Positions 1 to 64,000 of a DNA stretch of 64,000 nt are shown here, piece after piece. The stretch spans positions 32,001 through 96,000 of the forward strand of contig CAWJGT010000006.1 of the NCBI GenBank assembly GCA_963842525.1, written 5' to 3'. The stretch's first letter is position 1. Each line of letters opens with the position of its first letter. The DNA is from an uncultured Holophagales bacterium. Its GTDB lineage: Bacteria > Acidobacteriota > Thermoanaerobaculia > Multivoradales > UBA5704. Under the pieces are notes generated by a model that saw only the letters and a list, made by a program, of their open reading frames with translations, had not been told where the DNA came from and did no database searches. A program made the translations under genes and the position numbers.

Positions 1-922
1 AATCCTTGTAGTAGGCCGCCAGGGCAGCGGTCACGTCGGCGAAGCGCTCCAGATCCTCGGGATCGACCGAGAGGTCGCCCTCCGGCATGGCATCCCACAG
101 CCGCCGGCAGACCACCTGGAGCTGCACCGGCTCGACATGCTGGCCGATCACGGGCACGAACGAGCCGTCGTCCTGCTGCACCTTGACCGTCGCCAGGTCG
201 GTCACCAGCTTGTCGACCGCCGGGAACTCGCGGCCTGCGTCGCGCGCCGGCAGGACGATCGCCTCGCGGGCCGCGTTGAGGCTCAGCAGGTCGATCCGGA
301 AACGGTTCTTGAGATGCGTGGGCACCTGCCGGGCGTAGGGGTCGAGAGGAGCCAGATAGTCCTCGCGCAGCGCGAAGAGGGCCCACACCCGCGGGTTGCG
401 CAGCAGCTCGCCCAACTGATCGAAAAACTCATGCTTGGCCGCGACCCCCAGCGGATCGACGGTCAGGACCTCCTCGAATTGATCAAAGAGAAGGATTACG
501 TTCGGCGGCGCCGACCGCCGCCGCGGACGCTTTTCGAAGTAGCCTGCCAGGGTCTGGCCGGCGAGCACCTCCACCGGCCGGCGCAGGCTCTCGGGGACCT
601 TTTCCTCGAACCCCCGGATCGCGCTCAGCGCGTAGCGGTTCCTTGCGGCGTCGATCGCCGAAGCCAGCTCCGTGTTGACGCGGGTGGGGCCCCAGACATC
701 GAACGAGCGGGCGAGCAGCGGCAGCAGGCCTGCCTGCACCAGCGAGCTCTTGCCCGCCCCGGACGGCGAATGGAGCAGCATGATGCGCTCGGCATTGAGG
801 CGGAGATGCAGCTCGCCGACCTCGCGCTCACGGCCATAGAGCCGATCGCCCGGCTCGAACGGCTGCGGGCCGACGAAGGGATTTGGGCCGGCCTTCCCCT
901 CACCCAACCGTGACCCAGTCAT
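1..922 (-). CDS. nSTAND1-type P-loop NTPase, copy 1 (5' part only; runs off window start)
   Basis: Manual translation from ATG 922: MTGSRLGEGKAGPNPFVGPQPFEPGDRLYGRE...LLHSPSGAGKSSLVQAGL (Walker A)...FDQFEE (Walker B). Clear paralog of 3792-7488. Overlaps the stop of the upstream CHAT-SIR2 gene. Confidence 0.85.
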   Translation of the reverse strand, partial: MTGSRLGEGKAGPNPFVGPQPFEPGDRLYGREREVGELHLRLNAERIMLLHSPSGAGKSSLVQAGLLPLLARSFDVWGPTRVNTELASAIDAARNRYALSAIRGFEEKVPESLRRPVEVLAGQTLAGYFEKRPRRRSAPPNVILLFDQFEEVLTVDPLGVAAKHEFFDQLGELLRNPRVWALFALREDYLAPLDPYARQVPTHLKNRFRIDLLSLNAAREAIVLPARDAGREFPAVDKLVTDLATVKVQQDDGSFVPVIGQHVEPVQLQVVCRRLWDAMPEGDLSVDPEDLERFADVTAALAAYYKD

Positions 923-3032
923 CCTCTTCAGCCTCCTTGGCGGCGCTCGACGCGTCCGCGGCGGTCGCCGCGAGCTGGTCCCGCAGCTCCTTCAGGAAGT
1001 CGGCGGCGGTGCCCCAGTAGATATCGATCTGCGGCGCGCCGAGGCCGGCGCCGAGGTATTCGTCAAGGTATTCACGGGCACGCTCGACGTCGGCCAGGCT
1101 ATGGGCCTCGGGGTCGACCTGCACCCCGACGTGAGCGAAGTCGTTGAGCTTGATCCTGCCTTGGAGGGACATGATCAAACGGAAGAGGACGCGGAACGAC
1201 AGATCGTCGAGCGTGAAGCCCAGGAAGAGCAGCGAGCTTGCGACCAGGGTGCCGCTCACCGCAAAGGGCATGAGCTTGTACTCGGCGGCCGTGATCAAAT
1301 AGTCGAGGTAATCGTCCTCGGTCAGGACCAGCGAATCTTCTTTCCCCTTGCTGAAGACGCCGAAGGGGTAGTACACGATCGGTTTTTCCCACTGCGGCTC
1401 GCCCTCGTAGGGCGGCTCGGTGGCGTGGCTGTCCCGGGTCCAGCGCCACTTGCAATAGAGCGGTTTCGGCTCGCGGCCGGCGGCGAGGAGGGACAGGTGC
1501 AGAACGCGATCGGCGCTGGCGGTGACGTAGACCTTCGCCCGGAGGCCGGCCAGAATGCGAAACGGGTCGTCCTCCCCGGCCTCATCCTGCGTGCGTTTGA
1601 GGGCCGCTTCGAAAAGCTTGGGCTCGTTCGCCAGGTCGGGGTAGCGCCGCCGGATCTCGGCCCTGAGCTGCTCGGCGACGGCGTCGCGGGCATACTTGGG
1701 CTTCCCGGTGACGGCGAGGTACTGGGCGACCTTGGCGAGGTCCGAGCGGTGGTGGGGCTCGAGAGGAAAGCCGTGCGCCGCGGCAAGCCGCTCGGCCCGC
1801 TCGCGCGCGGTGCCGTAGAGATGCTCCCCGATGTCGGGGCCGAGGATCGGTACGCAGCAACCCTGACGGACATTGCTGGTAATGGAATGCCATCTTTTGA
1901 GCTGGGCTTCTTCGCCCGCTTCGCCTGCTTCGCCCGCGAAGCCCGGCTGGTACCACAGGCGCCCGCTCTTCAGCCGCAGGGTGAGCGCCGGCATCCAGGC
2001 GTCGGGCCGGTCGCGCACGGTGCCGCGGGCCACGGCGAGGGCGCGATCGATCCGGCCGTCCTTGCTCAGCTCGGAGAAGAAGACCGGGATCAGTTTCTCC
2101 ACGGTCTCCATGCTGATCTGGCCCTGCATGGCGATCACCGCGGTCACGCCGGCCTCGGCCAGCAGCGGCGCCAGCGCGGCCTGGGTGGCGCCGTCCGCCG
2201 TGCCGCCGCTCTCGCAGGACGCGAGGACTGCGAGCCGCGGCGGCTGCGGCAGCTCGCCGATGCGCTCGGCCAGCGCGGCGCCTGCGACGTGGGCGGCCTT
2301 CCCGGTCTCGTCCTGGAGGTAGAGCCAGGGGATCTGGCCGCGGATCTGGTCGCGGATGAGCGCGCCGTGGCAGACCAGATAGAGGACGTCGGTCCCCTCG
2401 CGCAACCGGGCAATCAGCCGCTCCAGGGTCAGCGGCTCCTCGCGGCCGAGGACGGCGGGCCGGATGCTGCCGAGCCCTTTCTCGGCGCGGTCGATCTCGC
2501 CGTCGAGGTCCACCTCCGCGAGCTTGTACGCGGCGAGGTCGGACGGCGCGGCGACGGCGACGAGGGCCTGGAGGTCCGCCTTGCGGCGGAGCTTGACCGG
2601 GCGCCAGTCCTGGCTGACCAGGAAGCGGGAGAAGAGCGTCTTTTCCGACGTGGCGAGCGGCGCCCGGGTGTCGGGGTCGCGGAGCAGCTCCCAGCGCAGG
2701 CCATTGAGCTCGGGAACGGACGGCCCGACCAGGAGCCGCAGACGCAGGAACCGCTCGCTCGCCGCGACCGCCGCTTTGACCCGGCCGTAGAGGCCGCGCA
2801 CCCGTTCGTCGGCGAAGATCTGTGCGGCAAGGGCCTCGCCATAGGCCCGGGGATCCTGGTGCAGGGTCAACAGCTCTTCGAGGTCGAGGGCCGCCGGCCC
2901 TCTTTCCGGAGGCACTTCGGCCTCGCTCGCCGGGTCGTTGAAGCGCAGCTCGACCTGGAAGGCCTCGGCCGCCAGCCGGGAGAGGCCGATCTCGAGCTCG
3001 GGGTAGAGGGTGGGGGAGGGGTTGGCTTTCAT
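900..3032 (-). CDS. CHAT (caspase-like) protease + SIR2-like (SIR2_2) domain protein, copy 1
   Basis: CHAT dyad motifs LYLVCHG and VLASCESG, then AVIAMQ. C-terminal half has VPILGPD...LVLTEDDYLDYL...SLLFLGFTLDD, typical of SIR2_2. Confidence 0.85.
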   Translation of the reverse strand: MKANPSPTLYPELEIGLSRLAAEAFQVELRFNDPASEAEVPPERGPAALDLEELLTLHQDPRAYGEALAAQIFADERVRGLYGRVKAAVAASERFLRLRLLVGPSVPELNGLRWELLRDPDTRAPLATSEKTLFSRFLVSQDWRPVKLRRKADLQALVAVAAPSDLAAYKLAEVDLDGEIDRAEKGLGSIRPAVLGREEPLTLERLIARLREGTDVLYLVCHGALIRDQIRGQIPWLYLQDETGKAAHVAGAALAERIGELPQPPRLAVLASCESGGTADGATQAALAPLLAEAGVTAVIAMQGQISMETVEKLIPVFFSELSKDGRIDRALAVARGTVRDRPDAWMPALTLRLKSGRLWYQPGFAGEAGEAGEEAQLKRWHSITSNVRQGCCVPILGPDIGEHLYGTARERAERLAAAHGFPLEPHHRSDLAKVAQYLAVTGKPKYARDAVAEQLRAEIRRRYPDLANEPKLFEAALKRTQDEAGEDDPFRILAGLRAKVYVTASADRVLHLSLLAAGREPKPLYCKWRWTRDSHATEPPYEGEPQWEKPIVYYPFGVFSKGKEDSLVLTEDDYLDYLITAAEYKLMPFAVSGTLVASSLLFLGFTLDDLSFRVLFRLIMSLQGRIKLNDFAHVGVQVDPEAHSLADVERAREYLDEYLGAGLGAPQIDIYWGTAADFLKELRDQLAATAADASSAAKEAEEDDWVTVG

Positions 3033-3080
3033 GGTCGCGCCGGTGCCACGACGGCATTCTGTTGATTCTTTGAGGCTTGC

Positions 3081-3497
3081 CTACTTCCAGTAAGGCTTTA
3101 CACCCAGTGGCGACAGCTTTTTCTGGAGAGGCCGGTCGAATGTGGCAACGGCGTCATAATGTCCACCGATCGCCACGGCCGCGAAGATCGCATCCCCAAA
3201 GGAGGAGATGTGGTCCGGCCAGTGCTCGAGCACCAGGCTCCAGGAGGCCTTCTCTCCAGGGATCACACCGGGCATGGCGAGCAGTTTCCCCAAAGCGCCG
3301 GCCACGTCCGAAGGAGGAAAATTGTAGAGGTTGCAGAGGACGGAGACCATCTCCGAAATGGAGACGGTGTGCAGGACGAGGAGGTGTTCCTGGCCGGCCG
3401 CGGCTGCGAAGAGAGCGGTAGCCCTCTCCTGCTGCTCCTGGTTCCTGTCGGTCAGGAAAGAGACCAGGACGTTCGTGTCGACCAGGATCTCTTTCAA
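3081..3497 (-). CDS. vapC: PIN-domain VapC-type toxin
   Basis: ILVDTNVLV...SISE...[11 protein letters not shown]...VATFD acidic PIN motifs; 138 aa; 4-nt overlap with the antitoxin. Confidence 0.85.
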
Positions 3498-3730
3498 GCG
3501 CCTTCCGTCCCCATCCGCTCTCTGGCTCTACGGACATCTTCCACCGGGTCCCCCGGGCCCACCTTGAAGCTTCCTCGAAGGTCGAGGAATGCCCGGCTGG
3601 AGGCCGTCACCCGGATATGGTCTCCCGCCAGATCCCACTGGAGCATGTCGCTCGGCCCGACCCCGAGCCTCTCCCGGACCTCCTTGGGAACCGTTGTCTG
3701 GTACTTCACAGTGATTGTGGACTTTGGCAC
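3494..3730 (-). CDS. AbrB/MazE-family antitoxin (VapB-like)
   Basis: [25 protein letters not shown] AbrB-fold motif; GTG at 3730 preceded by AAGGAG. Confidence 0.8.
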
Positions 3731-3791
3731 GACGGTCTCCTTACCTTTAGTGTAGGTTTGGTAAGGAGGCCGGGTCAAGCTACTCGGCCGA

Positions 3792-6700
3792 CTACCGCGC
3801 CTCCCGGCACTCCCGGTAGGCGCGCCAGGCTTCCACATAGCTCTCGGGCCGGCTCTCCGGCGCCTCGCCCAACCGCGCGAAAAAGACCGGCACGCAGTCC
3901 TTGCAGACTTGGAACTGGTGCTCCGCGGCTTCCTTGGTCTCGCCGAGAGCTTCGATCCGTACCGCGGGATCCAGGCAGAGCTCGTTGCGGGCGCGCAGGC
4001 GGCCGAGAAGGTAGCTGGTGTAGTCGCTGGGATTGGCCCACAGCCGCACGGTGTCCGCCGCGGCGACCAGGATGCGCGAGCCGTCCGGGCTGAAGGAGGC
4101 AGCCGTGACCCTGTTTCCTTGTCCTTGCAGTGTCCTCAAGGGCTCTCCCGTCTCCGCGTTCCAGAGCTGTGCGTTGTCCTCGGAAGCCGTGCCGACCCAG
4201 GTGCCGTTCGGGCTGAAGGCGGCGGCGGTGACCTCCGCTCCGTGCCCCTCCAAGGTGACGAGAAGCTGTCCCGTCTTGGTGTCCCAGATCCGGGCCGTCT
4301 GATCGGCGGACGCCGTCACGAGCCGGGTGCCGTCCGGGCTGAACGAGACGCTGCCGACGCTCCCGCCGTGCCCCGTCAGGGGTGCAATCAACTCGAGAGT
4401 CTTGGCGTTCCAGATGCGCGCCGTGCGGTCGGCGGACGCCGTCGCGATCCGCCTGCCGTCCCGGCTGAACGCCACAGCCGTAACTTCTTGGGTGTCCGGG
4501 AGGTCCGCGATCGGTTTTTGCGAGCTGACGTCCCAGATCCTCGCCGGCTGGTTGCGGGAGGCGGTCACGACCCGGGAGCCATCCGGGCTGAAAACGGCGT
4601 CCAGGATCTCGCCATCAGCGAACCGGGCGACCTCGGCGCCCGAGGCGGCGTCGCGGATCTGCGCCGTCGTCTCCTTTCCCTCCCTGCATACAGCCAGCAG
4701 GGAGCGGCCGTCGGGGCTGAAGGAGATGCCGGAGATCCTGTTGCACGGCCATACCCGCGAGCGAATGGCCTGCAAGGCGGTATCCCGGATGGTGCTCGTG
4801 GTCGTGCTGTTCCCGCCGATGCCCGTCACGGAGGCGGTCACGATGCGGGACCCGTCCCTGTTGAAGGAGGCGCCGGTGATCCGGCTCTCGGCGGCCTGCC
4901 GCACGGCGAGCTCCTCTCCCAGCAGGGCCTCCTCCCCGAGGGTCCATAGGCGGGCCGTGCCGTCCGCAGAAGCTGTCACGATGCGCGAGCCGTCGGGACT
5001 GAACGATGCGGAACGGACCGCGGCCGTATGGCCTCCGAGAATGGCGATCTCCGTTCCCTTGTCGACGTCCCAGACGCGCGCCGTCTCATCGTCCGAAGCC
5101 GTCACCACAAAGCGGCCGTTCGGACTGAAGGACGCGGACCGGAGGCCGGCTCCGTGACGCAGCGGCTCGCCCAAGGGCTGCCCGGTCGCCACGTCCCACA
5201 CTCGTGCGGCGCCGTCCCGGGAAGCCGTCACCACGCGCTGGCCGTCCGGACTGAACGCGGCGAACCGGACGGCCTCTCGATGGAGCAACGGCTCGCCAAT
5301 CTGCTCGCCAGTCGCCAAGTCCCACAGCCGCGCCGTGCGGTCGAAAGAGGCAGTCACGATCCACCGGCCGTCCAGGCTGAACGACGCGGACACAACGCCC
5401 CTTTCATGGCCTACCAGCTTGACCAACGGATTGCCCGCCGCATCCCACAGCCGCGCGGTCCTGTCGGTGGAAGCCGTCACGATCCGCGAGCCGTCCGGAC
5501 TGAACGAAGCGAAACTGACCCTGTCGGCATGGGAAAGCGGCTCGCCCAGCGGTTGGCCCGTCGCCGCATCCCACAGCCGCGCCGACTTGTCAGACGCCGT
5601 CACCAACCGCCGGCCGTCCGGGCTGAACGACGCGGAGCTCACGGCCTCGGCGTGAAGCAGTGGCTTGCCCAACGGCTGACCCGTCGCAGCATCCCACACG
5701 CGCGCCGTGCGATCGGCGGACGCCGTCACCACCCGCCGGCCATCCGGGCTGAACGATGCGGCAACCACCCTGCCTTCATGCTTCAGAATGGCGGAAGTTT
5801 GCGATTCGCGCTTTCCGGCCAGAACGGCCAGAGCCCTGCGAAGCGCGTCGACTGTCGTTGCAGCTTGTTCCGTTCCGCGTACCTCTAGTAGGACGAGACC
5901 GGCTTGCAAGGGTTGCGTTGCGAGCAGCCTGGCGCCGGCGCCCTCGCAGACCAGATTGTGCACCCGGCGCGCCGCCTGCTGCGCCTTCCACCATTGCAGC
6001 GCTGCGAAGCCGCCGACGAGGAGAGCGGCGGCGGCGAGGACCATCGCGGCGATCCCGAGCTTGCGGATGCGCCGCGCCTGGAGCGCTTGCTGCCGGGCCG
6101 CGGCGACCGCACCGGCCGAGGCATCGAGGTACCGGCGCTCCTCGGCCGTGCAGCTCCGCCGCATGTGCGGCGGCCCAGGCCTCGGCCTCCGCCAGCTCGT
6201 TCGCCGCCAGGAGCAGCCCGGAAGGCCTGCTCTCGCTCTCCCACAGTGCGGCCCGCCTCTGGACAGCGTTCAGATGCTTCTCGCGCCAGGCGGCATTGTC
6301 CTCCCGCACCGGCTTGATGAGCCGGTCGTGGGCCAGCTCGTACCAGGTGGCGCCGGCGCGATTCTCGGCCCGCACCAGATGGGAGGCCTGCAACTTTTCG
6401 ATGAGGTCGTTGGCCAGGCCCTCGCTCTCCCGGGCGCCCTTGAGCACCTGGGCGCGGATGCCGCCCGGAGTGATCAGCCGCTCGCCGGCCCAGTCGCGGA
6501 TCTCCCGCTCGCGGCCGAGGTCGCCGCCGCCGATCCGCGCCACGGCATCGGCGTAGTAGTCGGCCAGGGCCCGGTCGACGTTGCCGAAACGCTCGAGATC
6601 TTCCTCCTCGATCGAGAGGTCGCCCTCCGGCATGGCATCCCAGAGGCGATGGCAAACCACCTGGAGCTGCACCGGCTCCACGTGGTTGCCGGTCTGTTCC

Positions 6701-7488
6701 GCGAAGGAGCCGTCCGGTTGCTGCACCTTCGTCGTCGCCAGGTCGTGCACCAGCTTGCCGGCGGCGGGGAACTCCCGGCCCTTGTCCCGCGCCGGGTTGA
6801 CGATCGCCTCCCGCGCCGCGGCGAGCCCCAGCAGGTCGATGCGGAAGCGGTTCTTGAGATGGGTCGGCACCCGGTCGGCGTACGGATCGAGGGGCGCCAG
6901 GTAGTCCTCGCGCAGCAGGAAGAGCGCCCAGAGAAGTGGATTGTGCAGCAGCTCGCCGAGCTGGTTGAAAAACTCCTTCTTGGCCGCCACGGCCAAGGGA
7001 TCGACGGTGAGCACCTCTTCGAACTGATCGAAGATCAGGACGGCGCCCGGCGGCGAGCCGGGCTTCTTCGGCCGCCGGGTGGCGTACTCGGCGAGAGTGA
7101 GGCCGGCGAGCTCCGCCGCCGGACGGCGCAGCCTCTGCGGAATCCCCTCCTCGAAACCGAGGATCGCGCTGTGCACGTAGCGGTTGACCCTCACCTCCCC
7201 CGGCTCCTGGTTCACCCGGGTGGGCCGCCAGACGTCGAACGTTTCGCGCAGACGCGGGATGAGGCCGGCCTGGACCAGCGAGCTCTTGCCGGCGCCGGAC
7301 GGCGAATGGAGGAGGACGATGCGCTCGGCGCTCAGCAGGAAATAGAGCGCGGCGATCTCCTCGTCGCGCCCCCACAACCGTTCGCCGAGCTCGATCGGGC
7401 GCGGCCCGACATAGGGATTCCGCGTCGCGGACGCCATCTTCGCCCAGGTCTCGTCCAGGGCGTTGCGCACTGCCTCAGAACCAGCCAC
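3792..7488 (-). CDS. nSTAND1-type NTPase - transmembrane helix - WD40 beta-propeller protein, copy 2 (one frameshift near 6150)
   Basis: NPYVGPRP, HSPSGAGKSS, VLIFDQFEE and ELAHD in ORF 5776-7488. ORF 3792-6164 continues with a hydrophobic helix (LGIAAMVLAAAALLVGGFAAL) and about 14 ASFSPDG..VTAS.D.TAR.WD repeats. The two join as ...AAAHAAEL/TAEERRYLDAS. Confidence 0.85.
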
Positions 7489-9607
7489 CGCTCATCACCG
7501 CCGTTTTGGAGACCTCTTCCTCATCCTCTGCGGCCGTCTTCACGAGCTGCGATTTCAGCTCTTTCAGAAAATCGGCCGCGCTTCCCCAGTAGATGTCGAT
7601 CCGCGGCTCGCCGCGCCCGCGCCCGGCGCTGCGGTCGGCGCCAAAGTAGCTCTGCAGATACTTCCGTGCCCGCTCGACATCGGCCTTGCTGTGCACCTCG
7701 GGGTCGACCTGGACGCCGACGTGGGAGAACTGCTTGAGGTTGGCGCAACCCTCGAGGGTCATGATCAGCCGGAAGAGGACGCGAAACGTCCAGCCGTCGA
7801 GGGGAAAACCGAGGAACAGCAGCGAGCTTTCGGTGAGGGAGCCGCGCACCACGGTGGGCACCAGCTTGTAGGCTGCTGTGGCGATCAGGTAGTCGAAGAA
7901 GTCGTCCTCGGTCAAGACCAGGGAGTCCGGCTGGCCGAAGACGCCGAAGACTTGATAGACGATCGGCTTCTCGGCGCTCGGCTTGCCCTCGAAACGCGGC
8001 TCGCGGGGGTGGTTCTCCTCCGTCGGCCGCCAGTTGCTGGCGAGCAGGGTCGGCTGCCGGCCGGCCGCCTGCAGGGACTTGTAGAGCAGCGTCTCGGCGC
8101 TGGCATTGATGTAGATCCTGCCCGGCAGCTCGGCGAGGATGTGATAGGGGCAGGTCTCATCGCTGCGCTGGCCGGCGGTGTCTGCGACGATGGCATCGAG
8201 GATCTCGGGCAGCCGGCGGCCTCTGAGGGTATCGTCCAGGAGGCTGTTGCGCTTCAGGATCTGCGCACGGAGGTGCTTGAGCACGGCGGCCTGGGCGTAC
8301 TCCCGGTCCTGGTCGATGCTCAGGTACTGCGTCACTTTGGCCAGGTCGGTGCTCGCTTCGTCGTCCAGGGGGAACTTCTCGGCATCGGCCAGACGGCCGG
8401 CGAGCTCCCGGGTGGTGCCGATGAGGGTCTCCCCGAAGTCCGGACCGAGGATGGGGATGAACTTGCCTTTCCGCACCCGGCGGCAGATCGACTTCCACTT
8501 GGCGAAGTCGCCGGTTCCGGAGAAGCCCGGCTCGTACCAGATGCGTCCGCTCTTGAGCCGCAGATAGAGAGCCGGCATCCAGGCGTCGGGGCGCTCGCGC
8601 ACCGTCCCTCGCGCCACGGCCAGGGCACGGTCGATCTGGCCGTCCTTCTCCAGCTCGGAGAAGAAGACGGGAATGGCCGTCTTCACCGTCTCCATGCTGA
8701 TCCGGCCCTGCATCGCCACGACTGCCGGCACTCCCGCCTCGGCCAGGTGCGGAGCGAGCGCCGCCTGGGTGGAGCCGTCCGCCGTGCCGCCGCTCTCGCA
8801 GGAGGCGAGGACCACCAGCCGCGGCGGCGCCAGCAGCTCGCGGATCCGCTCGGCCAGTGCGGATCCCTCGACCCGGGCGACGTTGCCTTCGTCGTCCTGA
8901 AGGAACAGGTAGGGGGCCTGGCCGCGCGCCAGAGCGCCATGGCAGACCAGGTAGAGGATGTCGATGGCTCCCCCCTCGGCGCGCAACCGGGCCGCGAGGC
9001 GCTCGAGGGTCAACGGCTCGTCGCGGCCCAGCACGGTGCTGCGGATGTCCCCGAGGCCCTCCTGCGCGCGGGCGATCTCGCCGTCGCGGTCGACGGGAGC
9101 CAATTGATAGCGGGCGAGGTCGGGCGGCGCCGCGACCGCGATCACAGCCCGGAGGTCGGATTTCGGCCGCAGCTTCACCGGTCGCCAGTCCTGGCTGACC
9201 ATGAAGCGGGAGAAGAGGATCTTTTGCGACGTCCCCAGCGGAGCCTTCGTCTCCGGATCGGTGAGCAGCTCCCAGCGTACCGCGTTGAGCTCGGGGGCGG
9301 TGGGCCCCACCAGCAGCCGCAGGCGCAAGAGGTGGTTGCTCGCCTCCACCGCCGTCCTGGCCCGGCAATAGAGGAGGCGAACCTCCTCGGCGGCGAAGAC
9401 CTGCGCGGCGAGCGCCTCGCCATAGGCCCGCGCGTCCTGTTGCAGCGCCAGAAGCTCCGCGAGGTCCAAGGCGGCCAGCCCGCTCACCGGCGGAACCTCG
9501 GCCTCGCTCGCGGGATGGGTGAAGCGCAGATCCACCTGGTAGGCGTCGGCGGTCAGCCGGCGGAAGCCGACTTCGAGCTCGGCATACAGGTTGATGGCCG
9601 TGCTCAT
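7475..9607 (-). CDS. CHAT protease + SIR2-like domain protein, copy 2
   Basis: ILYLVCHG, VLASCESG, FIPILGPD, LVLTEDDFFDYL, SLLFLGFPLD; colinear with 900-3032. Confidence 0.85.
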   Translation of the reverse strand: MSTAINLYAELEVGFRRLTADAYQVDLRFTHPASEAEVPPVSGLAALDLAELLALQQDARAYGEALAAQVFAAEEVRLLYCRARTAVEASNHLLRLRLLVGPTAPELNAVRWELLTDPETKAPLGTSQKILFSRFMVSQDWRPVKLRPKSDLRAVIAVAAPPDLARYQLAPVDRDGEIARAQEGLGDIRSTVLGRDEPLTLERLAARLRAEGGAIDILYLVCHGALARGQAPYLFLQDDEGNVARVEGSALAERIRELLAPPRLVVLASCESGGTADGSTQAALAPHLAEAGVPAVVAMQGRISMETVKTAIPVFFSELEKDGQIDRALAVARGTVRERPDAWMPALYLRLKSGRIWYEPGFSGTGDFAKWKSICRRVRKGKFIPILGPDFGETLIGTTRELAGRLADAEKFPLDDEASTDLAKVTQYLSIDQDREYAQAAVLKHLRAQILKRNSLLDDTLRGRRLPEILDAIVADTAGQRSDETCPYHILAELPGRIYINASAETLLYKSLQAAGRQPTLLASNWRPTEENHPREPRFEGKPSAEKPIVYQVFGVFGQPDSLVLTEDDFFDYLIATAAYKLVPTVVRGSLTESSLLFLGFPLDGWTFRVLFRLIMTLEGCANLKQFSHVGVQVDPEVHSKADVERARKYLQSYFGADRSAGRGRGEPRIDIYWGSAADFLKELKSQLVKTAAEDEEEVSKTAVMSGGWF

Positions 9608-9811
9608 GGATCAGATCCCGTCCGTCGCACATTCGAAGGAAAGCACAGAGGCCTCCTGCTTCCTGCTCCTTGTTTATGATCTCTGCAATTATACCATGCC
9701 ACTGGTTCCTTCGCCGCGACGGGCCGTGATTTGACAGGGAACGCCGGGCTAGGGGCCGTTCCGGCGGAGCTTGCTGCGTCTCCGGGCAAGCTTGGGTCGT
9801 GAGCCCCCCGT

Positions 9812-9852
9812 CTGGGGGAGCGTTCCCCCAAGTCAGACGCGCGCTCCCCCAG
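9812..9852. terminator. GC-rich inverted repeat downstream of hslR, possible terminator or stabiliser
   Basis: CTGGGGGAGCG ... CGCTCCCCCAG arms; no clear U-tract. Confidence 0.3.
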
Positions 9853-9894
9853 TCGGTTGACCGCCCGGCGGGTGCGGAGAGGGGGCCAGGGGGC

Positions 9895-10305
9895 TCAGTC
9901 GTCTTCGAATTCGTCCAACTCGTCTGCCCCCGGTCCTTCCAGCAGACGGTCCATCTCGCGGCGGTCCTTCTTGGTGGGGCGGCCGGTTCCGGGGTCGCGG
10001 AGCATGGGCGGCCGGCGGAGCAGCCGCGCGTAGGGGTCCGGCGGCGGCTTGGGTGGGCTCTGATCCTCGTAGAGCGCCGCGGCCTCGGCCTTGGGGACGG
10101 GGCGGTCCTGCAGCTCCTGGACGATGAGAATCCGCTGCCAGTCCCCCTGCTTCAGCTCGATCCGGTCTCCCAGGACGAGGTGGCGGTGCGGCTTGGCGGG
10201 CTGGCCGTTGACCAGGACCCGCCCGAGGTCGCAGGCGTGCGTCGCCTTCGTGCGCGCCTTGAACATCCGCGCGACCTGGAGCCATTTGTCGAGCCGGACG
10301 GACAT
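9895..10305 (-). CDS. hslR: Ribosome-associated heat shock protein Hsp15 (S4 domain)
   Basis: VRLDKWLQVARMFKARTKA...NGQPAKP...GRPTKKDRR signature. Confidence 0.9.
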   Translation of the reverse strand: MSVRLDKWLQVARMFKARTKATHACDLGRVLVNGQPAKPHRHLVLGDRIELKQGDWQRILIVQELQDRPVPKAEAAALYEDQSPPKPPPDPYARLLRRPPMLRDPGTGRPTKKDRREMDRLLEGPGADELDEFEDD

Positions 10306-10383
10306 GCGGCAAGTCTAGCGCAGGGCGCGCTTGGTCCTCGTGGAGATTCGCAATGGTCCCGGGGCGTGCAGCCTCCCTGCCCC

Positions 10384-10408
10384 AGATCCTTCGCTACACT
10401 CAGGATGA
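10384..10408. repeat. Partial REP-like element at the left edge of the AT-richer island
   Basis: AGATCCTTCGCTACACTCAGGATGA resembles the widespread GATCCTTCGCT..GCTCAGGATGAC palindromic repeat (recalled). It is followed by a 10-bp tandem duplication ATACGACAGG x2. Confidence 0.4.
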
Positions 10409-10513
10409 TACGACAGGATACGACAGGTCTGGTGTCCAGGGACAGACCTTGTCAGCTCGCTAGAAGGCCGCATTGGAGAGCCGAAATTGAGACACTTATT
10501 TCGTGACGAGCCC

Positions 10514-11968
10514 TTACCATGTCATCGCCATCTTGTTTTCCTTATTCCATGTGGCTTCGGCCTGCTCGAGCGACACCCGTGCCGACGGTTGGTAGAGGGC
10601 AAACAGCTTGCGCAGGTCCAGCGGGTCGATGACCAACTCCCTCTGCAGCCAGTGCTCCAAGGAATCGCCGCGACTGTCACACCTCACCTGGATTGAGCTC
10701 CCGTTCCAGGAGAGGAAGATCGACCCGAACTGCACGGCCAGCTCGTAGATCAGCTTTCCTACCGGTAAACTCATGGGAAGATGCTTCTCGTCGTAGCGGA
10801 TCTGGGGTGGCACGAGGTCGGCTCCCGAGGTGATCGACCTTCTCCCGTTGGCCGGCGGGACATAGAGCGAGTGCAGCCCCTCCGCCTGGCCGAGAGCGCT
10901 GTTCGACTTATCCCCGGTGAGGAAGAACGCGCCCTTGTGGAAGCTGAGCTGGCGCAGGAAGCCCTTGAACTGCTCGCGGATGAGCGTGTCGCCGAACGAA
11001 CCCTTCGGCGAGAAGCGGACGCTGGGAACCGCTCGTTTGACGTCGTCGCGCAGCCCTCGCAACTCGACCCGGGTGTCGAGGACCGGATCGGTCTCGCCGG
11101 TGATCAGCAGGCTGACCCCACGAAGGTCTTTGGCGAGATCGAGCTCGAGAATCTCCTGGAGGGCCCTGTATCCCATCCTTCCGATGTCGCTCAGCTCTCC
11201 TTTTTCGCCGCGGCTGTTGGCCGCCTGCTCGAGCTCGTGCATGACCGTGCTAGGCACGACGAGGAGGATCCAGTTGGGCGATGCGTTGGAACGGCAGGTG
11301 AAGTTCAGGGAGTCCAGAATCTGCTGCGTGACCACGCAGCCATAGAGGATGTTCGTGTCCAGCCCCAAGACGACGTCGTCGTACTGGCCGAGCCTGCCCG
11401 CGAGCTCGCGCCAGCGCTCCGAAAACAGAAAGCCCGTCCGGTAGAGGGCTTCGGTCACCAGGTCGCGCGGACGCTTCTTCTGCTCTTCCGGAGATGTCCC
11501 TCCGGAAACACCGTCGAGGTCCTCGCCTCCACGACAGTTGAATCCGCCCGGCGCGGGGGTGATCCGGAGCAGACTTCTCCCCTGGGAGGTGCCGACCACG
11601 ATCTGGCCCTGGGTCGCCAGCAGGTGGTCGAGGAGGAGCTGGTAGACCGGAAAGCTCACGAACTGGCCGTCGCCGGCCGGCAAGGATTGCGGATCGGCGG
11701 CATCGCTGGCGGAGCCGCCGGGGCGCAGGTGGAAGGAGGAGCAGGTGAAGACGGACTCACCAGAGCAGAGCGGCCCGATGTCCGCATCCGCCAGAGTAGT
11801 TCCGAAACCTGCGCTGAGAATGCGGTAGACCTCAGCGGCTTTCGAGATGCAGTCGCCGACCGAGACCAAGTCCAACTCCTCAGCTCCCCGGTTGAAGAGC
11901 GACAGACAGCTCAGCACGTACTCCATCGTCCGCTTGGCACCGACCGTCACTGCGGGTGTTTGATCCAT
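10514..11968 (-). CDS. Alba-like domain fused to a PIN-family nuclease domain
   Basis: N-terminus VTVGAKRTMEYVLSCLSLFNRGAEE...GDCISKA matches archaeal Alba. PIN motifs LGLDTNILY, VVPSTVMHELEQ, GDTLI, FLTGDKSN. Confidence 0.75.
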   Translation of the reverse strand: MDQTPAVTVGAKRTMEYVLSCLSLFNRGAEELDLVSVGDCISKAAEVYRILSAGFGTTLADADIGPLCSGESVFTCSSFHLRPGGSASDAADPQSLPAGDGQFVSFPVYQLLLDHLLATQGQIVVGTSQGRSLLRITPAPGGFNCRGGEDLDGVSGGTSPEEQKKRPRDLVTEALYRTGFLFSERWRELAGRLGQYDDVVLGLDTNILYGCVVTQQILDSLNFTCRSNASPNWILLVVPSTVMHELEQAANSRGEKGELSDIGRMGYRALQEILELDLAKDLRGVSLLITGETDPVLDTRVELRGLRDDVKRAVPSVRFSPKGSFGDTLIREQFKGFLRQLSFHKGAFFLTGDKSNSALGQAEGLHSLYVPPANGRRSITSGADLVPPQIRYDEKHLPMSLPVGKLIYELAVQFGSIFLSWNGSSIQVRCDSRGDSLEHWLQRELVIDPLDLRKLFALYQPSARVSLEQAEATWNKENKMAMTW

Positions 11969-11986
11969 GGCTTTCTCCGGCCGTGC

Positions 11987-13250
11987 CTAGTACGCCTGGA
12001 GCATCTCGGCCTGAGGCTCCGTAACGGGGACCCCGGCGGAGGGGAGATCGCGGAAGGAGAGCCTCCGATTGACTGAATCGACATCCACGACCTCGACGGT
12101 CAGGGGGTCTCCCACCCGTAGATCCTGGCTGAACAAACGATCGCGAAGCAAAGGAGTCATCCTGGTGTTGTGCAGCATCCCGGTCACTTGCCGATCCTCA
12201 TGGTTGATTTTGACCAGAGCAAAGCCCTTTTCTGGGACCGCCTTGTCGACACGCCCCTCGAGCATTTGCCCCCTACGGAACGGCCAAGCGGGGTCGCCTT
12301 TCGCCTGGTCCCTGGGAATCTCGATGAATTGAAGTTTCACCTCACGTTTCGCCTGGTTGATTTCGACGACCCGTGCTTTGATCTCAATCCCGGCCATTAC
12401 GTCTCGCGAGAGCTGCCCCTGCGGGATGAACCCGTGGATTCCGTAATTCATGTTTACCCAGGCGCCGGTCCCCTCACGGACGTTGACCACAACACTCCTG
12501 AACACCTCGTTGGTCGGGAACTCCTTCTCCAGCTTGGGCCAAGGGTTTTCTCCAAAAGTCAGAGAGTACTTCTGCTGGCCGTTGGAATCGACGACGAAGG
12601 CGCCTTTGAGCTTCCTTGCCGGTCTGCAGGACTCTGGTCAGATCCCTGGGGTTACGAGTCCAGGAGAAGTCCTCGACGCTCAGAAAGCCCTTGCGGCCGT
12701 CCCGTGCCTCGACCGTGGCGAACTCCGGCATCACCGACAAAACCCTGGCGGGGATCTCTTCGATCCCTGCCCCGATGAGTGGCATGAGCATCGCCTCGGC
12801 AGGGGGCTCTTTGCGAGCAGCATCGAGATTTTTTTGCAGATCGCGGGTCAACTGCAAGAGGCCCCTGCCCTCCTTGTATTGAATCTGGACGAACTGGCCA
12901 AGGTCGACCGGGACATCGTCCGGGTACATCGTGAGGATGAGAATTCGTTTGCCAATCACGTGGGCCAAGCCGACCTCATAGAGAACGTTGGGGCTCCGAC
13001 TCGTGAGGTCCGCGATGATCACTTCCGCTTCCTGAATGCCTTTCCACAATCGCTCGAGAAGAGTGCTGGCGCCGTATATTTCGTCTGCGCGGAGGGGGAC
13101 CATGCCAACTTCTCTGACCGTCTCCTCGATGACGTCTTTATAGTGCTCATCCCAGTCGAATTTCTGACCATCGCGTAACTCTTGTACGCCGTACGGCATG
13201 ATGACGAAACAGTTTCCCTTCTGCGGCCAACAATTTCTCGCAAATGGCAT
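11987..13250 (-). CDS. Nucleoside 2-deoxyribosyltransferase/TIR-like domain + three S1 (OB-fold) domains, ~420 aa (one frameshift near 12614)
   Basis: CFVIMPY...LRADE...ADLTSRSPNVLYEVGLAH. S1-like segments KGFLSVEDFSW, HGFIPQGQLS and TGMLHNTRM, with ENPW/DPAW linkers. Removing one base at ~12614 gives TGK-KLKGAFVVDSNGQQKYSLTFGENPWPKLEKEFPTNEVFRSVV and fuses the two predicted ORFs. Confidence 0.75.
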
Positions 13251-13260
13251 GAGCGTTTCC

Positions 13261-13557
13261 TCACCTTAAATGGCACGTGCCGACGCACCTGCCGGCACGT
13301 GCCCTGGTTGAGCAGCTCGGAGGCGCGGAAGCCGCGGTGCGAGGCTCGGTGCAAGTCCAGAGAGCTGCCTCCGAAGGTAATGTCAAAAAGTCCAAGGGTC
13401 CGAAGAAGTAATTATTCCAATATGTAGGTCCTGCGTGATGCTCTGAATAGAACCCGAAATCCGAAGGTGTCCGATATGCGTGAATTTGTGGTGCTTCGGT
13501 CGGAGGCAGCTCTCTGGGCTCGTCAGTTCTCCTTTCGGCGATCTCTATCGGCCGCAT
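13261..13557 (-). CDS. Possible small hypothetical protein leading the island operon
   Basis: ATG 13557 to TGA 13261 (MRPIEIAERRTDEPRELPP...YWNNYFFGPLDF...), ending 10 nt before the next start. Weak RBS and no recognisable motif. Confidence 0.25.
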   Translation of the reverse strand: MRPIEIAERRTDEPRELPPTEAPQIHAYRTPSDFGFYSEHHAGPTYWNNYFFGPLDFLTLPSEAALWTCTEPRTAASAPPSCSTRARAGRCVGTCHLR

Positions 13558-13655
13558 CAGGCGACCTGTTCTAATAGACACAGGTGCGCTCGGCTTTGTT
13601 GAGAAGAAGACGAGGAGAATGCAGCGGGAAGCAGGCTCCGGGCCACTGGAAATGG

Positions 13656-15051
13656 CTACCGGTTCGGGACGGAGGCGCCCAATCGCAGGGCACGGACCAC
13701 GAACGACGCCCGCTCCAGCGCCCGCGCGATCGCGCCCGGCCCGGGCGGCCGTTCGAACGAGTGGCGCATAGTCGCCGAGGCGCTGCGGCCAGGGATCGGG
13801 AGGAGGTGGAGGGATCAGGCCGCCGACCGCGGCGAAGAAGAGGAGCCAGCCCGCGAGAGCCGCGGCCACGCAAGGCACGGTGCGCAGGGCGGGCCGCCGG
13901 GCCGGGTGGAGCCAAGCCGCGAAACCCAGGGCGAGGGGGGGCAGGGCGTCTATCAGGAACCGCTGGCCGTAGCCGCCCCGGTTCGGCCACTCCGACCACC
14001 AGCCGTGGAGCACGGCGACCGCGAGGAACCAGACCAGGGCGACGAAGCCCCACCCAAGTGACCGGCGGGAGATCTCGCGAGAGGCCAGGAGGATCAGCCC
14101 CGCCGCGGCGAAGAGAAGAGCCGGATGGAAGAGGAAGAGGCCGTGGACCGGCGCGAAGAGCACGTTCCACGGCGACGCCGCGGTCACCACCCACCGGCCG
14201 CCATAGGGCGGAGCGAGCCAGCTCCCGAAACAGGCCCGCCACCAGAACGGCAGGGCCAGCAGCGGGAGGACGAAGCCGGCGAGGACCAGGAGGACCTCAC
14301 CCCCGGCCCCTCTCCCATCTCCCTTCCGCCCCCCGCCGGGAGAGGGGAGAAAAACGACCGCTGCCAATGCCGGCGGCAGCAGGGCGACCGCGCTGTAGCG
14401 CACCAGGACCGCGACTCCGATCACCATGCCTGCGACGAAGGCGAGCCGGCGGCTCCCGGTCTCCCGCTGCCGGACCAGGAGGAGCAGCAGGAGGCCAGCC
14501 AGCGCGAACGTCGGCGCGTGGGTCATCCCCACCAGCGCATAGAAGAGGAGCGGTCCGCCGAAGAAGGTGAGGGAGACTGCCGCCGCCGCGGTCCGCTCCG
14601 GGACGCCGAGCCGGAGCAGGGCCAGGGCGGTCCAGGTGAGCCCCAGGAGAGTGGCCAGGTTGCGCGCGAGGACGATCAGGGCGGCGCTCAGGAAGACCTC
14701 GCGCGGGACCCGCCCCGCCGGCGGCAGCTCGGCGCCGCCCGCGAGGAGCCCGTCCGGCAGCAGGCGGTCGAGCGTCCGGCCGGCAAGGAACGGCAGGGCG
14801 TCCAGCAGCGGGCCTCCGGGCGGGTACTGCGAGACGAGGTGCCCGTCGCGGCCACCGACCAGCCCGTTCACCACGCCGCGGTGGTCGTCCTCCAGCCAGA
14901 GGTCGCCGTCGTCGAGCACCGACCCGAGGACGGCGAAGCCCGCCCAGCCGTCGCCGCCCAGGCCGCGGTCGAAAACCAGCATGTGGAGCGCCGCGGCCAG
15001 GAGGGCGGCGGCGATCCAGCCGGAACGGAAGAGGTCGCGCAAGGTCGGCAT
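13656..15051 (-). CDS. Polytopic membrane protein, GT-C glycosyltransferase-like (frameshift near 13750)
   Basis: GGDG...SQYPPG, many TM helices, HGLFLFHP, GGYGQRFLID. The alternative frame after 13750 ends at TAG 13656. Contains an in-frame palindromic repeat. Confidence 0.6.
14295..14352. repeat. Palindromic repeat family A (CCCTCACCCCCGGCCCCTCTCCC...GGGAGAGGGG), in-frame in a CDS
   Basis: About 41 bp identical in reverse complement to the copy at 50055-50110; translated as PSPGGGRKGDGRGAGGE. Confidence 0.85.
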
Positions 15052-15091
15052 CAGGCCCCTGATAGAATCATAGAGAGGATCGACCACCCCC

Positions 15092-15454
15092 ATGCGCATT
15101 CCACCCGAGGAGTTCGAGGCCCTCGTCGAAAAGGCCCTGGAGGACCTGCCGGACGATTTCGCCGACCTGCTCGACAACGTGGTGGTGATGATCGAAGACG
15201 AGCCCGACCCCGAGGATCTCGAGTCCATGGGCCTCTCCCCGGACGAAGAGATCTTCGGCCTCTACCACGGCTGGAACCGCCTGCACCGCGACTCCCTGTA
15301 CAGCGGCGCACTGCCGGACCGGGTCCTCATCTACCGCGGGCCGATCCTCCGCCACTGCCAGAACCGCCGCGAGGTCATCCGCGAGGTCCGCGACACGGTC
15401 GTCCACGAGCTCGGTCACTACTTCGGCATGGAAGAAGAGGACATGCCGTATTGA
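15092..15454 (+). CDS. Zincin-like minimal metallopeptidase (DUF1025/Zincin_1)
   Basis: FGLYHG, LPDRVLIYRGPI, TVVHELGHYFG (HEXXH). Confidence 0.9.
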   Translation: MRIPPEEFEALVEKALEDLPDDFADLLDNVVVMIEDEPDPEDLESMGLSPDEEIFGLYHGWNRLHRDSLYSGALPDRVLIYRGPILRHCQNRREVIREVRDTVVHELGHYFGMEEEDMPY

Positions 15455-15468
15455 ATTGATCCCGGGCC

Positions 15469-16945
15469 TCACTCCTCCGCCCGCCCGAACAGCAGCTCGA
15501 CCAGCGGCCGGTCTTCCTGGCGGCAGAAGACGTAGACATGGTCTCCCGGCAGGAGCACCGTCTCGCCGCGCGGTGCGATCAGCTCGGTGCCGCGCACCAT
15601 GAGCAGGATCGAGGCGCGGTCCGGGAAGGGGATGTCCGCCACCGAAACGCCGCAGACCGGCAGCGCCGGGCCCACGTAGTACGACAGGATCTGGCCGTCG
15701 AGTGTCTGGGTCGAGCTGATCTCCAGCACGGCCGGCGAGGGGGGCGAGCCCTGGGTGCCCAGCCCCAGGCGGCGGGCGGCCCAGGCCACGGTGCCGCCGG
15801 GCAGGAAAGCGCCCACCACGACGACACAGAAGACGATGTCGAAGAGGGTCTCGGAGCCTTGCACGCCGGCGAGCACCGGGAACATCGCGAGGATGATCGG
15901 CACCGCGCCGCGCAGCCCGACCCAGCCGATGAAGAGGGTCTCCCGCAGTGGAAAGCGGAAAGGCAGCAGGCAGAGCAGCGCCAGGAGAGGCCGGGCCACG
16001 AAGCTGAGCAGCAGGGCGATGGCCATGCCGATCCCCGCCACCCCGAGGATGCGCAGAGGGAAGGACAGCAGCCCGAGGACCAGGAACATCGCCACCTGGC
16101 AGAACCAGGCGACCGCGTCATGGAAGCGGCGCACGCCGGTCTGGTACGGGAAGCTCGCCGTTGCCCAGCACGATGCCGGCGATGTAGACCGCGAGGAAGC
16201 CGCTGCCGTCGAGCACCGTGGGCAACCCGAAGGTGACCAGGGCGAGGGCAAGGGTGAAGACCGGATAGAGTCCGCCTGCCGGCAGCCGGCTCCAGCGCAG
16301 CAGGAAACGGCCGGCAAAGCCGAGCGCCACGCCGGCGGCGCCGCCGACGAGGAGCTGGAAGGGGACGTGCAGAAGGACCGCGGCGTCGGGGCTCCGCTCC
16401 CCGGTCGCGATCTGGGTCAGCGCCAGGGTGAGGATCACCGCCATGGGGTCGTTGAGCCCCGACTCGAGCTCCAGCGTGGCGCCGACGCGCTCGCGGAGCT
16501 GCAGGCCGCTCGCCCGCAGCACCGAGAAGACCGCGGCCGCGTCGGTCGATGAGACGATGGCGCCGAGCAGGAACGCCAGGCTCCAGGGCAGGCCGAGGAG
16601 ATGGGCGCCCACGGCGACCAGGGCGGCGATGCCCGCCACACCGGCGGTGGCCAGGGTGGCAGCAGGCCAGACGAAGCGCCGGAACGTGGCCAGCGGCGTG
16701 TTGAGGCCGCCGTCGAAGAGGATCAGGGCGAGGGCGATCGTGCCGAGACGGAAGCTGAGGCGGTAGTCCTCGAAGGGGACGATCCCCACCCCCTCCGAGC
16801 CGGCCAGCATGCCCACGGCGATGAACAGCAGGAAGACCGGTACCCCGAACCGCGCCGAGGTCCGGCTGAACAGCACGCTGACCGCCAGCAGCAGCCCGAC
16901 CAGGAGCAGAAGCAGGGCGGTGGTGTGGAGGTCGGGCTGGGTCAC
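15469..16945 (-). CDS. cvrA: K+/H+ antiporter NhaP2/CvrA with TrkA-C domain (frameshift near 16150)
   Basis: ILFDGGL, SSTDAAAVFSVLR, LELESGLNDP, WVGLRGAVPIILA; C-terminal RCK-C domain. Confidence 0.85.
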
Positions 16946-17111
16946 GAGGTGTGGAGCATAGCAACCAACCTCACCTCCCGGACCCGACGTTCCAGCGACC
17001 AGGACCGCGAGCCCCCGTCGGCTCCTGCGATGCCGTGGCCTCTGAGCTGGCCGCCCCCCGTCGCGGACCGCGGTCCCGGTCATCCGCCTTGGAAAACGCG
17101 GCCCCGTTTTC

Positions 17112-17312
17112 CGGTCCGTGTCGCAGGGACCGCGAAACCTGCTGCGCGGACCGTGCGTCCGGTCATCCGACGGGTGGTCCCAGTCACACGGACCGCGAAA
17201 CCGGACGCCTCGTGCCGGGTCCAGTCACTGGACCCAAGGTCCGCCTGACGCGTTGCGTGGTCCCAGTGACCGGGACCACAGGTCCAGAGCCCGGTTCAGC
17301 GGTCCGGGCTCC
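17112..17312. repeat. Degenerate 21-bp periodic tandem repeat (intergenic)
   Basis: GGTCC/GAAACC-started units at ~21-nt spacing, e.g. GGTCCCAGTCACACGGACCGC and GGTCCCAGTGACCGGGACCAC. Confidence 0.55.
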
Positions 17313-17336
17313 ACCCGAAGACCGGCCAGGGATAGG

Positions 17337-18983
17337 ATGGAGCAGTCCATGACCCGCTCTCGCCGCCGGCTCCTCCTTCTGATCGCGGCCCTGCCGCTCC
17401 TGATCGGCCTGTCGGCGGCCCTCTACATGGTTGGCATGGCGGCCCTGGAAGGGCAGACGCGGAGCTTCTGGCAGAGCGTCGTATGGGCGGCCGAGACCCT
17501 GACCACGACTGGCTACGGCGCCGACAGCCGCTGGCTCCACCCTCTCATGGTGATCTACGTGTCGCTGGTCCAATTCGTCGGCGTCTTCCTCGTCTTCCTG
17601 ATCATCCCGATCTACCTGATCCCATTCCTGGAGGAGCGCTTCGAGACCCGGCTGCCGCAGGACGTCCCGAAGGACCTCGCAGAGCATGCTGTCCTCTGGC
17701 GCTACGGCCCGGCGATCGAGACCCTCCTGGCCGAGCTGGCGGCGGCGCGCGTGCCCACCCTGGTGCTGGAGCCGGACGAGCCCACGGCGCGACGGCTTTT
17801 CGACCGCGGCCAGAAGATCCTCCACCGCGGGCTGAACGACGGCGCGCTCCAGGCTGCACGGCTCGAACGGGCGCGGGCCCTGATCGCCAACGGCACGGAC
17901 GACGAGAACGCCGCGCTGATCCTCACCGCCCGCCAGCTCGGCTACACGGGGCCGATCCTGGCCCTGGTCGAGGACCCCTACCACCGGCGCCCGATGATGC
18001 TGGCCGGAGCCACGGCGACCTTCACGCCGCGTCACATCCTGGGCGCGGCCCTCGCCGCCCGCGCCTCCCACCGCATCAGCCCGCGAGTGGCCGGCATCCA
18101 GCAGCTCGGCCGCAACCTGGAGGTCGCCGAGGTCCAGGTCCGCTCACAGAGCCCGCTGGCGGGCAAGACCCTGGAGGAGGCGGACATTGGCGCGAGGACA
18201 GGGGCGACCGTGGTCGGCCAGTGGATCGGCGGCGAGCTGGACGTGTTGGCCGGGGCCGGCGTCCGCCTGGACCCCGGAGGGACGCTGGTAGTGGTGGGGA
18301 GCCCCGAGAGCATCGACCGCCTGCGAGAGCTGGCAGAAGGGGCGGCTTCGGCCCGCCGCCACGGTCATTTCGTGGTCGGCGGCGGCGGCGAGGTCGGCCG
18401 CAAGGTGGCCGAGCTGCTGCGGGCCGTGGGCGAGGAGGTCAAGCTGATCGATCGCCGGCCCGGCCCGGACGTGGACCTGGTGGGCGACGTCCTCGACCTC
18501 CCGGTGCTGGAGGAGGCCGGGATCCGCGACGCCCAGGCGGTCCTCCTGGCCCTCGACACGGACAGCGCGACCCTGTTCGCCACTGTGATCCTCCGCGACC
18601 TGGCGCCGGAGGTGCCGGTGATCGCCCGGGTCAACGAGGCGGAGAACGTCGAGCGCATCCACCGCGCCGGCGCCTACTTCGCCCTGTCGATCAGCCAGGT
18701 CTCGGGCCAGATGCTGGCCAAGAAGCTCCTGGGACAGGACGCGATCGCGCTCGACCCGCAGCTCAAGATCCTGCGGGTCAGCCCGGACGGCCTGCAGGGG
18801 CACCACCCAAGCGATCTCGCGATCCGTGAGAAGACGGGGTGCTCGGTCGTGGCGGTGGAGAGGGGTGACCGCGTCCTGGTCGAATTCGGTTCCGACTTCC
18901 GCTTCGAGCCCCAGGACGCGGTCTACATCTGCGGCAGCTCGCCGGCGGTGCGGCGCTTCGGCGAGGTCTTCGGGCGGGGGTGA
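17337..18983 (+). CDS. Potassium channel protein with tandem TrkA-N/TrkA-C (RCK) domains
   Basis: Selectivity filter ETLTTTGYG; two Rossmann RCK domains (GGGEVG). Start 17337 or 17349. Confidence 0.85.
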   Translation: MEQSMTRSRRRLLLLIAALPLLIGLSAALYMVGMAALEGQTRSFWQSVVWAAETLTTTGYGADSRWLHPLMVIYVSLVQFVGVFLVFLIIPIYLIPFLEERFETRLPQDVPKDLAEHAVLWRYGPAIETLLAELAAARVPTLVLEPDEPTARRLFDRGQKILHRGLNDGALQAARLERARALIANGTDDENAALILTARQLGYTGPILALVEDPYHRRPMMLAGATATFTPRHILGAALAARASHRISPRVAGIQQLGRNLEVAEVQVRSQSPLAGKTLEEADIGARTGATVVGQWIGGELDVLAGAGVRLDPGGTLVVVGSPESIDRLRELAEGAASARRHGHFVVGGGGEVGRKVAELLRAVGEEVKLIDRRPGPDVDLVGDVLDLPVLEEAGIRDAQAVLLALDTDSATLFATVILRDLAPEVPVIARVNEAENVERIHRAGAYFALSISQVSGQMLAKKLLGQDAIALDPQLKILRVSPDGLQGHHPSDLAIREKTGCSVVAVERGDRVLVEFGSDFRFEPQDAVYICGSSPAVRRFGEVFGRG

Positions 18984-18995
18984 TCCCCCCGGCGA

Positions 18996-19304
18996 TCAAC
19001 CGGGCTCGCGCAGCTTTTCGATCTTGCGGTCGCGGCCCTCTTCGATGCGACGGCGCTCGCGGACGTACTCCTCTTCGTCTTCCTTCCGCTTGGCCGGGTC
19101 GTGGACCGCGCGCAACCGGTCCCTGTGGAGGATCTCGAGCTCGGCGAGCTTGGCCTCGGCCTGGCGCCGAGCCTCCCCGATCTCCTGGAGGGCCTCCTCG
19201 CCCAGCGCCTCCTCGCGCGGCTTGCTGATCCCCTGCTGCTCCATCCGTTCGAGCGCCAGCTCGTAGGCGGACTTCATCCCGGACGCCTTGTCTTTGTCAG
19301 CCAT
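18996..19304 (-). CDS. Small charged helical hypothetical protein
   Basis: MADKDKASGMKSAYELALERM...; coding-like composition. Confidence 0.7.
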   Translation of the reverse strand: MADKDKASGMKSAYELALERMEQQGISKPREEALGEEALQEIGEARRQAEAKLAELEILHRDRLRAVHDPAKRKEDEEEYVRERRRIEEGRDRKIEKLREPG

Positions 19305-19363
19305 GGGGTAAGCATACCCCTCCCCGACCCTCCCCCGCGCGTGGAAATTCCTGCGCGAGCCCT

Positions 19364-19513
19364 GGCCCCTCACCCCCGGCCCCTCTCCCATCCGCACTCC
19401 CTTCCCCCGGGAGAGGGGAGAAATGCATGATCAGGAAGATCCTGAGTGGGGGCTCCCCTCTCCCGGGCGGGTGTGAGTGCGGGTGGGAGAGGGGCCGGGG
19501 GTGAGGGGCCAAG
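19364..19513. repeat. Family A composite inverted pair (intergenic)
   Basis: CCCCTCACCCCCGGCCCCTCTCCC...GGGAGAGGGG, spacer containing GATCCTGAG, then an inverted copy ending GGGAGAGGGGCCGGGGGTGAGGGG. Confidence 0.85.
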
Positions 19514-19750
19514 GCGACGCCCCAGCAGAGTTTTCCAAACACCCTCTAAGTGGTCGGAGGTGACGCCATCGCGGGGACCCGCCGGGGAGGGGGCTTCTGG
19601 CGCGCCGATCACGCCAGATTGGCACGTTTCCTCCTGTAGACCCCTGAGCTTCCGGGCGCCTTCCCTCGGCACCGGATTTGCTCCAGGCCGCTCCGGTGAG
19701 TATCCTCACCACGCTTCGCATTCCAGCAAGACGAGAAGAGGAGACCTTCG

Positions 19751-20774
19751 ATGATCGAAGCGCAGAGCCTGACCCGCCGCTATGGCGACTTCACCGCCGT
19801 CCAGGATGTCTCGTTCTCGGTCGGTGAAAGGGAGATCGTCGGCATGCTGGGGCCGAACGGGGCGGGCAAGACCACCACGATCCGCATGATCACCGGCTTC
19901 CTGCCGCCGACCGGCGGGCGGGTCACCGTCGCCGGCAAGGATCTGTTCGAGGCGCCGCAGGAGGCCCGCCGGCAGCTCGGATACCTGCCGGAGAACGTGG
20001 CCCTCTACAACGAGATGCGCGTCGAGGAGTACCTGGCCTACCGCGCCCGCCTGGAAGGCATGCCGCGCGCCGACGCCCGCGGCGCCATCGGCGAGGCGAT
20101 CGAGCGCTGCCTCCTGACCGACGTGCGCAGCCAGATCATCGGCACCCTGTCCAAGGGTTATCGCCAGCGCGTCGGCCTCGCCACCGCGATCCTCCACCGG
20201 CCCAGCGTTCTGGTGCTCGACGAGCCCACCGTCGGCCTCGATCCGAAGCAGATCATCGCCATCCGCGAGCTGATCCGCGATCTGGGCCGCGAGCGGACGC
20301 TGTTGCTGTCGACCCACATCCTCCCGGAGGTCGAGCTGCTCTGCAACCGCGTGATGATCATCGACCGCGGGCGGATCGTGGCCGAGGGCACGCCAGAAAG
20401 CCTGCGCGAGAGCTGGATGGGCAATCCCACCCTGCGGATCTGCTTCAAGGGAGATCCGGAAGGCGTTGCCGAGACGCTCACGCAGCTCCCCGGCGTCACG
20501 GGCGGGCGGCCCGGAACAGGAGAAGGGGCCTGGGTGATCGAGCACGCGCCGGGAGCCGACCCCCGTGAGGAGATCTTCCACGAGGCGGTCGCGCCGCGGC
20601 TGGGTGCTCCTCGAGATGGTCCGCGAGCGGGCGACCATGGAAGACGTCTTCGTCCGCCTGACCACGCACGATATGGCGGCTGCCGAAGGCGCCGCGGAAC
20701 CCCAGGAGCTGCCGGAGCCGTCAGCGGACACACCGCCGGAGCCGCCGGCTGAAGAAGAGGAGGTGGTGTCGTGA
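19751..20774 (+). CDS. ABC transporter ATP-binding protein, GldA-like (frameshift near 20595)
   Basis: GPNGAGKTT, LSKGYRQRVG, LDEPTVGLDP, STH; C-terminus in ORF 20565-20774. Confidence 0.9.
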
Positions 20775-21502
20775 AAGCCGTCTGGGCGACGTTCCTGCGC
20801 GAGCTGCGGGCCTATTTCTTCTCGCCGCTCGCCTATGTGGTCCTGTTCTTCTTCCTGGTGGTCAACGGCGTCATCTTCGCCAACCTGATCGGCGCCCTGG
20901 CCGATCCGCGGGCGCCCGCCGAGCCGGCGCTCGGCTTCTTCTTCCGCAGCACGTGGCTGATGCTGATCCTCCTCGGGCCGGTGCTCACCATGCGCCTGGT
21001 CAGCGAGGAGCTGCGCAGCGGCTCGATCGAGGTGCTGATGACCGCCCCGGTGACCGAGGGCCAGGTGATCGCCGGCAAGTACCTGGCGGCGCTCACCTTC
21101 TTCGCCTTCCTCTGGCTGCCGACCGCCGCCTATGCCCTGCTGATCTCCCGCCACAGCGACGTGGACTGGGGCCCGATCGCCGCCGGCTATCTCGGCATCC
21201 TCGGCATCGGCGCGCTGTTCCTGGCTGCCGGCATCTTCGCCTCGGCCATGACACGCAGCCAGCTGGTGGCCGCCATGGTGACCGTGGCCCTCCTCTTCCT
21301 CCTTTTCCTGCTCGGCATGTTCGAGGAGCTGGTCACCCACGAGAACATCAAGCAGCTCCTGGGCTACATCAATCTCTGGAACCACATCGACGAATTCGCC
21401 CGCGGGATCGTCGACACCCGACGGCTGGTCTACTACCTGTCGGGAAGCCTGTTCTTCCTGTTCCTGGCGAGCCGGGCGCTCGCAGACAAGAAGTGGAGAT
21501 AG
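20771..21502 (+). CDS. ABC-2 permease, GldF-like
   Basis: RELRAYFFSPLAYVV, TMRLVSEELRSGSIEVLMTAP; about six TM helices. Confidence 0.9.
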   Translation: MKAVWATFLRELRAYFFSPLAYVVLFFFLVVNGVIFANLIGALADPRAPAEPALGFFFRSTWLMLILLGPVLTMRLVSEELRSGSIEVLMTAPVTEGQVIAGKYLAALTFFAFLWLPTAAYALLISRHSDVDWGPIAAGYLGILGIGALFLAAGIFASAMTRSQLVAAMVTVALLFLLFLLGMFEELVTHENIKQLLGYINLWNHIDEFARGIVDTRRLVYYLSGSLFFLFLASRALADKKWR

Positions 21503-21507
21503 ACCCG

Positions 21508-22978
21508 ATGGCGAACACGAACATGAGCCGTCAGCTCGTCAAGACCGGTACGCTCTCGGCGGGCGTCCTGCTGGTCGCCGCCCTGCTCCTCATCGTCAAC
21601 TATTTCGGCTGGAAGTACCACAAGCGGTTCGACTGGACCGAGGACAGCATCTATACCCTGTCGGAGAAGAGCGAAAACGTCCTCAAGGACCTGAAGCGCG
21701 ACGTGGAGTTCGTGGTCTTCCTGCCGCCCGGCAGCAGACATGTACGAGCCGGTCCGCGAGCTCCTCTCGCACTACGACGCGGCCTCGCAGCGGGTCTCGG
21801 TGCGCTACTACGACCCCGAGCGCAACCCTGTCGAGGCCCAGCAGCTCCTGCAGAAGTACAACGTCGCGAACCCGGGCGTCGTGGTGGTGAGCGGCAGACG
21901 ACAAGCGGGTGATCGACAGCAACGACCTCGCCGAGATGGACTTTTCGGGCATGCAGATGGGGCAGGCGCCGCAGATGACCGGCTTCAAGGGGGAGCAGCT
22001 CTTCACCGGCGCCATCCTCCAGCTCTCGGAGGGGCGCAAGCCCAAGGTCCTGTTCACCACCGGCCATGGCGAGCGCTCGCTCGACGACCAGCGACATCCA
22101 TGGCCTGGCGGGCATCCAGGAGATCCTCGGGCGCGACAACTTCGAGCTGGAGGAGTGGGCCCCGCTCGGCAAGCCGGCCGTCCCGGACGGCACCGACCTG
22201 CTGGTGATCGCCGGCCCGACCGGCGGGTTCCTGCAGCCGGAGCTCGACGCCTTCGCCGCCTACCTGAACAACGGCGGACGCATGCTGGTGATGCTCGACC
22301 CCACCCTCGGGCAGACCGCGGGCGCGGGGCTGATCGCCCACCGGCCTCGAGCCCTGGCTGGCCAGCTGCGGCGTCAAGGTGGGCAACGACATCGTCGTCG
22401 ACCCGCCCAACGCCCTGCCGATCTTCAGCGCCGCAGACGTCTTCTTCTCGAAGCCAGTACGGCGACCATCCGATCACCAAGCCGCTGGCGCAGGTCGACG
22501 TGCCGGTGCTGCTCAACCTGGCCCGCTCGGTCGCAGCAGGGGAAGCCGGGGAAGGGCTCCAGGTCGCGGAGCTGCTCAAGACCTCCGGCCGAGGGTTGGG
22601 GCGAGACCAACCTCGCGCAGCTCGAGACGGTGGAGCGCGACGCCGCCGACGTGGCCGGTCCGGTCCCCATGGGCGTGGCCGTCGAGCGCGACGGCGCCGG
22701 CAAGCAAGATGCGCCTGGTCGTCTATCGGCGACTCCGACTTCGCCACCAACCAGCTCGTCCAGGCGCAACCCGGCCAACGCCGTGCTGCTCGCGAACTCC
22801 CTCAACTGGCTGGTCGAGCGCGAGGCGCTGCTCGACCATCCCGCCCAAGAAGACGGAGCAGGTGCGGCTCAACCTGACGGGTGGACAGCTCCGCACGCTC
22901 TACCTGCTGACCCTGCTGGTGCTGCCGGGCCTGGCCGTCGTGGCTGGCACCATGGTCTACGTCCGTCGCCGGAGGTGA
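21508..22978 (+). CDS. ABC transporter auxiliary component, GldG-like (multiple frameshifts)
   Basis: Consecutive fragments in changing frames: RFDWTEDSIYTLS, FTTGHGER, LLVIAGP, GDSDFATN, NSLNWL, then a C-terminal TM helix ending RRRR. Confidence 0.75.
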
Positions 22979-22985
22979 TCCGTCC

Positions 22986-24461
22986 ATGAAACCGCGCACG
23001 CTTCTCATCCTGCTGGCCCTCGTCGCCGGGCTTGGCGCTTTCATCTGGTTCTACGAGCGCGAGCTGCCGTCGAGCGAGGAGCGGGCCGAAAATGCCAAGA
23101 AGGTGCTGCAGATCGAGAAGGATGATGTGCAGAAGGTGACGATCAAGGCTCCCTCGGGGGAAGTGGTCCTGGAGCGGGTGGTAGAGGCAAAGGACGGCAA
23201 GGACGAAAAGGACCAAGAGGACGAGACGGAGGAGACGGACGAGGCGGAGGAGGCGAGCGAGGAGCTTGGCGAGCCCGCGGCCGAGTGGCGGATCGTCCAG
23301 CCCTTGCAGGCGCATGCCGACGCCTTCGCGGTCGACGGCCTGCTCGACTCCCTGGTGTCGCTGGAGAAGAGCCGCACTCTCGAGGACGTGGACCCCAAGG
23401 CCACGGGACTCGACACGCCGCGCGCCACGGTCCGCCTCGACACCAAGGAGGGAGAGAAGACCCTGCAGCTCGGCGCCGCGGTCCCCACGGGCGGCCAGCT
23501 CATCGCGGCGCTCGCGGGGAGAAAGGACGCCTACGTGGTCAGCGACGCGGTCTTCTCCCAACTCGACCGCGACCCGGGCTCCTGGCGCGACAAGCAGCTC
23601 TTCCGGGCGGGCCGTGACGCCATCGCGCGGATCTCACTCGTGTCTGGCGGCCAGCGGATCGTGCTGGCGCAGGAGAAGGACCGTTTCCGGATCGAGGCGC
23701 CGTTCCGCGACCGCGCCGACCGCGACCGGATCGACGACCTCTACGCCGACCTCTCGGGGCTGGTCGTGGAGAGCTTCGTGGACGCTCCGCGCCCGCCGGC
23801 CGAGCTCGGGCTCGCGCCGCCGCAGGCGGTCGTCGAAGTGTCGTTCCGCAAGGGGGCGCCGGTGCGCATCGAGCTGGGAGGCCCTGTCGACGGCGCCGCG
23901 CCGGAGCCGCCCATGGATCCCGCAGCGCCGCCGCAGGCCGGGCTCGTCTACGGGCGCATCGGCTCCCAGGTCTTCGAGGCCCGCACCCCGCTCGCCGAGG
24001 CCGCGGCCCGGCCTCCCGCGGAGTGGCGCGCCCTGGGCGTGGCCGCTTTCGAGGTCCACGAGGTCGACGCGGCGACCGTGAAGGACGGCAAGGGCGAGCT
24101 CCGCCTGACCCGGGCCGGCACCGACTGGAAGCGCGGGGACGAGACGATCTCCTACGTCTCGGTCAGCGATCTGCTGTTCGCGGTGACCGATGCCAAGGCC
24201 GACCGGCTGCTGACTCCGCAGGAGGCGGCTGGCCTGGGAGCTTCCCTGGCCCGGCCGGTGGTCACGATCGACCTCGACGCCAAGGACGCCGGCAAGGAGA
24301 CTCTCATGCTCTACCCGCCGGTCGCCGCCGGCACCCCCGCCCGCGTCAGCGGACGCGACGTGGTGCTCCTCCTCCCGGGCGGCAAGCTCAAGGAGGTCCA
24401 GGACCGGATCGCGGACGTGCGCAAGGCGCTGACGCTCAAGGAAGAAGACCAGAAACCGTAG
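22986..24461 (+). CDS. DUF4340-like periplasmic protein
   Basis: N-terminal anchor; repeated W-I-P..AD...GL.PP motifs; WRDKQLF; usual position after GldG-like genes. Confidence 0.75.
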   Translation: MKPRTLLILLALVAGLGAFIWFYERELPSSEERAENAKKVLQIEKDDVQKVTIKAPSGEVVLERVVEAKDGKDEKDQEDETEETDEAEEASEELGEPAAEWRIVQPLQAHADAFAVDGLLDSLVSLEKSRTLEDVDPKATGLDTPRATVRLDTKEGEKTLQLGAAVPTGGQLIAALAGRKDAYVVSDAVFSQLDRDPGSWRDKQLFRAGRDAIARISLVSGGQRIVLAQEKDRFRIEAPFRDRADRDRIDDLYADLSGLVVESFVDAPRPPAELGLAPPQAVVEVSFRKGAPVRIELGGPVDGAAPEPPMDPAAPPQAGLVYGRIGSQVFEARTPLAEAAARPPAEWRALGVAAFEVHEVDAATVKDGKGELRLTRAGTDWKRGDETISYVSVSDLLFAVTDAKADRLLTPQEAAGLGASLARPVVTIDLDAKDAGKETLMLYPPVAAGTPARVSGRDVVLLLPGGKLKEVQDRIADVRKALTLKEEDQKP

Positions 24462-24526
24462 CCCTTGCCCCGGGTTGACACCCTGGGCTACCGAATGTCG
24501 CCCTCCGGGCTCGGGAGAGCCGAGGG
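24461..24526 (+). repeat. Palindromic repeat family B (CCCCGGGTTGACACCCTGGGCTAC...CGCCCTCCGGGCT)
   Basis: Nearly identical to the reverse complement of 59174-59238. Confidence 0.8.
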
Positions 24527-24571
24527 GCGAGCGGGCGCGGCCCGGACGGCCAAGTTAACGCCTATGCCCCC

Positions 24572-24780
24572 TGGACACTTGCGAGGCCCCGCGGGAAATG
24601 TCCACGGCCCTGCGGTGAGCCTTGCCGGTCCCGCGGGACCACTGCGAGTCACCGCAGGCAACGTCCATGGTCCCGTGGTGAAACCTGCCGGTCCCGCGGA
24701 CCACTGCGAGTCACCGCAGGGAACGTCCATGGTCCCGTGGTGAAACCTGCCGGTCTCGCGGGACCACTGCGAGTCACCGG
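24572..24780. repeat. Tandem repeat, 62-63 bp unit (3 x 21 bp), about 3.3 copies
   Basis: Units start at 24600, 24663 and 24725: GTCCAYGGYCCYGYGGTGA..C.TGCCGGTCYCGCGG(G)ACCACTGCGAGTCACCG. Confidence 0.9.
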
Positions 24781-24817
24781 ACCTGCTGTGGCCTGTGGAA
24801 GGATGGCGCCGCAGCGG

Positions 24818-24839
24818 AGACGCCCCACGGGGCGTCTAC
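24818..24839 (-). repeat. GTAG-type REP-like hairpin
   Basis: Minus strand reads GTAG-ACGCCCC-GT-GGGGCGT-CT. Confidence 0.45.
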
Positions 24840-24858
24840 CGGCAGGAAGGAGAGATTG

Positions 24859-25422
24859 TTACGTGCCCTCCACTGCGGGCTGTCCTCCGAAAGAAGGCGG
24901 ATCGCTCGCCGGGAACCTCCAGTGCGCCTTGATGTAGTTCCTGAGGACCGTTGTGGCGCCGAGGTCAACGGTACCCCGTTGGACCTCCTCCTCCAGACTG
25001 CGCCACACCTTCCGCATCTGGTCGCGTGCGGGCTCGCCGCTGCCTTCCTCATCCTCCATCAGGGAGAGCTCCCTGACTGGCGCGGCGGCAAACCGCGATG
25101 GCGTCGGATGTCTGGCCCCGGCGGAGATAGAAACCGAACAGGTAGACCAAGTCCAGGTAGAAGTCCTTTATCAGCCCGTGTTCCAGATCGCCGGCAATCA
25201 CCCCTTGAAAGAGGATTTCTGCCTTTTTCGGCCGCCCCAGGTGCTCCAGAATGCGGGCCGCGGAAAACCGTCCTCTGAGTTGGATGTAGGGTTCGCGGAG
25301 TTGTTCGTACAACCCCTCAGGGCATTGAACCTGATAAGTGCCTCTTGGGGCGCACCTATTCCTATGAGGCAATCAATCTTCGTAGTCTGTGCGAACCATA
25401 CAAGCCCTGTCCCCAAGGACAA
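24859..25422 (-). pseudogene. Fragment of a helical/TPR-like protein (two frameshifts, probably 5'-truncated)
   Basis: Three ORFs join into ...QEALIRFNALRG/LYEQLREPYIQLRGRFSAARILEHLG...AIAVCRRAS/..MEDEEG...NYIKAHWR. More AT-rich than the flanks. Confidence 0.5.
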
Positions 25423-25463
25423 GCCATTGCTTTGCCCGGACGAGCCCGGAAAGGGAGGTTCCT

Positions 25464-26118
25464 ATGGAATTTTTCGAAGCCCCGATCCTGGAAACCGAGC
25501 GCCTGCGGTTGAGGCCGCTCCGCAAGAGCGACATCGACGACTATGCCGCGCTGAACGCAGACCCTGAAGTGATGCGCTATGTCGGAGGGCCGTGGGACCG
25601 GGGCCGGGCCTGGCGGCACCTCGCCTTCCTGATGGGACATTGGCAGCTCGGCGGAGCCGGAATGTGGGCGGTCGAGCTCCGGGCGAACGGCGCGTTCGTG
25701 TGGGTGGTTGGTTTCGCGGAGCCGGAGGGCTGGCCGGGCTGCGAGGCAGCCTGGAAGCTGGCCCGGCGCTGGTGGGGCCACGGCTATGCCACCGAGGCCG
25801 CACGAGCGGCCCTGGGTTACGCCTTCTCCATCTGGAAGAAGGACCGCATTGTCAGCCTCATCGAGCCGGGCAACCTCGCCTCCATCCGGGTTGCCGAGCA
25901 TGGGAGAGGCTCTGCAAGGCCGCAACGGCATCCTGGGCCGCGAGCACCTCGTCTATGGGCTGGACCGGGAAACCTACGCGGCGCAGATGGCACCGTTCCC
26001 CCCTCTCCCGGCCGGTGGGAGGCCGATGGGAGAGGAGGGCCAGGGGGGTGAGGCTCTACAGGTGCTCGTCGCGCCCGCGCTCGTCCTCCGAACGCTGGGC
26101 CATCGAGCCGCGGGGTGA
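25464..26118 (+). CDS. GNAT acetyltransferase, RimJ/RimL family (frameshift near 25900; 3' end uncertain)
   Basis: ILETERLRLRPL, WWGHGYATEAARA, NLASIRVAE; GGGAGG RBS. The 3' end runs into a family A repeat. Confidence 0.8.
25998..26053. repeat. Family A repeat between convergent genes
   Basis: CCCCCCTCTCCC...GGGAGAGGAGGGCCAGGGGGGTGAGG. Confidence 0.75.
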
Positions 26119-27630
26119 GATACCCTGCTTGGCGATCTCCAGACCCGTGTAGGTGGCCATGACGCTGTGCTTGCGCCCGTAGAGGAAGTAGATCACGAAG
26201 CCGATCGCCAGCCAGGCGAAGAGCCGCCACCAGTTGTCCGCCGGCAGCGAGAACATCAGCATCAGGCAGCAGAGGATGCCGAGGACGGGGATCACCGGGA
26301 CCCAGGGGCAGCGGAACGGGCGCTCGGCGTCGGGGTATTTCTTGCGCATGATGAGGACCGCGGCGCACACGATGACGAAGGCGAACAGGGTGCCGATGTT
26401 CGTCAGGTGGAGGAGGAAGCCGAGCGGCAGGAAGCCGGTCATGATGCAGACGAAGACCCCGATCAGGATCGTCGACCGCCAGGGCGTGCGGAACTTCGGG
26501 TGGACGTCGCCGAAGAACCCCTTGGGCACCAGGCCGTCGCGCGCCATCGCCAGGAACACCCGGGGTCCGGAGAGCATCATCACCAGGAGCACCGAGGTGA
26601 TGCCGGCCACACCGGCAATTGCGATGATCACCTCGGCGATGTCGAGCCCCTGTTGCTTGAACGCGTCGCTGACCCCCGCCGCGGTGTCGATCTGGTTGTA
26701 CTTGACCATGCCGGTGAGCACGGCGACCACGGCGATATAGAGGACCGTGCAGATGAGCAGCGAGGCGATGATGCCGATCGGCACGTCGCGTTGCGGGTTC
26801 TTCGCCTCCTCGGCGTGGGTGGAGACCGAGTCGAAGCCGATGTAGGCGAAGAAGATGATCGCCGCGCCGGCCAGCATGCCCAACGGCGTGCCGCTCGGGT
26901 CGGTCTGGCCGGCGATGTGATTGCCGAAGAAGTTGAGCCCCGTCCAGCCGTACGGCGCGAACGGTTGCCAGTTCTCCGCGTTGATGTAGAACGCGCCGAC
27001 GCCGATCACGAACAGCACGGCGGCCAATTTGACCCCGACCATCGTGGCGTTGAAGCTGGCGCTCTCGGAGATCCCCTTGACGAGGACGGCGGTGACGATG
27101 ACGACGACGATGATGGCCGGCAGGTTGATGAACGAGCCGGTGGAGACGAAATCGCCGGTCGCCGTGTCGTACCGGATGGGCGCGTCCCGCAGGGCCACCG
27201 GCAGGGTGAGCCCGGCCTTCGTCATGACGCTCTGGAAGTACCCGGACCAGCCGTTGGCGACGGTCGCGCTCCCTACGGCGTACTCCAGGACCAGGTCCCA
27301 GCCGATGATCCAGGCGAACAGCTCGCCCATCGTGGCGTACGCATAGGTGTAGGCCGAGCCGGCGACGGGCACCATCGAGGCGAACTCCGCATAGCAGAGC
27401 GCCGCGAAGATGCAGGTGATGCCGGCGACGACGTAGGAGAGCATCAGCGCCGGACCGGCGATGTTGTGGGCCGCCTCGCCGGTCGCCACGAAGATGCCCG
27501 CGCCGATGATCGCGCCGACGCCCAGCGCCGAGAGCTGGACCGGCCCGAGCACGCGCTTCAGCCGGTTCTCGCTCTTCATCTCCTCCAGGAGGAGCTCGAG
27601 CGGTTTTCTCGCGAAGAGACGATTTGCCAT
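26056..27630 (-). CDS. APC-superfamily amino acid permease (CAT-like)
   Basis: GAIIGAGIF, YAEFASMVPVAGSAYTY, FFAYIGFD, EEAKNPQRD. Confidence 0.92.
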   Translation of the reverse strand: MANRLFARKPLELLLEEMKSENRLKRVLGPVQLSALGVGAIIGAGIFVATGEAAHNIAGPALMLSYVVAGITCIFAALCYAEFASMVPVAGSAYTYAYATMGELFAWIIGWDLVLEYAVGSATVANGWSGYFQSVMTKAGLTLPVALRDAPIRYDTATGDFVSTGSFINLPAIIVVVIVTAVLVKGISESASFNATMVGVKLAAVLFVIGVGAFYINAENWQPFAPYGWTGLNFFGNHIAGQTDPSGTPLGMLAGAAIIFFAYIGFDSVSTHAEEAKNPQRDVPIGIIASLLICTVLYIAVVAVLTGMVKYNQIDTAAGVSDAFKQQGLDIAEVIIAIAGVAGITSVLLVMMLSGPRVFLAMARDGLVPKGFFGDVHPKFRTPWRSTILIGVFVCIMTGFLPLGFLLHLTNIGTLFAFVIVCAAVLIMRKKYPDAERPFRCPWVPVIPVLGILCCLMLMFSLPADNWWRLFAWLAIGFVIYFLYGRKHSVMATYTGLEIAKQGISPRGSMAQRSEDERGRDEHL

Positions 27631-27652
27631 GAAATTAGATCCTCCTCAGGGC

Positions 27653-29209
27653 TCAAGTAGGCGCGTCCCCCCCGGGGGAGGGGACCGCTGTCCCGGCTCG
27701 CCGCCAGAGGAAATAGACAGGAATGCCGGTCAGCACGATGAGCAGGCCCGGCCAGGTGGTGGATGTCCGATAGAACAGCAGCACGATCAGGATGGTCAGT
27801 GCGGCCAGCATGTAGAGCACCGGCACGACCGGGTACCCGAAAGCGCGGTAGGGGCGCTCCGCGTCCGGCCGTTTGCGCCGCAGCACGAAGATGCCGGCGA
27901 TCGTCAGCACGTAGAAGATCAGCACCGAGAAGACCACGTAGTCGAGCAGGTTGCCGTACAGGTTGCCGTACTGGGCCTGGCCCGTCGCCGGGTCGAGGAG
28001 CGTTGCGCCGTCCTCGCCGCGCAGACGCGTGCGGGGCAGCACCAGGAGCGCGGCCCAGGCGCACTGGAGGATCAGCCCCATGGCCGGCACGCGCCGCTCG
28101 TTGAGCTGGCCCGTCGAGCGGAAGAACAGGCCGTCCCGCGCCATGGCGTAATAGACGCGGGCGCCGGCGAGGATCAGGCCGTTGTTGCAGCCGAAGGTGG
28201 AGATCAGGATGGCCACCGCCATGATCGACGCCCCCGCCGGGCCGAAGATGACCTGCAGGGCGGCCGTCCCCACCCGGTCGTCGGGCGCCGTCTGGATCGC
28301 CTCCAGGGGCAGGACGCAGAGGTAGGCCACGTTGGCCAGAACGTAGAGCAGGATCACCAGGCCGGTGCCCAGGGCCAGCGATCGCGGGATGTTGCGCCGC
28401 GGGTCCTTGACCTCGCCGGCCGTGAAGGTGATGTTGTTCCACGCGTCCGAGGAGAAGAGCGAGCCCACCTGGGCGACGCAGAAGGCAACGAAGAGGCCGA
28501 AGGCGCCGGCCGTGGCCGCGACGGTCGGCGTGCTGGGAGGTGTCCAGAATCCCTCCCCGAAGTTGGCCGCGATCGCCTCGGCGTTCCTTCCCACCAGGAT
28601 GCCGAGCAGGATCAGGACGAACAGCGACAGGGTCTTCGCCGAGGTGAAGGTGTTCTGGATCAGCTTGCCGAGCCGGATGCCCCGGGTGTTCAGGAAGGTC
28701 AGGAAGATCAGGAGCAGGATCCCGACGAGCTGTTGGGTCGAGAGGCTGACGGCGTAGCTGTCCGACAGGTCGATGGGAGCGACGATCCATTTGGTGGGCG
28801 AGATCCAGGGGACGAGCACACCGAGGAAGCGGGCGAAAGCGACTCCGACAGCGGCGATCGTGCCGGTCTGGATCACCAGGAACAGGGTCCAGCCGTAGAG
28901 GAAGCCCCAGAGCGGCGAGTAGGCCTCCCGCAGATAGACATACTGCCCGCCGGCCTTCGGCATCATGGCGGCCAGCTCGCCGTAGGAGAGGGCGCCGGCG
29001 ATCGTCAGCAGGCCGGTCACCACCCAGACCATGAGCAGCCAGCCGCCCGAGCCCACCAGGCGGGCGATGTCGGCGGAGACGATGAAGATGCCGGACCCGA
29101 TCATCGAGCCCGCCACGATCATGGTCGAGTCGAGGAGCCCCAGCTCGCGGACGAATCCGGTCGCCGGCTCGTTGCTAGAACTCGTTCTCGCTACAACGCT
29201 TTCCGCCAT
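27653..29209 (-). CDS. APC-superfamily amino acid permease (LAT/SteT-like)
   Basis: GSMIGSGIF, YGELAAMMPKAGGQYVYL, GEVKDPRRNIP. Confidence 0.92.
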   Translation of the reverse strand: MAESVVARTSSSNEPATGFVRELGLLDSTMIVAGSMIGSGIFIVSADIARLVGSGGWLLMVWVVTGLLTIAGALSYGELAAMMPKAGGQYVYLREAYSPLWGFLYGWTLFLVIQTGTIAAVGVAFARFLGVLVPWISPTKWIVAPIDLSDSYAVSLSTQQLVGILLLIFLTFLNTRGIRLGKLIQNTFTSAKTLSLFVLILLGILVGRNAEAIAANFGEGFWTPPSTPTVAATAGAFGLFVAFCVAQVGSLFSSDAWNNITFTAGEVKDPRRNIPRSLALGTGLVILLYVLANVAYLCVLPLEAIQTAPDDRVGTAALQVIFGPAGASIMAVAILISTFGCNNGLILAGARVYYAMARDGLFFRSTGQLNERRVPAMGLILQCAWAALLVLPRTRLRGEDGATLLDPATGQAQYGNLYGNLLDYVVFSVLIFYVLTIAGIFVLRRKRPDAERPYRAFGYPVVPVLYMLAALTILIVLLFYRTSTTWPGLLIVLTGIPVYFLWRRAGTAVPSPGGDAPT

Positions 29210-29257
29210 GGCGTCTCCCAAAAAGATGCACAATCCTACAGGGGGAGCAGGGCCGTG

Positions 29258-31085
29258 TCACGTGCGCGTGGCGGGCGGACCCGGAACCCGCAGCCCGAGC
29301 TGGGCTCCCGAGACGCAGGTGTCGGTCAGCGGGCGCGGCGGGCTGATCCAGTTGCCCTGGGCGTAGTCCACCCCGAGGCCGCGCAGGTGCTCGACCACGG
29401 CGAGGCTCGGGACCCCCTCGGCCACGGTGTGCACCCCCATGACGTGCCCCACCTGGTTGATCGACTCCACCATGGCCCGGTCGAGCGGGTCGGTGACGAT
29501 GTCCCGCACGAACTTGCCGTCGATCTTCAGATAGCTCACCGGCAGGTCGCGCAGGTAGCCGTAGGAGGACATGCCGGAGCCGAAGTCGTCGAGCGCGAAG
29601 TTGACCCCCTGCGCGGAGAGGCGGGCGATCAGCTTCTGGGCCTGGGCCAGGTTCTCGATCGCCGCCGTCTCGGTGATCTCGAAGCAGAGCTTCTGCGGCG
29701 GCAGGCCCGAGCGGGCGATCTCCTCCTCCAGGAATTCGAGGAAGCCCTCGTCCCCCACCGAGGCGGCGGACAGGTTGATCGAGCAGCTCGAGAGCAGGTC
29801 GAGGAATGGGAGCGGCTGTGCCAGCAGGGTCCGGATCGACTCCCGGATCACCCAGCGGTCGATGCTGCGCATGAGGCCGTAGCGCTCGGCGGCGCGCAGG
29901 AAGTCGTTCGGCAGGTGGATGCGGCCGTCCGCCTCGATCAGGCGGAGAAGGACCTCGAAATAGAGCCCGCGGGAGGCCCGCGCCGAGAGCGGCTGGATGC
30001 TCTGCGAGAAGAGGCAGAAGCGGTCCTCTTCCAGGGTCTCCTGGATGCGCAATACCCAGTCCATCTCCCCCTGCCGGCGGATGAAGGCGGCATCGTCCTC
30101 CTGGTAGACCTGGATCTGGTTGCGCCCCTTCTCCTTGGCCACGTAGCAGGCGTGGTCGGCGGCCGAGAGGACCTGGGCGACGGACCGGAGGTCGGCGGTG
30201 ATGGGCACCAGGCCGATGCTGGCCCCGATCTGGAAGGTCCGCTCCCGCCAGGTGAAGCGGTACGCCTGCAGGGCGCGGTGGAAGGCGGTCACCCGCTCCT
30301 GCGCCTCCTCCAGGGTGCAGCGCGGCATCAGCACGGCGAACTCGTCGCCCCCCAGGCGGGCCACCAGGTCGGTGTCTCTCATGCTGTCCTGGAGGATGGA
30401 GGTGACCCGGCAGAGCATCTCGTCGCCGGCGAGGTGGCCGCAGGTGTCGTTGACCAGCTTGAACTGGTCGAGGTCCATGTAGCACAGGGCATGCGTGGAG
30501 CTGCTGCGTTCGACTCTCTTCGAGGGCGCGCTGCAGATGGCCGTCGAAGGCCTGGCGGTTGAACAGCCCGGTCAGCTCGTCGTGGGTGGCCTGGTGGGCG
30601 AGCTGGAGCGCCATCAGCCGCTTGTCGCTCACGTCCTGGAAGACGAGGACCGTGCCGACGATCCGCCCGTCGCGATGGCGGATGGGGGCGCAGGTGCTCT
30701 CGATGGCGTAGCGCCGGCCGTCGCGGCGCTCGAGGGTGATGCGTTCGGTCAGGCGGATGCTGCGCCCGTCCTCCAGGCAGCGGCGCACCAGGGCCGCGGC
30801 ATCCTGTCCGCCGGGGCTCTCGTCGATCAGGTGGAAGACCTCGGTCAGCGGGCGTCCCAGGGTCTCGGAGCGCTCCCAGCCGGTGAGGTTCTCGGCCGCC
30901 GCGTTCAGATACTTGATCCGGCCCGCGTCGTCGGTCGCCAGCACGCCGTCGCCGATCGAGGCCAGGGTGACCTGGGCGAGCTCCTTCTCCGAGAACAGCT
31001 CGGTCATCTTCTCCTCGTAGGCCCGGGTGGTCTGCGCCAGCAGGTTGCGCAGGATCGCGTTGTCGAGCTCGAGCGGGCTCTTCAC
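29258..31085 (-). CDS. PAS-GGDEF-EAL c-di-GMP enzyme (frameshift near 30500)
   Basis: TLASIGDGV (PAS), HDELTGLFNR, DLDQFKLVND, RLGGDEF, EVLLRL, DDFGSG. Confidence 0.9.
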
Positions 31086-32230
31086 GCGGCGGCCTCGGAG
31101 AGCAGGACGAGGATGGCGGTCTGGTTGTAGAAGGCGAGGCTGCCGCCAGGGGTGGGGCCGATCTCGCCGAAGGTGAAGAAACCGGAGAGGGCGACGCCGC
31201 CCAGGGCGCGGTGGATGGCGGCCGCCTCGCTGCCGGCCATCTCGTCCAGCACCTGCTCGCGGCCGACGCAGGAGTAGAGGATCGCCGCCTCGGGCTCCTG
31301 CCCGGCGCGGAGCTGGGAGGCGGTCTCGACCAGGGAGAGGTCGTTGCCCATGCCGAGCCGGACCTGATCTCCTTCAGCCACGCTCCCCCAATAGGAGACG
31401 GCGCCCGGCGGATCGTCGAAGGCCAGCATGCTGCGGTAGAGGCCCTGCCGCTCGGCTGCCGGCCCCTCCACGATGAGGGGGAAGCGCCAAGCGGTGTCGG
31501 GCATGGGAGCGAGCTCGCCGCCGATGGTGAAGAAGCGCCGGTACCAGTCCGTCGCCGGCTCGTCGTCGATCTCGTAGAGGACGTTCCCGGCGGCGCGGGT
31601 GACGGTGTAGATGGGGCTCGCCGGGCTCCACCCGCGTACGACCTCGACGCGCATCGAGATGCCATGCAGGAGGACGGCGACGCAGGCGGCCGGCAGGAGG
31701 CGGTCCTGGACGAAGACGCGCGCTCCGGACTTGACCGGGGGGATCTCCTGCGAGGCGAGGCCGCCGGCGACCAGCGGGGCCGCCTCACCCCGCAGGGCCT
31801 CGCGCAGCGCGCCCAGGAAGCGCTCGGTCGGGAAGCGCAGGCCGTCGGCGATCAGCAGAACGCCGTCGGCCCCGGCGAGCCGCCCGGCCAGGGCTTCGAC
31901 GGCCGCCTGGGACGGGGGCTCCTCCTGGGTACCGGGGACGACCTCGACCTCGACGCGGTGGCCAGGGTCCGCGAGCCAGAAGAGCTGCAGGCTCCCCGCG
32001 GCGGTCATCTCCGCATCGGCAAACTGCGTGACCGCCTCACAGCCGAAGCGCAGGCTCCCGGGCCATGCCTCGGCCAGGGCGGCGAGGGTCTCGGACAGAG
32101 TGGCCTCAGGGGTCTCTGGAGGGAGGAAGGCGAGCACGAAGTCCGGGTCACGCCCGGCGTCCACCGCGGCCGCGCGCAGCAGATCCTGGGGGCAAGGCCC
32201 CGCCGGCAGGTGGACGATTCGGCTCCGCAT
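31082..32230 (-). CDS. FIST-domain (NosP-like) sensory protein
   Basis: VAGGLA, GWSP, LYEIDDEPA, YSCVGR, GFFTFGEI, FYNQT; 4-nt overlap with the downstream gene. Confidence 0.85.
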   Translation of the reverse strand: MRSRIVHLPAGPCPQDLLRAAAVDAGRDPDFVLAFLPPETPEATLSETLAALAEAWPGSLRFGCEAVTQFADAEMTAAGSLQLFWLADPGHRVEVEVVPGTQEEPPSQAAVEALAGRLAGADGVLLIADGLRFPTERFLGALREALRGEAAPLVAGGLASQEIPPVKSGARVFVQDRLLPAACVAVLLHGISMRVEVVRGWSPASPIYTVTRAAGNVLYEIDDEPATDWYRRFFTIGGELAPMPDTAWRFPLIVEGPAAERQGLYRSMLAFDDPPGAVSYWGSVAEGDQVRLGMGNDLSLVETASQLRAGQEPEAAILYSCVGREQVLDEMAGSEAAAIHRALGGVALSGFFTFGEIGPTPGGSLAFYNQTAILVLLSEAAA

Positions 32231-32294
32231 CGCGGGAATGTCTCCCGGACCCCCCTGATTAGACCATGATCGAACCGTTCTGTGCTGATGACCG

Positions 32295-33909
32295 TCACGT
32301 CCCGGTCGTCGGGTCGCTGTACTCTCCCCAGACCCCGCGCAGGGTGTCCGAGATCTCGCCCAGGGTCACTTCAGCGCGCACGCAGTCGAGGATCGGCGGC
32401 ATCAGGTTGCGGTCGTCTTGGGCAGCGGCGGTGAGGTCACGCAGCGCTGCCTCGGCACGGGCCTGGTCGCGGCGGGTGCGCAGGGCCTGCACGCGCTCGA
32501 CCTGCTCCTGCTCGGCAGCCGGGTCGATCCGCAGCGGCTCGGTCGGCACCTCCTCCTCGGCGGCGAAGGCGTTGACTCCCACCACTTTGGCCCGCCCCTC
32601 CTCGATCGCGAGCTGGGCACGGTAGGCGGCCTCGGCGATCTCCCGCTGCTGGAAGCCCTGCTCGATGGCGGCGAGGCCGCCGCCCATCTCCTCGATGCGG
32701 CCGATGTAGTCGCGGGCGCGCCGCACGATCTCGTCTGTCCAGGCCTCGACGACGTAGGAGCCGCCCAGGGGATCGGCCACGTCGGCCACACCGCTCTCGT
32801 GGGCGATGATCTGCTGCGTACGCAGGGCCAGGCGGGCCGCCTCCTCGGTGGGCAGGCCGAGCGCCTCGTCGAGCGAGTTGGTGTGCAGCGACTGGGTGCC
32901 GCCGCAGACCGCGGCGAGCGCCTGGATCGCCACCCGCACCACGTTGTTGGCCGGCTGCTGCGCGGTCAGCGTCGAGCCGGCGGTCTGGGTATGGAAGCGC
33001 AGCCAGAGCGACCGCGGGTCCTTGGGCGCGAAGCGCTCCCGCACCAGCTCGGCCCACAGGCGCCGCGCCGCCCGGAACTTCGCCACCTCTTCCAGGAAGT
33101 TGTTGTGGGCGTTGAAGAAGAAGGAGAGGCGCGGCGCGAAGTCGTCGATGGCGAGACCGCGGTCGAGCGCGGCCCGTACGTAGGTGAGGCCGTTGGCGAG
33201 GGTGAAGGCCACCTCCTGGACGGCGGTCGAGCCGGCCTCGCGCATGTGGTAGCCGGAGATCGAGATCGGGTTCCATTTCGGCACCCGCTCGGCGCAGAAG
33301 GCGATCAGGTCGGTCACCAGCCGCAGCGACGGCCCGGGCGGATAGATGTAGGTGCCGCGGGCGGCGTATTCCTTGAGGATGTCGTTCTGGACCGTGCCCC
33401 CGACCCTGGTCCAGGGGACCCCCTGCTCCTCGGCGACCACGAGATAAAGGGCCAACAGGATGGGGGCGGTCGCGTTGATGGTCATCGAGGTGGTGACCCG
33501 GTCGAGGGGGATGCCGTCGAAGAGGCGGCGCATGTCCGCGATCGAGTCGATGGCCACGCCGACGCGGCCGACCTCGCCGCGCGCCATCGGATGGTCGGAG
33601 TCGTAGCCGATCTGGGTCGGCAGGTCGAAGGCCACGGACAGGCCGGTCGTCCCCTGGGAGAGCAGGTAGCGGTAGCGGCGGTTCGAACTCGGCGGCGCTC
33701 GAATAGCCGGCGTACTGGCGCATGGTCCAGTGCCGCTTGCGGTACATGTCGCGGTACAGGCCGCGGGTGTAGGGATACGCCCCGGGGTCGCCCACCTGCT
33801 CGGCATAGTCGACCCCCGCCGTGTCCCCGGGACCGTAGAATGGCTGGACCAGGATCTCGGACGAGGTCTCGCGGACGTCCTCGTCGGAAGCGGGGGTCTC
33901 GGTAGCCAT
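32295..33909 (-). CDS. Methylmalonyl-CoA mutase, large (substrate-binding) subunit (frameshift near 33690)
   Basis: [13 protein letters not shown] (Tyr), [23 protein letters not shown] (Arg), ISISGYH, SLHTN; no B12-binding domain in this polypeptide. Confidence 0.9.
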
Positions 33910-33973
33910 GAAGGCATTCTATCCAGAGAGGAGGAGGGGCGGGGCTCTGCTAGAGTTCGAACGCGTGAGGAAG

Positions 33974-34414
33974 ATGCCGCGGATCACTGCCGAAACTGCC
34001 CGTGAGCGGGCGCGCCGGGCCGCCGAGGCCCTGGCGGCGGACCCTCGTGTGCGGCTGGTCTTCCTCTTCGGCTCGGCCGCGGACCCGGAGCGGGCAACTG
34101 TCCGCGATGTCGATCTGGCGGTGCTGACTGACCGGTCTCTGGGCCTCTACGAGCGGCTGAACCTGCTGACGGATGCGGAAAGCGCCGCAGGAGGGGAGAT
34201 CGATCTCGTCTCGTTGAACGACGCTTCGGTGGTGCTGGCGCACGAAGTGGCGGAAGGGCAGTGCCTCTATGCCGACCCCCCGGAGGTCGAAACCGACTTC
34301 GTGACGCGGGCCCGGATGCGCTACTTCGATTTCAAGTGGTACCTCGACCAGCAATGGAAGCTGACTGGGGAGCGATTGGAGGAGCGCCGTCGAAAGTGGA
34401 ACGAGCCAGCCTAG
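33974..34414 (+). CDS. Minimal nucleotidyltransferase (MntA-like)
   Basis: FLFGSAA...[29 protein letters not shown]. Confidence 0.85.
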
Positions 34415-34429
34415 ACAAGGGAGAACTGT

Positions 34430-35471
34430 ATGTCCATGTCCTTACTCTATAGATCCGTCCGTCTCGCCCTCATGTCGCTCCTGCTCGCCAATTCGCTCCA
34501 GGCGGCCACGCTGATCGTGGCCAACAAGTCGGAGGCCACGGTCTCGCTGGTCGACCTCGGGTCGGGGAAGGTGGCGGCGACGCTGCCGGTGGGGCAGGGG
34601 CCGCACGAGGTGGCCGTCTCCCCCAGCGGCCGGCTCGCCCTGATTGCCAACTACGGCCGCCAGGGGCAGCCGGGCTCGTCCCTGACGCTCATCGACGTCC
34701 CCGCCGCCAAGGTCGTCAGGACGATCGACCTCGGCGAGTACCGGCGGCCCCACGGGTTGGCTTTCCTCGACGAGCGGCGCGCCCTGGTGACCGCGGAGGT
34801 GAACCAGGCTCTGCTGGAGGTCGACACCGAAACCGGCAAGGTGGAGGGGGCCGTGAAGACCGACCAGCGGGTCTCGCACATGGTGGCCATGGCCCCGGGC
34901 GCCTCGCGTGCCTTCATCTCCAGCATCGCCTCGGGCACGATGACGGCCGTCGACCTCAAAGAGAAGAAAAAGGTCGGCGACGTGCCGACCGGCGCGGGCG
35001 CGGAGGGGATCGCCGTCACTCCGGACGGCAAGCAGGTCTGGGTCACCAACCGCGAGGCGGACTCGGTCAGCGTCATCGACGCCGGCACGCTCCAGGTGCT
35101 CGCCACGCTCCCCTCGGCCTCCTTCCCGATCCGTGCCGAGGTGACGCCGGACGGCAAGCGCGTCCTGGTCTCCAACGCCCGCTCGGGCGACCTTTCGGTC
35201 TTCTCGGTGGCCGACCGGAAGCTGGAGCGCCGGATCCCGCTGGTGCTCGAGGGAAAGCCTGTCACGGAAGGCCGCCTGATGGAGATGGGGGAGAAGCTCG
35301 GTCCCTATCGGCATCGAGATCGCGCTGGACGGCAAGCGCGCCTATGTCGCGCACGCCAACGCCGACCAGATCTCGATCGTCGACCTCCAGAGCTGGAAGC
35401 GGATCGGCTCCCTCACGGCCGGCAAGGAGCCGGACGGCATGGGGTATTCGAAGCTGGCGGTGAAGAAGTAG
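34430..35471 (+). CDS. Secreted YVTN/YncE-type beta-propeller (frameshift near 35295)
   Basis: Signal peptide; repeats VANKSE, GPHEVAVSPSG, AEGIAVTPDGKQVWVTN. The alternative frame ends ...GKEPDGMGYSKLAVKK at 35471. Confidence 0.8.
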
Positions 35472-35474
35472 GCC

Positions 35475-35729
35475 TCATTCCGCCGTTCCGTCCCCCATCT
35501 CCCCGTGACGGCCGCCGCCGCGCCATTCCGGGTCGCGGCGCGCAAAAGCGTCCATGTCGTGAGGGACCTCGATCAGGGTGCGGGTGACGTTCGGGTCGCA
35601 GGTCTCGTTCTCGCACTCGTAGGTGTAGACATTCCAGTCGCCGTTGCGGCTGAACCCCGAGAGCGTCTGGTAAGTATTGCAATGTCCGCATTTGACGGAT
35701 ATATTGCGGATGTTGATCTGATCGGCCAT
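35475..35729 (-). CDS. Small putative zinc-ribbon protein
   Basis: CGHC...CENETC; GGAGG upstream; start 35729 or 35738. Confidence 0.65.
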   Translation of the reverse strand: MADQINIRNISVKCGHCNTYQTLSGFSRNGDWNVYTYECENETCDPNVTRTLIEVPHDMDAFARRDPEWRGGGRHGEMGDGTAE

Positions 35730-35830
35730 CGCGGCCATCGCTGCCTCCTCCGGGCGACCGTTAAGAAGCCGCCGTGTTTCCGCCGATCATCCCACGCATG
35801 GTCCGTCTTTTGCACTCCTTCACCGCCGGC

Positions 35831-36823
35831 ATGAGAGAGACGCACCACGCCACGCCGTTGCGAGTCCCCCTGAGCCTGCTGCTGGCGGCCATTCTGGCGG
35901 TATCTCCGCTGTGGGCGGCCCTCCCAGAGCCTCAGGACACTCCGCAGGACCCGATGTCCGGGTTCACCGAGGAAGTCTCGGTCGGGTATGTGCTGGTGCC
36001 GGTCGTCGTCCGCTCCGGATCGAAGTACATGAGGAACCTGGACCAGGACGACTTCAGCGTTCTCGTGGATGGCAGGAAGGTGCGGATCGAGAGCTTCGAG
36101 CAGCGGGCCGAGGCGCCGGCGAGCGTCGTGATCCTGCAGGATCTTTCCGGAAGCATGGAGACCGGCGGCAACATCGGCCTGAGCCGCGATGTGGCGACCT
36201 TCTTCCTCGACAAGGCATTGACCGGCGACGAGTACTCGATCGCGACCTTCGCCAGCGGCAACCTGCAGGTCGAGGTGCCGTTCACCTCCGACCTCGGGAC
36301 GTTGCGCGAGGCGGTGCGGAGCTGGAGGCCCTGGGGCACCACGGCGCTCCACGATGCCGTTGCGGCGGTGCCGTCGCTCTCTCTCCAGGGGAACAACCCC
36401 AAGAGGTTCGCCATCCTGATCACCGACGGGATCGACAACGCAAGCCGGATCCCGCCGGAGCAGGCACGGGAGATCGTGCGCCAGGCGCAGCTCCCGTTCT
36501 ACGTGATCGGCATGGACAGCGGGAGCCCCTTCGAGGTCACGCAGGAGGGGAAGAAGCTCTACCGCTATGCCGACGTGTTGAACCTGCTGGCCGCGACGAG
36601 CGGCGGCCGTTATTTCTCCGTCTCGGACCGGCAGGACCTCCAGGAGGCGCTGACCGCAATCCTGGACGATCTGCGGCACCAGTACGTCCTGGGTTTCTCG
36701 ACCGGCGAAGGCCCTTCACGCCTACGCGACCTCAAGGTGCAGGTCGATGCGGGAGACCGCACCGTCCTCTTCCGTCGTGGGTACCAGGGACCGCCGCCGG
36801 CGAGCTTCGCCCAGGGCGGTTGA
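35831..36823 (+). CDS. Secreted VWA domain protein (Acidobacterial VWFA-related type)
   Basis: MIDAS motif DLSGSM, GTTALHDA, LITDGID, DLRHQYVLGF. Start uncertain. Confidence 0.85.
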   Translation: MRETHHATPLRVPLSLLLAAILAVSPLWAALPEPQDTPQDPMSGFTEEVSVGYVLVPVVVRSGSKYMRNLDQDDFSVLVDGRKVRIESFEQRAEAPASVVILQDLSGSMETGGNIGLSRDVATFFLDKALTGDEYSIATFASGNLQVEVPFTSDLGTLREAVRSWRPWGTTALHDAVAAVPSLSLQGNNPKRFAILITDGIDNASRIPPEQAREIVRQAQLPFYVIGMDSGSPFEVTQEGKKLYRYADVLNLLAATSGGRYFSVSDRQDLQEALTAILDDLRHQYVLGFSTGEGPSRLRDLKVQVDAGDRTVLFRRGYQGPPPASFAQGG

Positions 36824-36872
36824 CCCATAACTCGGCCCCACGCGGGCCCCTCAGAAACGAGGAGGAGTAAAA

Positions 36873-37475
36873 ATGCGCAAGCTATGGACCTTGGCCGTGG
36901 CATTGCTGTTGATGGTTGCCTTCACCGGCTGCGCCACCAAGAAGTATGTGAAGCAGGAGACGGGCGCGGTCGGTACCCGCGTCGATGATGTGCAGGGTCA
37001 GGTCGAGGAGGCGCAGACCCGCCTCGACACGCACGATCGGCAGATCGGCGAGACCTCCCGCACCGCCCAGGAGGCGCTCCAGCGCGCCCAGGAGGCCGGC
37101 AAGCTGGCCCAGGGCAAGCTGCTCTATGAGACGGTGCTGACCGACGAGAAGGTGAAGTTCGGCTTCGACACCTCGGACCTGTCCCCGGAGGCCAGGGCGG
37201 CGGTCGACGAGTTCGCCTCCCAGCTCGCGAGCCAGAACAAGGGTGTCTACATCGAGATCCAGGGCCACACCGACAGCGTGGGCTCGGACAACTACAACGA
37301 GGAGCTGGGCCTGCTGCGGGCCGAGGCGGTGCGCCGCTATCTGAGCCAGCAGCACAAGTTCCCGCTACACCGGATCAACGTGATCTCGTACGGCGAGACG
37401 GCGCCGGTCTCCGACAACGGCAACCGCGATGGCCGTTCCCAGAACCGGCGCGTCGCGCTGGTCGTCCTGGAGTAG
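36873..37475 (+). CDS. OmpA-family lipoprotein
   Basis: Lipobox FTGC, IQGHTDSVG, RAEAVRRYL, NRRV; GAGGAG RBS. Confidence 0.92.
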   Translation: MRKLWTLAVALLLMVAFTGCATKKYVKQETGAVGTRVDDVQGQVEEAQTRLDTHDRQIGETSRTAQEALQRAQEAGKLAQGKLLYETVLTDEKVKFGFDTSDLSPEARAAVDEFASQLASQNKGVYIEIQGHTDSVGSDNYNEELGLLRAEAVRRYLSQQHKFPLHRINVISYGETAPVSDNGNRDGRSQNRRVALVVLE

Positions 37476-37518
37476 CCCTCACCCCTGGCCCCTCTCCCGC
37501 GTGAGCGGGAGAGGGGGT
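37476..37518. repeat. Family A repeat between convergent ompA-like and tlpA-like genes
   Basis: CCCTCACCCCTGGCCCCTCTCCCGC-GTGA-GCGGGAGAGGGG hairpin. Confidence 0.8.
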
Positions 37519-37526
37519 CCGTCTCC

Positions 37527-38063
37527 TTACACCCCGGCTTCTTTGAGGATCCGCCTGAGAGTAGGGCCGTCGGCGAGCCCCGGCTTGAGGTAGGTGACCT
37601 TCCCCTTCTTGTCGACCACCATCAGGGTGGGCAGGGCCAGGACTCCGAGCCGATCGGAGACCGTGCTGTCCGCGTCGAGGAGGACGGGATAGGGGAACGG
37701 CTTGTCCTTCACGAAGCTCTTCACCGTCCCCTCGTCCTCGCCGACGTTGGTGGCGAGGAACTGCACGTTCTTCCCCTGGTAGTCCTTGTGGAGCGCTTCG
37801 AGGATGCGCGCCTGGACGTGACAGGGGCCGCACCACGAGGCCCAGAAGTCGACGACGACGACCTTGCCCGGGAAGTCCCGGGGGCCGAGCTTGCGGCCGT
37901 CCAGAGTCTTGAGCCGGAACTCCGGCTTGGTGCCGACCGTCGTCGCCCCGCCGCTGGGGCCGGCGGACGCGCCGTCCTTGCAGCCGAAGAGCAGCAACGC
38001 GACGAGCGCGGCCAGCATCAGGACCGAACGTTTGGTGCTGCCGGGGGAGCTGTTCATCACCAT
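37527..38063 (-). CDS. TlpA/ResA-family thiol-disulfide oxidoreductase lipoprotein
   Basis: DFWASWCGPC, LPT cis-Pro, lipobox LFGC. Confidence 0.9.
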   Translation of the reverse strand: MVMNSSPGSTKRSVLMLAALVALLLFGCKDGASAGPSGGATTVGTKPEFRLKTLDGRKLGPRDFPGKVVVVDFWASWCGPCHVQARILEALHKDYQGKNVQFLATNVGEDEGTVKSFVKDKPFPYPVLLDADSTVSDRLGVLALPTLMVVDKKGKVTYLKPGLADGPTLRRILKEAGV

Positions 38064-38098
38064 GGCCTCGCGAGCATAGAGGATCGTTTCATCGCGCC

Positions 38099-38134
38099 AA
38101 ACAAACAAAGGGGGCACGGGATTCCCGTGCCCCC
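38099..38134 (-). terminator. Intrinsic terminator of nrdJ
   Basis: 11-bp stem GGGGGCACGGG/CCCGTGCCCCC followed on the minus strand by TTTGTTTGTTT. Confidence 0.8.
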
Positions 38135-38156
38135 TGATCCCTCCTGCGAAGCCGGC

Positions 38157-40985
38157 CTAGCTACAGCCGCTGGTCGAGCCGCAGTTCCCGCACTTGTAGC
38201 AGCTCCCGTTGCGCACCATGATCGATCCGCACTCGTGGCAGCTCGGCGCGTCCTGCTGGTAGAGGTACGCCGGCCGCAGCGGAGCCGCCTCCGCCTTGAT
38301 CGCCTGCGCCACCGGCTCCAGCCGCCCGCCGCCGAGGAGGGGCATCGGCGTGCTCAGGTCCTGCTGCGGTTCGTCGCGCAGGATCACCCCCGCGGCCTCC
38401 TTGTCCGCCCGCGACAGGAACTTCGAGGCCAGCCAGCGGAAGATGTAGTCGGTGATCGACTTGGCGATCGGGATCTCCGGGTTCTTGGTGAAGCCGGAGG
38501 GCTCGAAGCGCGTGTGGGTGAACTTGTCCACCATCGTCTGCAGCGGCACTCCGTACTGGAGCGCGATCGAGATCGAGGTGGCGAAGGAGTCCATCAGGCC
38601 CGAGATCGTCGACCCCTCCTTGGCCATCACCAGGAAGATCTCGCCCGGCTGCCCGTTCTCGTAGAGCCCGACCGTGAGGTAGCCCTCGTGCGCGTTGATC
38701 GAGAACTTGTGGGTGATCGCCTGCCGCTCGTCCGGCAGCTTCTTGCGCACGGCCCGCCGCTCCGTCACCGGGGTCTGGACCTGCAGGGCCTGCTGCGCGG
38801 TCTCGTCCTTCTTGGTCGACAGCGGCTGGCTCCGCTTGCAGTTGTCGCGGTAGATGGCCACCGCCTTGAGGCCCATCTGCCAGCCTTCGATGTAGGCCTG
38901 CATGATGTCGTCCGGCGTCGAGTCCTCGGGCATGTTGATCGTCTTGCTGATCGCGCCCGAGATGAACGGCTGCACCGCCGCCAGCATCTTGAGGTGACCC
39001 ATGTAGTGGATGGAGCGCGACCCCTTGTGGGCCTTGAAGGCGCAGTCGAAGACCGGAAGGTGGTCCTCCTTGAGGTTCGGCGCGCCCTCGATGGTGTCGT
39101 TCTCGTCGATGTATTCGACGATGGCGCGGACCTCGTCCTTGTCGTAGCCCAGCCGCTTCAGGGCGTTCGGCACCGTCTGGTTGACGATCTTGATCATGCC
39201 GCCGCCGACCAGCTTCTTGTACTTGACGAGGGCGATGTCGGGCTCCACGCCGGTGGTGTCGCAGTCCATCATGAAGGCGATCGTGCCGGTGGGGGCGAGC
39301 ACCGAGATCTGGCTGTTGCGCAGGCCGTGGCGCTCGCCGAGGTCGACCACCTCGTCCCAGGAGTGCTTGGCGGCCTGGAGGAGCTCCAGCGGGGCGTGCG
39401 CCGCGTCGACATGCTTCACAGCCTCGCGGTGCTTGCGCATGACCCGGAGCATGGGCTGGCGGTTGGTCTCGAAGTCCACGAACGGGCCCTTGGCGGCGGC
39501 GATGCGGGCCGATTGGGCGTAGGAGGCGCCGGTCATCAGCGCGGTGATCGCGGCGGCGTAGTCGCGGCCGGAGTCGGAGTCGTAGGGGAGGCCGCGCGCC
39601 ATGAGCAGGGCGCCGAGGTTGGCGTAGCCGATCCCCAGCGGCCGGAACCTCTCCGAGTTGGCGCCGATCTTCGGCGTCGGATAGCTGGCGTTGCTGACGA
39701 TGATCTCCATGGCCGAGATCACCACCTCGCAGCAGTGGCGGAAGCTCGCCACGTCGAAGCCCATGGTCTCGTCGTAGAAGCGCATCAGGTTCAGCGATGC
39801 CAGGTTGCACGCCGTATCGTCGAGGAACATGTACTCGCTGCACGGGTTGCTGGCATAGATGCGGTCGGTGGCGGCGCAGGTGTGCCAGTCGTTGATCGTG
39901 GTGTCGTACTGCACCCCGGGATCGCCGCACGCCCAGGCCGCCTCGGAGATCGTCTTCATGAGCTTGCGGGCCTTGTGGGTCCCCATGGGCTGGCCGCCGA
40001 CGCGCGCCCGTGTGTGCCACTCGCCGTCGTCTTCGACGGCCTTCATGAAGCTGTCGGTCACCCGCACCGAGTGGTTGGCGTTCTGGTAGGCGATCGAGTC
40101 GTAGGCGCCGCCCGGCACGTTGAAGCTGCCGTCATAGCCGGCGTCGATGAGGGCCCAGGCCTTGCGCTCCTCGACCTCCTTGCACTTGATGAAATCCTCG
40201 ATATCGGGGTGGTCGATGTCGAGCATGACCATCTTGGCCGCCCGGCGGGTCTTGCCGCCGCTCTTGATGACGCCGGCGAAAGCGTCGAAGCCCTTCATGA
40301 AGGAGACCGGGCCGGAGGCGGTGCCGCCGCCGGCGAGGGGCTCCCGGGAGGAGCGCAGCTTGGAGAGGTTGCTGCCCGTGCCCGAGCCATACTTGAAGAG
40401 CATCCCCTCGGTCCTGGCCAGGGTGAGGATCGAGTCCATCGTGTCCTGGACCGAGTTGATGAAGCAGGCCGAGCACTGCGGCTTCTCCTCGATGCCGACG
40501 TTGAACCAGACCGGCGAGTTGAAGCAGGCGTATTGATAGAGGAGGATGTGGGTCAGCTCGTCGCGGAAGGTCCGGGCGTCCTCGTCGGCGGCGAAGTAGC
40601 CGCCCTCGCGTCCCCAGCCGGTCACCGTCTCGGCGACGCGGCCGATGAGCTGGCGGACGCTGCGCTCGCGCTGCGGCGAGCCGAGCTGGCCGCGGAAGTA
40701 CTTGCTCACCACTACGTTGGTGGCGGTCTGCGACCAGGCCTTGGGCACCTCGACGCCGCGCTGCTCGAAGATCTTCTCCCCCTTCTCATTGGTGATCACC
40801 GCGTCGCGCAGCTCCCATTCGACGGTGTCGTAGGGGTCTGCTCCGGGCGTCGTGTAGAGACGCTCGAAGCGCAGGCCCCCGGCGGCGGCTTCGGTGGCTC
40901 GGAGGCCCTCTTTTTGGGGAGTCTCCACGTCCAGGACGTCCTTGCCTCGCGAACGCTGCGCCTTCACCGCCGACTGAGTAACCAT
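38157..40985 (-). CDS. nrdJ: Class II (B12-dependent) ribonucleotide reductase
   Basis: FNSPVWFN, QCSACFI, SNPCSE, TACNLASLN, LAPTGTI; C-terminal CHECG...CYKCGNCG...GCS. Confidence 0.95.
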   Translation of the reverse strand: MVTQSAVKAQRSRGKDVLDVETPQKEGLRATEAAAGGLRFERLYTTPGADPYDTVEWELRDAVITNEKGEKIFEQRGVEVPKAWSQTATNVVVSKYFRGQLGSPQRERSVRQLIGRVAETVTGWGREGGYFAADEDARTFRDELTHILLYQYACFNSPVWFNVGIEEKPQCSACFINSVQDTMDSILTLARTEGMLFKYGSGTGSNLSKLRSSREPLAGGGTASGPVSFMKGFDAFAGVIKSGGKTRRAAKMVMLDIDHPDIEDFIKCKEVEERKAWALIDAGYDGSFNVPGGAYDSIAYQNANHSVRVTDSFMKAVEDDGEWHTRARVGGQPMGTHKARKLMKTISEAAWACGDPGVQYDTTINDWHTCAATDRIYASNPCSEYMFLDDTACNLASLNLMRFYDETMGFDVASFRHCCEVVISAMEIIVSNASYPTPKIGANSERFRPLGIGYANLGALLMARGLPYDSDSGRDYAAAITALMTGASYAQSARIAAAKGPFVDFETNRQPMLRVMRKHREAVKHVDAAHAPLELLQAAKHSWDEVVDLGERHGLRNSQISVLAPTGTIAFMMDCDTTGVEPDIALVKYKKLVGGGMIKIVNQTVPNALKRLGYDKDEVRAIVEYIDENDTIEGAPNLKEDHLPVFDCAFKAHKGSRSIHYMGHLKMLAAVQPFISGAISKTINMPEDSTPDDIMQAYIEGWQMGLKAVAIYRDNCKRSQPLSTKKDETAQQALQVQTPVTERRAVRKKLPDERQAITHKFSINAHEGYLTVGLYENGQPGEIFLVMAKEGSTISGLMDSFATSISIALQYGVPLQTMVDKFTHTRFEPSGFTKNPEIPIAKSITDYIFRWLASKFLSRADKEAAGVILRDEPQQDLSTPMPLLGGGRLEPVAQAIKAEAAPLRPAYLYQQDAPSCHECGSIMVRNGSCYKCGNCGSTSGCS

Positions 40986-41048
40986 CGTGCTGGCCTCCTC
41001 CTGTTGAATCTCGCGGGTCCTCTGGAAACAACGAGCCCCAAACTACAC

Positions 41049-41095
41049 CCCCAAGATATGGGGTGTCAATCGTTCGGAGCCACTACAAATTGGTC
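41049..41095. promoter_or_regulatory. Tandem NrdR boxes upstream of nrdJ
   Basis: cccCAAgATATgGggt (41049-41064) and ccaCTAcAaATtGgtc (41080-41095), 31 bp apart. Both fit the consensus acaCwAtATaTwGtg and the known tandem spacing. Confidence 0.75.
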
Positions 41096-41248
41096 CACTG
41101 CCGTGGAAGGTCTTACATCTGGGAGCCGGTCCGGCGGGAGAAAAAATTACAGCGAGGCGCGGGCTGTGCTAGTCTCCAGGGCCGTTCAACCGGACCGCCT
41201 CGTTCCGCGGGCGCGACACCAACCGACTAGAACCGAGTGGGGGAAGCG

Positions 41249-42313
41249 ATGAAGAGGATCGTCCACATCGTGGGCACAGGCACCATCGGTGAGCCGCTGC
41301 TCGGCCTGTTCACCGATTTCCGGGAGAAGATGGGGATCGACGAGGTCACGTTCCACAAGCGGACGCCGTTGGCTTCCGACCGCGCCCGATTACAGCATCT
41401 CATCGATCGCGGAGCCAAGCTCGCCGTGGACGACGATGCCCGCGGCGAGTTCGAGGAGCTCGGGCACCAGGCCAGCTTCGAGGCCCGCGAAGCACTGGAG
41501 CGGGCCACGGTCGTGGTGGACTGCACCCCGGCCGGCAATGAGAACAAGGAGATCTACAAGGATATCAGCGGCCCCAGGGGCTTCCTCGCCCAGGGGAGCG
41601 AGTTCGACTTCGGCAAGCCCTACGCCCGCGGGGTCAACGACGAGACCCTGGTCCCCGGCGAGGACCGGTTCCTCCAGATCGTCTCCTGCAACACCCACAA
41701 CATCACCACGTTGATCAAGACGGTCTGCAATGACGGCGACGGCCAGGAGTACTGCCTGCACAAGGGGACCTTCGTCTGCATGCGGCGGGCGAACGACATC
41801 TCGCAGACCGGCAGCTTTGTGCCGTCGCCCAACGTGGGCAAGCACGACGACCCGGAGTTCGGCACCCACCATGCCCGCGACGCCCATCACGTGTTCAAGA
41901 CGCTGGACAAGGACTTCAACCTCTTCTCCAGCGCGGTCAAGCTGAACACGCAGCTCATGCACTCGATCTGGTTCAGCCTGGAGCTCACCCGGGACACCAC
42001 GGTCGAGGAGGTACGGCAGCGGCTGCGGGAGAATCCGCTGGTGGCGATGACCGACAAACGGTACGCCAACCTGATCTTCAGCTTCGGCCGCGACCACGGC
42101 TACTATGGCCGCATCCTCTCCCAGACGGTGGTGGTACAGCCCACGATCGCGGTGCGCCGCAAGCGGGAGGTCTACGGCTTCTGTTTCACGCCGCAGGACG
42201 GCAACTCGCTGCTGTCGTCGGTGGCCGCGACCCTCTGGCTGATCGATCCCGATCCGGAAAGCGTGCGCACCCGGCTCCAACCGCTCAAGCGCTGGCTGTA
42301 CCGGGAGATTTGA
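41249..42313 (+). CDS. Archaeal-type (class II) GAPDH-like dehydrogenase
   Basis: GTGTIG, VVDCTP, QGSE, IVSCNTH, RRAND, THHARD; these parallel class II GAPDH motifs. Confidence 0.7.
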   Translation: MKRIVHIVGTGTIGEPLLGLFTDFREKMGIDEVTFHKRTPLASDRARLQHLIDRGAKLAVDDDARGEFEELGHQASFEAREALERATVVVDCTPAGNENKEIYKDISGPRGFLAQGSEFDFGKPYARGVNDETLVPGEDRFLQIVSCNTHNITTLIKTVCNDGDGQEYCLHKGTFVCMRRANDISQTGSFVPSPNVGKHDDPEFGTHHARDAHHVFKTLDKDFNLFSSAVKLNTQLMHSIWFSLELTRDTTVEEVRQRLRENPLVAMTDKRYANLIFSFGRDHGYYGRILSQTVVVQPTIAVRRKREVYGFCFTPQDGNSLLSSVAATLWLIDPDPESVRTRLQPLKRWLYREI

Positions 42314-42322
42314 GCCTGAAAG

Positions 42323-42393
42323 CCCTCACCTCCCTGGCCCCCCTCTCCCGCCACCCCTTCCTCCCGCCCCGGGAGAGGGGATGGGGGTGAGGG
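42323..42393. repeat. Family A repeat (intergenic)
   Basis: CCCTCACC...CCCCTCTCCC...GGGAGAGGGG..GGGGGTGAGGG. Confidence 0.8.
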
Positions 42394-42394
42394 T

Positions 42395-43234
42395 ATGCGT
42401 CCCGTCGAGCTCCGGTTCGGGGACCTGCGCATCGAGGGCGGGTCGCGCGCGGGCGACGAGACCTGGCTCCGGGTCCATCCGCCGGGCCTCGCTTTCGACG
42501 TCGGCCGGGGCGCCCTGCAGCTCGCCGGGGCGCAGGACGTCTTCCTCACCCACGGCCATCTGGACCATGCGCTCGGGATCCCCTATGTCCTCTCGCAGCG
42601 CTCGCTCCACCGCCATGCCCACACCCGCGTCTTCTGTCCGGCCGAGGCGGCCGAGCCGCTGGCGCTCCTGATCTCGGCGGCGGAGCGCATGGAACGGGCG
42701 TGCTACCGCTACGACCTGCTGCCGCTCGCGCCGGGCGACCGGATCGAGGTGGGGCGGGACCTCGCAGTGGAAGCGTTCGCGGTGGACCATGTGGTCCCCA
42801 CCCTGGGCTACCACCTCTGGCGCGGCCGGCGGCGCCTGGCCGCCCCCTATGTCGGCCTCCCCGCGGAGGAGCTGATCGCGCTGCGGCAGCGCGGGGTCGA
42901 CACCGCCGAGCTCGTCGAGAAGATCTGGCTGACCTACTGCGGCGACACCGGGCCGGGGGTCTTCGACCTTGAGCCGCGGATCTTCGACAGCCAGGTGCTG
43001 CTCCTCGAGTGCACCTTCCTGGGTGCAGCCCACCAGGGCAAGGGGGACCTCTACAAGCACCTCCACCTCGAGGACATCGCGGCCCGTGCGGAGCGCTTCC
43101 GCAACCGGGCGCTGGTCTTGCACCACCTGTCCCGCCGGCACCGGGTGGCGGAGCTCCGCGCCGAAGTGGCGCGGCGCCTGCCGGAGCAATTGGCCTCGCG
43201 GGTCCATCTGCTGGTCGAGGAGGAGCCGGTTTGA
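42395..43234 (+). CDS. MBL-fold hydrolase, RNase Z-like
   Basis: THGHLDH, HVVPTLGY, YCGDT, LECTF, HLSRR. Confidence 0.8.
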   Translation: MRPVELRFGDLRIEGGSRAGDETWLRVHPPGLAFDVGRGALQLAGAQDVFLTHGHLDHALGIPYVLSQRSLHRHAHTRVFCPAEAAEPLALLISAAERMERACYRYDLLPLAPGDRIEVGRDLAVEAFAVDHVVPTLGYHLWRGRRRLAAPYVGLPAEELIALRQRGVDTAELVEKIWLTYCGDTGPGVFDLEPRIFDSQVLLLECTFLGAAHQGKGDLYKHLHLEDIAARAERFRNRALVLHHLSRRHRVAELRAEVARRLPEQLASRVHLLVEEEPV

Positions 43235-44688
43235 GGGGACATCGGGACGGAGGAGGACGGGGACCCGGCCGGCCGCCGGGCAAGGGAGGGCCGGCGCGAG
43301 CCGGGCGGCCGGCTCGGGGGGACTGGAGAGACCAGGCCCCTCACCCCCCTGGCCCCCCTCTCCCATCCGCCCCCCCATCCTTCGGGAGAGGGGGGAAAGA
43401 GGGCCGGCCGAGGAGCGATCGCGGACCGTCTTCGCTCCCCTCTCCCGGTGGTCAGGGAGGGCGGTTGGGAGAGGGGCCGGGGGTGAGGGGGCCCACCACG
43501 CTCCCGGCGGGTGCGCGGCTGGTGGATGTCGACGAGGCGGTGGTGCGGATCGAGAAGCTGGTCGCCGGCGGCGAGGGGCTGGGGCGGATCGAGGGGGTGC
43601 CGGTCTTCGTGGCCCGCTCGGCGCCGGGCGACCTGGCGCGGATTCGCCTGACCGAGCGCCACCCGGACTATGGCCGGGCCGAGATCGTCGAAGTCCTGGA
43701 GCCCGGCCCGGGCCGCCGCCCCGACCCGTTCCCGGAGCTGAGCCTGGCCGGCGCGTGCGACCTCCAGCACCTCGAAGACGATCTCCAGCCGCGCCTCAAG
43801 GCCGCTGCCGTGCGCGAGACCCTGGAGCACCTGGGCGGCATCCAGCTCGCCGACGACGTCGAGCTGATCACCGGCGAGCCCTGGGGCTACCGCCTGCGCA
43901 CCCAGATCCATACCGAGGTCGACCCGGTGACCCGCGGCGTACGGGTGGGCTATTTCGCCCGCGGCACCCATGACCTGATCCCCCTCGACCGCTGTCCGAT
44001 CCTGGTCCCCGAGCTGGAGGCCCTGCTGCGGGACCTGCCGGCCGCCCTGGGCGACAAGCCGCCCCGGCGCCTCGATCTCGCGGCCGGGGACCCGGGCGGC
44101 GGCGTCTCGGTCGCGCCGATCTTCCCCGGCCTGCCGCACGGCGAGCTGACGCTGACCGTGGGCGATTTCACCTACGCGTACGACGCCCGCTCCTTCTTCC
44201 AGGGGCATCGCGGCCTCCTGCCGCGGCTGGTCGATGCGGTCATCGGGCCGTGGGAGGGGGAGGAGGCGTTCGACCTCTACGCCGGAGCCGGGCTCTTCAG
44301 CATGCCGCTGGCGCGCCGGTACCGCCGGGTGGTGGCGGTCGAGTCCGACACGAACGCGGCGCGCTACGCCCGGATCAATGCCCGGCGCAACAAGCTGACC
44401 AACGTGGAGGTCGTGCCGCAGGTGGTCGAGAGCTGGCTGGGCGAGCTGCCGCGCGGGGTGGACCGGGTAGTCGTCGATCCGCCGCGGGCCGGCCTGTCCC
44501 TGCGGGTCCGGCATGCGCTCCTCGACCGCGCTCCGCGGCGCCTGACCTACGTCTCCTGCCATCCCGCCGCCCTCGCCCGGGACCTCCGGCGGCTCAGCGA
44601 CGCCTACGTCCTGGAGAAGGTCGTGCTGGTCGACCTCTTCCCGCAGACGGGGCACATGGAGACGATCGCGCAGTTGGTGCTGCGGTAA
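43231..44688 (+). CDS. rlmD: TRAM-domain RNA (uracil-5)-methyltransferase, RlmD family
   Basis: TRAM domain, SFFQ, DLYAGAGLF, DPPRAG, YVSC, DLFPQTGHME. In-frame TTG at 43231 with GAGGAGG overlaps the upstream stop; alternative start 43483. Confidence 0.8.
   Translation: MRGHRDGGGRGPGRPPGKGGPARAGRPARGDWRDQAPHPPGPPLPSAPPSFGRGGKEGRPRSDRGPSSLPSPGGQGGRLGEGPGVRGPTTLPAGARLVDVDEAVVRIEKLVAGGEGLGRIEGVPVFVARSAPGDLARIRLTERHPDYGRAEIVEVLEPGPGRRPDPFPELSLAGACDLQHLEDDLQPRLKAAAVRETLEHLGGIQLADDVELITGEPWGYRLRTQIHTEVDPVTRGVRVGYFARGTHDLIPLDRCPILVPELEALLRDLPAALGDKPPRRLDLAAGDPGGGVSVAPIFPGLPHGELTLTVGDFTYAYDARSFFQGHRGLLPRLVDAVIGPWEGEEAFDLYAGAGLFSMPLARRYRRVVAVESDTNAARYARINARRNKLTNVEVVPQVVESWLGELPRGVDRVVVDPPRAGLSLRVRHALLDRAPRRLTYVSCHPAALARDLRRLSDAYVLEKVVLVDLFPQTGHMETIAQLVLR
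43337..43490. repeat. Family A composite inverted pair, in frame with the rlmD N-terminus
   Basis: CCCCTCACCCCCCTGGCCCCCCTCTCCC...GGGAGAGGGGCCGGGGGTGAGGGG. Confidence 0.85.
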
Positions 44689-44702
44689 CATCCACCCGCC
44701 CC

Positions 44703-46460
44703 ATGCCCCGACGTTACGAAACCCTGGCCGAGCCGGCGGCCCGCCCCCTGCGCCCCGCCTCAGCGTTGCGTACGGCATTGCGCCACGGCTACACGCGCCA
44801 GGACCTGCGCTCCGACCTGCTCGCCGGCGTTGTCGTGGGGATCGTCGCCCTGCCGCTCTCGATGGCGCTCGCCGTGGCCTCGGGGGTGCCGCCCCAGTAC
44901 GGGCTCTATACGGCCATCGTGGCCGGGGCGGTGACCGCCGCTCTGGGAGGCTCGATGGTGCAGGTCTCGGGGCCGACCGCGGCGTTCGTCGTCCTGCTCG
45001 CGCCGATCTCGGCCCGCTTCGGGACCGGCGGCCTGGTCGTGGCCACCCTGATGGCGGGGCTCATCCTGGTGCTCATGGGGGCCGTGCGCCTTGGAGGCCT
45101 GATCCAGTTCGTCCCCTATCCCGTCACGACCGGCTTCACCGCCGGCATCGCGGTAGTCATCGCCACTCTCCAGCTCAAGGACTTCCTGGGCCTCCAGGTC
45201 CTGCGGATGCCCGAGCACTACCTCGAGCGCGTCGTCCAGCTCGCCCGGGCACTGCCGACCGTGCAGTGGGACGACCTGGCGATCGGCGTCCTCACGCTCG
45301 CGATCCTCCTGCTCTGGCCCCGGATCACCCGCAAGGTGCCGGCTCCTCTGGTGGCGCTGACCGTTGCCGCCCTGGCCGCGGCCCTCCTCTCCCGGTGGGT
45401 ATCCGGCTTCGAGGTCGACACCATCCGCAGCCGGTTCCGCTACGAGCTGGGCGGGCAGGTCTTCGCCGGCATTCCGCAGCTCCCGCCGCTGCCGGTCCTC
45501 CCCTGGCGCCTGCCGGGGCCGGACGGCGCCCCCCTCGGCCTGTCCTTCGGCCTGTTGCGCGACCTGGCTCCCTCGGCCTTCGCCATCGCCATGCTGGGGG
45601 CGATCGAGTCGCTGCTTTCCGCCGTGGTGGCCGACGGCATGACCGGTGGCTCGCACGATCCGGACGCCGAGCTGGTGGCCCAGGGAATGGGCAACATCGC
45701 CGCCCCGTTCTTCGGCGGCATCGCGGCGACCGGGGCCCTCGCCCGCACGGCCACCAACGTCCGCTCGGGAGCGCGGTCGCCGCTCGCGGCCATCTTCCAT
45801 GCCCTGTTCGTGCTGCTGGCGGTGCTCGCGCTGGCGCCGGTCCTCGGCTGGCTGCCCATGGCCTCGCTTGCCGCCCTGCTCCTGCTGGTGGCCTGGAACA
45901 TGAGCGAGGCCCGGCACTTCGCTCATGCGCTGCGGGTGGCGCCGAAAAGCGACGTGCTGGTGCTGTTGACCTGCTTCGGCCTGACCGTGGTCTTCGATAT
46001 GGTGGTGTCGGTGACCGTGGGGGTGATGCTCGCGGCCCTCCTCTTCATGCGCCGGATGGCCGAGGTCTCGGGCATGCGGCTGGTGGACCAGCATCCGTTG
46101 CTGACCGGGCTGCCCAAGGACGTGCTGGTTTACGAGGTGGCCGGCCCGCTTTTCTTCGGCGCCGCCCAGAAGGCGATGTCGGCGCTCCAGCGCGTGCCCA
46201 CCGGGGTGAGCGTGGTCCTGCTGGACCTGTCCTCGGTGCCGGCCATGGACGCGACCGGCCTGGTCAGCCTGGAGGCCGCGGTCGAGCGCCTGCAGACCAT
46301 GGGGGTGTTCGTAGTGTTGGCCGGCGTGCAGGGTCAGCCAATGCGGGTGCTGGCCCGGTCGGGCATCCACCGCCGGCGCGACAAGATCGCGGTCTTCCGC
46401 TCCATGGAGCGCGCGGTGGCCGCCGCGAGGGCGCGGTCGCGGGTCGCCTCACCGTCCTGA
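44703..46460 (+). CDS. dauA: SulP-family transporter with STAS domain (DauA/YchM-like)
   Basis: DLLAGVVVGIVALPLSMALA, QVSGPTAAF, AIESLLSA, GPLFFGAA. Confidence 0.85.
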   Translation: MPRRYETLAEPAARPLRPASALRTALRHGYTRQDLRSDLLAGVVVGIVALPLSMALAVASGVPPQYGLYTAIVAGAVTAALGGSMVQVSGPTAAFVVLLAPISARFGTGGLVVATLMAGLILVLMGAVRLGGLIQFVPYPVTTGFTAGIAVVIATLQLKDFLGLQVLRMPEHYLERVVQLARALPTVQWDDLAIGVLTLAILLLWPRITRKVPAPLVALTVAALAAALLSRWVSGFEVDTIRSRFRYELGGQVFAGIPQLPPLPVLPWRLPGPDGAPLGLSFGLLRDLAPSAFAIAMLGAIESLLSAVVADGMTGGSHDPDAELVAQGMGNIAAPFFGGIAATGALARTATNVRSGARSPLAAIFHALFVLLAVLALAPVLGWLPMASLAALLLLVAWNMSEARHFAHALRVAPKSDVLVLLTCFGLTVVFDMVVSVTVGVMLAALLFMRRMAEVSGMRLVDQHPLLTGLPKDVLVYEVAGPLFFGAAQKAMSALQRVPTGVSVVLLDLSSVPAMDATGLVSLEAAVERLQTMGVFVVLAGVQGQPMRVLARSGIHRRRDKIAVFRSMERAVAAARARSRVASPS

Positions 46461-46461
46461 T

Positions 46462-46818
46462 CTACGCGGCCTGCCGCCCCTTCTCCAGCGGTCCGTCGAT
46501 CTGGGCCCATTCGGCCATACCGCCGGTCAGCTCGACGATCCGGTGGGCGCCGAGGTGCTGCAAGGCGAGGCTGGCCTCGCGCATGGTCGGGTCTTCGGGC
46601 CGGCCGCTGACGACGAAGAATTCGGTGCGCTCCGTGGTGGGCAGGCCGGCGCCCAGGTCCGCCGCGGTCGCCCGGATCGCCCCCGGGATGTGCCCCCGCT
46701 CGTACTCCTCGCGGGACCGGACGTCGATGACGCGGAACGGGGGGTAGGGAAAACGCAGCCGGCGCCGGAGCTCGGCTGCGTGCGTCTTGAAGATCACTCC
46801 GTCGAAATGCGGGTCCAT
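46462..46818 (-). CDS. Rhodanese-like domain protein
   Basis: VIDVRSREEYERGHIPGA, LTGGMAEW; catalytic Cys not evident; GAGGAGG RBS. Confidence 0.8.
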   Translation of the reverse strand: MDPHFDGVIFKTHAAELRRRLRFPYPPFRVIDVRSREEYERGHIPGAIRATAADLGAGLPTTERTEFFVVSGRPEDPTMREASLALQHLGAHRIVELTGGMAEWAQIDGPLEKGRQAA

Positions 46819-46840
46819 GGCCCCCTCCTCGGGGGCCATG

Positions 46841-47050
46841 CTATCCCAACCGCGCGGCGAGCGGCATGGCCGCTGGCGGCGGGCTCTCCAGGGCCTCGAA
46901 CCCCTGCTGCAGAGCCGCAGTCCGCATCGTGTCCTGGCAGACCTGGCACTGGGCCAGCAGGTGGCGCACGACCTCCGCGTTCTCCGGGCGGGTGAGCTCC
47001 GCCCGCAGGAATTTTTCCATCGTTCTCTGCGAGAAATGGACACTCATCAT
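46841..47050 (-). CDS. Small zf-HC2-like (HxxxxCxxC) protein
   Basis: H...VVRHLLAQCQVC; strong GAGGAGG RBS; 69 aa. Confidence 0.6.
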   Translation of the reverse strand: MMSVHFSQRTMEKFLRAELTRPENAEVVRHLLAQCQVCQDTMRTAALQQGFEALESPPPAAMPLAARLG

Positions 47051-47214
47051 GACAACCTCCTCAGGCGGTCCGGGACCACCCCAACGTCATCCCTCATTAA
47101 TAGAGGTTTCAGTAAGACAGAAAAGTGGGACAAGAAAGTCGCAGATGTTTCCAGAATCCACCTTGGCGATGTCTTCGGCGAGGTCTCCGGCCAGGTCTCC
47201 GGTAGACTGGGACC

Positions 47215-48231
47215 ATGACGACGACCACTCCTGCGACCTCATCCGGACCCCTGCCGCTCGCGGACGCGCTGGAGGATCCGCTGGAAGATCCGCTGGAAGA
47301 TCAATACCGGGCCCTGCGCGAGGGGTGCGGCCTCGTGGACCGCTCCCCGGCCGGGCGGCTGGAGCTCCTCGGCGCGGACCGCCAGCGCTTCCTGAACGCG
47401 TATATCTCCTGTGAGGTCAAGGGTCTCGTCCCCGGCGAGGGGGCCTGCGGCTTCTTCACCAGCGCGCAGGGGCGCATCCTCTCGGACGCCGTGGTGCTGG
47501 TCCTTCCCGACCGCCTCTGGGTGGAGTTGGCGCCGGAGCAGGACGGGCCGATCGCGGAGCATCTGCGGAAATACATCCTCGCCGACCGGGTCGAGGTCCG
47601 CGGTCTCGACGACATGCTGCCCATCAGCCTCGTCGGGCCGCGCGCCGCGGAGGCCCTGGGCGCCGTCGAGGGGCTGCCGGACGGGCCATGGCGGCACGCG
47701 CGGGTCAAGGTGCACGGCACCGAGGTCGAGCTGCAGAGGGGAAGCCGGCCGGCCCTCTGGGCCTATACCCTCTGGGTTTCGGCCTCCATTGCTCCGCACC
47801 TGATCGAGGCGCTGCTGGAGCAGGACGGGGTGCGGCCGGTGGGTCAAGAGGCGCTCGAGATCCTGCGGGCGGAGGAGGGCGTCCCCCGCTTCGGCGTCGA
47901 CTTCGGTCCGGACAACTTCCCGCAGGAGACCGGGATCGAGGAGGCGGTGAGCTACACCAAGGGCTGTTACCTGGGCCAGGAGGTCGTGGCGCGCATCCAC
48001 TACCGGGGAGCGGTCCAGAAGGTCCTGCGGAGGCTGGCGTTCGAGGGAGAGGCGCCGGCGCCTGGCGCGGCGCTCCTCCATGACGGGCGGGAGGCCGGCG
48101 TGGCCACAACCGTGGTGCGCTCGATCGCGTCGGGTCGGCCGATCGGCCTGGGCATCCTGCACCGCCGGGCGGCGAAGCCGGGAACGAGGCTGGAGGTGGC
48201 GGGGGGCGGGACGGCCGAAGTGACCGGCTGA
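47215..48231 (+). CDS. ygfZ: Folate-binding Fe-S repair protein, YgfZ/GcvT family
   Basis: KGCYLGQEVVAR signature. Confidence 0.9.
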   Translation: MTTTTPATSSGPLPLADALEDPLEDPLEDQYRALREGCGLVDRSPAGRLELLGADRQRFLNAYISCEVKGLVPGEGACGFFTSAQGRILSDAVVLVLPDRLWVELAPEQDGPIAEHLRKYILADRVEVRGLDDMLPISLVGPRAAEALGAVEGLPDGPWRHARVKVHGTEVELQRGSRPALWAYTLWVSASIAPHLIEALLEQDGVRPVGQEALEILRAEEGVPRFGVDFGPDNFPQETGIEEAVSYTKGCYLGQEVVARIHYRGAVQKVLRRLAFEGEAPAPGAALLHDGREAGVATTVVRSIASGRPIGLGILHRRAAKPGTRLEVAGGGTAEVTG

Positions 48232-48249
48232 GCCCTCACCCCCTGAGGG

Positions 48250-48639
48250 TTACACTGCGAACGAGGAGCCGCAGCCGCAGGTGCCGCGGGCCTGGGGGTT
48301 GATGAACTTGAACCCCGCGCCGGCCGAGCCGAGGACGTAATCGATGTTGGTCCCCTCGAGATAGCGCGCGCTCACCGCATCGACGTAGATCGTCAGGCCG
48401 CTCTGCTCGTAGATCCAATCGTTGTCCCGCGCCTCGTTCTCGAAATCGAGCGCGTATTCGAAGCCGCTGCAGCCGCCGCCGCGCACCGCGATGCGCAGCC
48501 CGTGGGCGGGGTCGATCCCCTCCTGCTCGCGGGTGATCCTGACCATGTCGACCGCCTTCGGGGTGAGCGTTACCGGGGTATACGGCTCGTCCCCGAGCGC
48601 CGGCGTGGCGAGATTCTGGACCTGCTCTGTGTTCTCCAT
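48250..48639 (-). CDS. A-type Fe-S carrier (IscA/ErpA/HesB)
   Basis: GGGCSGFEY and CGCGSSF motifs. Confidence 0.92.
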   Translation of the reverse strand: MENTEQVQNLATPALGDEPYTPVTLTPKAVDMVRITREQEGIDPAHGLRIAVRGGGCSGFEYALDFENEARDNDWIYEQSGLTIYVDAVSARYLEGTNIDYVLGSAGAGFKFINPQARGTCGCGSSFAV

Positions 48640-48731
48640 ACGGCGGTTTCCTCCTCTTACTTCCAAGGTGCTCAACAAGTACGGCGCGGGACGAATTTCA
48701 TCACAAAGGGGGGATGTATGCTCCCTTTGCA

Positions 48732-51665
48732 ATGAAACAACCGGCGTCGGTCCTGGAGCGGGTGTTCGCGATGCAGATCGAGGCGTTCAACCACCTCGTG
48801 ACACGGCAGCTCCAGGTCCTGGCCGCGCGCGGCGCGGTGTCGCTGCCAGCTCCGGCCCTCGCAGAGCAGCCGGCCCCGCCAACCCTGCCGGTCGCCTCCA
48901 ACCCACCGGCCGCTCCCATCCGACCCCTCTACCCTATCAAGATACCGCTCACCGAGGCGCAGCGCGACCTCTATACCGTGACCCAGCTCGGGGAGGAGGC
49001 CTCGCTCGCCTACCTGGAGCCCGGGGTCCTGGAGCTCCGCGGACCGCTCGATACCGGGCTGCTGCGGCGCTCGATCCAGGCGGTCGTCGACCGGCACGAG
49101 GCGCTGCGCTCGGTTGTGCCTCCCCCGGATCTCGACGAGCTCGTCCAGGTGGTCCTCCCGGAGGTCCGGATCGATGTGCCCATGGTCGATGCGTCCGGGT
49201 GCCCTCCGGAGCGGCGCGAGGAGGTCTCGCAGGACTGGCTGATCGCCGAGAGATTGCGGCCCTTCGACCTCGCCGGGGGTCCTCTGTTTCGCGTCTCCCT
49301 GCTGCGCCTGGGCCCGCAGGTGCACCGGCTCGGGGTCTTCGTCCACCACATCGTCGCCGACGGGCTGTCCGTCGTGATCTTGGTCGGCGACCTCCTGGCC
49401 TTCTACGCGGCGGGGCGCGCCGGGTACCCTGCTGAGCTGCCGCCGCCGATGCAGTTCCGGGAGTATGCCGCCTGGCTGGCGGCCGGCGGCGCCGAGTCTC
49501 CCGGCGACGAGGCGTGGTGGCTGGAGCGCTTCACGAAGCCCCTTCCGGTCTTCGAGCCGCCCGTCGACCGGCCGCGTCCGCCGGTGCGCACCTTCCGCGG
49601 CGCCCGCCGGCGCAGGGTCCTGGACCCGGAGGTCCGCGCCGCGCTCCACCAGCTCGGCCGGCGCCAGGGGGCAACCTTATTCATAGCGCTGCTCGCCGCC
49701 TGGACCGCCGTGCTCCACCGCTGGACCGGGCAGGACGACCTGGTCGTCGGCGGTCCCGCGGCCCGGCGACCTCTGGAAGGAGGAGACCGGCTCGTCGGCC
49801 ACTGCGTCGACCTGGTCCCCTACCGCAGCCGCAGTGATGTCAGCAGTGGGGAGACGACCTTCCTCCAGCACCTGGCCGCGGTGCGCTCGTTCGTCCTCGG
49901 CGCGCACGAGCACGGCGGGTATCCGCTCTCCCGCCTGCTGCGCGCATTGCGGCTGCCCCACGATCCGGCCCGTGCGCCGCTGATCAACGCCGTCTTCAAC
50001 TTCGACGTAGCTGGGGCGGTGGTGGCGATCTCGGGCAAGGAGCGCCGGATGCGTCCCCCCTCTCCCGGCGGGGGGCGGAAGGGAGATGGGAGAGGGGGAC
50101 AGGGGTGAGGACTCCGGCCTCGCCTACATCCTCTACACCTCCGGCTCCACCGGCCGGCCCAAGGGGGTGGCGGTGCCGCATCGGGCCATCGCCCGGCTGG
50201 TGCTGGGCACGGACTACGTCCGCCTGGGGCCGGGCGACCGGGTGGCCCACCTGTCGAACACTGCCTTCGACGCGGCGACGTTCGAGGTCTGGGGAGCCCT
50301 GCTGAATGGGGCGGCCCTGGTGGTGATCCCACGCGAGGTGGTGCTCTCTCCGTCTGCGCTGGCCCAGGAGATGCGACGGCAGCGGATCTCCGCGACCTTC
50401 CTGACCGCGTCGCTGTTCAACGAGGTGGTCCGCGAGGCGCCGGAGGCGCTGGCGGAGGTGCGGTGGCTGCTGGTGGGCGGCGAAGCTCTCACGCCGGGCC
50501 GGGTGCGCGAGGCGCTGACCTGGCGGCGGCCGGGAACGCGCCTGCTCAACGGATACGGCCCGACCGAGAGCACTACGTTCGCCGTGTGTCATCGAATCGA
50601 GTCGGTACCGGAGGGGCGGAGCATCCCCATTGGCCGGCCGATCGCCAACACCCGCGCCTATGTGCTGGACCCGTTGCTGCGGCCGGTCCCGGTCGGCACG
50701 CCGGGCGAGCTGTATCTGGGCGGCGACGGCCTGGCGCGCGGCTACCTGCGCCGGCCGGAGCGGGCCAGCTTGGCGAAGACCCGCCGGTGCTGGAGCTGCC
50801 GACCGACCGGCCACGCCCCTCGGTGCAGAGCTTCCGTGGCGCCTTCCAGGGCTTCCGGCTGCCGCCGGAGCCGTCCGCGGCTCTCGTCTCTCTCGGCCGC
50901 CGCCAGGGCGGGACGTTGTTCACCACCCTGCTCGCGGCCTTCCAGATGGTCCTCCACGGCTTCTCGGGCCAGCCGCGGATCAAGATCGGGACGCCGACCG
51001 CCGGCCGCAACCGGGTCGAGATCGAAGGGTTGATCGGGTTTTTCGTCAACACCCTGGTCCTCTGCGGTGACCTCGGGGGAGACCCCACCGTGCGCGAGGT
51101 GCTGGACCGGGTGCGCGAGGTCACCCTCGGCGCCTTCGATCACCAGGACCTGCCGTTCGAGAAACTGGTCGCTGCCCTCCAGACGACCCGCGACGTGAGC
51201 CGGTCGGCGCTCTTCCAGGCGATGTTCGTGCTCCAGAATGCGGGCCAGGAGAGCCTGGACCTGCCCGGCCTCGCCCTGTCGATCCTGCCCGTGAGGGGCG
51301 AGGGCGTCACCCAGTTCGAGCTGGTCCTGAGCGCGACGGAGACCCCCGAGGGGCTCGTGTTCAGCCTGTCGTACAGCACCGTCCTCTTCGACCCTCCGAC
51401 CGTATCGCGGCTCCTGGTGTGCTTCCGGGACCTGCTGATCGACCTGCCGGGCGACCTCGACCGCCCGCTCTCCGCCCTGGCGCCGCTGCGCGAGGCCGCG
51501 CGGCATCAGGTCCTGGCCGAGCGGCCCGGCGCAGCCAGTAGCGGTCCCTCGGTCGCAGAGAGACGCGGCAGACTCTCCGCGCGCCGCGATCAGCTCTCCG
51601 ACGGGCGGCGCGCTCTGCTCCGGAAGTGGCTGCACGGCCCCGCCGAGGAGGGCAGGGAGGGATGA
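48732..51665 (+). pseudogene. Mosaic, internally deleted NRPS: C domain - partial A domain - partial C domain
   Basis: HHIVADG C domain to ~50030, then a family A repeat. The A fragment runs only from YTSGSTGRPKG to GYLRRPE, then jumps to the second half of a C domain (LELPTDRPRP). No PCP; frame changes at both junctions. Confidence 0.7.
50055..50110. repeat. Family A repeat at an NRPS deletion junction
   Basis: CCCCTCTCCCGGCGGGGGGCGGAAGGGAGATGGGAGAGGGG, identical to the reverse complement of the 14.3 kb copy. Confidence 0.85.
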
Positions 51666-51754
51666 AAAGGAACCCTTGCGCGGATTACACCTCTATACGG
51701 AGCCCCGGATATGGGGCTTGATACACTTGTCGATCCCTGAAGGAGCCTGACGCA

Positions 51755-54700
51755 GTGACCGATCTCTCTTCCCGCCTGGCCGAGCCTCCCCCAAGAAGCG
51801 GGAGCTTCTCCTGCGCCAGCTCGACAAGAAACGGCAGGCGCCGGCCGGACTGGAGCGCATCCCGCGCCAGCCGCGAACCACGAACCGGTTCCCGGTCTCG
51901 TTCTCCCAGCTCCGCGAGTGGATCCTCGACCAGCTCGAGCCGGGCTCGGCCGCCTACAACATTCCGGGTGGATCGCACGTCCGCGGCCCGTTCGACGTGG
52001 GGGTGCTCGCCGCCGTGGTCCAGGAGATCGTACGGCGGCACGAGTCGCTACGGACGACGTTCGCGGCCACCGAGGGGGAGCCGGTGCAGGTGATCGCGCC
52101 GGAGCTGCGCTTGGAGGTCCCGGTGATCGACCTCGCGGCGCTGCCCGAGGCCGTGCGGGAGGCCGAGGCCCAGCGCCTGATCCTCTTCGAGGAGCGCCTT
52201 CCGCTCGACCTCGCCCGGGGGCCGCTGCTCCGGGTCTCGGTGCTGCGCCATGCGGAGCGGAGGCATGCGGTGCGCTTCACCATGCACCACATCGTCTCGG
52301 ACGGCTGGTCGGTCAACATCTTCTTCCGCGAGCTGGTGACGCTGTACGGCGCCTTTGCCGACGGCCTCCCCTCGCCGCTGCCGGAGCTGCCGGTGCAGTA
52401 TGCCGACTTCGTCGTGTGGCAGCGCGGCTGGCTCCAGGGTGAGGTGCTCGAGCGGCACCTCGACTACTGGCGGCGCCAGCTCGACGGGGCCCCGCCGCTC
52501 CTGGCACTGCCCACGGACCGCCCGCGCCCGCCGGTCCAGACGCTCCGGGGTGGCCACCGCCGGATCGTCATCCCCGCCGGGACCACCCAGTCGCTACGGA
52601 CCTTGGGGCAGCGGGAGGGGGCGAGCCTCTTCATGGTGCTCGCCGCCGCCTTGACGGCGCTGCTCGCCCGCTACAGCGGCCAGGACGACGTGTCGCTCGG
52701 CACCTACAGCGGCAACCGCGGGCGCGCCGAGCTCGAAGGGCTGATCGGCTTCTTCATCAGCACGCTGGTCCTGCGGACGGACCTGTCCGACGGCCCCGGC
52801 TTCCGCACCCTGGTGCAGCGGATGCGGGAGACCGCCCTGGGCGCGTTCTCCCACCAGGACCTCCCGTTCGAGAAGCTGCTCGAGACGCTCAAGGTGGAGC
52901 GGGACCTCTCGCATACGCCACTCTTCCAGGTGCACTTCCTGCTGCAGAACTTCCCGAGCCAGACGGTGGACGACGACCTCCCCGATTCGGATCTCGACCT
53001 GCGGCCTGCCATGAATGCCAATGACCATGCCAACTACGACCTCTCCTTCGAGCTCTCCGAGGCGGAGGACGAGGTGCGCGGCACGGTACAGCACAACCTC
53101 GTCCTGTTCGAGCCGGCGACCGTTGATCGGATGATTCGGCACCTCCTGGCGCTGGCCGCTGCGGCGGTGCGCGAACCCGAGGCGCCGATCCACGAGCTGC
53201 CTTTGCTCGATCCGGCGGAGCGCCGGCAGCTCCTGGTGGACTGGAGCGGAGCTTCGGTCTCGCCGGCTCCGGAGGCGCCGGTCCACGAGCTCGTCGCGCG
53301 CCGCGCGGCGGAGATGCCGGGAGAGGTGGCGGTGGAGGCCGGCGACCGTCAATGGACCTACAGGGAGCTGGCGGATCGGGCAAGCAAGCTGGCGCAGCAT
53401 CTGCGCCGCCTGGGGGTGATGCCGGAGGTGCGGGTGGGGATCGTCGCCGAGCGCTCGCCCGAGCTGCTCGCCGGGATGCTCGCGGTCCTCGCGGCCGGCG
53501 GCGCCTACGTGCCGCTCGATCCCGGGCATCCCGAGGACCGGCTCGCCTGGATGCTGGAGGACGCCGGGATTCCCTTCCTGCTGACCCGGGGCGCGACGCC
53601 GGCCTGGGCCGGGAGCGCGCAGGCGATCTCTCTCGACGGAGGCGCCTGGGAGGACGAGGAGACATCGCCGCCGAGTTTTCCCATCGATCCCGGGAGCGCC
53701 GCTTATCTGATCTACACGTCCGGCTCGACGGGGCAGCCCAAGGGGGTCGTGGTCGAGCACCGGTCGCTGGCCGCCTATGCGCGGGACGCCGCGGCCGTCT
53801 ATGGCATCGGGCCGGGCGACCGCGTCCTCCAGTTTGCCTCTCTCGGCTTCGATACCAGCGCGGAGGAGATCTGGCCCGCCCTGGCGCGCGGCGCCACGCT
53901 GGTGCTCCGCAGTGACCAGATGATCGCTTCGCCCGAGCGCTTCGCCGCGGAGCTGGGGCGCCTGGGGATCACCGTGCTCAACCTGCCCACCGCGTACTGG
54001 CACGAGCTGGCGGCGGGCCTGGACGGCCAGCCGCTGCCGGAGGCCCTGCGGCTGGTGGTGATCGGCGGCGAGAAGGCCCTCGCCGAGCGGCTGGACCTCT
54101 GGCGAGAAAGCACAGGGGCGCGGCTGGTCAACACCTACGGGCCGACGGAGGCGACGATCGTCTCCACGCGCCGCGAGATCGGTCCCGGGGAGGATCTCGC
54201 CGAGATCCCGCTCGGCCGGCCGATCGCGGGATCTCGGGTGCATGTCGTCGACCGGCGGCTGCAGGCCGTGCCGCAGGGGGTGATCGGCGAGCTGCTGGTC
54301 GGCGGCGCGGGGCTGGCCCGCGGCTATCTCGGCCGGCCCGGGCTGACGGCGGCGGCATTCGTCCCCGACCCGTTCGGGAACGATCCGGGGGCGCGGCTCT
54401 ACCGGACCGGCGACCTGGCGCGCTTCCTGCCGGCCGGCGAGCTGGAATTCCTGGGGCGGATCGACCGCCAGGTCAAGGTCCGCGGTTTCCGCGTCGAGCC
54501 CGGCGAGATCGAGAGCGTGCTCTCCGGACACCCGGGGCTGCACGCCGCCGCGGTAGACGTGCGGCCGGGGCCGTCCGGTGCGCTCCGGCTGATCGCCTGG
54601 GTGGTGCCGGCAGGCGGGCCGCCCACCTCCGGTGAGCTGCGCCGCCATCTGGCCGGCCGCCTCCCTGAGCCGCTTCTGCCTTCGGTCTTCGTGACGGTGG

Positions 54701-55071
54701 ACGCCCTGCCGCTCAACCGCTCCGGCAAGGTCGACCGCGACGCCCTGCCCGATCCCGAGGGAGACCGGCCGCACCTGGAGCACGAATACCTGGCGCCCGA
54801 GGGACCGGTCGAGGAGGCGCTTGCCGCCATCTGGGCCGAGGTCCTGGGCGTCGCTCGTGTCGGCGTGCAGGACAACTTCTTCGAGCTGGGCGGCCACTCG
54901 CTCCTGGCGACGCAGGTCGTCGCCCGCATCCGCGAGCGCCTGAAGATCGACCTCCAGCTCATCTCGCTCTTCCAGATGCCGACCGTCGAGCAGCTCGCCG
55001 TGGTGGTCGAGGAGGCGGTCCTCGACCGGCTGGAGGCGCTGGGCGAGGAGGAAGTGAGGGAGCTGCTGTGA
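51755..55071 (+). CDS. NRPS module C-A-PCP (frameshift near 51785)
   Basis: GTG 51755 after AAGGAG; HHIVSDGWS, YTSGSTGQPKG, YGPTE, YRTGD, NRSGKVDR, FFELGGHSL. Confidence 0.9.
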
Positions 55072-58000
55072 GGCCTCACCCCCAGGCGGAGGCGTCCGTG
55101 ACGCAAGCTGGCCTTCGCGAGATGTTGACTGCCCGGCTGGCTGCCCGGCTGGAGATCGATCCGTCGGAGATCGATCCTCGGGAGTCGTTCCACAGCTACG
55201 GGCTGGACTCGGCCGGGGCCGTGAGGCTCATCGACGAGCTGTCCGCCGAGTTGGGGCGGACGCTGTCGCCGACGCTGGTGTGGGCCTATCCGACAGTCGG
55301 GGAGCTGGCGCGGCATCTCTCGGCCGGAGAGAGCGCTCCGGTCCGGACGGCGGCTCGGGTCCAGGCTCGCCGTTCGGTCGACGAGCCGATCGCCATCGTG
55401 GGCCTGGCCTGCCGCTTCCCGGGAGCGCCCGACCTCCAGGCCTTCTGGCGGATGCTCTGCGACGGGGTGGACGCCACAGGTCCGATCCCTCCGGACCGCT
55501 GGGATGCCGAGGCCTGGTACCACCCCGATCCGGAGACGCCGGGCACCATCAACACCCGCCGCGGCGCCTTCCTGGACCGCATCGACGAATTCGATCCCCT
55601 CTTTTTCGGCATCTCCCCCCGGGAGGCCGCGGAGATGGACCCCCAGCAGCGGCTCATGCTGGAGCTGGCGTGGGAGGCCCTGGAGGACGCCGGCATCCCG
55701 CCCCGCTCGCTGGCCGGGACGCGGACGGGCGTCTTCGTCGGCGTCGTCGCCCACGACTATGCCGAGGCCCGGCGGACCCACGGAGGGCCCCCCATCTCCC
55801 ACACCGGGCCGGGCACGTCCCTGAGCATCGTCCCCAACCGGGTCTCCTACCTCCTGGGGCTGCGCGGCCCCAGCCTGGCGGTGGACACCGCCTGCTCGTC
55901 GTCCCTGGTGGCGGTCCACCTGGCCTGCCGGAGCCTCCGGGACGGCGAGTCGGCCGTGGCCCTTGCCGCGGGGATCAACCTGGTGCTGATCCCCGGGCTC
56001 ACCGCCGAGCTGACCAAGTTCGGCCTCTCCGGCGACGGCCGCTGCAAGGCCTTCGATGCCCGGGCGGACGGCTTCGGCCGCGGCGAGGGGGGCGGGGTGG
56101 CCGTGCTCAAGCCCCTCTCCCGCGCCTTGGCCGACGGCGACCGCGTCTACTGCCTGATCCGCGGCGGCGCGGTGAACAACGACGGTGCCAGCAACGGCCT
56201 CACCGCCCCGAGCCCCCAGGCGCAGGTGGAGGTGCTCCAGGAGGCCTATGCCCGGGCGGGGATCGACCCGCGCCGGGTCCACTATGTGGAGGCCCACGGC
56301 ACGGGCACGCCGCTGGGCGATCCCATCGAGGCCCGGGCCCTGGCCACGATCCTGTGCGCCGACCGCGATCCGTCCCGTCCCCTGGCGATCGGATCGGTGA
56401 AGACCAACATCGCCCACCAGGAGTCGGCCGCCGGCATCGCCGGGCTGATCAAGCTGGCCCTGGCGATCCACCACCGGGCCATCCCTCCCAGCCTGTGCTT
56501 CGAGGCTCCCAACCCGGACATTCCCTTCGAGGAGCTGCGCCTGCGTCTCCAGGCCGCCCTCGGGCCCTGGCCCGCCTGGGAGGACAAACCGGAGCCCGCG
56601 GTGGGGGGAGTCAGCTCTTTTGGATGGGGCGGCACGAACTGCCACGTGGTGCTGGAGGAGCTGCGGGACCCTCACCCCCCTGGCCCCCCTCTCCCATCCG
56701 CACTCCCTTCCCCCGGGAGAGGGGGGGACAAAGACAAAGACAAAGAAGAAGAGATCCTGAGCAGGAGGAGTTTTTCTCCCCTCTCCCGGGGGGCTGGGAG
56801 TGCGGATGGGAGAGGGGCCGGGGGTGAGGGCCGCCCGGTCTTCGTCTTCTCCGGCATGGGCTTCGAGTGGCCGGGGATGGGCCGTGACCTCCTGCGCTCC
56901 GAGCCCCTGTTCCGCGCCCGGCTGGAGCGCTGCGACGCCGTGGTGCGGTCTCTCGGCGGCTGGTCGATCCTGGAGGAGCTTTGGTCGGGCGGCGAGCGCT
57001 GGGGGGAGGCCGCGATGGCGGCGCCCCTGGTCGTCTCCTTCCAGATCGCGCTCTGCGACCTCTGGCGCTCCTGGGGCGTGGAGCCCGCGGCGGTGGTGGG
57101 GCACAGCCTCGGCGAGATGTCGGCGGCCTATGCGGCGGGCGTGCTCTCCCTGGAGGAGGCGGTCCGGGTCGCCTGGTGGTATGGCGCCTGCCTCCGGCCC
57201 ATCGACGGCCGGGGGGCCATGGGGGCGGTGGCGCTCCCCCCGGAGGCGGTCCGGGAGAGGATCGCCGCCCGGCCCGCCGGGCAGAACCGGCTGGAGATCT
57301 GCGCCTGCCTCAGCCCGACCTTGACGGTCGTGGCCGGCGAGGCCGCCGAGGTCGACGCCTTCCTGGCGCGGGTCAAGGCCGAGGGCTGCCGGTTCGCCGC
57401 CCGGGTGCCCGTCGCCATTGCGGGCCACACGTCCTGGGCGGAGCCCTGCCTGCCGGAGCTGGCAGAGGGCATCCGCGGCCTCGTGCCGCGCCGTCCCCGC
57501 CTGCCCCTGGCCTCCACCGTGGCCGGGGGTCCTCTGGACCGGCCCATGGACGTCGCGTACTGGCTGGACAACCTGCGCCGGCCGGTGCTCTTTTCCCAGG
57601 CGGTCGAGCACCTGCTGGCAGCCGGCCACGATCTGTTCCTGGAGGTCGATGCCGACCCGATCCTGGCCACGCCGCTGAAGCAGTGCTTCGCGGCTTCCGG
57701 CGTCGCCGCCACATGGCTCCCGTCCCTGCGCCGGGGAAAGGACAGCCGGACGGTGCTCCTCGCCTCCGCCTCTACCCTGGGCTCCGCCGGCCGGCCGGTG
57801 CGGGAAGAGCGGGCGGATCTCCTGCCCCTCTCGGCCCGCACGCCCGAGGCGCTGCGGGATCTGGCCCGGGCCACCGCCGGTCGGCTCCGCGAGCCGGAGG
57901 CCGCGGCCCTCGCCGACTTTGCCTGGACCGCCGCGGTGCGCCGCACCCACCACGAGCACCGTCTGGCCGCCGTGGGCCGCTCGTGGTCCGATCTGGCCGG

Positions 58001-59381
58001 GAATCTGGAGGCCTTCGCCCGCGGGGAGGAGATCCCCGGGATCGCCGCCGGTCGGAGCCGCCGGGAGCCGGAAGGCGTCGTCTTCGCCTTCTCCGGGCAG
58101 GGGCCGCAGTGGCAGGGGATGGGGAGGCAGCTCTGGGCGGACGAGCCGGTCTTCCGGGACGAGATGGAGCGCTGCGACGCGCTGTTTCGCTCCTGGCTCG
58201 GCGAGTCCCTCCTCGCCCGGCTGGAGCGGGACGAGGACGCCCTCGGCCACACGGAGCTGGCCCAGCCGGCCCTCTTCGCCCTGCAGGTCTCCCTCGCTGC
58301 TCTCTGGCGTTCCTGGGGAGTGACGCCCGGCACCGTGGTGGGCCACAGCGTGGGGGAGATCGCCGCGGCCCATGCCGCCGGCATCCTTTCGCTGGAGGAG
58401 GCGGTGCGGGTGGCGGCAGTGCGTGGCCGGGCGATGGAGCCGGCCCGTGGGAAGGGTGGGATGGTGGCAGTGGAGCTGCCGGAGGAGGAGGTCCGCGCGG
58501 CCCTGAAGGGGTATGGAGAGGATCGGCTCTGCGTGGCGGCCGTGAACAGCCCGGCGGCCGTGGCGGTGGCCGGCGAGCCTGCCGCGCTGGACGAGGTCGT
58601 CGCGTCGCTCCAGGCGCGTGGCGTGACCTGCCGCCGTCTGCGACTCGAGTACGCCTTCCACAGCCCGGGGATGGAGCCGTACGGCCGGGAGGTGGAGGCC
58701 GCGCTGACCGACCTCCGGCCGCGGCCGGCCGCGATCCCCATGATCTCCTCCGTGACCGGAGCCGCCGTGGCGGGGCCGGAATTGGACGGTTCCTATTGGC
58801 GGGAGAACGTCCGGCAGCCAGTCCGTTTTGCCGACGCAGTCGGCGTTCTGGCGGACCGAACAGTCTTCCTGGAGATCGGCCCTCATCCGGTGCTCGCGGT
58901 GGCGATCTCCCAGTGTCTGGAACATGCGGCTGTGTTGACATCTCTCCGCCGCGGCCGGGACGAGCGGGAGACGATGCTCGAAGCGCTGGGGTCGCTGTAC
59001 ACGATCGGCCACCCGATCGATTGGGCCGGGGTCTTCCCCGACGGCGGCCGGCTCGTGCGGCTGCCGACGTATCCGTTCCAGCGGCAGCGGTATTGGTTTG
59101 AGGTCACGCCGCCGCCCACTCACCCCGGGTTGACACCCGGGGCTACCCAGTTCCGCCCTCCGGGCTCTGGAATCCTCGGCCCTCCCGAGCCCGGAGGGCG
59201 CCATTCGGTAGCCCAGGGTGTGAACCCTGGGCGAGGGCGCGTGGCGTCTCCCCTTCAGTTAGCGCCTATGGGGCCAGGGGGTGAGGCCGAGCAGGTCCTC
59301 GCCTGGCAGCTCGACGCCTTCCAGCGCATGGTCGCCCTCCAGCTCGACGCGCTCCAGCAGGCCAGCGACGAAAGCCTCTGA
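55068..59381 (+). CDS. Type I PKS, ACP-KS-AT-AT
   Basis: GLDS ACP; DTACSSS, HGTGT, NIAHQE KS; AT1 GHSLGE, AT2 GHSVGE/YAFH; no C-terminal ACP. Confidence 0.9.
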   Translation: MRPHPQAEASVTQAGLREMLTARLAARLEIDPSEIDPRESFHSYGLDSAGAVRLIDELSAELGRTLSPTLVWAYPTVGELARHLSAGESAPVRTAARVQARRSVDEPIAIVGLACRFPGAPDLQAFWRMLCDGVDATGPIPPDRWDAEAWYHPDPETPGTINTRRGAFLDRIDEFDPLFFGISPREAAEMDPQQRLMLELAWEALEDAGIPPRSLAGTRTGVFVGVVAHDYAEARRTHGGPPISHTGPGTSLSIVPNRVSYLLGLRGPSLAVDTACSSSLVAVHLACRSLRDGESAVALAAGINLVLIPGLTAELTKFGLSGDGRCKAFDARADGFGRGEGGGVAVLKPLSRALADGDRVYCLIRGGAVNNDGASNGLTAPSPQAQVEVLQEAYARAGIDPRRVHYVEAHGTGTPLGDPIEARALATILCADRDPSRPLAIGSVKTNIAHQESAAGIAGLIKLALAIHHRAIPPSLCFEAPNPDIPFEELRLRLQAALGPWPAWEDKPEPAVGGVSSFGWGGTNCHVVLEELRDPHPPGPPLPSALPSPGRGGDKDKDKEEEILSRRSFSPLSRGAGSADGRGAGGEGRPVFVFSGMGFEWPGMGRDLLRSEPLFRARLERCDAVVRSLGGWSILEELWSGGERWGEAAMAAPLVVSFQIALCDLWRSWGVEPAAVVGHSLGEMSAAYAAGVLSLEEAVRVAWWYGACLRPIDGRGAMGAVALPPEAVRERIAARPAGQNRLEICACLSPTLTVVAGEAAEVDAFLARVKAEGCRFAARVPVAIAGHTSWAEPCLPELAEGIRGLVPRRPRLPLASTVAGGPLDRPMDVAYWLDNLRRPVLFSQAVEHLLAAGHDLFLEVDADPILATPLKQCFAASGVAATWLPSLRRGKDSRTVLLASASTLGSAGRPVREERADLLPLSARTPEALRDLARATAGRLREPEAAALADFAWTAAVRRTHHEHRLAAVGRSWSDLAGNLEAFARGEEIPGIAAGRSRREPEGVVFAFSGQGPQWQGMGRQLWADEPVFRDEMERCDALFRSWLGESLLARLERDEDALGHTELAQPALFALQVSLAALWRSWGVTPGTVVGHSVGEIAAAHAAGILSLEEAVRVAAVRGRAMEPARGKGGMVAVELPEEEVRAALKGYGEDRLCVAAVNSPAAVAVAGEPAALDEVVASLQARGVTCRRLRLEYAFHSPGMEPYGREVEAALTDLRPRPAAIPMISSVTGAAVAGPELDGSYWRENVRQPVRFADAVGVLADRTVFLEIGPHPVLAVAISQCLEHAAVLTSLRRGRDERETMLEALGSLYTIGHPIDWAGVFPDGGRLVRLPTYPFQRQRYWFEVTPPPTHPGLTPGATQFRPPGSGILGPPEPGGRHSVAQGVNPGRGRVASPLQLAPMGPGGEAEQVLAWQLDAFQRMVALQLDALQQASDESL
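56669..56830. repeat. Family A composite inverted pair, in-frame between KS and AT1
   Basis: Translated PHPPGPPLPSALPSPGRGG...FSPLSRGAGSADGRGAGGEG. Shares arms and the GATCCTGAG spacer motif with 19364-19513. Confidence 0.9.
59121..59238. repeat. Family B inverted pair, in-frame in the PKS C-terminal tail
   Basis: CCCCGGGTTGACACCCGGGGCTAC...CGCCCTCCGGGCT followed by the inverted AGCCCGGAGGGCG...GTAGCCCAGGGTGTGAACCCTGGG. Confidence 0.85.
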
Positions 59382-62300
59382 TGCAGGAGACTCGGTTCAT
59401 GTCCCAGCCCTCTCCTTCCATCCGCCACGACCGCATCGCAGCGACCCTCCAGGGGATCGTCGGCCGGGTGCTCCGCATCGAGCCGCAGGAGATCGATATC
59501 GAGGCCCCGTTCCTGGAGCTGGGCGCCGACTCTCTCGCACTGGTCGAGGCGCTGCGCGGCCTCCAGGAGGCGTTCGGGGTCAAGCTGACGATCCGCCAGC
59601 TCTTCGAGCAGTTCCCGTCGATCGAGGCGCTGGCGAGCTTCCTGGACCAGACGCTGCCGGCGGACCCTCACCCCCTTGATCCCCCTCTCCCAACCGCACT
59701 CCCTTTCCCCGGGAGAGGGGGAGAAAAACCAGGACAGGCGAGCCCCGAACGGGGCGCAGGCATAAAGCCTGGGGTTTCAACCCCAGGGATCGCCCCGTCC
59801 CCATCTCCAAGCCCCGAAGGGGCGCAGGCCTGGGCTCCGCCGCCCATCCTCCCCTCGGTCGGCGCCTCGGCCGTGGAGCGGGTGTTCGGGATGCAGATCC
59901 AGGCGTTCAACCAGCTCGTGGCGCAGCAGCTCCAGATGCTTGGCGCTCGCGGCACGGATCCGGCTGTCGCGGCTCCACCTGTTGCGTCCGCCCCATCCCC
60001 ACCCCCCGAGGCCCCCGCTGCGCGGCCGGTCCTGCCGACCTTCCTGGGCAAGGCGGCGGGGGCTCCTGCGGCGGACCTGTCGGAGCGCCAGCAGAAGCAC
60101 TTGGATGCCCTGATCGAGCGCTACTGCCGCAAGACCGCAAAGTCCAAGGAGCTGACCCAGAAATACCGGCCGTGGCTGGCGGACAGCCGGGCCACCGTGG
60201 GCTTCCGGGCGGCTTCCAAGGAGATGCTCTACCCCCTGGCGCGGGCACGGGCCAGGGGCTCTCGGATCGTGGACATCGACGGTAACGAGTACGTAGACGT
60301 CACCATGGGCATGGGAGTCCATCTCTTCGGCCACCAGCCGGATTGGCTGCAGCCGACGATCGAGCACCAGGTGCGGGAGGGGTTCGAGCTGGGGCCGCGC
60401 TCGGCGAACTCGGGCGAGGTGGCGGCGCTCTTCTGCGAGCTCACGGGCATGGAGCGTGCCGCCTTCACCAACTCGGGCACCGAGGCGTGCATGACCGCCA
60501 TCCGCCTGGCTCGGGCGCGCACCGGCCGCAGCCGGATCGCCATGTTCGCCGGCTCCTACCACGGCCACTCCGACGGCACCCTGGCCCAGACCCGGGAGGT
60601 GGACGGCGAGCTGCTCTCCTTCCCCGTGGCGCCGGGCGTTCCGCCGAAGGTGGCCGAGGACGTCCTGGTCCTGGACTACGGCTCGGACCGGGCCCTGGAG
60701 GTCATCCGCCGGCACCAGAGCGAGCTCGCCGCCGTGATCGTCGAGCCCATCCAGAGCCGCCGGCCCGACCTCCAGCCGCGCGAATTCCTCCACGAGCTGC
60801 GGAGGATCACCGCGGAGAGCGGCATCGCCCTCATCTTCGACGAGATGATCACCGGCTTCCGCCTCCACCTCGGCGGCGCCCAGGCCTGGTTCGGTGTGCG
60901 TGCCGACCTGGCCACCTACGGCAAGGTGGTGGGGGGCGGCCTGCCCATCGGCGTGGTGGCCGGCTCGGCCGAGTACATGGACGGCATCGACGGCGGCATG
61001 TGGCAGTACGGCGACGCCTCCCGGCCGGAGCGGGACACCACCTTCTTCGGCGGCACCTTCTGCCAGCACCCCCTGGCCATGGCTGCGGCCAAGACCGTGC
61101 TCACGCACCTCAAGGAGCAGGGGCCCGGCCTCCAGGAGGGCCTCAACGCACGTACGTCCCGATTCGCCGCGCGGCTGAACGACTTCTTCACGGCGGACAA
61201 GGTTCCCATCCGCACCGCCCACGCCCATTCCATCTTCCGCTTCTCCTTCTCGGCCAACGCCGACCTCCTCTTCTACCACCTGGTGGAGAAGGGGGTGTAC
61301 GTCTGGGAGTGGCGCAACTGCTTCCTCTCGACGGCGCATACGGACGATGACCTGGATTTCGTGACGCGCGCGATCGAGGAGAGCGTCGAGGAGCTGCGCC
61401 GCGGCGGTTTCCTGCCGGACCGGCCCTCGGGACCGGGCGGCGGAGGAGGCCGTCCGGAGCCGGCGGCGGTCCCCGCCGGAGCCGGGACGTGGGAACGGCG
61501 GGGCATCAAGCCGGCCATCGCGCCCGCCGCGCCGGCGGCGAGCATGGCACCGGCGCCCCGGGGGACGGACCCGGACCGCGGCGTCCGCTTCGGCCTCTAT
61601 TTCTTCGGCAACTACGCGGCCGAGTTCCGGGCCGGCAAGTACGACCTGCTGATCGACACCGCGCGCTTCGCCGACCGCCACGGGTTCAACTCGATCTGGT
61701 TCCCCGAGCGGCACTTCCACCCGTTCGGCGGCCTGTCGCCCAACCCGTCGGTGCTCGCCGCGGCCCTGGCGCGGGAGACGGAGCGGATCGCCCTGCGGGC
61801 GGGCAGCGTCGTGCTCCCCCTCCACCACCCGGTGCGGGTGGCCGAGGAGTGGTCCCTGGTGGACAACCTGTCGGGCGGCCGCATCGGGCTCTCTTATGCC
61901 TCGGGCTGGCACCCCAACGACTTTGCCCTGGCGCCGGAGGCCTACGGCCGCCACAGGGATCTGATGTTCGAGCGGGCCGAGACCGTCCGCCGTCTGTGGC
62001 AGGGTGAGGCGGTCCGCCTGCGCGACGGCGCCGGCAAGGAGGTCGACCTGCGGATCTTCCCGCTGCCGTCGCGGCGTGACCTGCCGGTCTGGATCACCAT
62101 TGTCAACAACCCGGACACCTACCGCCTGGCCGGCGAGATGGGGGCCGGCGTGCTGACCAACCTGATGGGCCAGACGCCCGAGGGGCTGGGCGCCAACCTG
62201 GCCGTCTATCGGGAGGCCCTGGCAGGCGCCGGCCATCCGCCCGACCGGGGGCATGTGGCCCTGCTCCTCCACACCTTCCTCGACCCCGACGCCGGGCAGG

Positions 62301-64000
62301 CGATCGACACCGCGCGCCGGCCGTTCTATAGCTACCTGGAGTCTTCGGTCGGACTGATCCAGAACGCCTTGGCGAGCGAGGGCGCGCCGGTCGATTTCAA
62401 ACGCCTGTCGCGCGAGGACTTCGAGTACATGCTGGAGCTTGCCTACCAGCGCTATGTAAAGACCTCGGCTCTCATCGGCTCGCCGGAGTCCGTGGCCCCG
62501 ATCGTCGAGCGCCTGCGCGATGCCGGCGTGGACGAGATCGCCTGCCTGGTCGACTTTGGCGTGGCGCCGGGCGAGGTGCGGGCGAGCTTCCCCTGGATCG
62601 CGGCCCTGAAGGACCGCTTCCGCCTCCGCCGCCGGCCGCGCGCCGCGGAGGCGGTGGAATTCCCGCTCACCGAGGCCCAGCGCGACCTCTACGCCGTGAC
62701 CCTGCTGGGGGAAGAGGCCTCGCTGGCCTACCTGGAGCCCGGTGTCCTGGAGCTGCGGGGCTCCCTGGACCTGGGCCTCCTCCGCCGCGCCCTCCAGGAG
62801 GTGATGGACCGGCACGAGGCGGTCCGCTCAGTCGTGCCGCTTCCCGGCGATTCCGATCCGGTGCAGCGGGCCCTCCCCGAGGTCCGCCTGGAGGTCCCCC
62901 TCCTGGATGTCACTGGGTGCCCGCCCGGGCGGCAGGAGGAGGCCTCGATCGCCTGGCTGACGGCCGAGAGCGTTCGCTCTTTCGACCTCGCGCGCGGGCC
63001 GCTCCTCCGCGCCTCGGTGCTGCGCCTGGAGCCACGGCTCCACCGGCTGGGGATCTTCGTCCACCACCTCGTGGCCGACGGGCTCTCCGTCGTGATCCTG
63101 ATCCGCGAGGCCCTGGCAATTTACGAGGCGGAGCGGGCCGGCCGCCGCGCCGTGCTGCCGCCGCCCCTGCAATTCCGGGAGTACTCCGCCTGGCTGGAGA
63201 GCGGCGGAGCGGAGCATCCCGGCGACGAGGAGTGGTGGCGGGAGCGCCTGTCCGGGACCCTGCCGGTCTTCGCGCCGCCCACCGACCGGCCGCGCCCGCC
63301 GGTGCGCGGCTTCCTCGGCGCGCGCCGCCGCCGCGTCCTGGAGCCGGAGCTTCACCGCGCCCTGCACCAGCTCGGCCGGCGCCAGGGCGCCACTTTCTTC
63401 ATCTCTCTTCTTGCCGTCTACACCGCCGCGCTCCACCGCTGGACCGGGCAGGACGACCTGGTGGTGGGCGGACCCGCCGCCCGGCGGCCCCTGGAAGGAG
63501 GGGACCGGCTCGTCGGGCACTGCGTGGACCTGGTGCCCTACCGAAGCCGGACCGGCGGCATCGGCGGCGACGTCGAGCCGACGTTCCTGGAGCACCTGTC
63601 CACCATCCGCACGCTGGTCCTGGACGCCCACGAGCATGGCGGAGTGCCCCTGGCCCGCCTCGTGCGCGAGCTGGGGCTCCCCCACGATCCGAGCCGCGCG
63701 CCTCTCGTCAACGCCGCTTTCAACTTCGATCCCGGCTCAGAGATCGCCAAAGCCGGCGGGCTGGAGCTGGTGGAGCGCTCGGCGGAGATCACCCACGCCA
63801 AGATGGACATCTCCCTGCACGTGGTGGAGACCGGCGGCGATCTCCTTCTCCAGATGGACTACCGGACCGACCTCTTCGAGCCCGCCACCCTGGACCGCCT
63901 CCTGGAGCGCCTGGCCATCCTGACCCAGGGAGCGACGGCCGATCCCTCCAGCCCCCTGGGGGACCTGCCGCTCCTCACCCCGGCCGAGCGCCGGCAGGTC
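59381..64000 (+). CDS. Hybrid megasynthase ACP - class III aminotransferase - luciferase-like monooxygenase - C domain (runs off window end)
   Basis: Absent from the ORF track; frame checked at several points from ATG 59381/59399. LGADSL ACP; DIDGNEYVD, NSGTEA, IFDEMITGFR, TYGKVVGGG; WFPERHFH LLM; HHLVADG C domain. Confidence 0.9.
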   Translation, partial: MQETRFMSQPSPSIRHDRIAATLQGIVGRVLRIEPQEIDIEAPFLELGADSLALVEALRGLQEAFGVKLTIRQLFEQFPSIEALASFLDQTLPADPHPLDPPLPTALPFPGRGGEKPGQASPERGAGIKPGVSTPGIAPSPSPSPEGAQAWAPPPILPSVGASAVERVFGMQIQAFNQLVAQQLQMLGARGTDPAVAAPPVASAPSPPPEAPAARPVLPTFLGKAAGAPAADLSERQQKHLDALIERYCRKTAKSKELTQKYRPWLADSRATVGFRAASKEMLYPLARARARGSRIVDIDGNEYVDVTMGMGVHLFGHQPDWLQPTIEHQVREGFELGPRSANSGEVAALFCELTGMERAAFTNSGTEACMTAIRLARARTGRSRIAMFAGSYHGHSDGTLAQTREVDGELLSFPVAPGVPPKVAEDVLVLDYGSDRALEVIRRHQSELAAVIVEPIQSRRPDLQPREFLHELRRITAESGIALIFDEMITGFRLHLGGAQAWFGVRADLATYGKVVGGGLPIGVVAGSAEYMDGIDGGMWQYGDASRPERDTTFFGGTFCQHPLAMAAAKTVLTHLKEQGPGLQEGLNARTSRFAARLNDFFTADKVPIRTAHAHSIFRFSFSANADLLFYHLVEKGVYVWEWRNCFLSTAHTDDDLDFVTRAIEESVEELRRGGFLPDRPSGPGGGGGRPEPAAVPAGAGTWERRGIKPAIAPAAPAASMAPAPRGTDPDRGVRFGLYFFGNYAAEFRAGKYDLLIDTARFADRHGFNSIWFPERHFHPFGGLSPNPSVLAAALARETERIALRAGSVVLPLHHPVRVAEEWSLVDNLSGGRIGLSYASGWHPNDFALAPEAYGRHRDLMFERAETVRRLWQGEAVRLRDGAGKEVDLRIFPLPSRRDLPVWITIVNNPDTYRLAGEMGAGVLTNLMGQTPEGLGANLAVYREALAGAGHPPDRGHVALLLHTFLDPDAGQAIDTARRPFYSYLESSVGLIQNALASEGAPVDFKRLSREDFEYMLELAYQRYVKTSALIGSPESVAPIVERLRDAGVDEIACLVDFGVAPGEVRASFPWIAALKDRFRLRRRPRAAEAVEFPLTEAQRDLYAVTLLGEEASLAYLEPGVLELRGSLDLGLLRRALQEVMDRHEAVRSVVPLPGDSDPVQRALPEVRLEVPLLDVTGCPPGRQEEASIAWLTAESVRSFDLARGPLLRASVLRLEPRLHRLGIFVHHLVADGLSVVILIREALAIYEAERAGRRAVLPPPLQFREYSAWLESGGAEHPGDEEWWRERLSGTLPVFAPPTDRPRPPVRGFLGARRRRVLEPELHRALHQLGRRQGATFFISLLAVYTAALHRWTGQDDLVVGGPAARRPLEGGDRLVGHCVDLVPYRSRTGGIGGDVEPTFLEHLSTIRTLVLDAHEHGGVPLARLVRELGLPHDPSRAPLVNAAFNFDPGSEIAKAGGLELVERSAEITHAKMDISLHVVETGGDLLLQMDYRTDLFEPATLDRLLERLAILTQGATADPSSPLGDLPLLTPAERRQV
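59665..59830. repeat. Family A and family B-like repeats, in-frame in the ACP-aminotransferase linker
   Basis: CCCTCACCCCCTTGATCCCCCTCTCCC...GGGAGAGGGGG, then AGCCCCGAACGGGGCG...CCTGGGGTTTCAACCCCAGG...AGCCCCGAAGGGGCG. Confidence 0.8.

Follow-up and report, generated by a model that had tools for sequence, protein, structure and literature searches.

Tandem CHAT–SIR2-like/nSTAND1 cassettes with a probable dead-sirtuin adaptor: a proposed split, membrane-anchored NLR-like switch

Introduction

CHAT proteases belong to the caspase clan, and in the characterised bacterial NLR-like proteins that we know of the effector is carried in cis and sensing takes place inside the cell. Several described systems share parts of the arrangement reported here. 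The nSTAND1/EAD systems, as set out in the accessible parts of their reports (PMC7159879, PMC8195603), resemble our locus in having an nSTAND1 NTPase with a variable C-terminal sensor and caspase-like or TIR effectors supplied from an adjacent gene, but there coupling runs through small homotypic EADs, whereas here a degenerate SIR2-like domain takes that place; the STANDs of our locus have no EAD, and the EAD11 of this genome sits on another SIR2-like gene. Avs5, according to the available part of its description (EfAvs5, PMC11897194), likewise combines a SIR2 domain with a STAND NTPase whose sensor is C-terminal, but as one protein with an active NADase, whereas the present cassette has two genes, has lost the sirtuin residues, includes a predicted transmembrane (TM) helix in the receptor and has a predicted protease output. 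In the type III-B CRISPR system of Haliangium ochraceum, SAVED-CHAT cleaves PCaspase, cA3 binding to SAVED is the trigger, and the CHAT protease is accompanied by another protease of the caspase clan and in many cases by a Ser/Thr kinase (10.1101/2023.06.23.546230, accessible portion); our cassette differs in having no SAVED, a predicted membrane STAND trigger and a C25-like rather than a C14 protease. The Avs2-trypsin-MBL system, from what is available of its report (10.64898/2026.08.25.746987), similarly uses STAND oligomerisation to activate a protease coupled to a second effector, but with trypsin fused in cis and a TPR sensor that recognises terminase. Finally, the third component of our locus shares its catalytic fold and His/Cys dyad with the gingipains RgpB and Kgp (peptidase C25), but its identity to them is only about 15% and its C-terminal cargo is variable (TIR, small unnamed domain).

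Here we describe a tandem CHAT–SIR2-like/nSTAND1 locus whose tested features set it apart from Avs, bNACHT, active sirtuin and EAD-coupled systems. It is a conserved, uncharacterised variant of STAND conflict systems that would work in the manner of an adaptor-dependent NLR. No description of the system was found in a mostly open-access literature that included partial supplements of PMC7159879 and PMC8195603, nor in the accessible parts of PMC12419801, PMC12803255, 10.1101/2023.09.22.558884 and 10.1101/2022.07.19.500537; these clades could be listed in the supplementary files of PMC12803255, a 2026 survey of STANDs, or in those of the bioRxiv papers. The eight SIR2 mentions in the nSTAND1 source-data file include no SIR2 gene directly before an nSTAND1 gene.

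Results

Two colinear cassettes

The window, meaning the whole 64,000-nt stretch of DNA that was analysed, corresponds to G000:C6:32001-96000, and negative positions lie to its left on the same contig (Table 1). An earlier note on this DNA, made from the letters alone, had described a CHAT–SIR2 plus STAND unit occurring twice in the same orientation, diverged but colinear, and this description holds: both units are on the minus strand, the two CHAT–SIR2-like proteins are 63% identical, and the cassette DNA is 71% identical over about 3.4 kb. Within each unit the CHAT–SIR2-like and nSTAND1 genes overlap (copy 1, 23 nt; copy 2, 14 nt), and the GTG start of the copy-2 STAND is also the start of the orthologous ORF in the related species L001. 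Extending the contig leftward, as the earlier note had advised, recovered the copy-1 sensor. The vapBC-type pair between the copies, with an AbrB/MazE-like antitoxin and a sigma70-like promoter match at 3778-3749, lies outside the conserved unit; the inter-copy gap in L001 measures only ~345 nt. The closest relatives lie in Thermoanaerobaculia/Acidobacteriota genomes.

Table 1 Features of the tandem locus and its left flank
Feature	Position in window (nt)	Strand	Details
CHAT–SIR2-like gene, copy 2	7475..9607	-	710 aa
nSTAND1–TM–WD40 receptor gene, copy 2	3792..7488	-	two ORFs: 5776-7488, 3792-6164
vapBC-type toxin-antitoxin pair between copies	3081..3736	-	antitoxin 3494-3736, PIN 3081-3497
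CHAT–SIR2-like gene, copy 1	900..3032	-	710 aa
nSTAND1–TM–WD40 receptor gene, copy 1, 5' part in window	1..922	-	runs on left to G000:C6:29064
C25-like protease–TIR–small C-terminal domain	-6056..-3414 (G000:C6:25944-28586)	-	880 aa; after copy 1

An intact CHAT protease joined to a degenerate sirtuin fold

Both CHAT–SIR2-like proteins carry CHAT (PF12770; 82 and 90 bits against a cut-off of 24) and SIR2_2 (PF13289) matches in Pfam. In copy 2 the CHAT part spans residues of about 8-355, with a His223/Cys270 dyad, and the SIR2-like part about 365-690; copy 1 likewise has an intact protease dyad and degenerate SIR2 motifs. The CHAT His and Cys are present in 43 of 43 aligned sequences, and structure comparison matches the CHAT fold to Csx29 and SAVED-CHAT. 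No SAVED domain was found by Pfam in the CHAT–SIR2-like proteins, and the PADLOC SAVED_CHAT match spans the CHAT part only; Pfam likewise found no EAD on any window protein, and NCBIfam gave none of the core proteins a name.

The SIR2-like domain is modelled (pLDDT 88) as a sirtuin fold that matches ThsA, KomC and DSR2 (Foldseek E-values of 2.7e-10 for ThsA 7uxt and 4.3e-10 for KomBC 9v0g). Sirtuins depend on a catalytic His, a role consistent with the titles of mutant entries in the PDB, and at this position His occurs in 0/43 SIR2-like sequences. The Asn of the TTNYD motif is retained in 7/43 and replaced by Ser in both window copies, which read TASAD/NASAE and YPFG/QVFG at the two motifs; the Gly-rich NAD-binding motif is also altered, with GPD in place of GAG. 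EfAvs5 has Asn at the position in question, and its N141A substitution abolishes defence (PMC11897194, available part). Because the Asn and His of the NADase site are gone, we consider the domain probably catalytically dead, a pseudo-enzyme lacking the catalytic NADase residues.

A predicted transmembrane receptor with a variable sensor

Both receptors score well above the nSTAND1 cut-off (PF20703; 109.5 and 100.6 bits against 27.1), and the Walker A Lys and Walker B Asp are kept in 49/49 STANDs. Neither has an N-terminal effector. Across 85 loci a median of 66 nt (range 22-225) separates the start of the NTPase from the preceding SIR2-like match, and a weak search for a fused SIR2-like–STAND protein found none among two longer matches. 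WD40 repeats are present in both copies, behind a single predicted TM helix that follows the NTPase. Such a helix is predicted in 83 of 86 STAND ORFs of relatives (the other three have no clear TM), and the flank on the NTPase side is the more basic one in 70 of the 83; from the helix and this basic flank we predict that the NTPase lies in the cytoplasm and that the sensor faces outward. Sensors across 28 scanned relatives include WD40, TPR, LysM and DUF4337, and PADLOC 2.0 returned no match for either STAND or for the copy-2 WD40 part.

The earlier note had called the STAND protein complete and free of an N-terminal effector; the second part stands and the first does not, as neither STAND is one intact ORF in assembly GCA_963842525.1. 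Compared with L001, copy 2 carries a single additional base around position 6150 (one gap across 489 aligned nt), and the reading frame of copy 1 shifts near window position -305 (near G000:C6:31695); both changes lie upstream of the TM helix. A decaying locus, with both receptor genes true pseudogenes and the cassettes no longer working in this organism, would account for one frameshift in each receptor gene, and the chance of both arising at the genome-wide rate is only about 0.1. Against decay, a frame-aware model found 52 shifts, including both receptor shifts, across six sampled regions of this genome with about 502 kb of coding sequence (about one per 10 kb), compared with 0 in 38.7 kb from five related loci, where about four would be expected at this genome's rate; in addition, the receptor genes have no in-frame stops on either side of the shifts, all catalytic motifs are intact, and L001, L002 and L005 each encode the orthologue in one unbroken ORF. 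Decay of the cassettes is thus quite improbable, and since shifts are frequent across this genome and absent from the related loci, the receptor frameshifts are probably assembly errors. Programmed frameshifting was rejected, as the shift sites differ between the copies and the relatives are continuous. Read data for this strain were not found in public runs; the two public runs contained 0.05 of the words, with no RNA match among those listed, and none of the contig pieces listed bridges the copy-2 junction.

The SIR2-like domain as probable coupler between receptor and effector

The earlier note had named a lack of consistent linkage between CHAT–SIR2 and STAND genes as a finding that would overturn its reading; the linkage proved consistent. 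We compared 135 loci, 55 from genomes and 80 from metagenomes, the latter being the best of 417 matches; where at least 500 nt of downstream sequence was present, a STAND gene lay directly downstream of CHAT–SIR2 in 50 of 52 genome loci (the exceptions being L022 and L030) and in 61 of 61 metagenome loci. Within this genome, ten related SIR2-like genes carry CHAT (two), TIR (six), EAD11 (one) or no cargo (one); nine directly precede an effector-less nSTAND1 gene, and the tenth is placed between a STAND and another SIR2–TIR gene. Six other nSTAND1 genes of this genome have their own N-terminal TIR (five) or DUF4062-like domain (one), and two effector-less STANDs lack an upstream SIR2-like gene. 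In the SIR2-like gene that stands alone (C20) the motifs are intact. Because the cargo varies across these genes, we read the SIR2-like domain plus nSTAND1 as the constant unit and CHAT as one of several cargoes.

Distances between SIR2-like domains correlate with those between STANDs (r 0.88, partial 0.81; 39 pairs) more closely than CHAT distances do (r 0.66, partial 0.33; the same number of pairs), with the caveat that the pairs are non-independent and that adjacency and shared ancestry could yield the SIR2–STAND correlation. The expected contact between the proteins was supported by modelling: for the copy-2 NTPase paired with its SIR2-like domain, the predicted complex scored 0.70 and the best control 0.00. 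Of solved pairs 116 of 157 attain the mark used, as do 2 of 215 mismatched ones. The score may echo solved SIR2–NTPase structures, and it cannot show cognate specificity, since near relatives of a true partner pass as well. Separate runs share at least 88% of their contacts, and partner pLDDT is at least 78. On this model the SIR2-like domain is probably a docking adaptor for the STAND. The predicted interface takes in STAND residues 32-36, numbered from the Met at window position 7434, and SIR2-like residues 585-593 and 618-620. The 17 predicted interface residues of the SIR2-like domain are poorly conserved (0.36 against 0.54 on average); 6/17 are common to the two window copies and 15/17 to copy 2 and its L001 orthologue, a divergence between copies that, in the modelled interface, fits insulation of the paralogues.

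A different role for the domain, as a nucleotide-ligand sensor that gates CHAT allosterically in the manner of SAVED while the STAND localises the complex or acts in parallel, draws on the V-x-T-E-D-D-x-x-D motif, which is invariant (43/43 SIR2-like sequences) and lies outside the predicted STAND interface, and on the fold matches to ThsA, KomC and DSR2; NAD+, ADP-ribose or a TIR product were considered as ligands, the last in view of the TIR that the downstream protease carries as a fusion both in this genome and in G016. We regard this role as improbable, given that a TIR was found on only two of the C25-like proteins aligned from CHAT–SIR2 loci (a third ends at the locus edge), that the NAD-binding motif is itself altered and that the STAND gene is a near-constant neighbour.

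A C25-like protease as candidate substrate

The earlier note saw no obvious protease substrate in the window; none lies inside it, but a candidate, a C25-like gene of gingipain fold, is found just to the left. The protein of this genome scores marginally in Pfam (C25, 23.1 bits against a cut-off of 23), with a relative reaching 43.2, and the model of the homologue from L052 aligns with gingipain RgpB at Z 25.5 (rmsd 3.4 Å, 309 aligned). The His/Cys dyad is kept in 26 of 26 sequences, while inspection of the alignment by eye revealed neither a signal peptide nor a gingipain prodomain. The small C-terminal domain has no match in Pfam, NCBIfam or Atlas, and a 170-aa gene in five loci matches it weakly (E 0.008-0.09).

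The C25-like gene is present in 28/55 genome loci and 28/80 metagenome loci (the best 80 of 417), on the same strand in 49/56; among loci of at least 12 kb it occurs in 19/31 genome and 14/25 metagenome loci (33/56) and is missing from 23/56. In an even draw of 301 genomes it was found in just eight, and yet all three non-self CHAT–SIR2 loci of that draw have it within 6 kb. A CHAT gene, of one of three different architectures, adjoins it in 8/10 non-self regions (none does in L091 and L092), and a CHAT gene adjoins it in 3/3 in this genome, whose 58 CHAT-bearing ORFs in 9.95 Mb would place a CHAT within 6 kb by chance in about 7% of cases. It also adjoins unrelated TPR-CHAT genes in sigma-factor-type loci, and in L086 its neighbour carries CHAT alone, at 71% identity to that of the window, with SIR2 and STAND absent. 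From these neighbour counts, the C25-like protease appears to travel with CHAT and the SIR2-like domain with STAND; the protease is, by gene neighbourhood, an optional and shared partner and likely a candidate CHAT substrate. As SAVED-CHAT/PCaspase provides a precedent, we propose a step from CHAT to the C25-like protease. P0121 joins C25-like, CHAT and SIR2-like parts in one protein, but only 2/5 members of its cluster are that long and the fusion occurs in 0/135 loci, and we counted this Rosetta-stone evidence as weak.

An old duplication, exchanged sensors and a patchy distribution

Both copies have an orthologue in L001, with 79-87% identity within each type, which places the duplication before the split from that species; a recent duplication or assembly duplicate was rejected on this ground and on the 71% identity of the copies. 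Identity between the window copies varies by part, from 74% in CHAT and 69% in the NTPase to 55% in the SIR2-like domain and 25% in the WD40 sensors, and the low value for WD40 compared with the NTPase supports the earlier proposal that the paralogues differ in specificity. As the copy-1 sensor resembles that of L005 (65%) and not that of L001 copy 1 (28%), sensors have been exchanged among orthologues. CHAT groups by copy type, leaving gene conversion of CHAT between the copies unsupported. Full two-cassette arrays occur in only 2/135 loci (L001 and L027), with an extra STAND in six more; arrays being rare, we treat the duplication as a local feature outside the definition of the system.

Of 8000 candidates, 1628 proteins were retrieved by a profile search, a figure that may include matches through a single domain only. 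The SIR2-like clade is patchy, being present in 5 of 301 genomes in the even draw across the phylum. At a threshold of 1e-10, PADLOC matched 8 of 147 neighbouring proteins (taken from about 195 available in the 55 genome loci), mostly through generic domains, and the neighbourhoods of the cassettes are not defence islands. Because so few neighbours match, and mostly by generic domains, we rate as a serious rival the reading in which the same receptor–adaptor–protease wiring serves non-lethal trans-envelope signalling (envelope stress, neighbour or predator sensing, development) in place of immunity. It gains from the tandem arrangement kept in L001, from a Ser/Thr kinase-TPR gene in 15/55 genome and 7/80 metagenome loci (the best 80 of 417), from the C25-like genes that follow TPR-CHAT genes in sigma-factor-type loci and from LysM among the sensors. 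The patchiness, the sensor swapping and the exchangeable TIR, CHAT and EAD11 cargoes are, on the other hand, typical of conflict systems, and on balance signalling seems rather unlikely.

Discussion

The earlier note read the locus as a split NLR/caspase-like system. It is supported in part, by the linkage and the modelled binding, but it missed the predicted TM helix, the probably dead SIR2 coupler, the other cargoes and the candidate substrate. We propose instead, tentatively and with a confidence that stops just short of probable, a split, membrane-anchored NLR-like switch that passes from receptor to dead-sirtuin adaptor, to CHAT and to the C25-like protease. Sequence supplies its gene linkage, intact dyads and Walker motifs, lost sirtuin residues and diverged sensors, and prediction supplies the TM topology and the SIR2-like/STAND binding. 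The nSTAND1 receptor would place its NTPase in the cytoplasm and, beyond one TM helix, a variable sensor outside, and the SIR2-like pseudo-enzyme would bind the N-terminal helix of the NTPase, so that the effector is supplied in trans. Upon sensing of a trigger, the STAND would oligomerise and cluster the attached CHAT proteases, activating them in trans; CHAT may then cleave and activate the neighbouring C25-like protease, here fused to TIR. The output would be amplified and its outcome probably suicidal or dormancy, and the two paralogues would act as two different sensors feeding one shared downstream protease.

A broader reading, which we consider conceivable but doubtful, is that of a widespread modular 'membrane inflammasome', in which TM STANDs would sense outside the cytoplasm, the dead sirtuin would serve as a lock-and-key adaptor (a counterpart of ASC/CARD) for interchangeable effectors, CHAT would initiate a cascade onto a gingipain-fold executioner protease, and paralogues would be insulated by their fast-diverging adaptor interface.

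If the proposed switch is true, adaptor-dependent inflammasomes would have a near counterpart in prokaryotes, one built on sensing across the membrane, docking by a dead enzyme and two caspase-clan proteases in series, and a large number of SIR2-like genes, probably misannotated as NADases, would gain a function. With two paralogous pairs and about ten cassettes bearing different cargoes, this genome is a natural test panel for these ideas.

Genes accompanying the C25-like proteases

Two genes lie beside the C25-like-TIR gene, the candidate CHAT substrate left of the window. The smaller one carries a lipoprotein-like signal, as judged by eye, and appears joined to the C25-like protease ORF because of a frameshift; a search for a Pfam match to it found none. 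Among the compared loci, many C25-like proteins end in an unnamed C-terminal domain of ~110 aa (for example L015:4244-6157, residues 515-638), which apparently also occurs as stand-alone genes (L142:16800-17168, L169:15013-15336 and L183:16582-16905). Searches of Pfam, NCBIfam and Atlas returned zero matches to this domain, a candidate adaptor or released effector. At a Chloroflexia locus, the gene directly 3′ of the C25-like gene encodes a trypsin-like protease with endonuclease I, possibly a further step in the proposed cascade.

Features adjoining the cassettes and C25-like genes
Feature	Position	Strand	Remark
TPR-S + patatin gene	G000:C6:23017-25932 (= L056:1018-3930)		convergent with C25-like-TIR gene
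Small gene	G000:C6:28586-29060 (= L056:6590-7061)		between STAND copy 1 and C25-like gene
vapBC-type pair	window 3081-3778		between copies 1 and 2; own sigma70-like promoter match
Alba-like + PIN gene (484 aa) plus preceding gene	window 10514-13250	-	lower GC (0.59-0.64)
Trypsin-like protease + endonuclease I gene	L050:13101-15032		directly 3′ of C25-like gene, Chloroflexia locus

Regions between and beyond the two copies

In L001, from a related species holding both cassette orthologues, the gap between the copies is too short for the vapBC-type pair. Right of copy 2, the gene upstream of the Alba-like/PIN gene combines a nucleoside-deoxyribosyltransferase/TIR-like domain with S1 domains and is split by a frameshift near window 12613. 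PADLOC gave this region a weak TIR-effector match (E 1e-6), and it may form a separate RNA-targeting conflict module. The DNA further right, at window 51997-64000, is GC-rich and contains several overlapping ORFs of great length (1000-1600 aa).

Other SIR2 and nSTAND1 arrangements

Elsewhere in the window's genome, at G000:C9:1457517-1478135, three nSTAND1-TM genes, two of which show WD40-type repeats, form an array with three SIR2-TIR genes; between them lie toxin-antitoxin-like and ATPase genes (labels assigned by eye). At G000:C4:214513-218112, a single gene encodes a SIR2 domain that looks intact and, after it, a P-loop, an order resembling the in-cis layout of Avs5. In protein P0122, a SAV_2336-type N-terminal domain precedes a fused CHAT lacking its His and a SIR2-like domain. 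Stand-alone SIR2-like genes at G000:C20:18077-18982 and in locus L079 precede an nSTAND1 gene and retain the TTNYD and HG motifs; such genes may represent active ancestors of the probable dead adaptor, the cassettes' SIR2-like domain.
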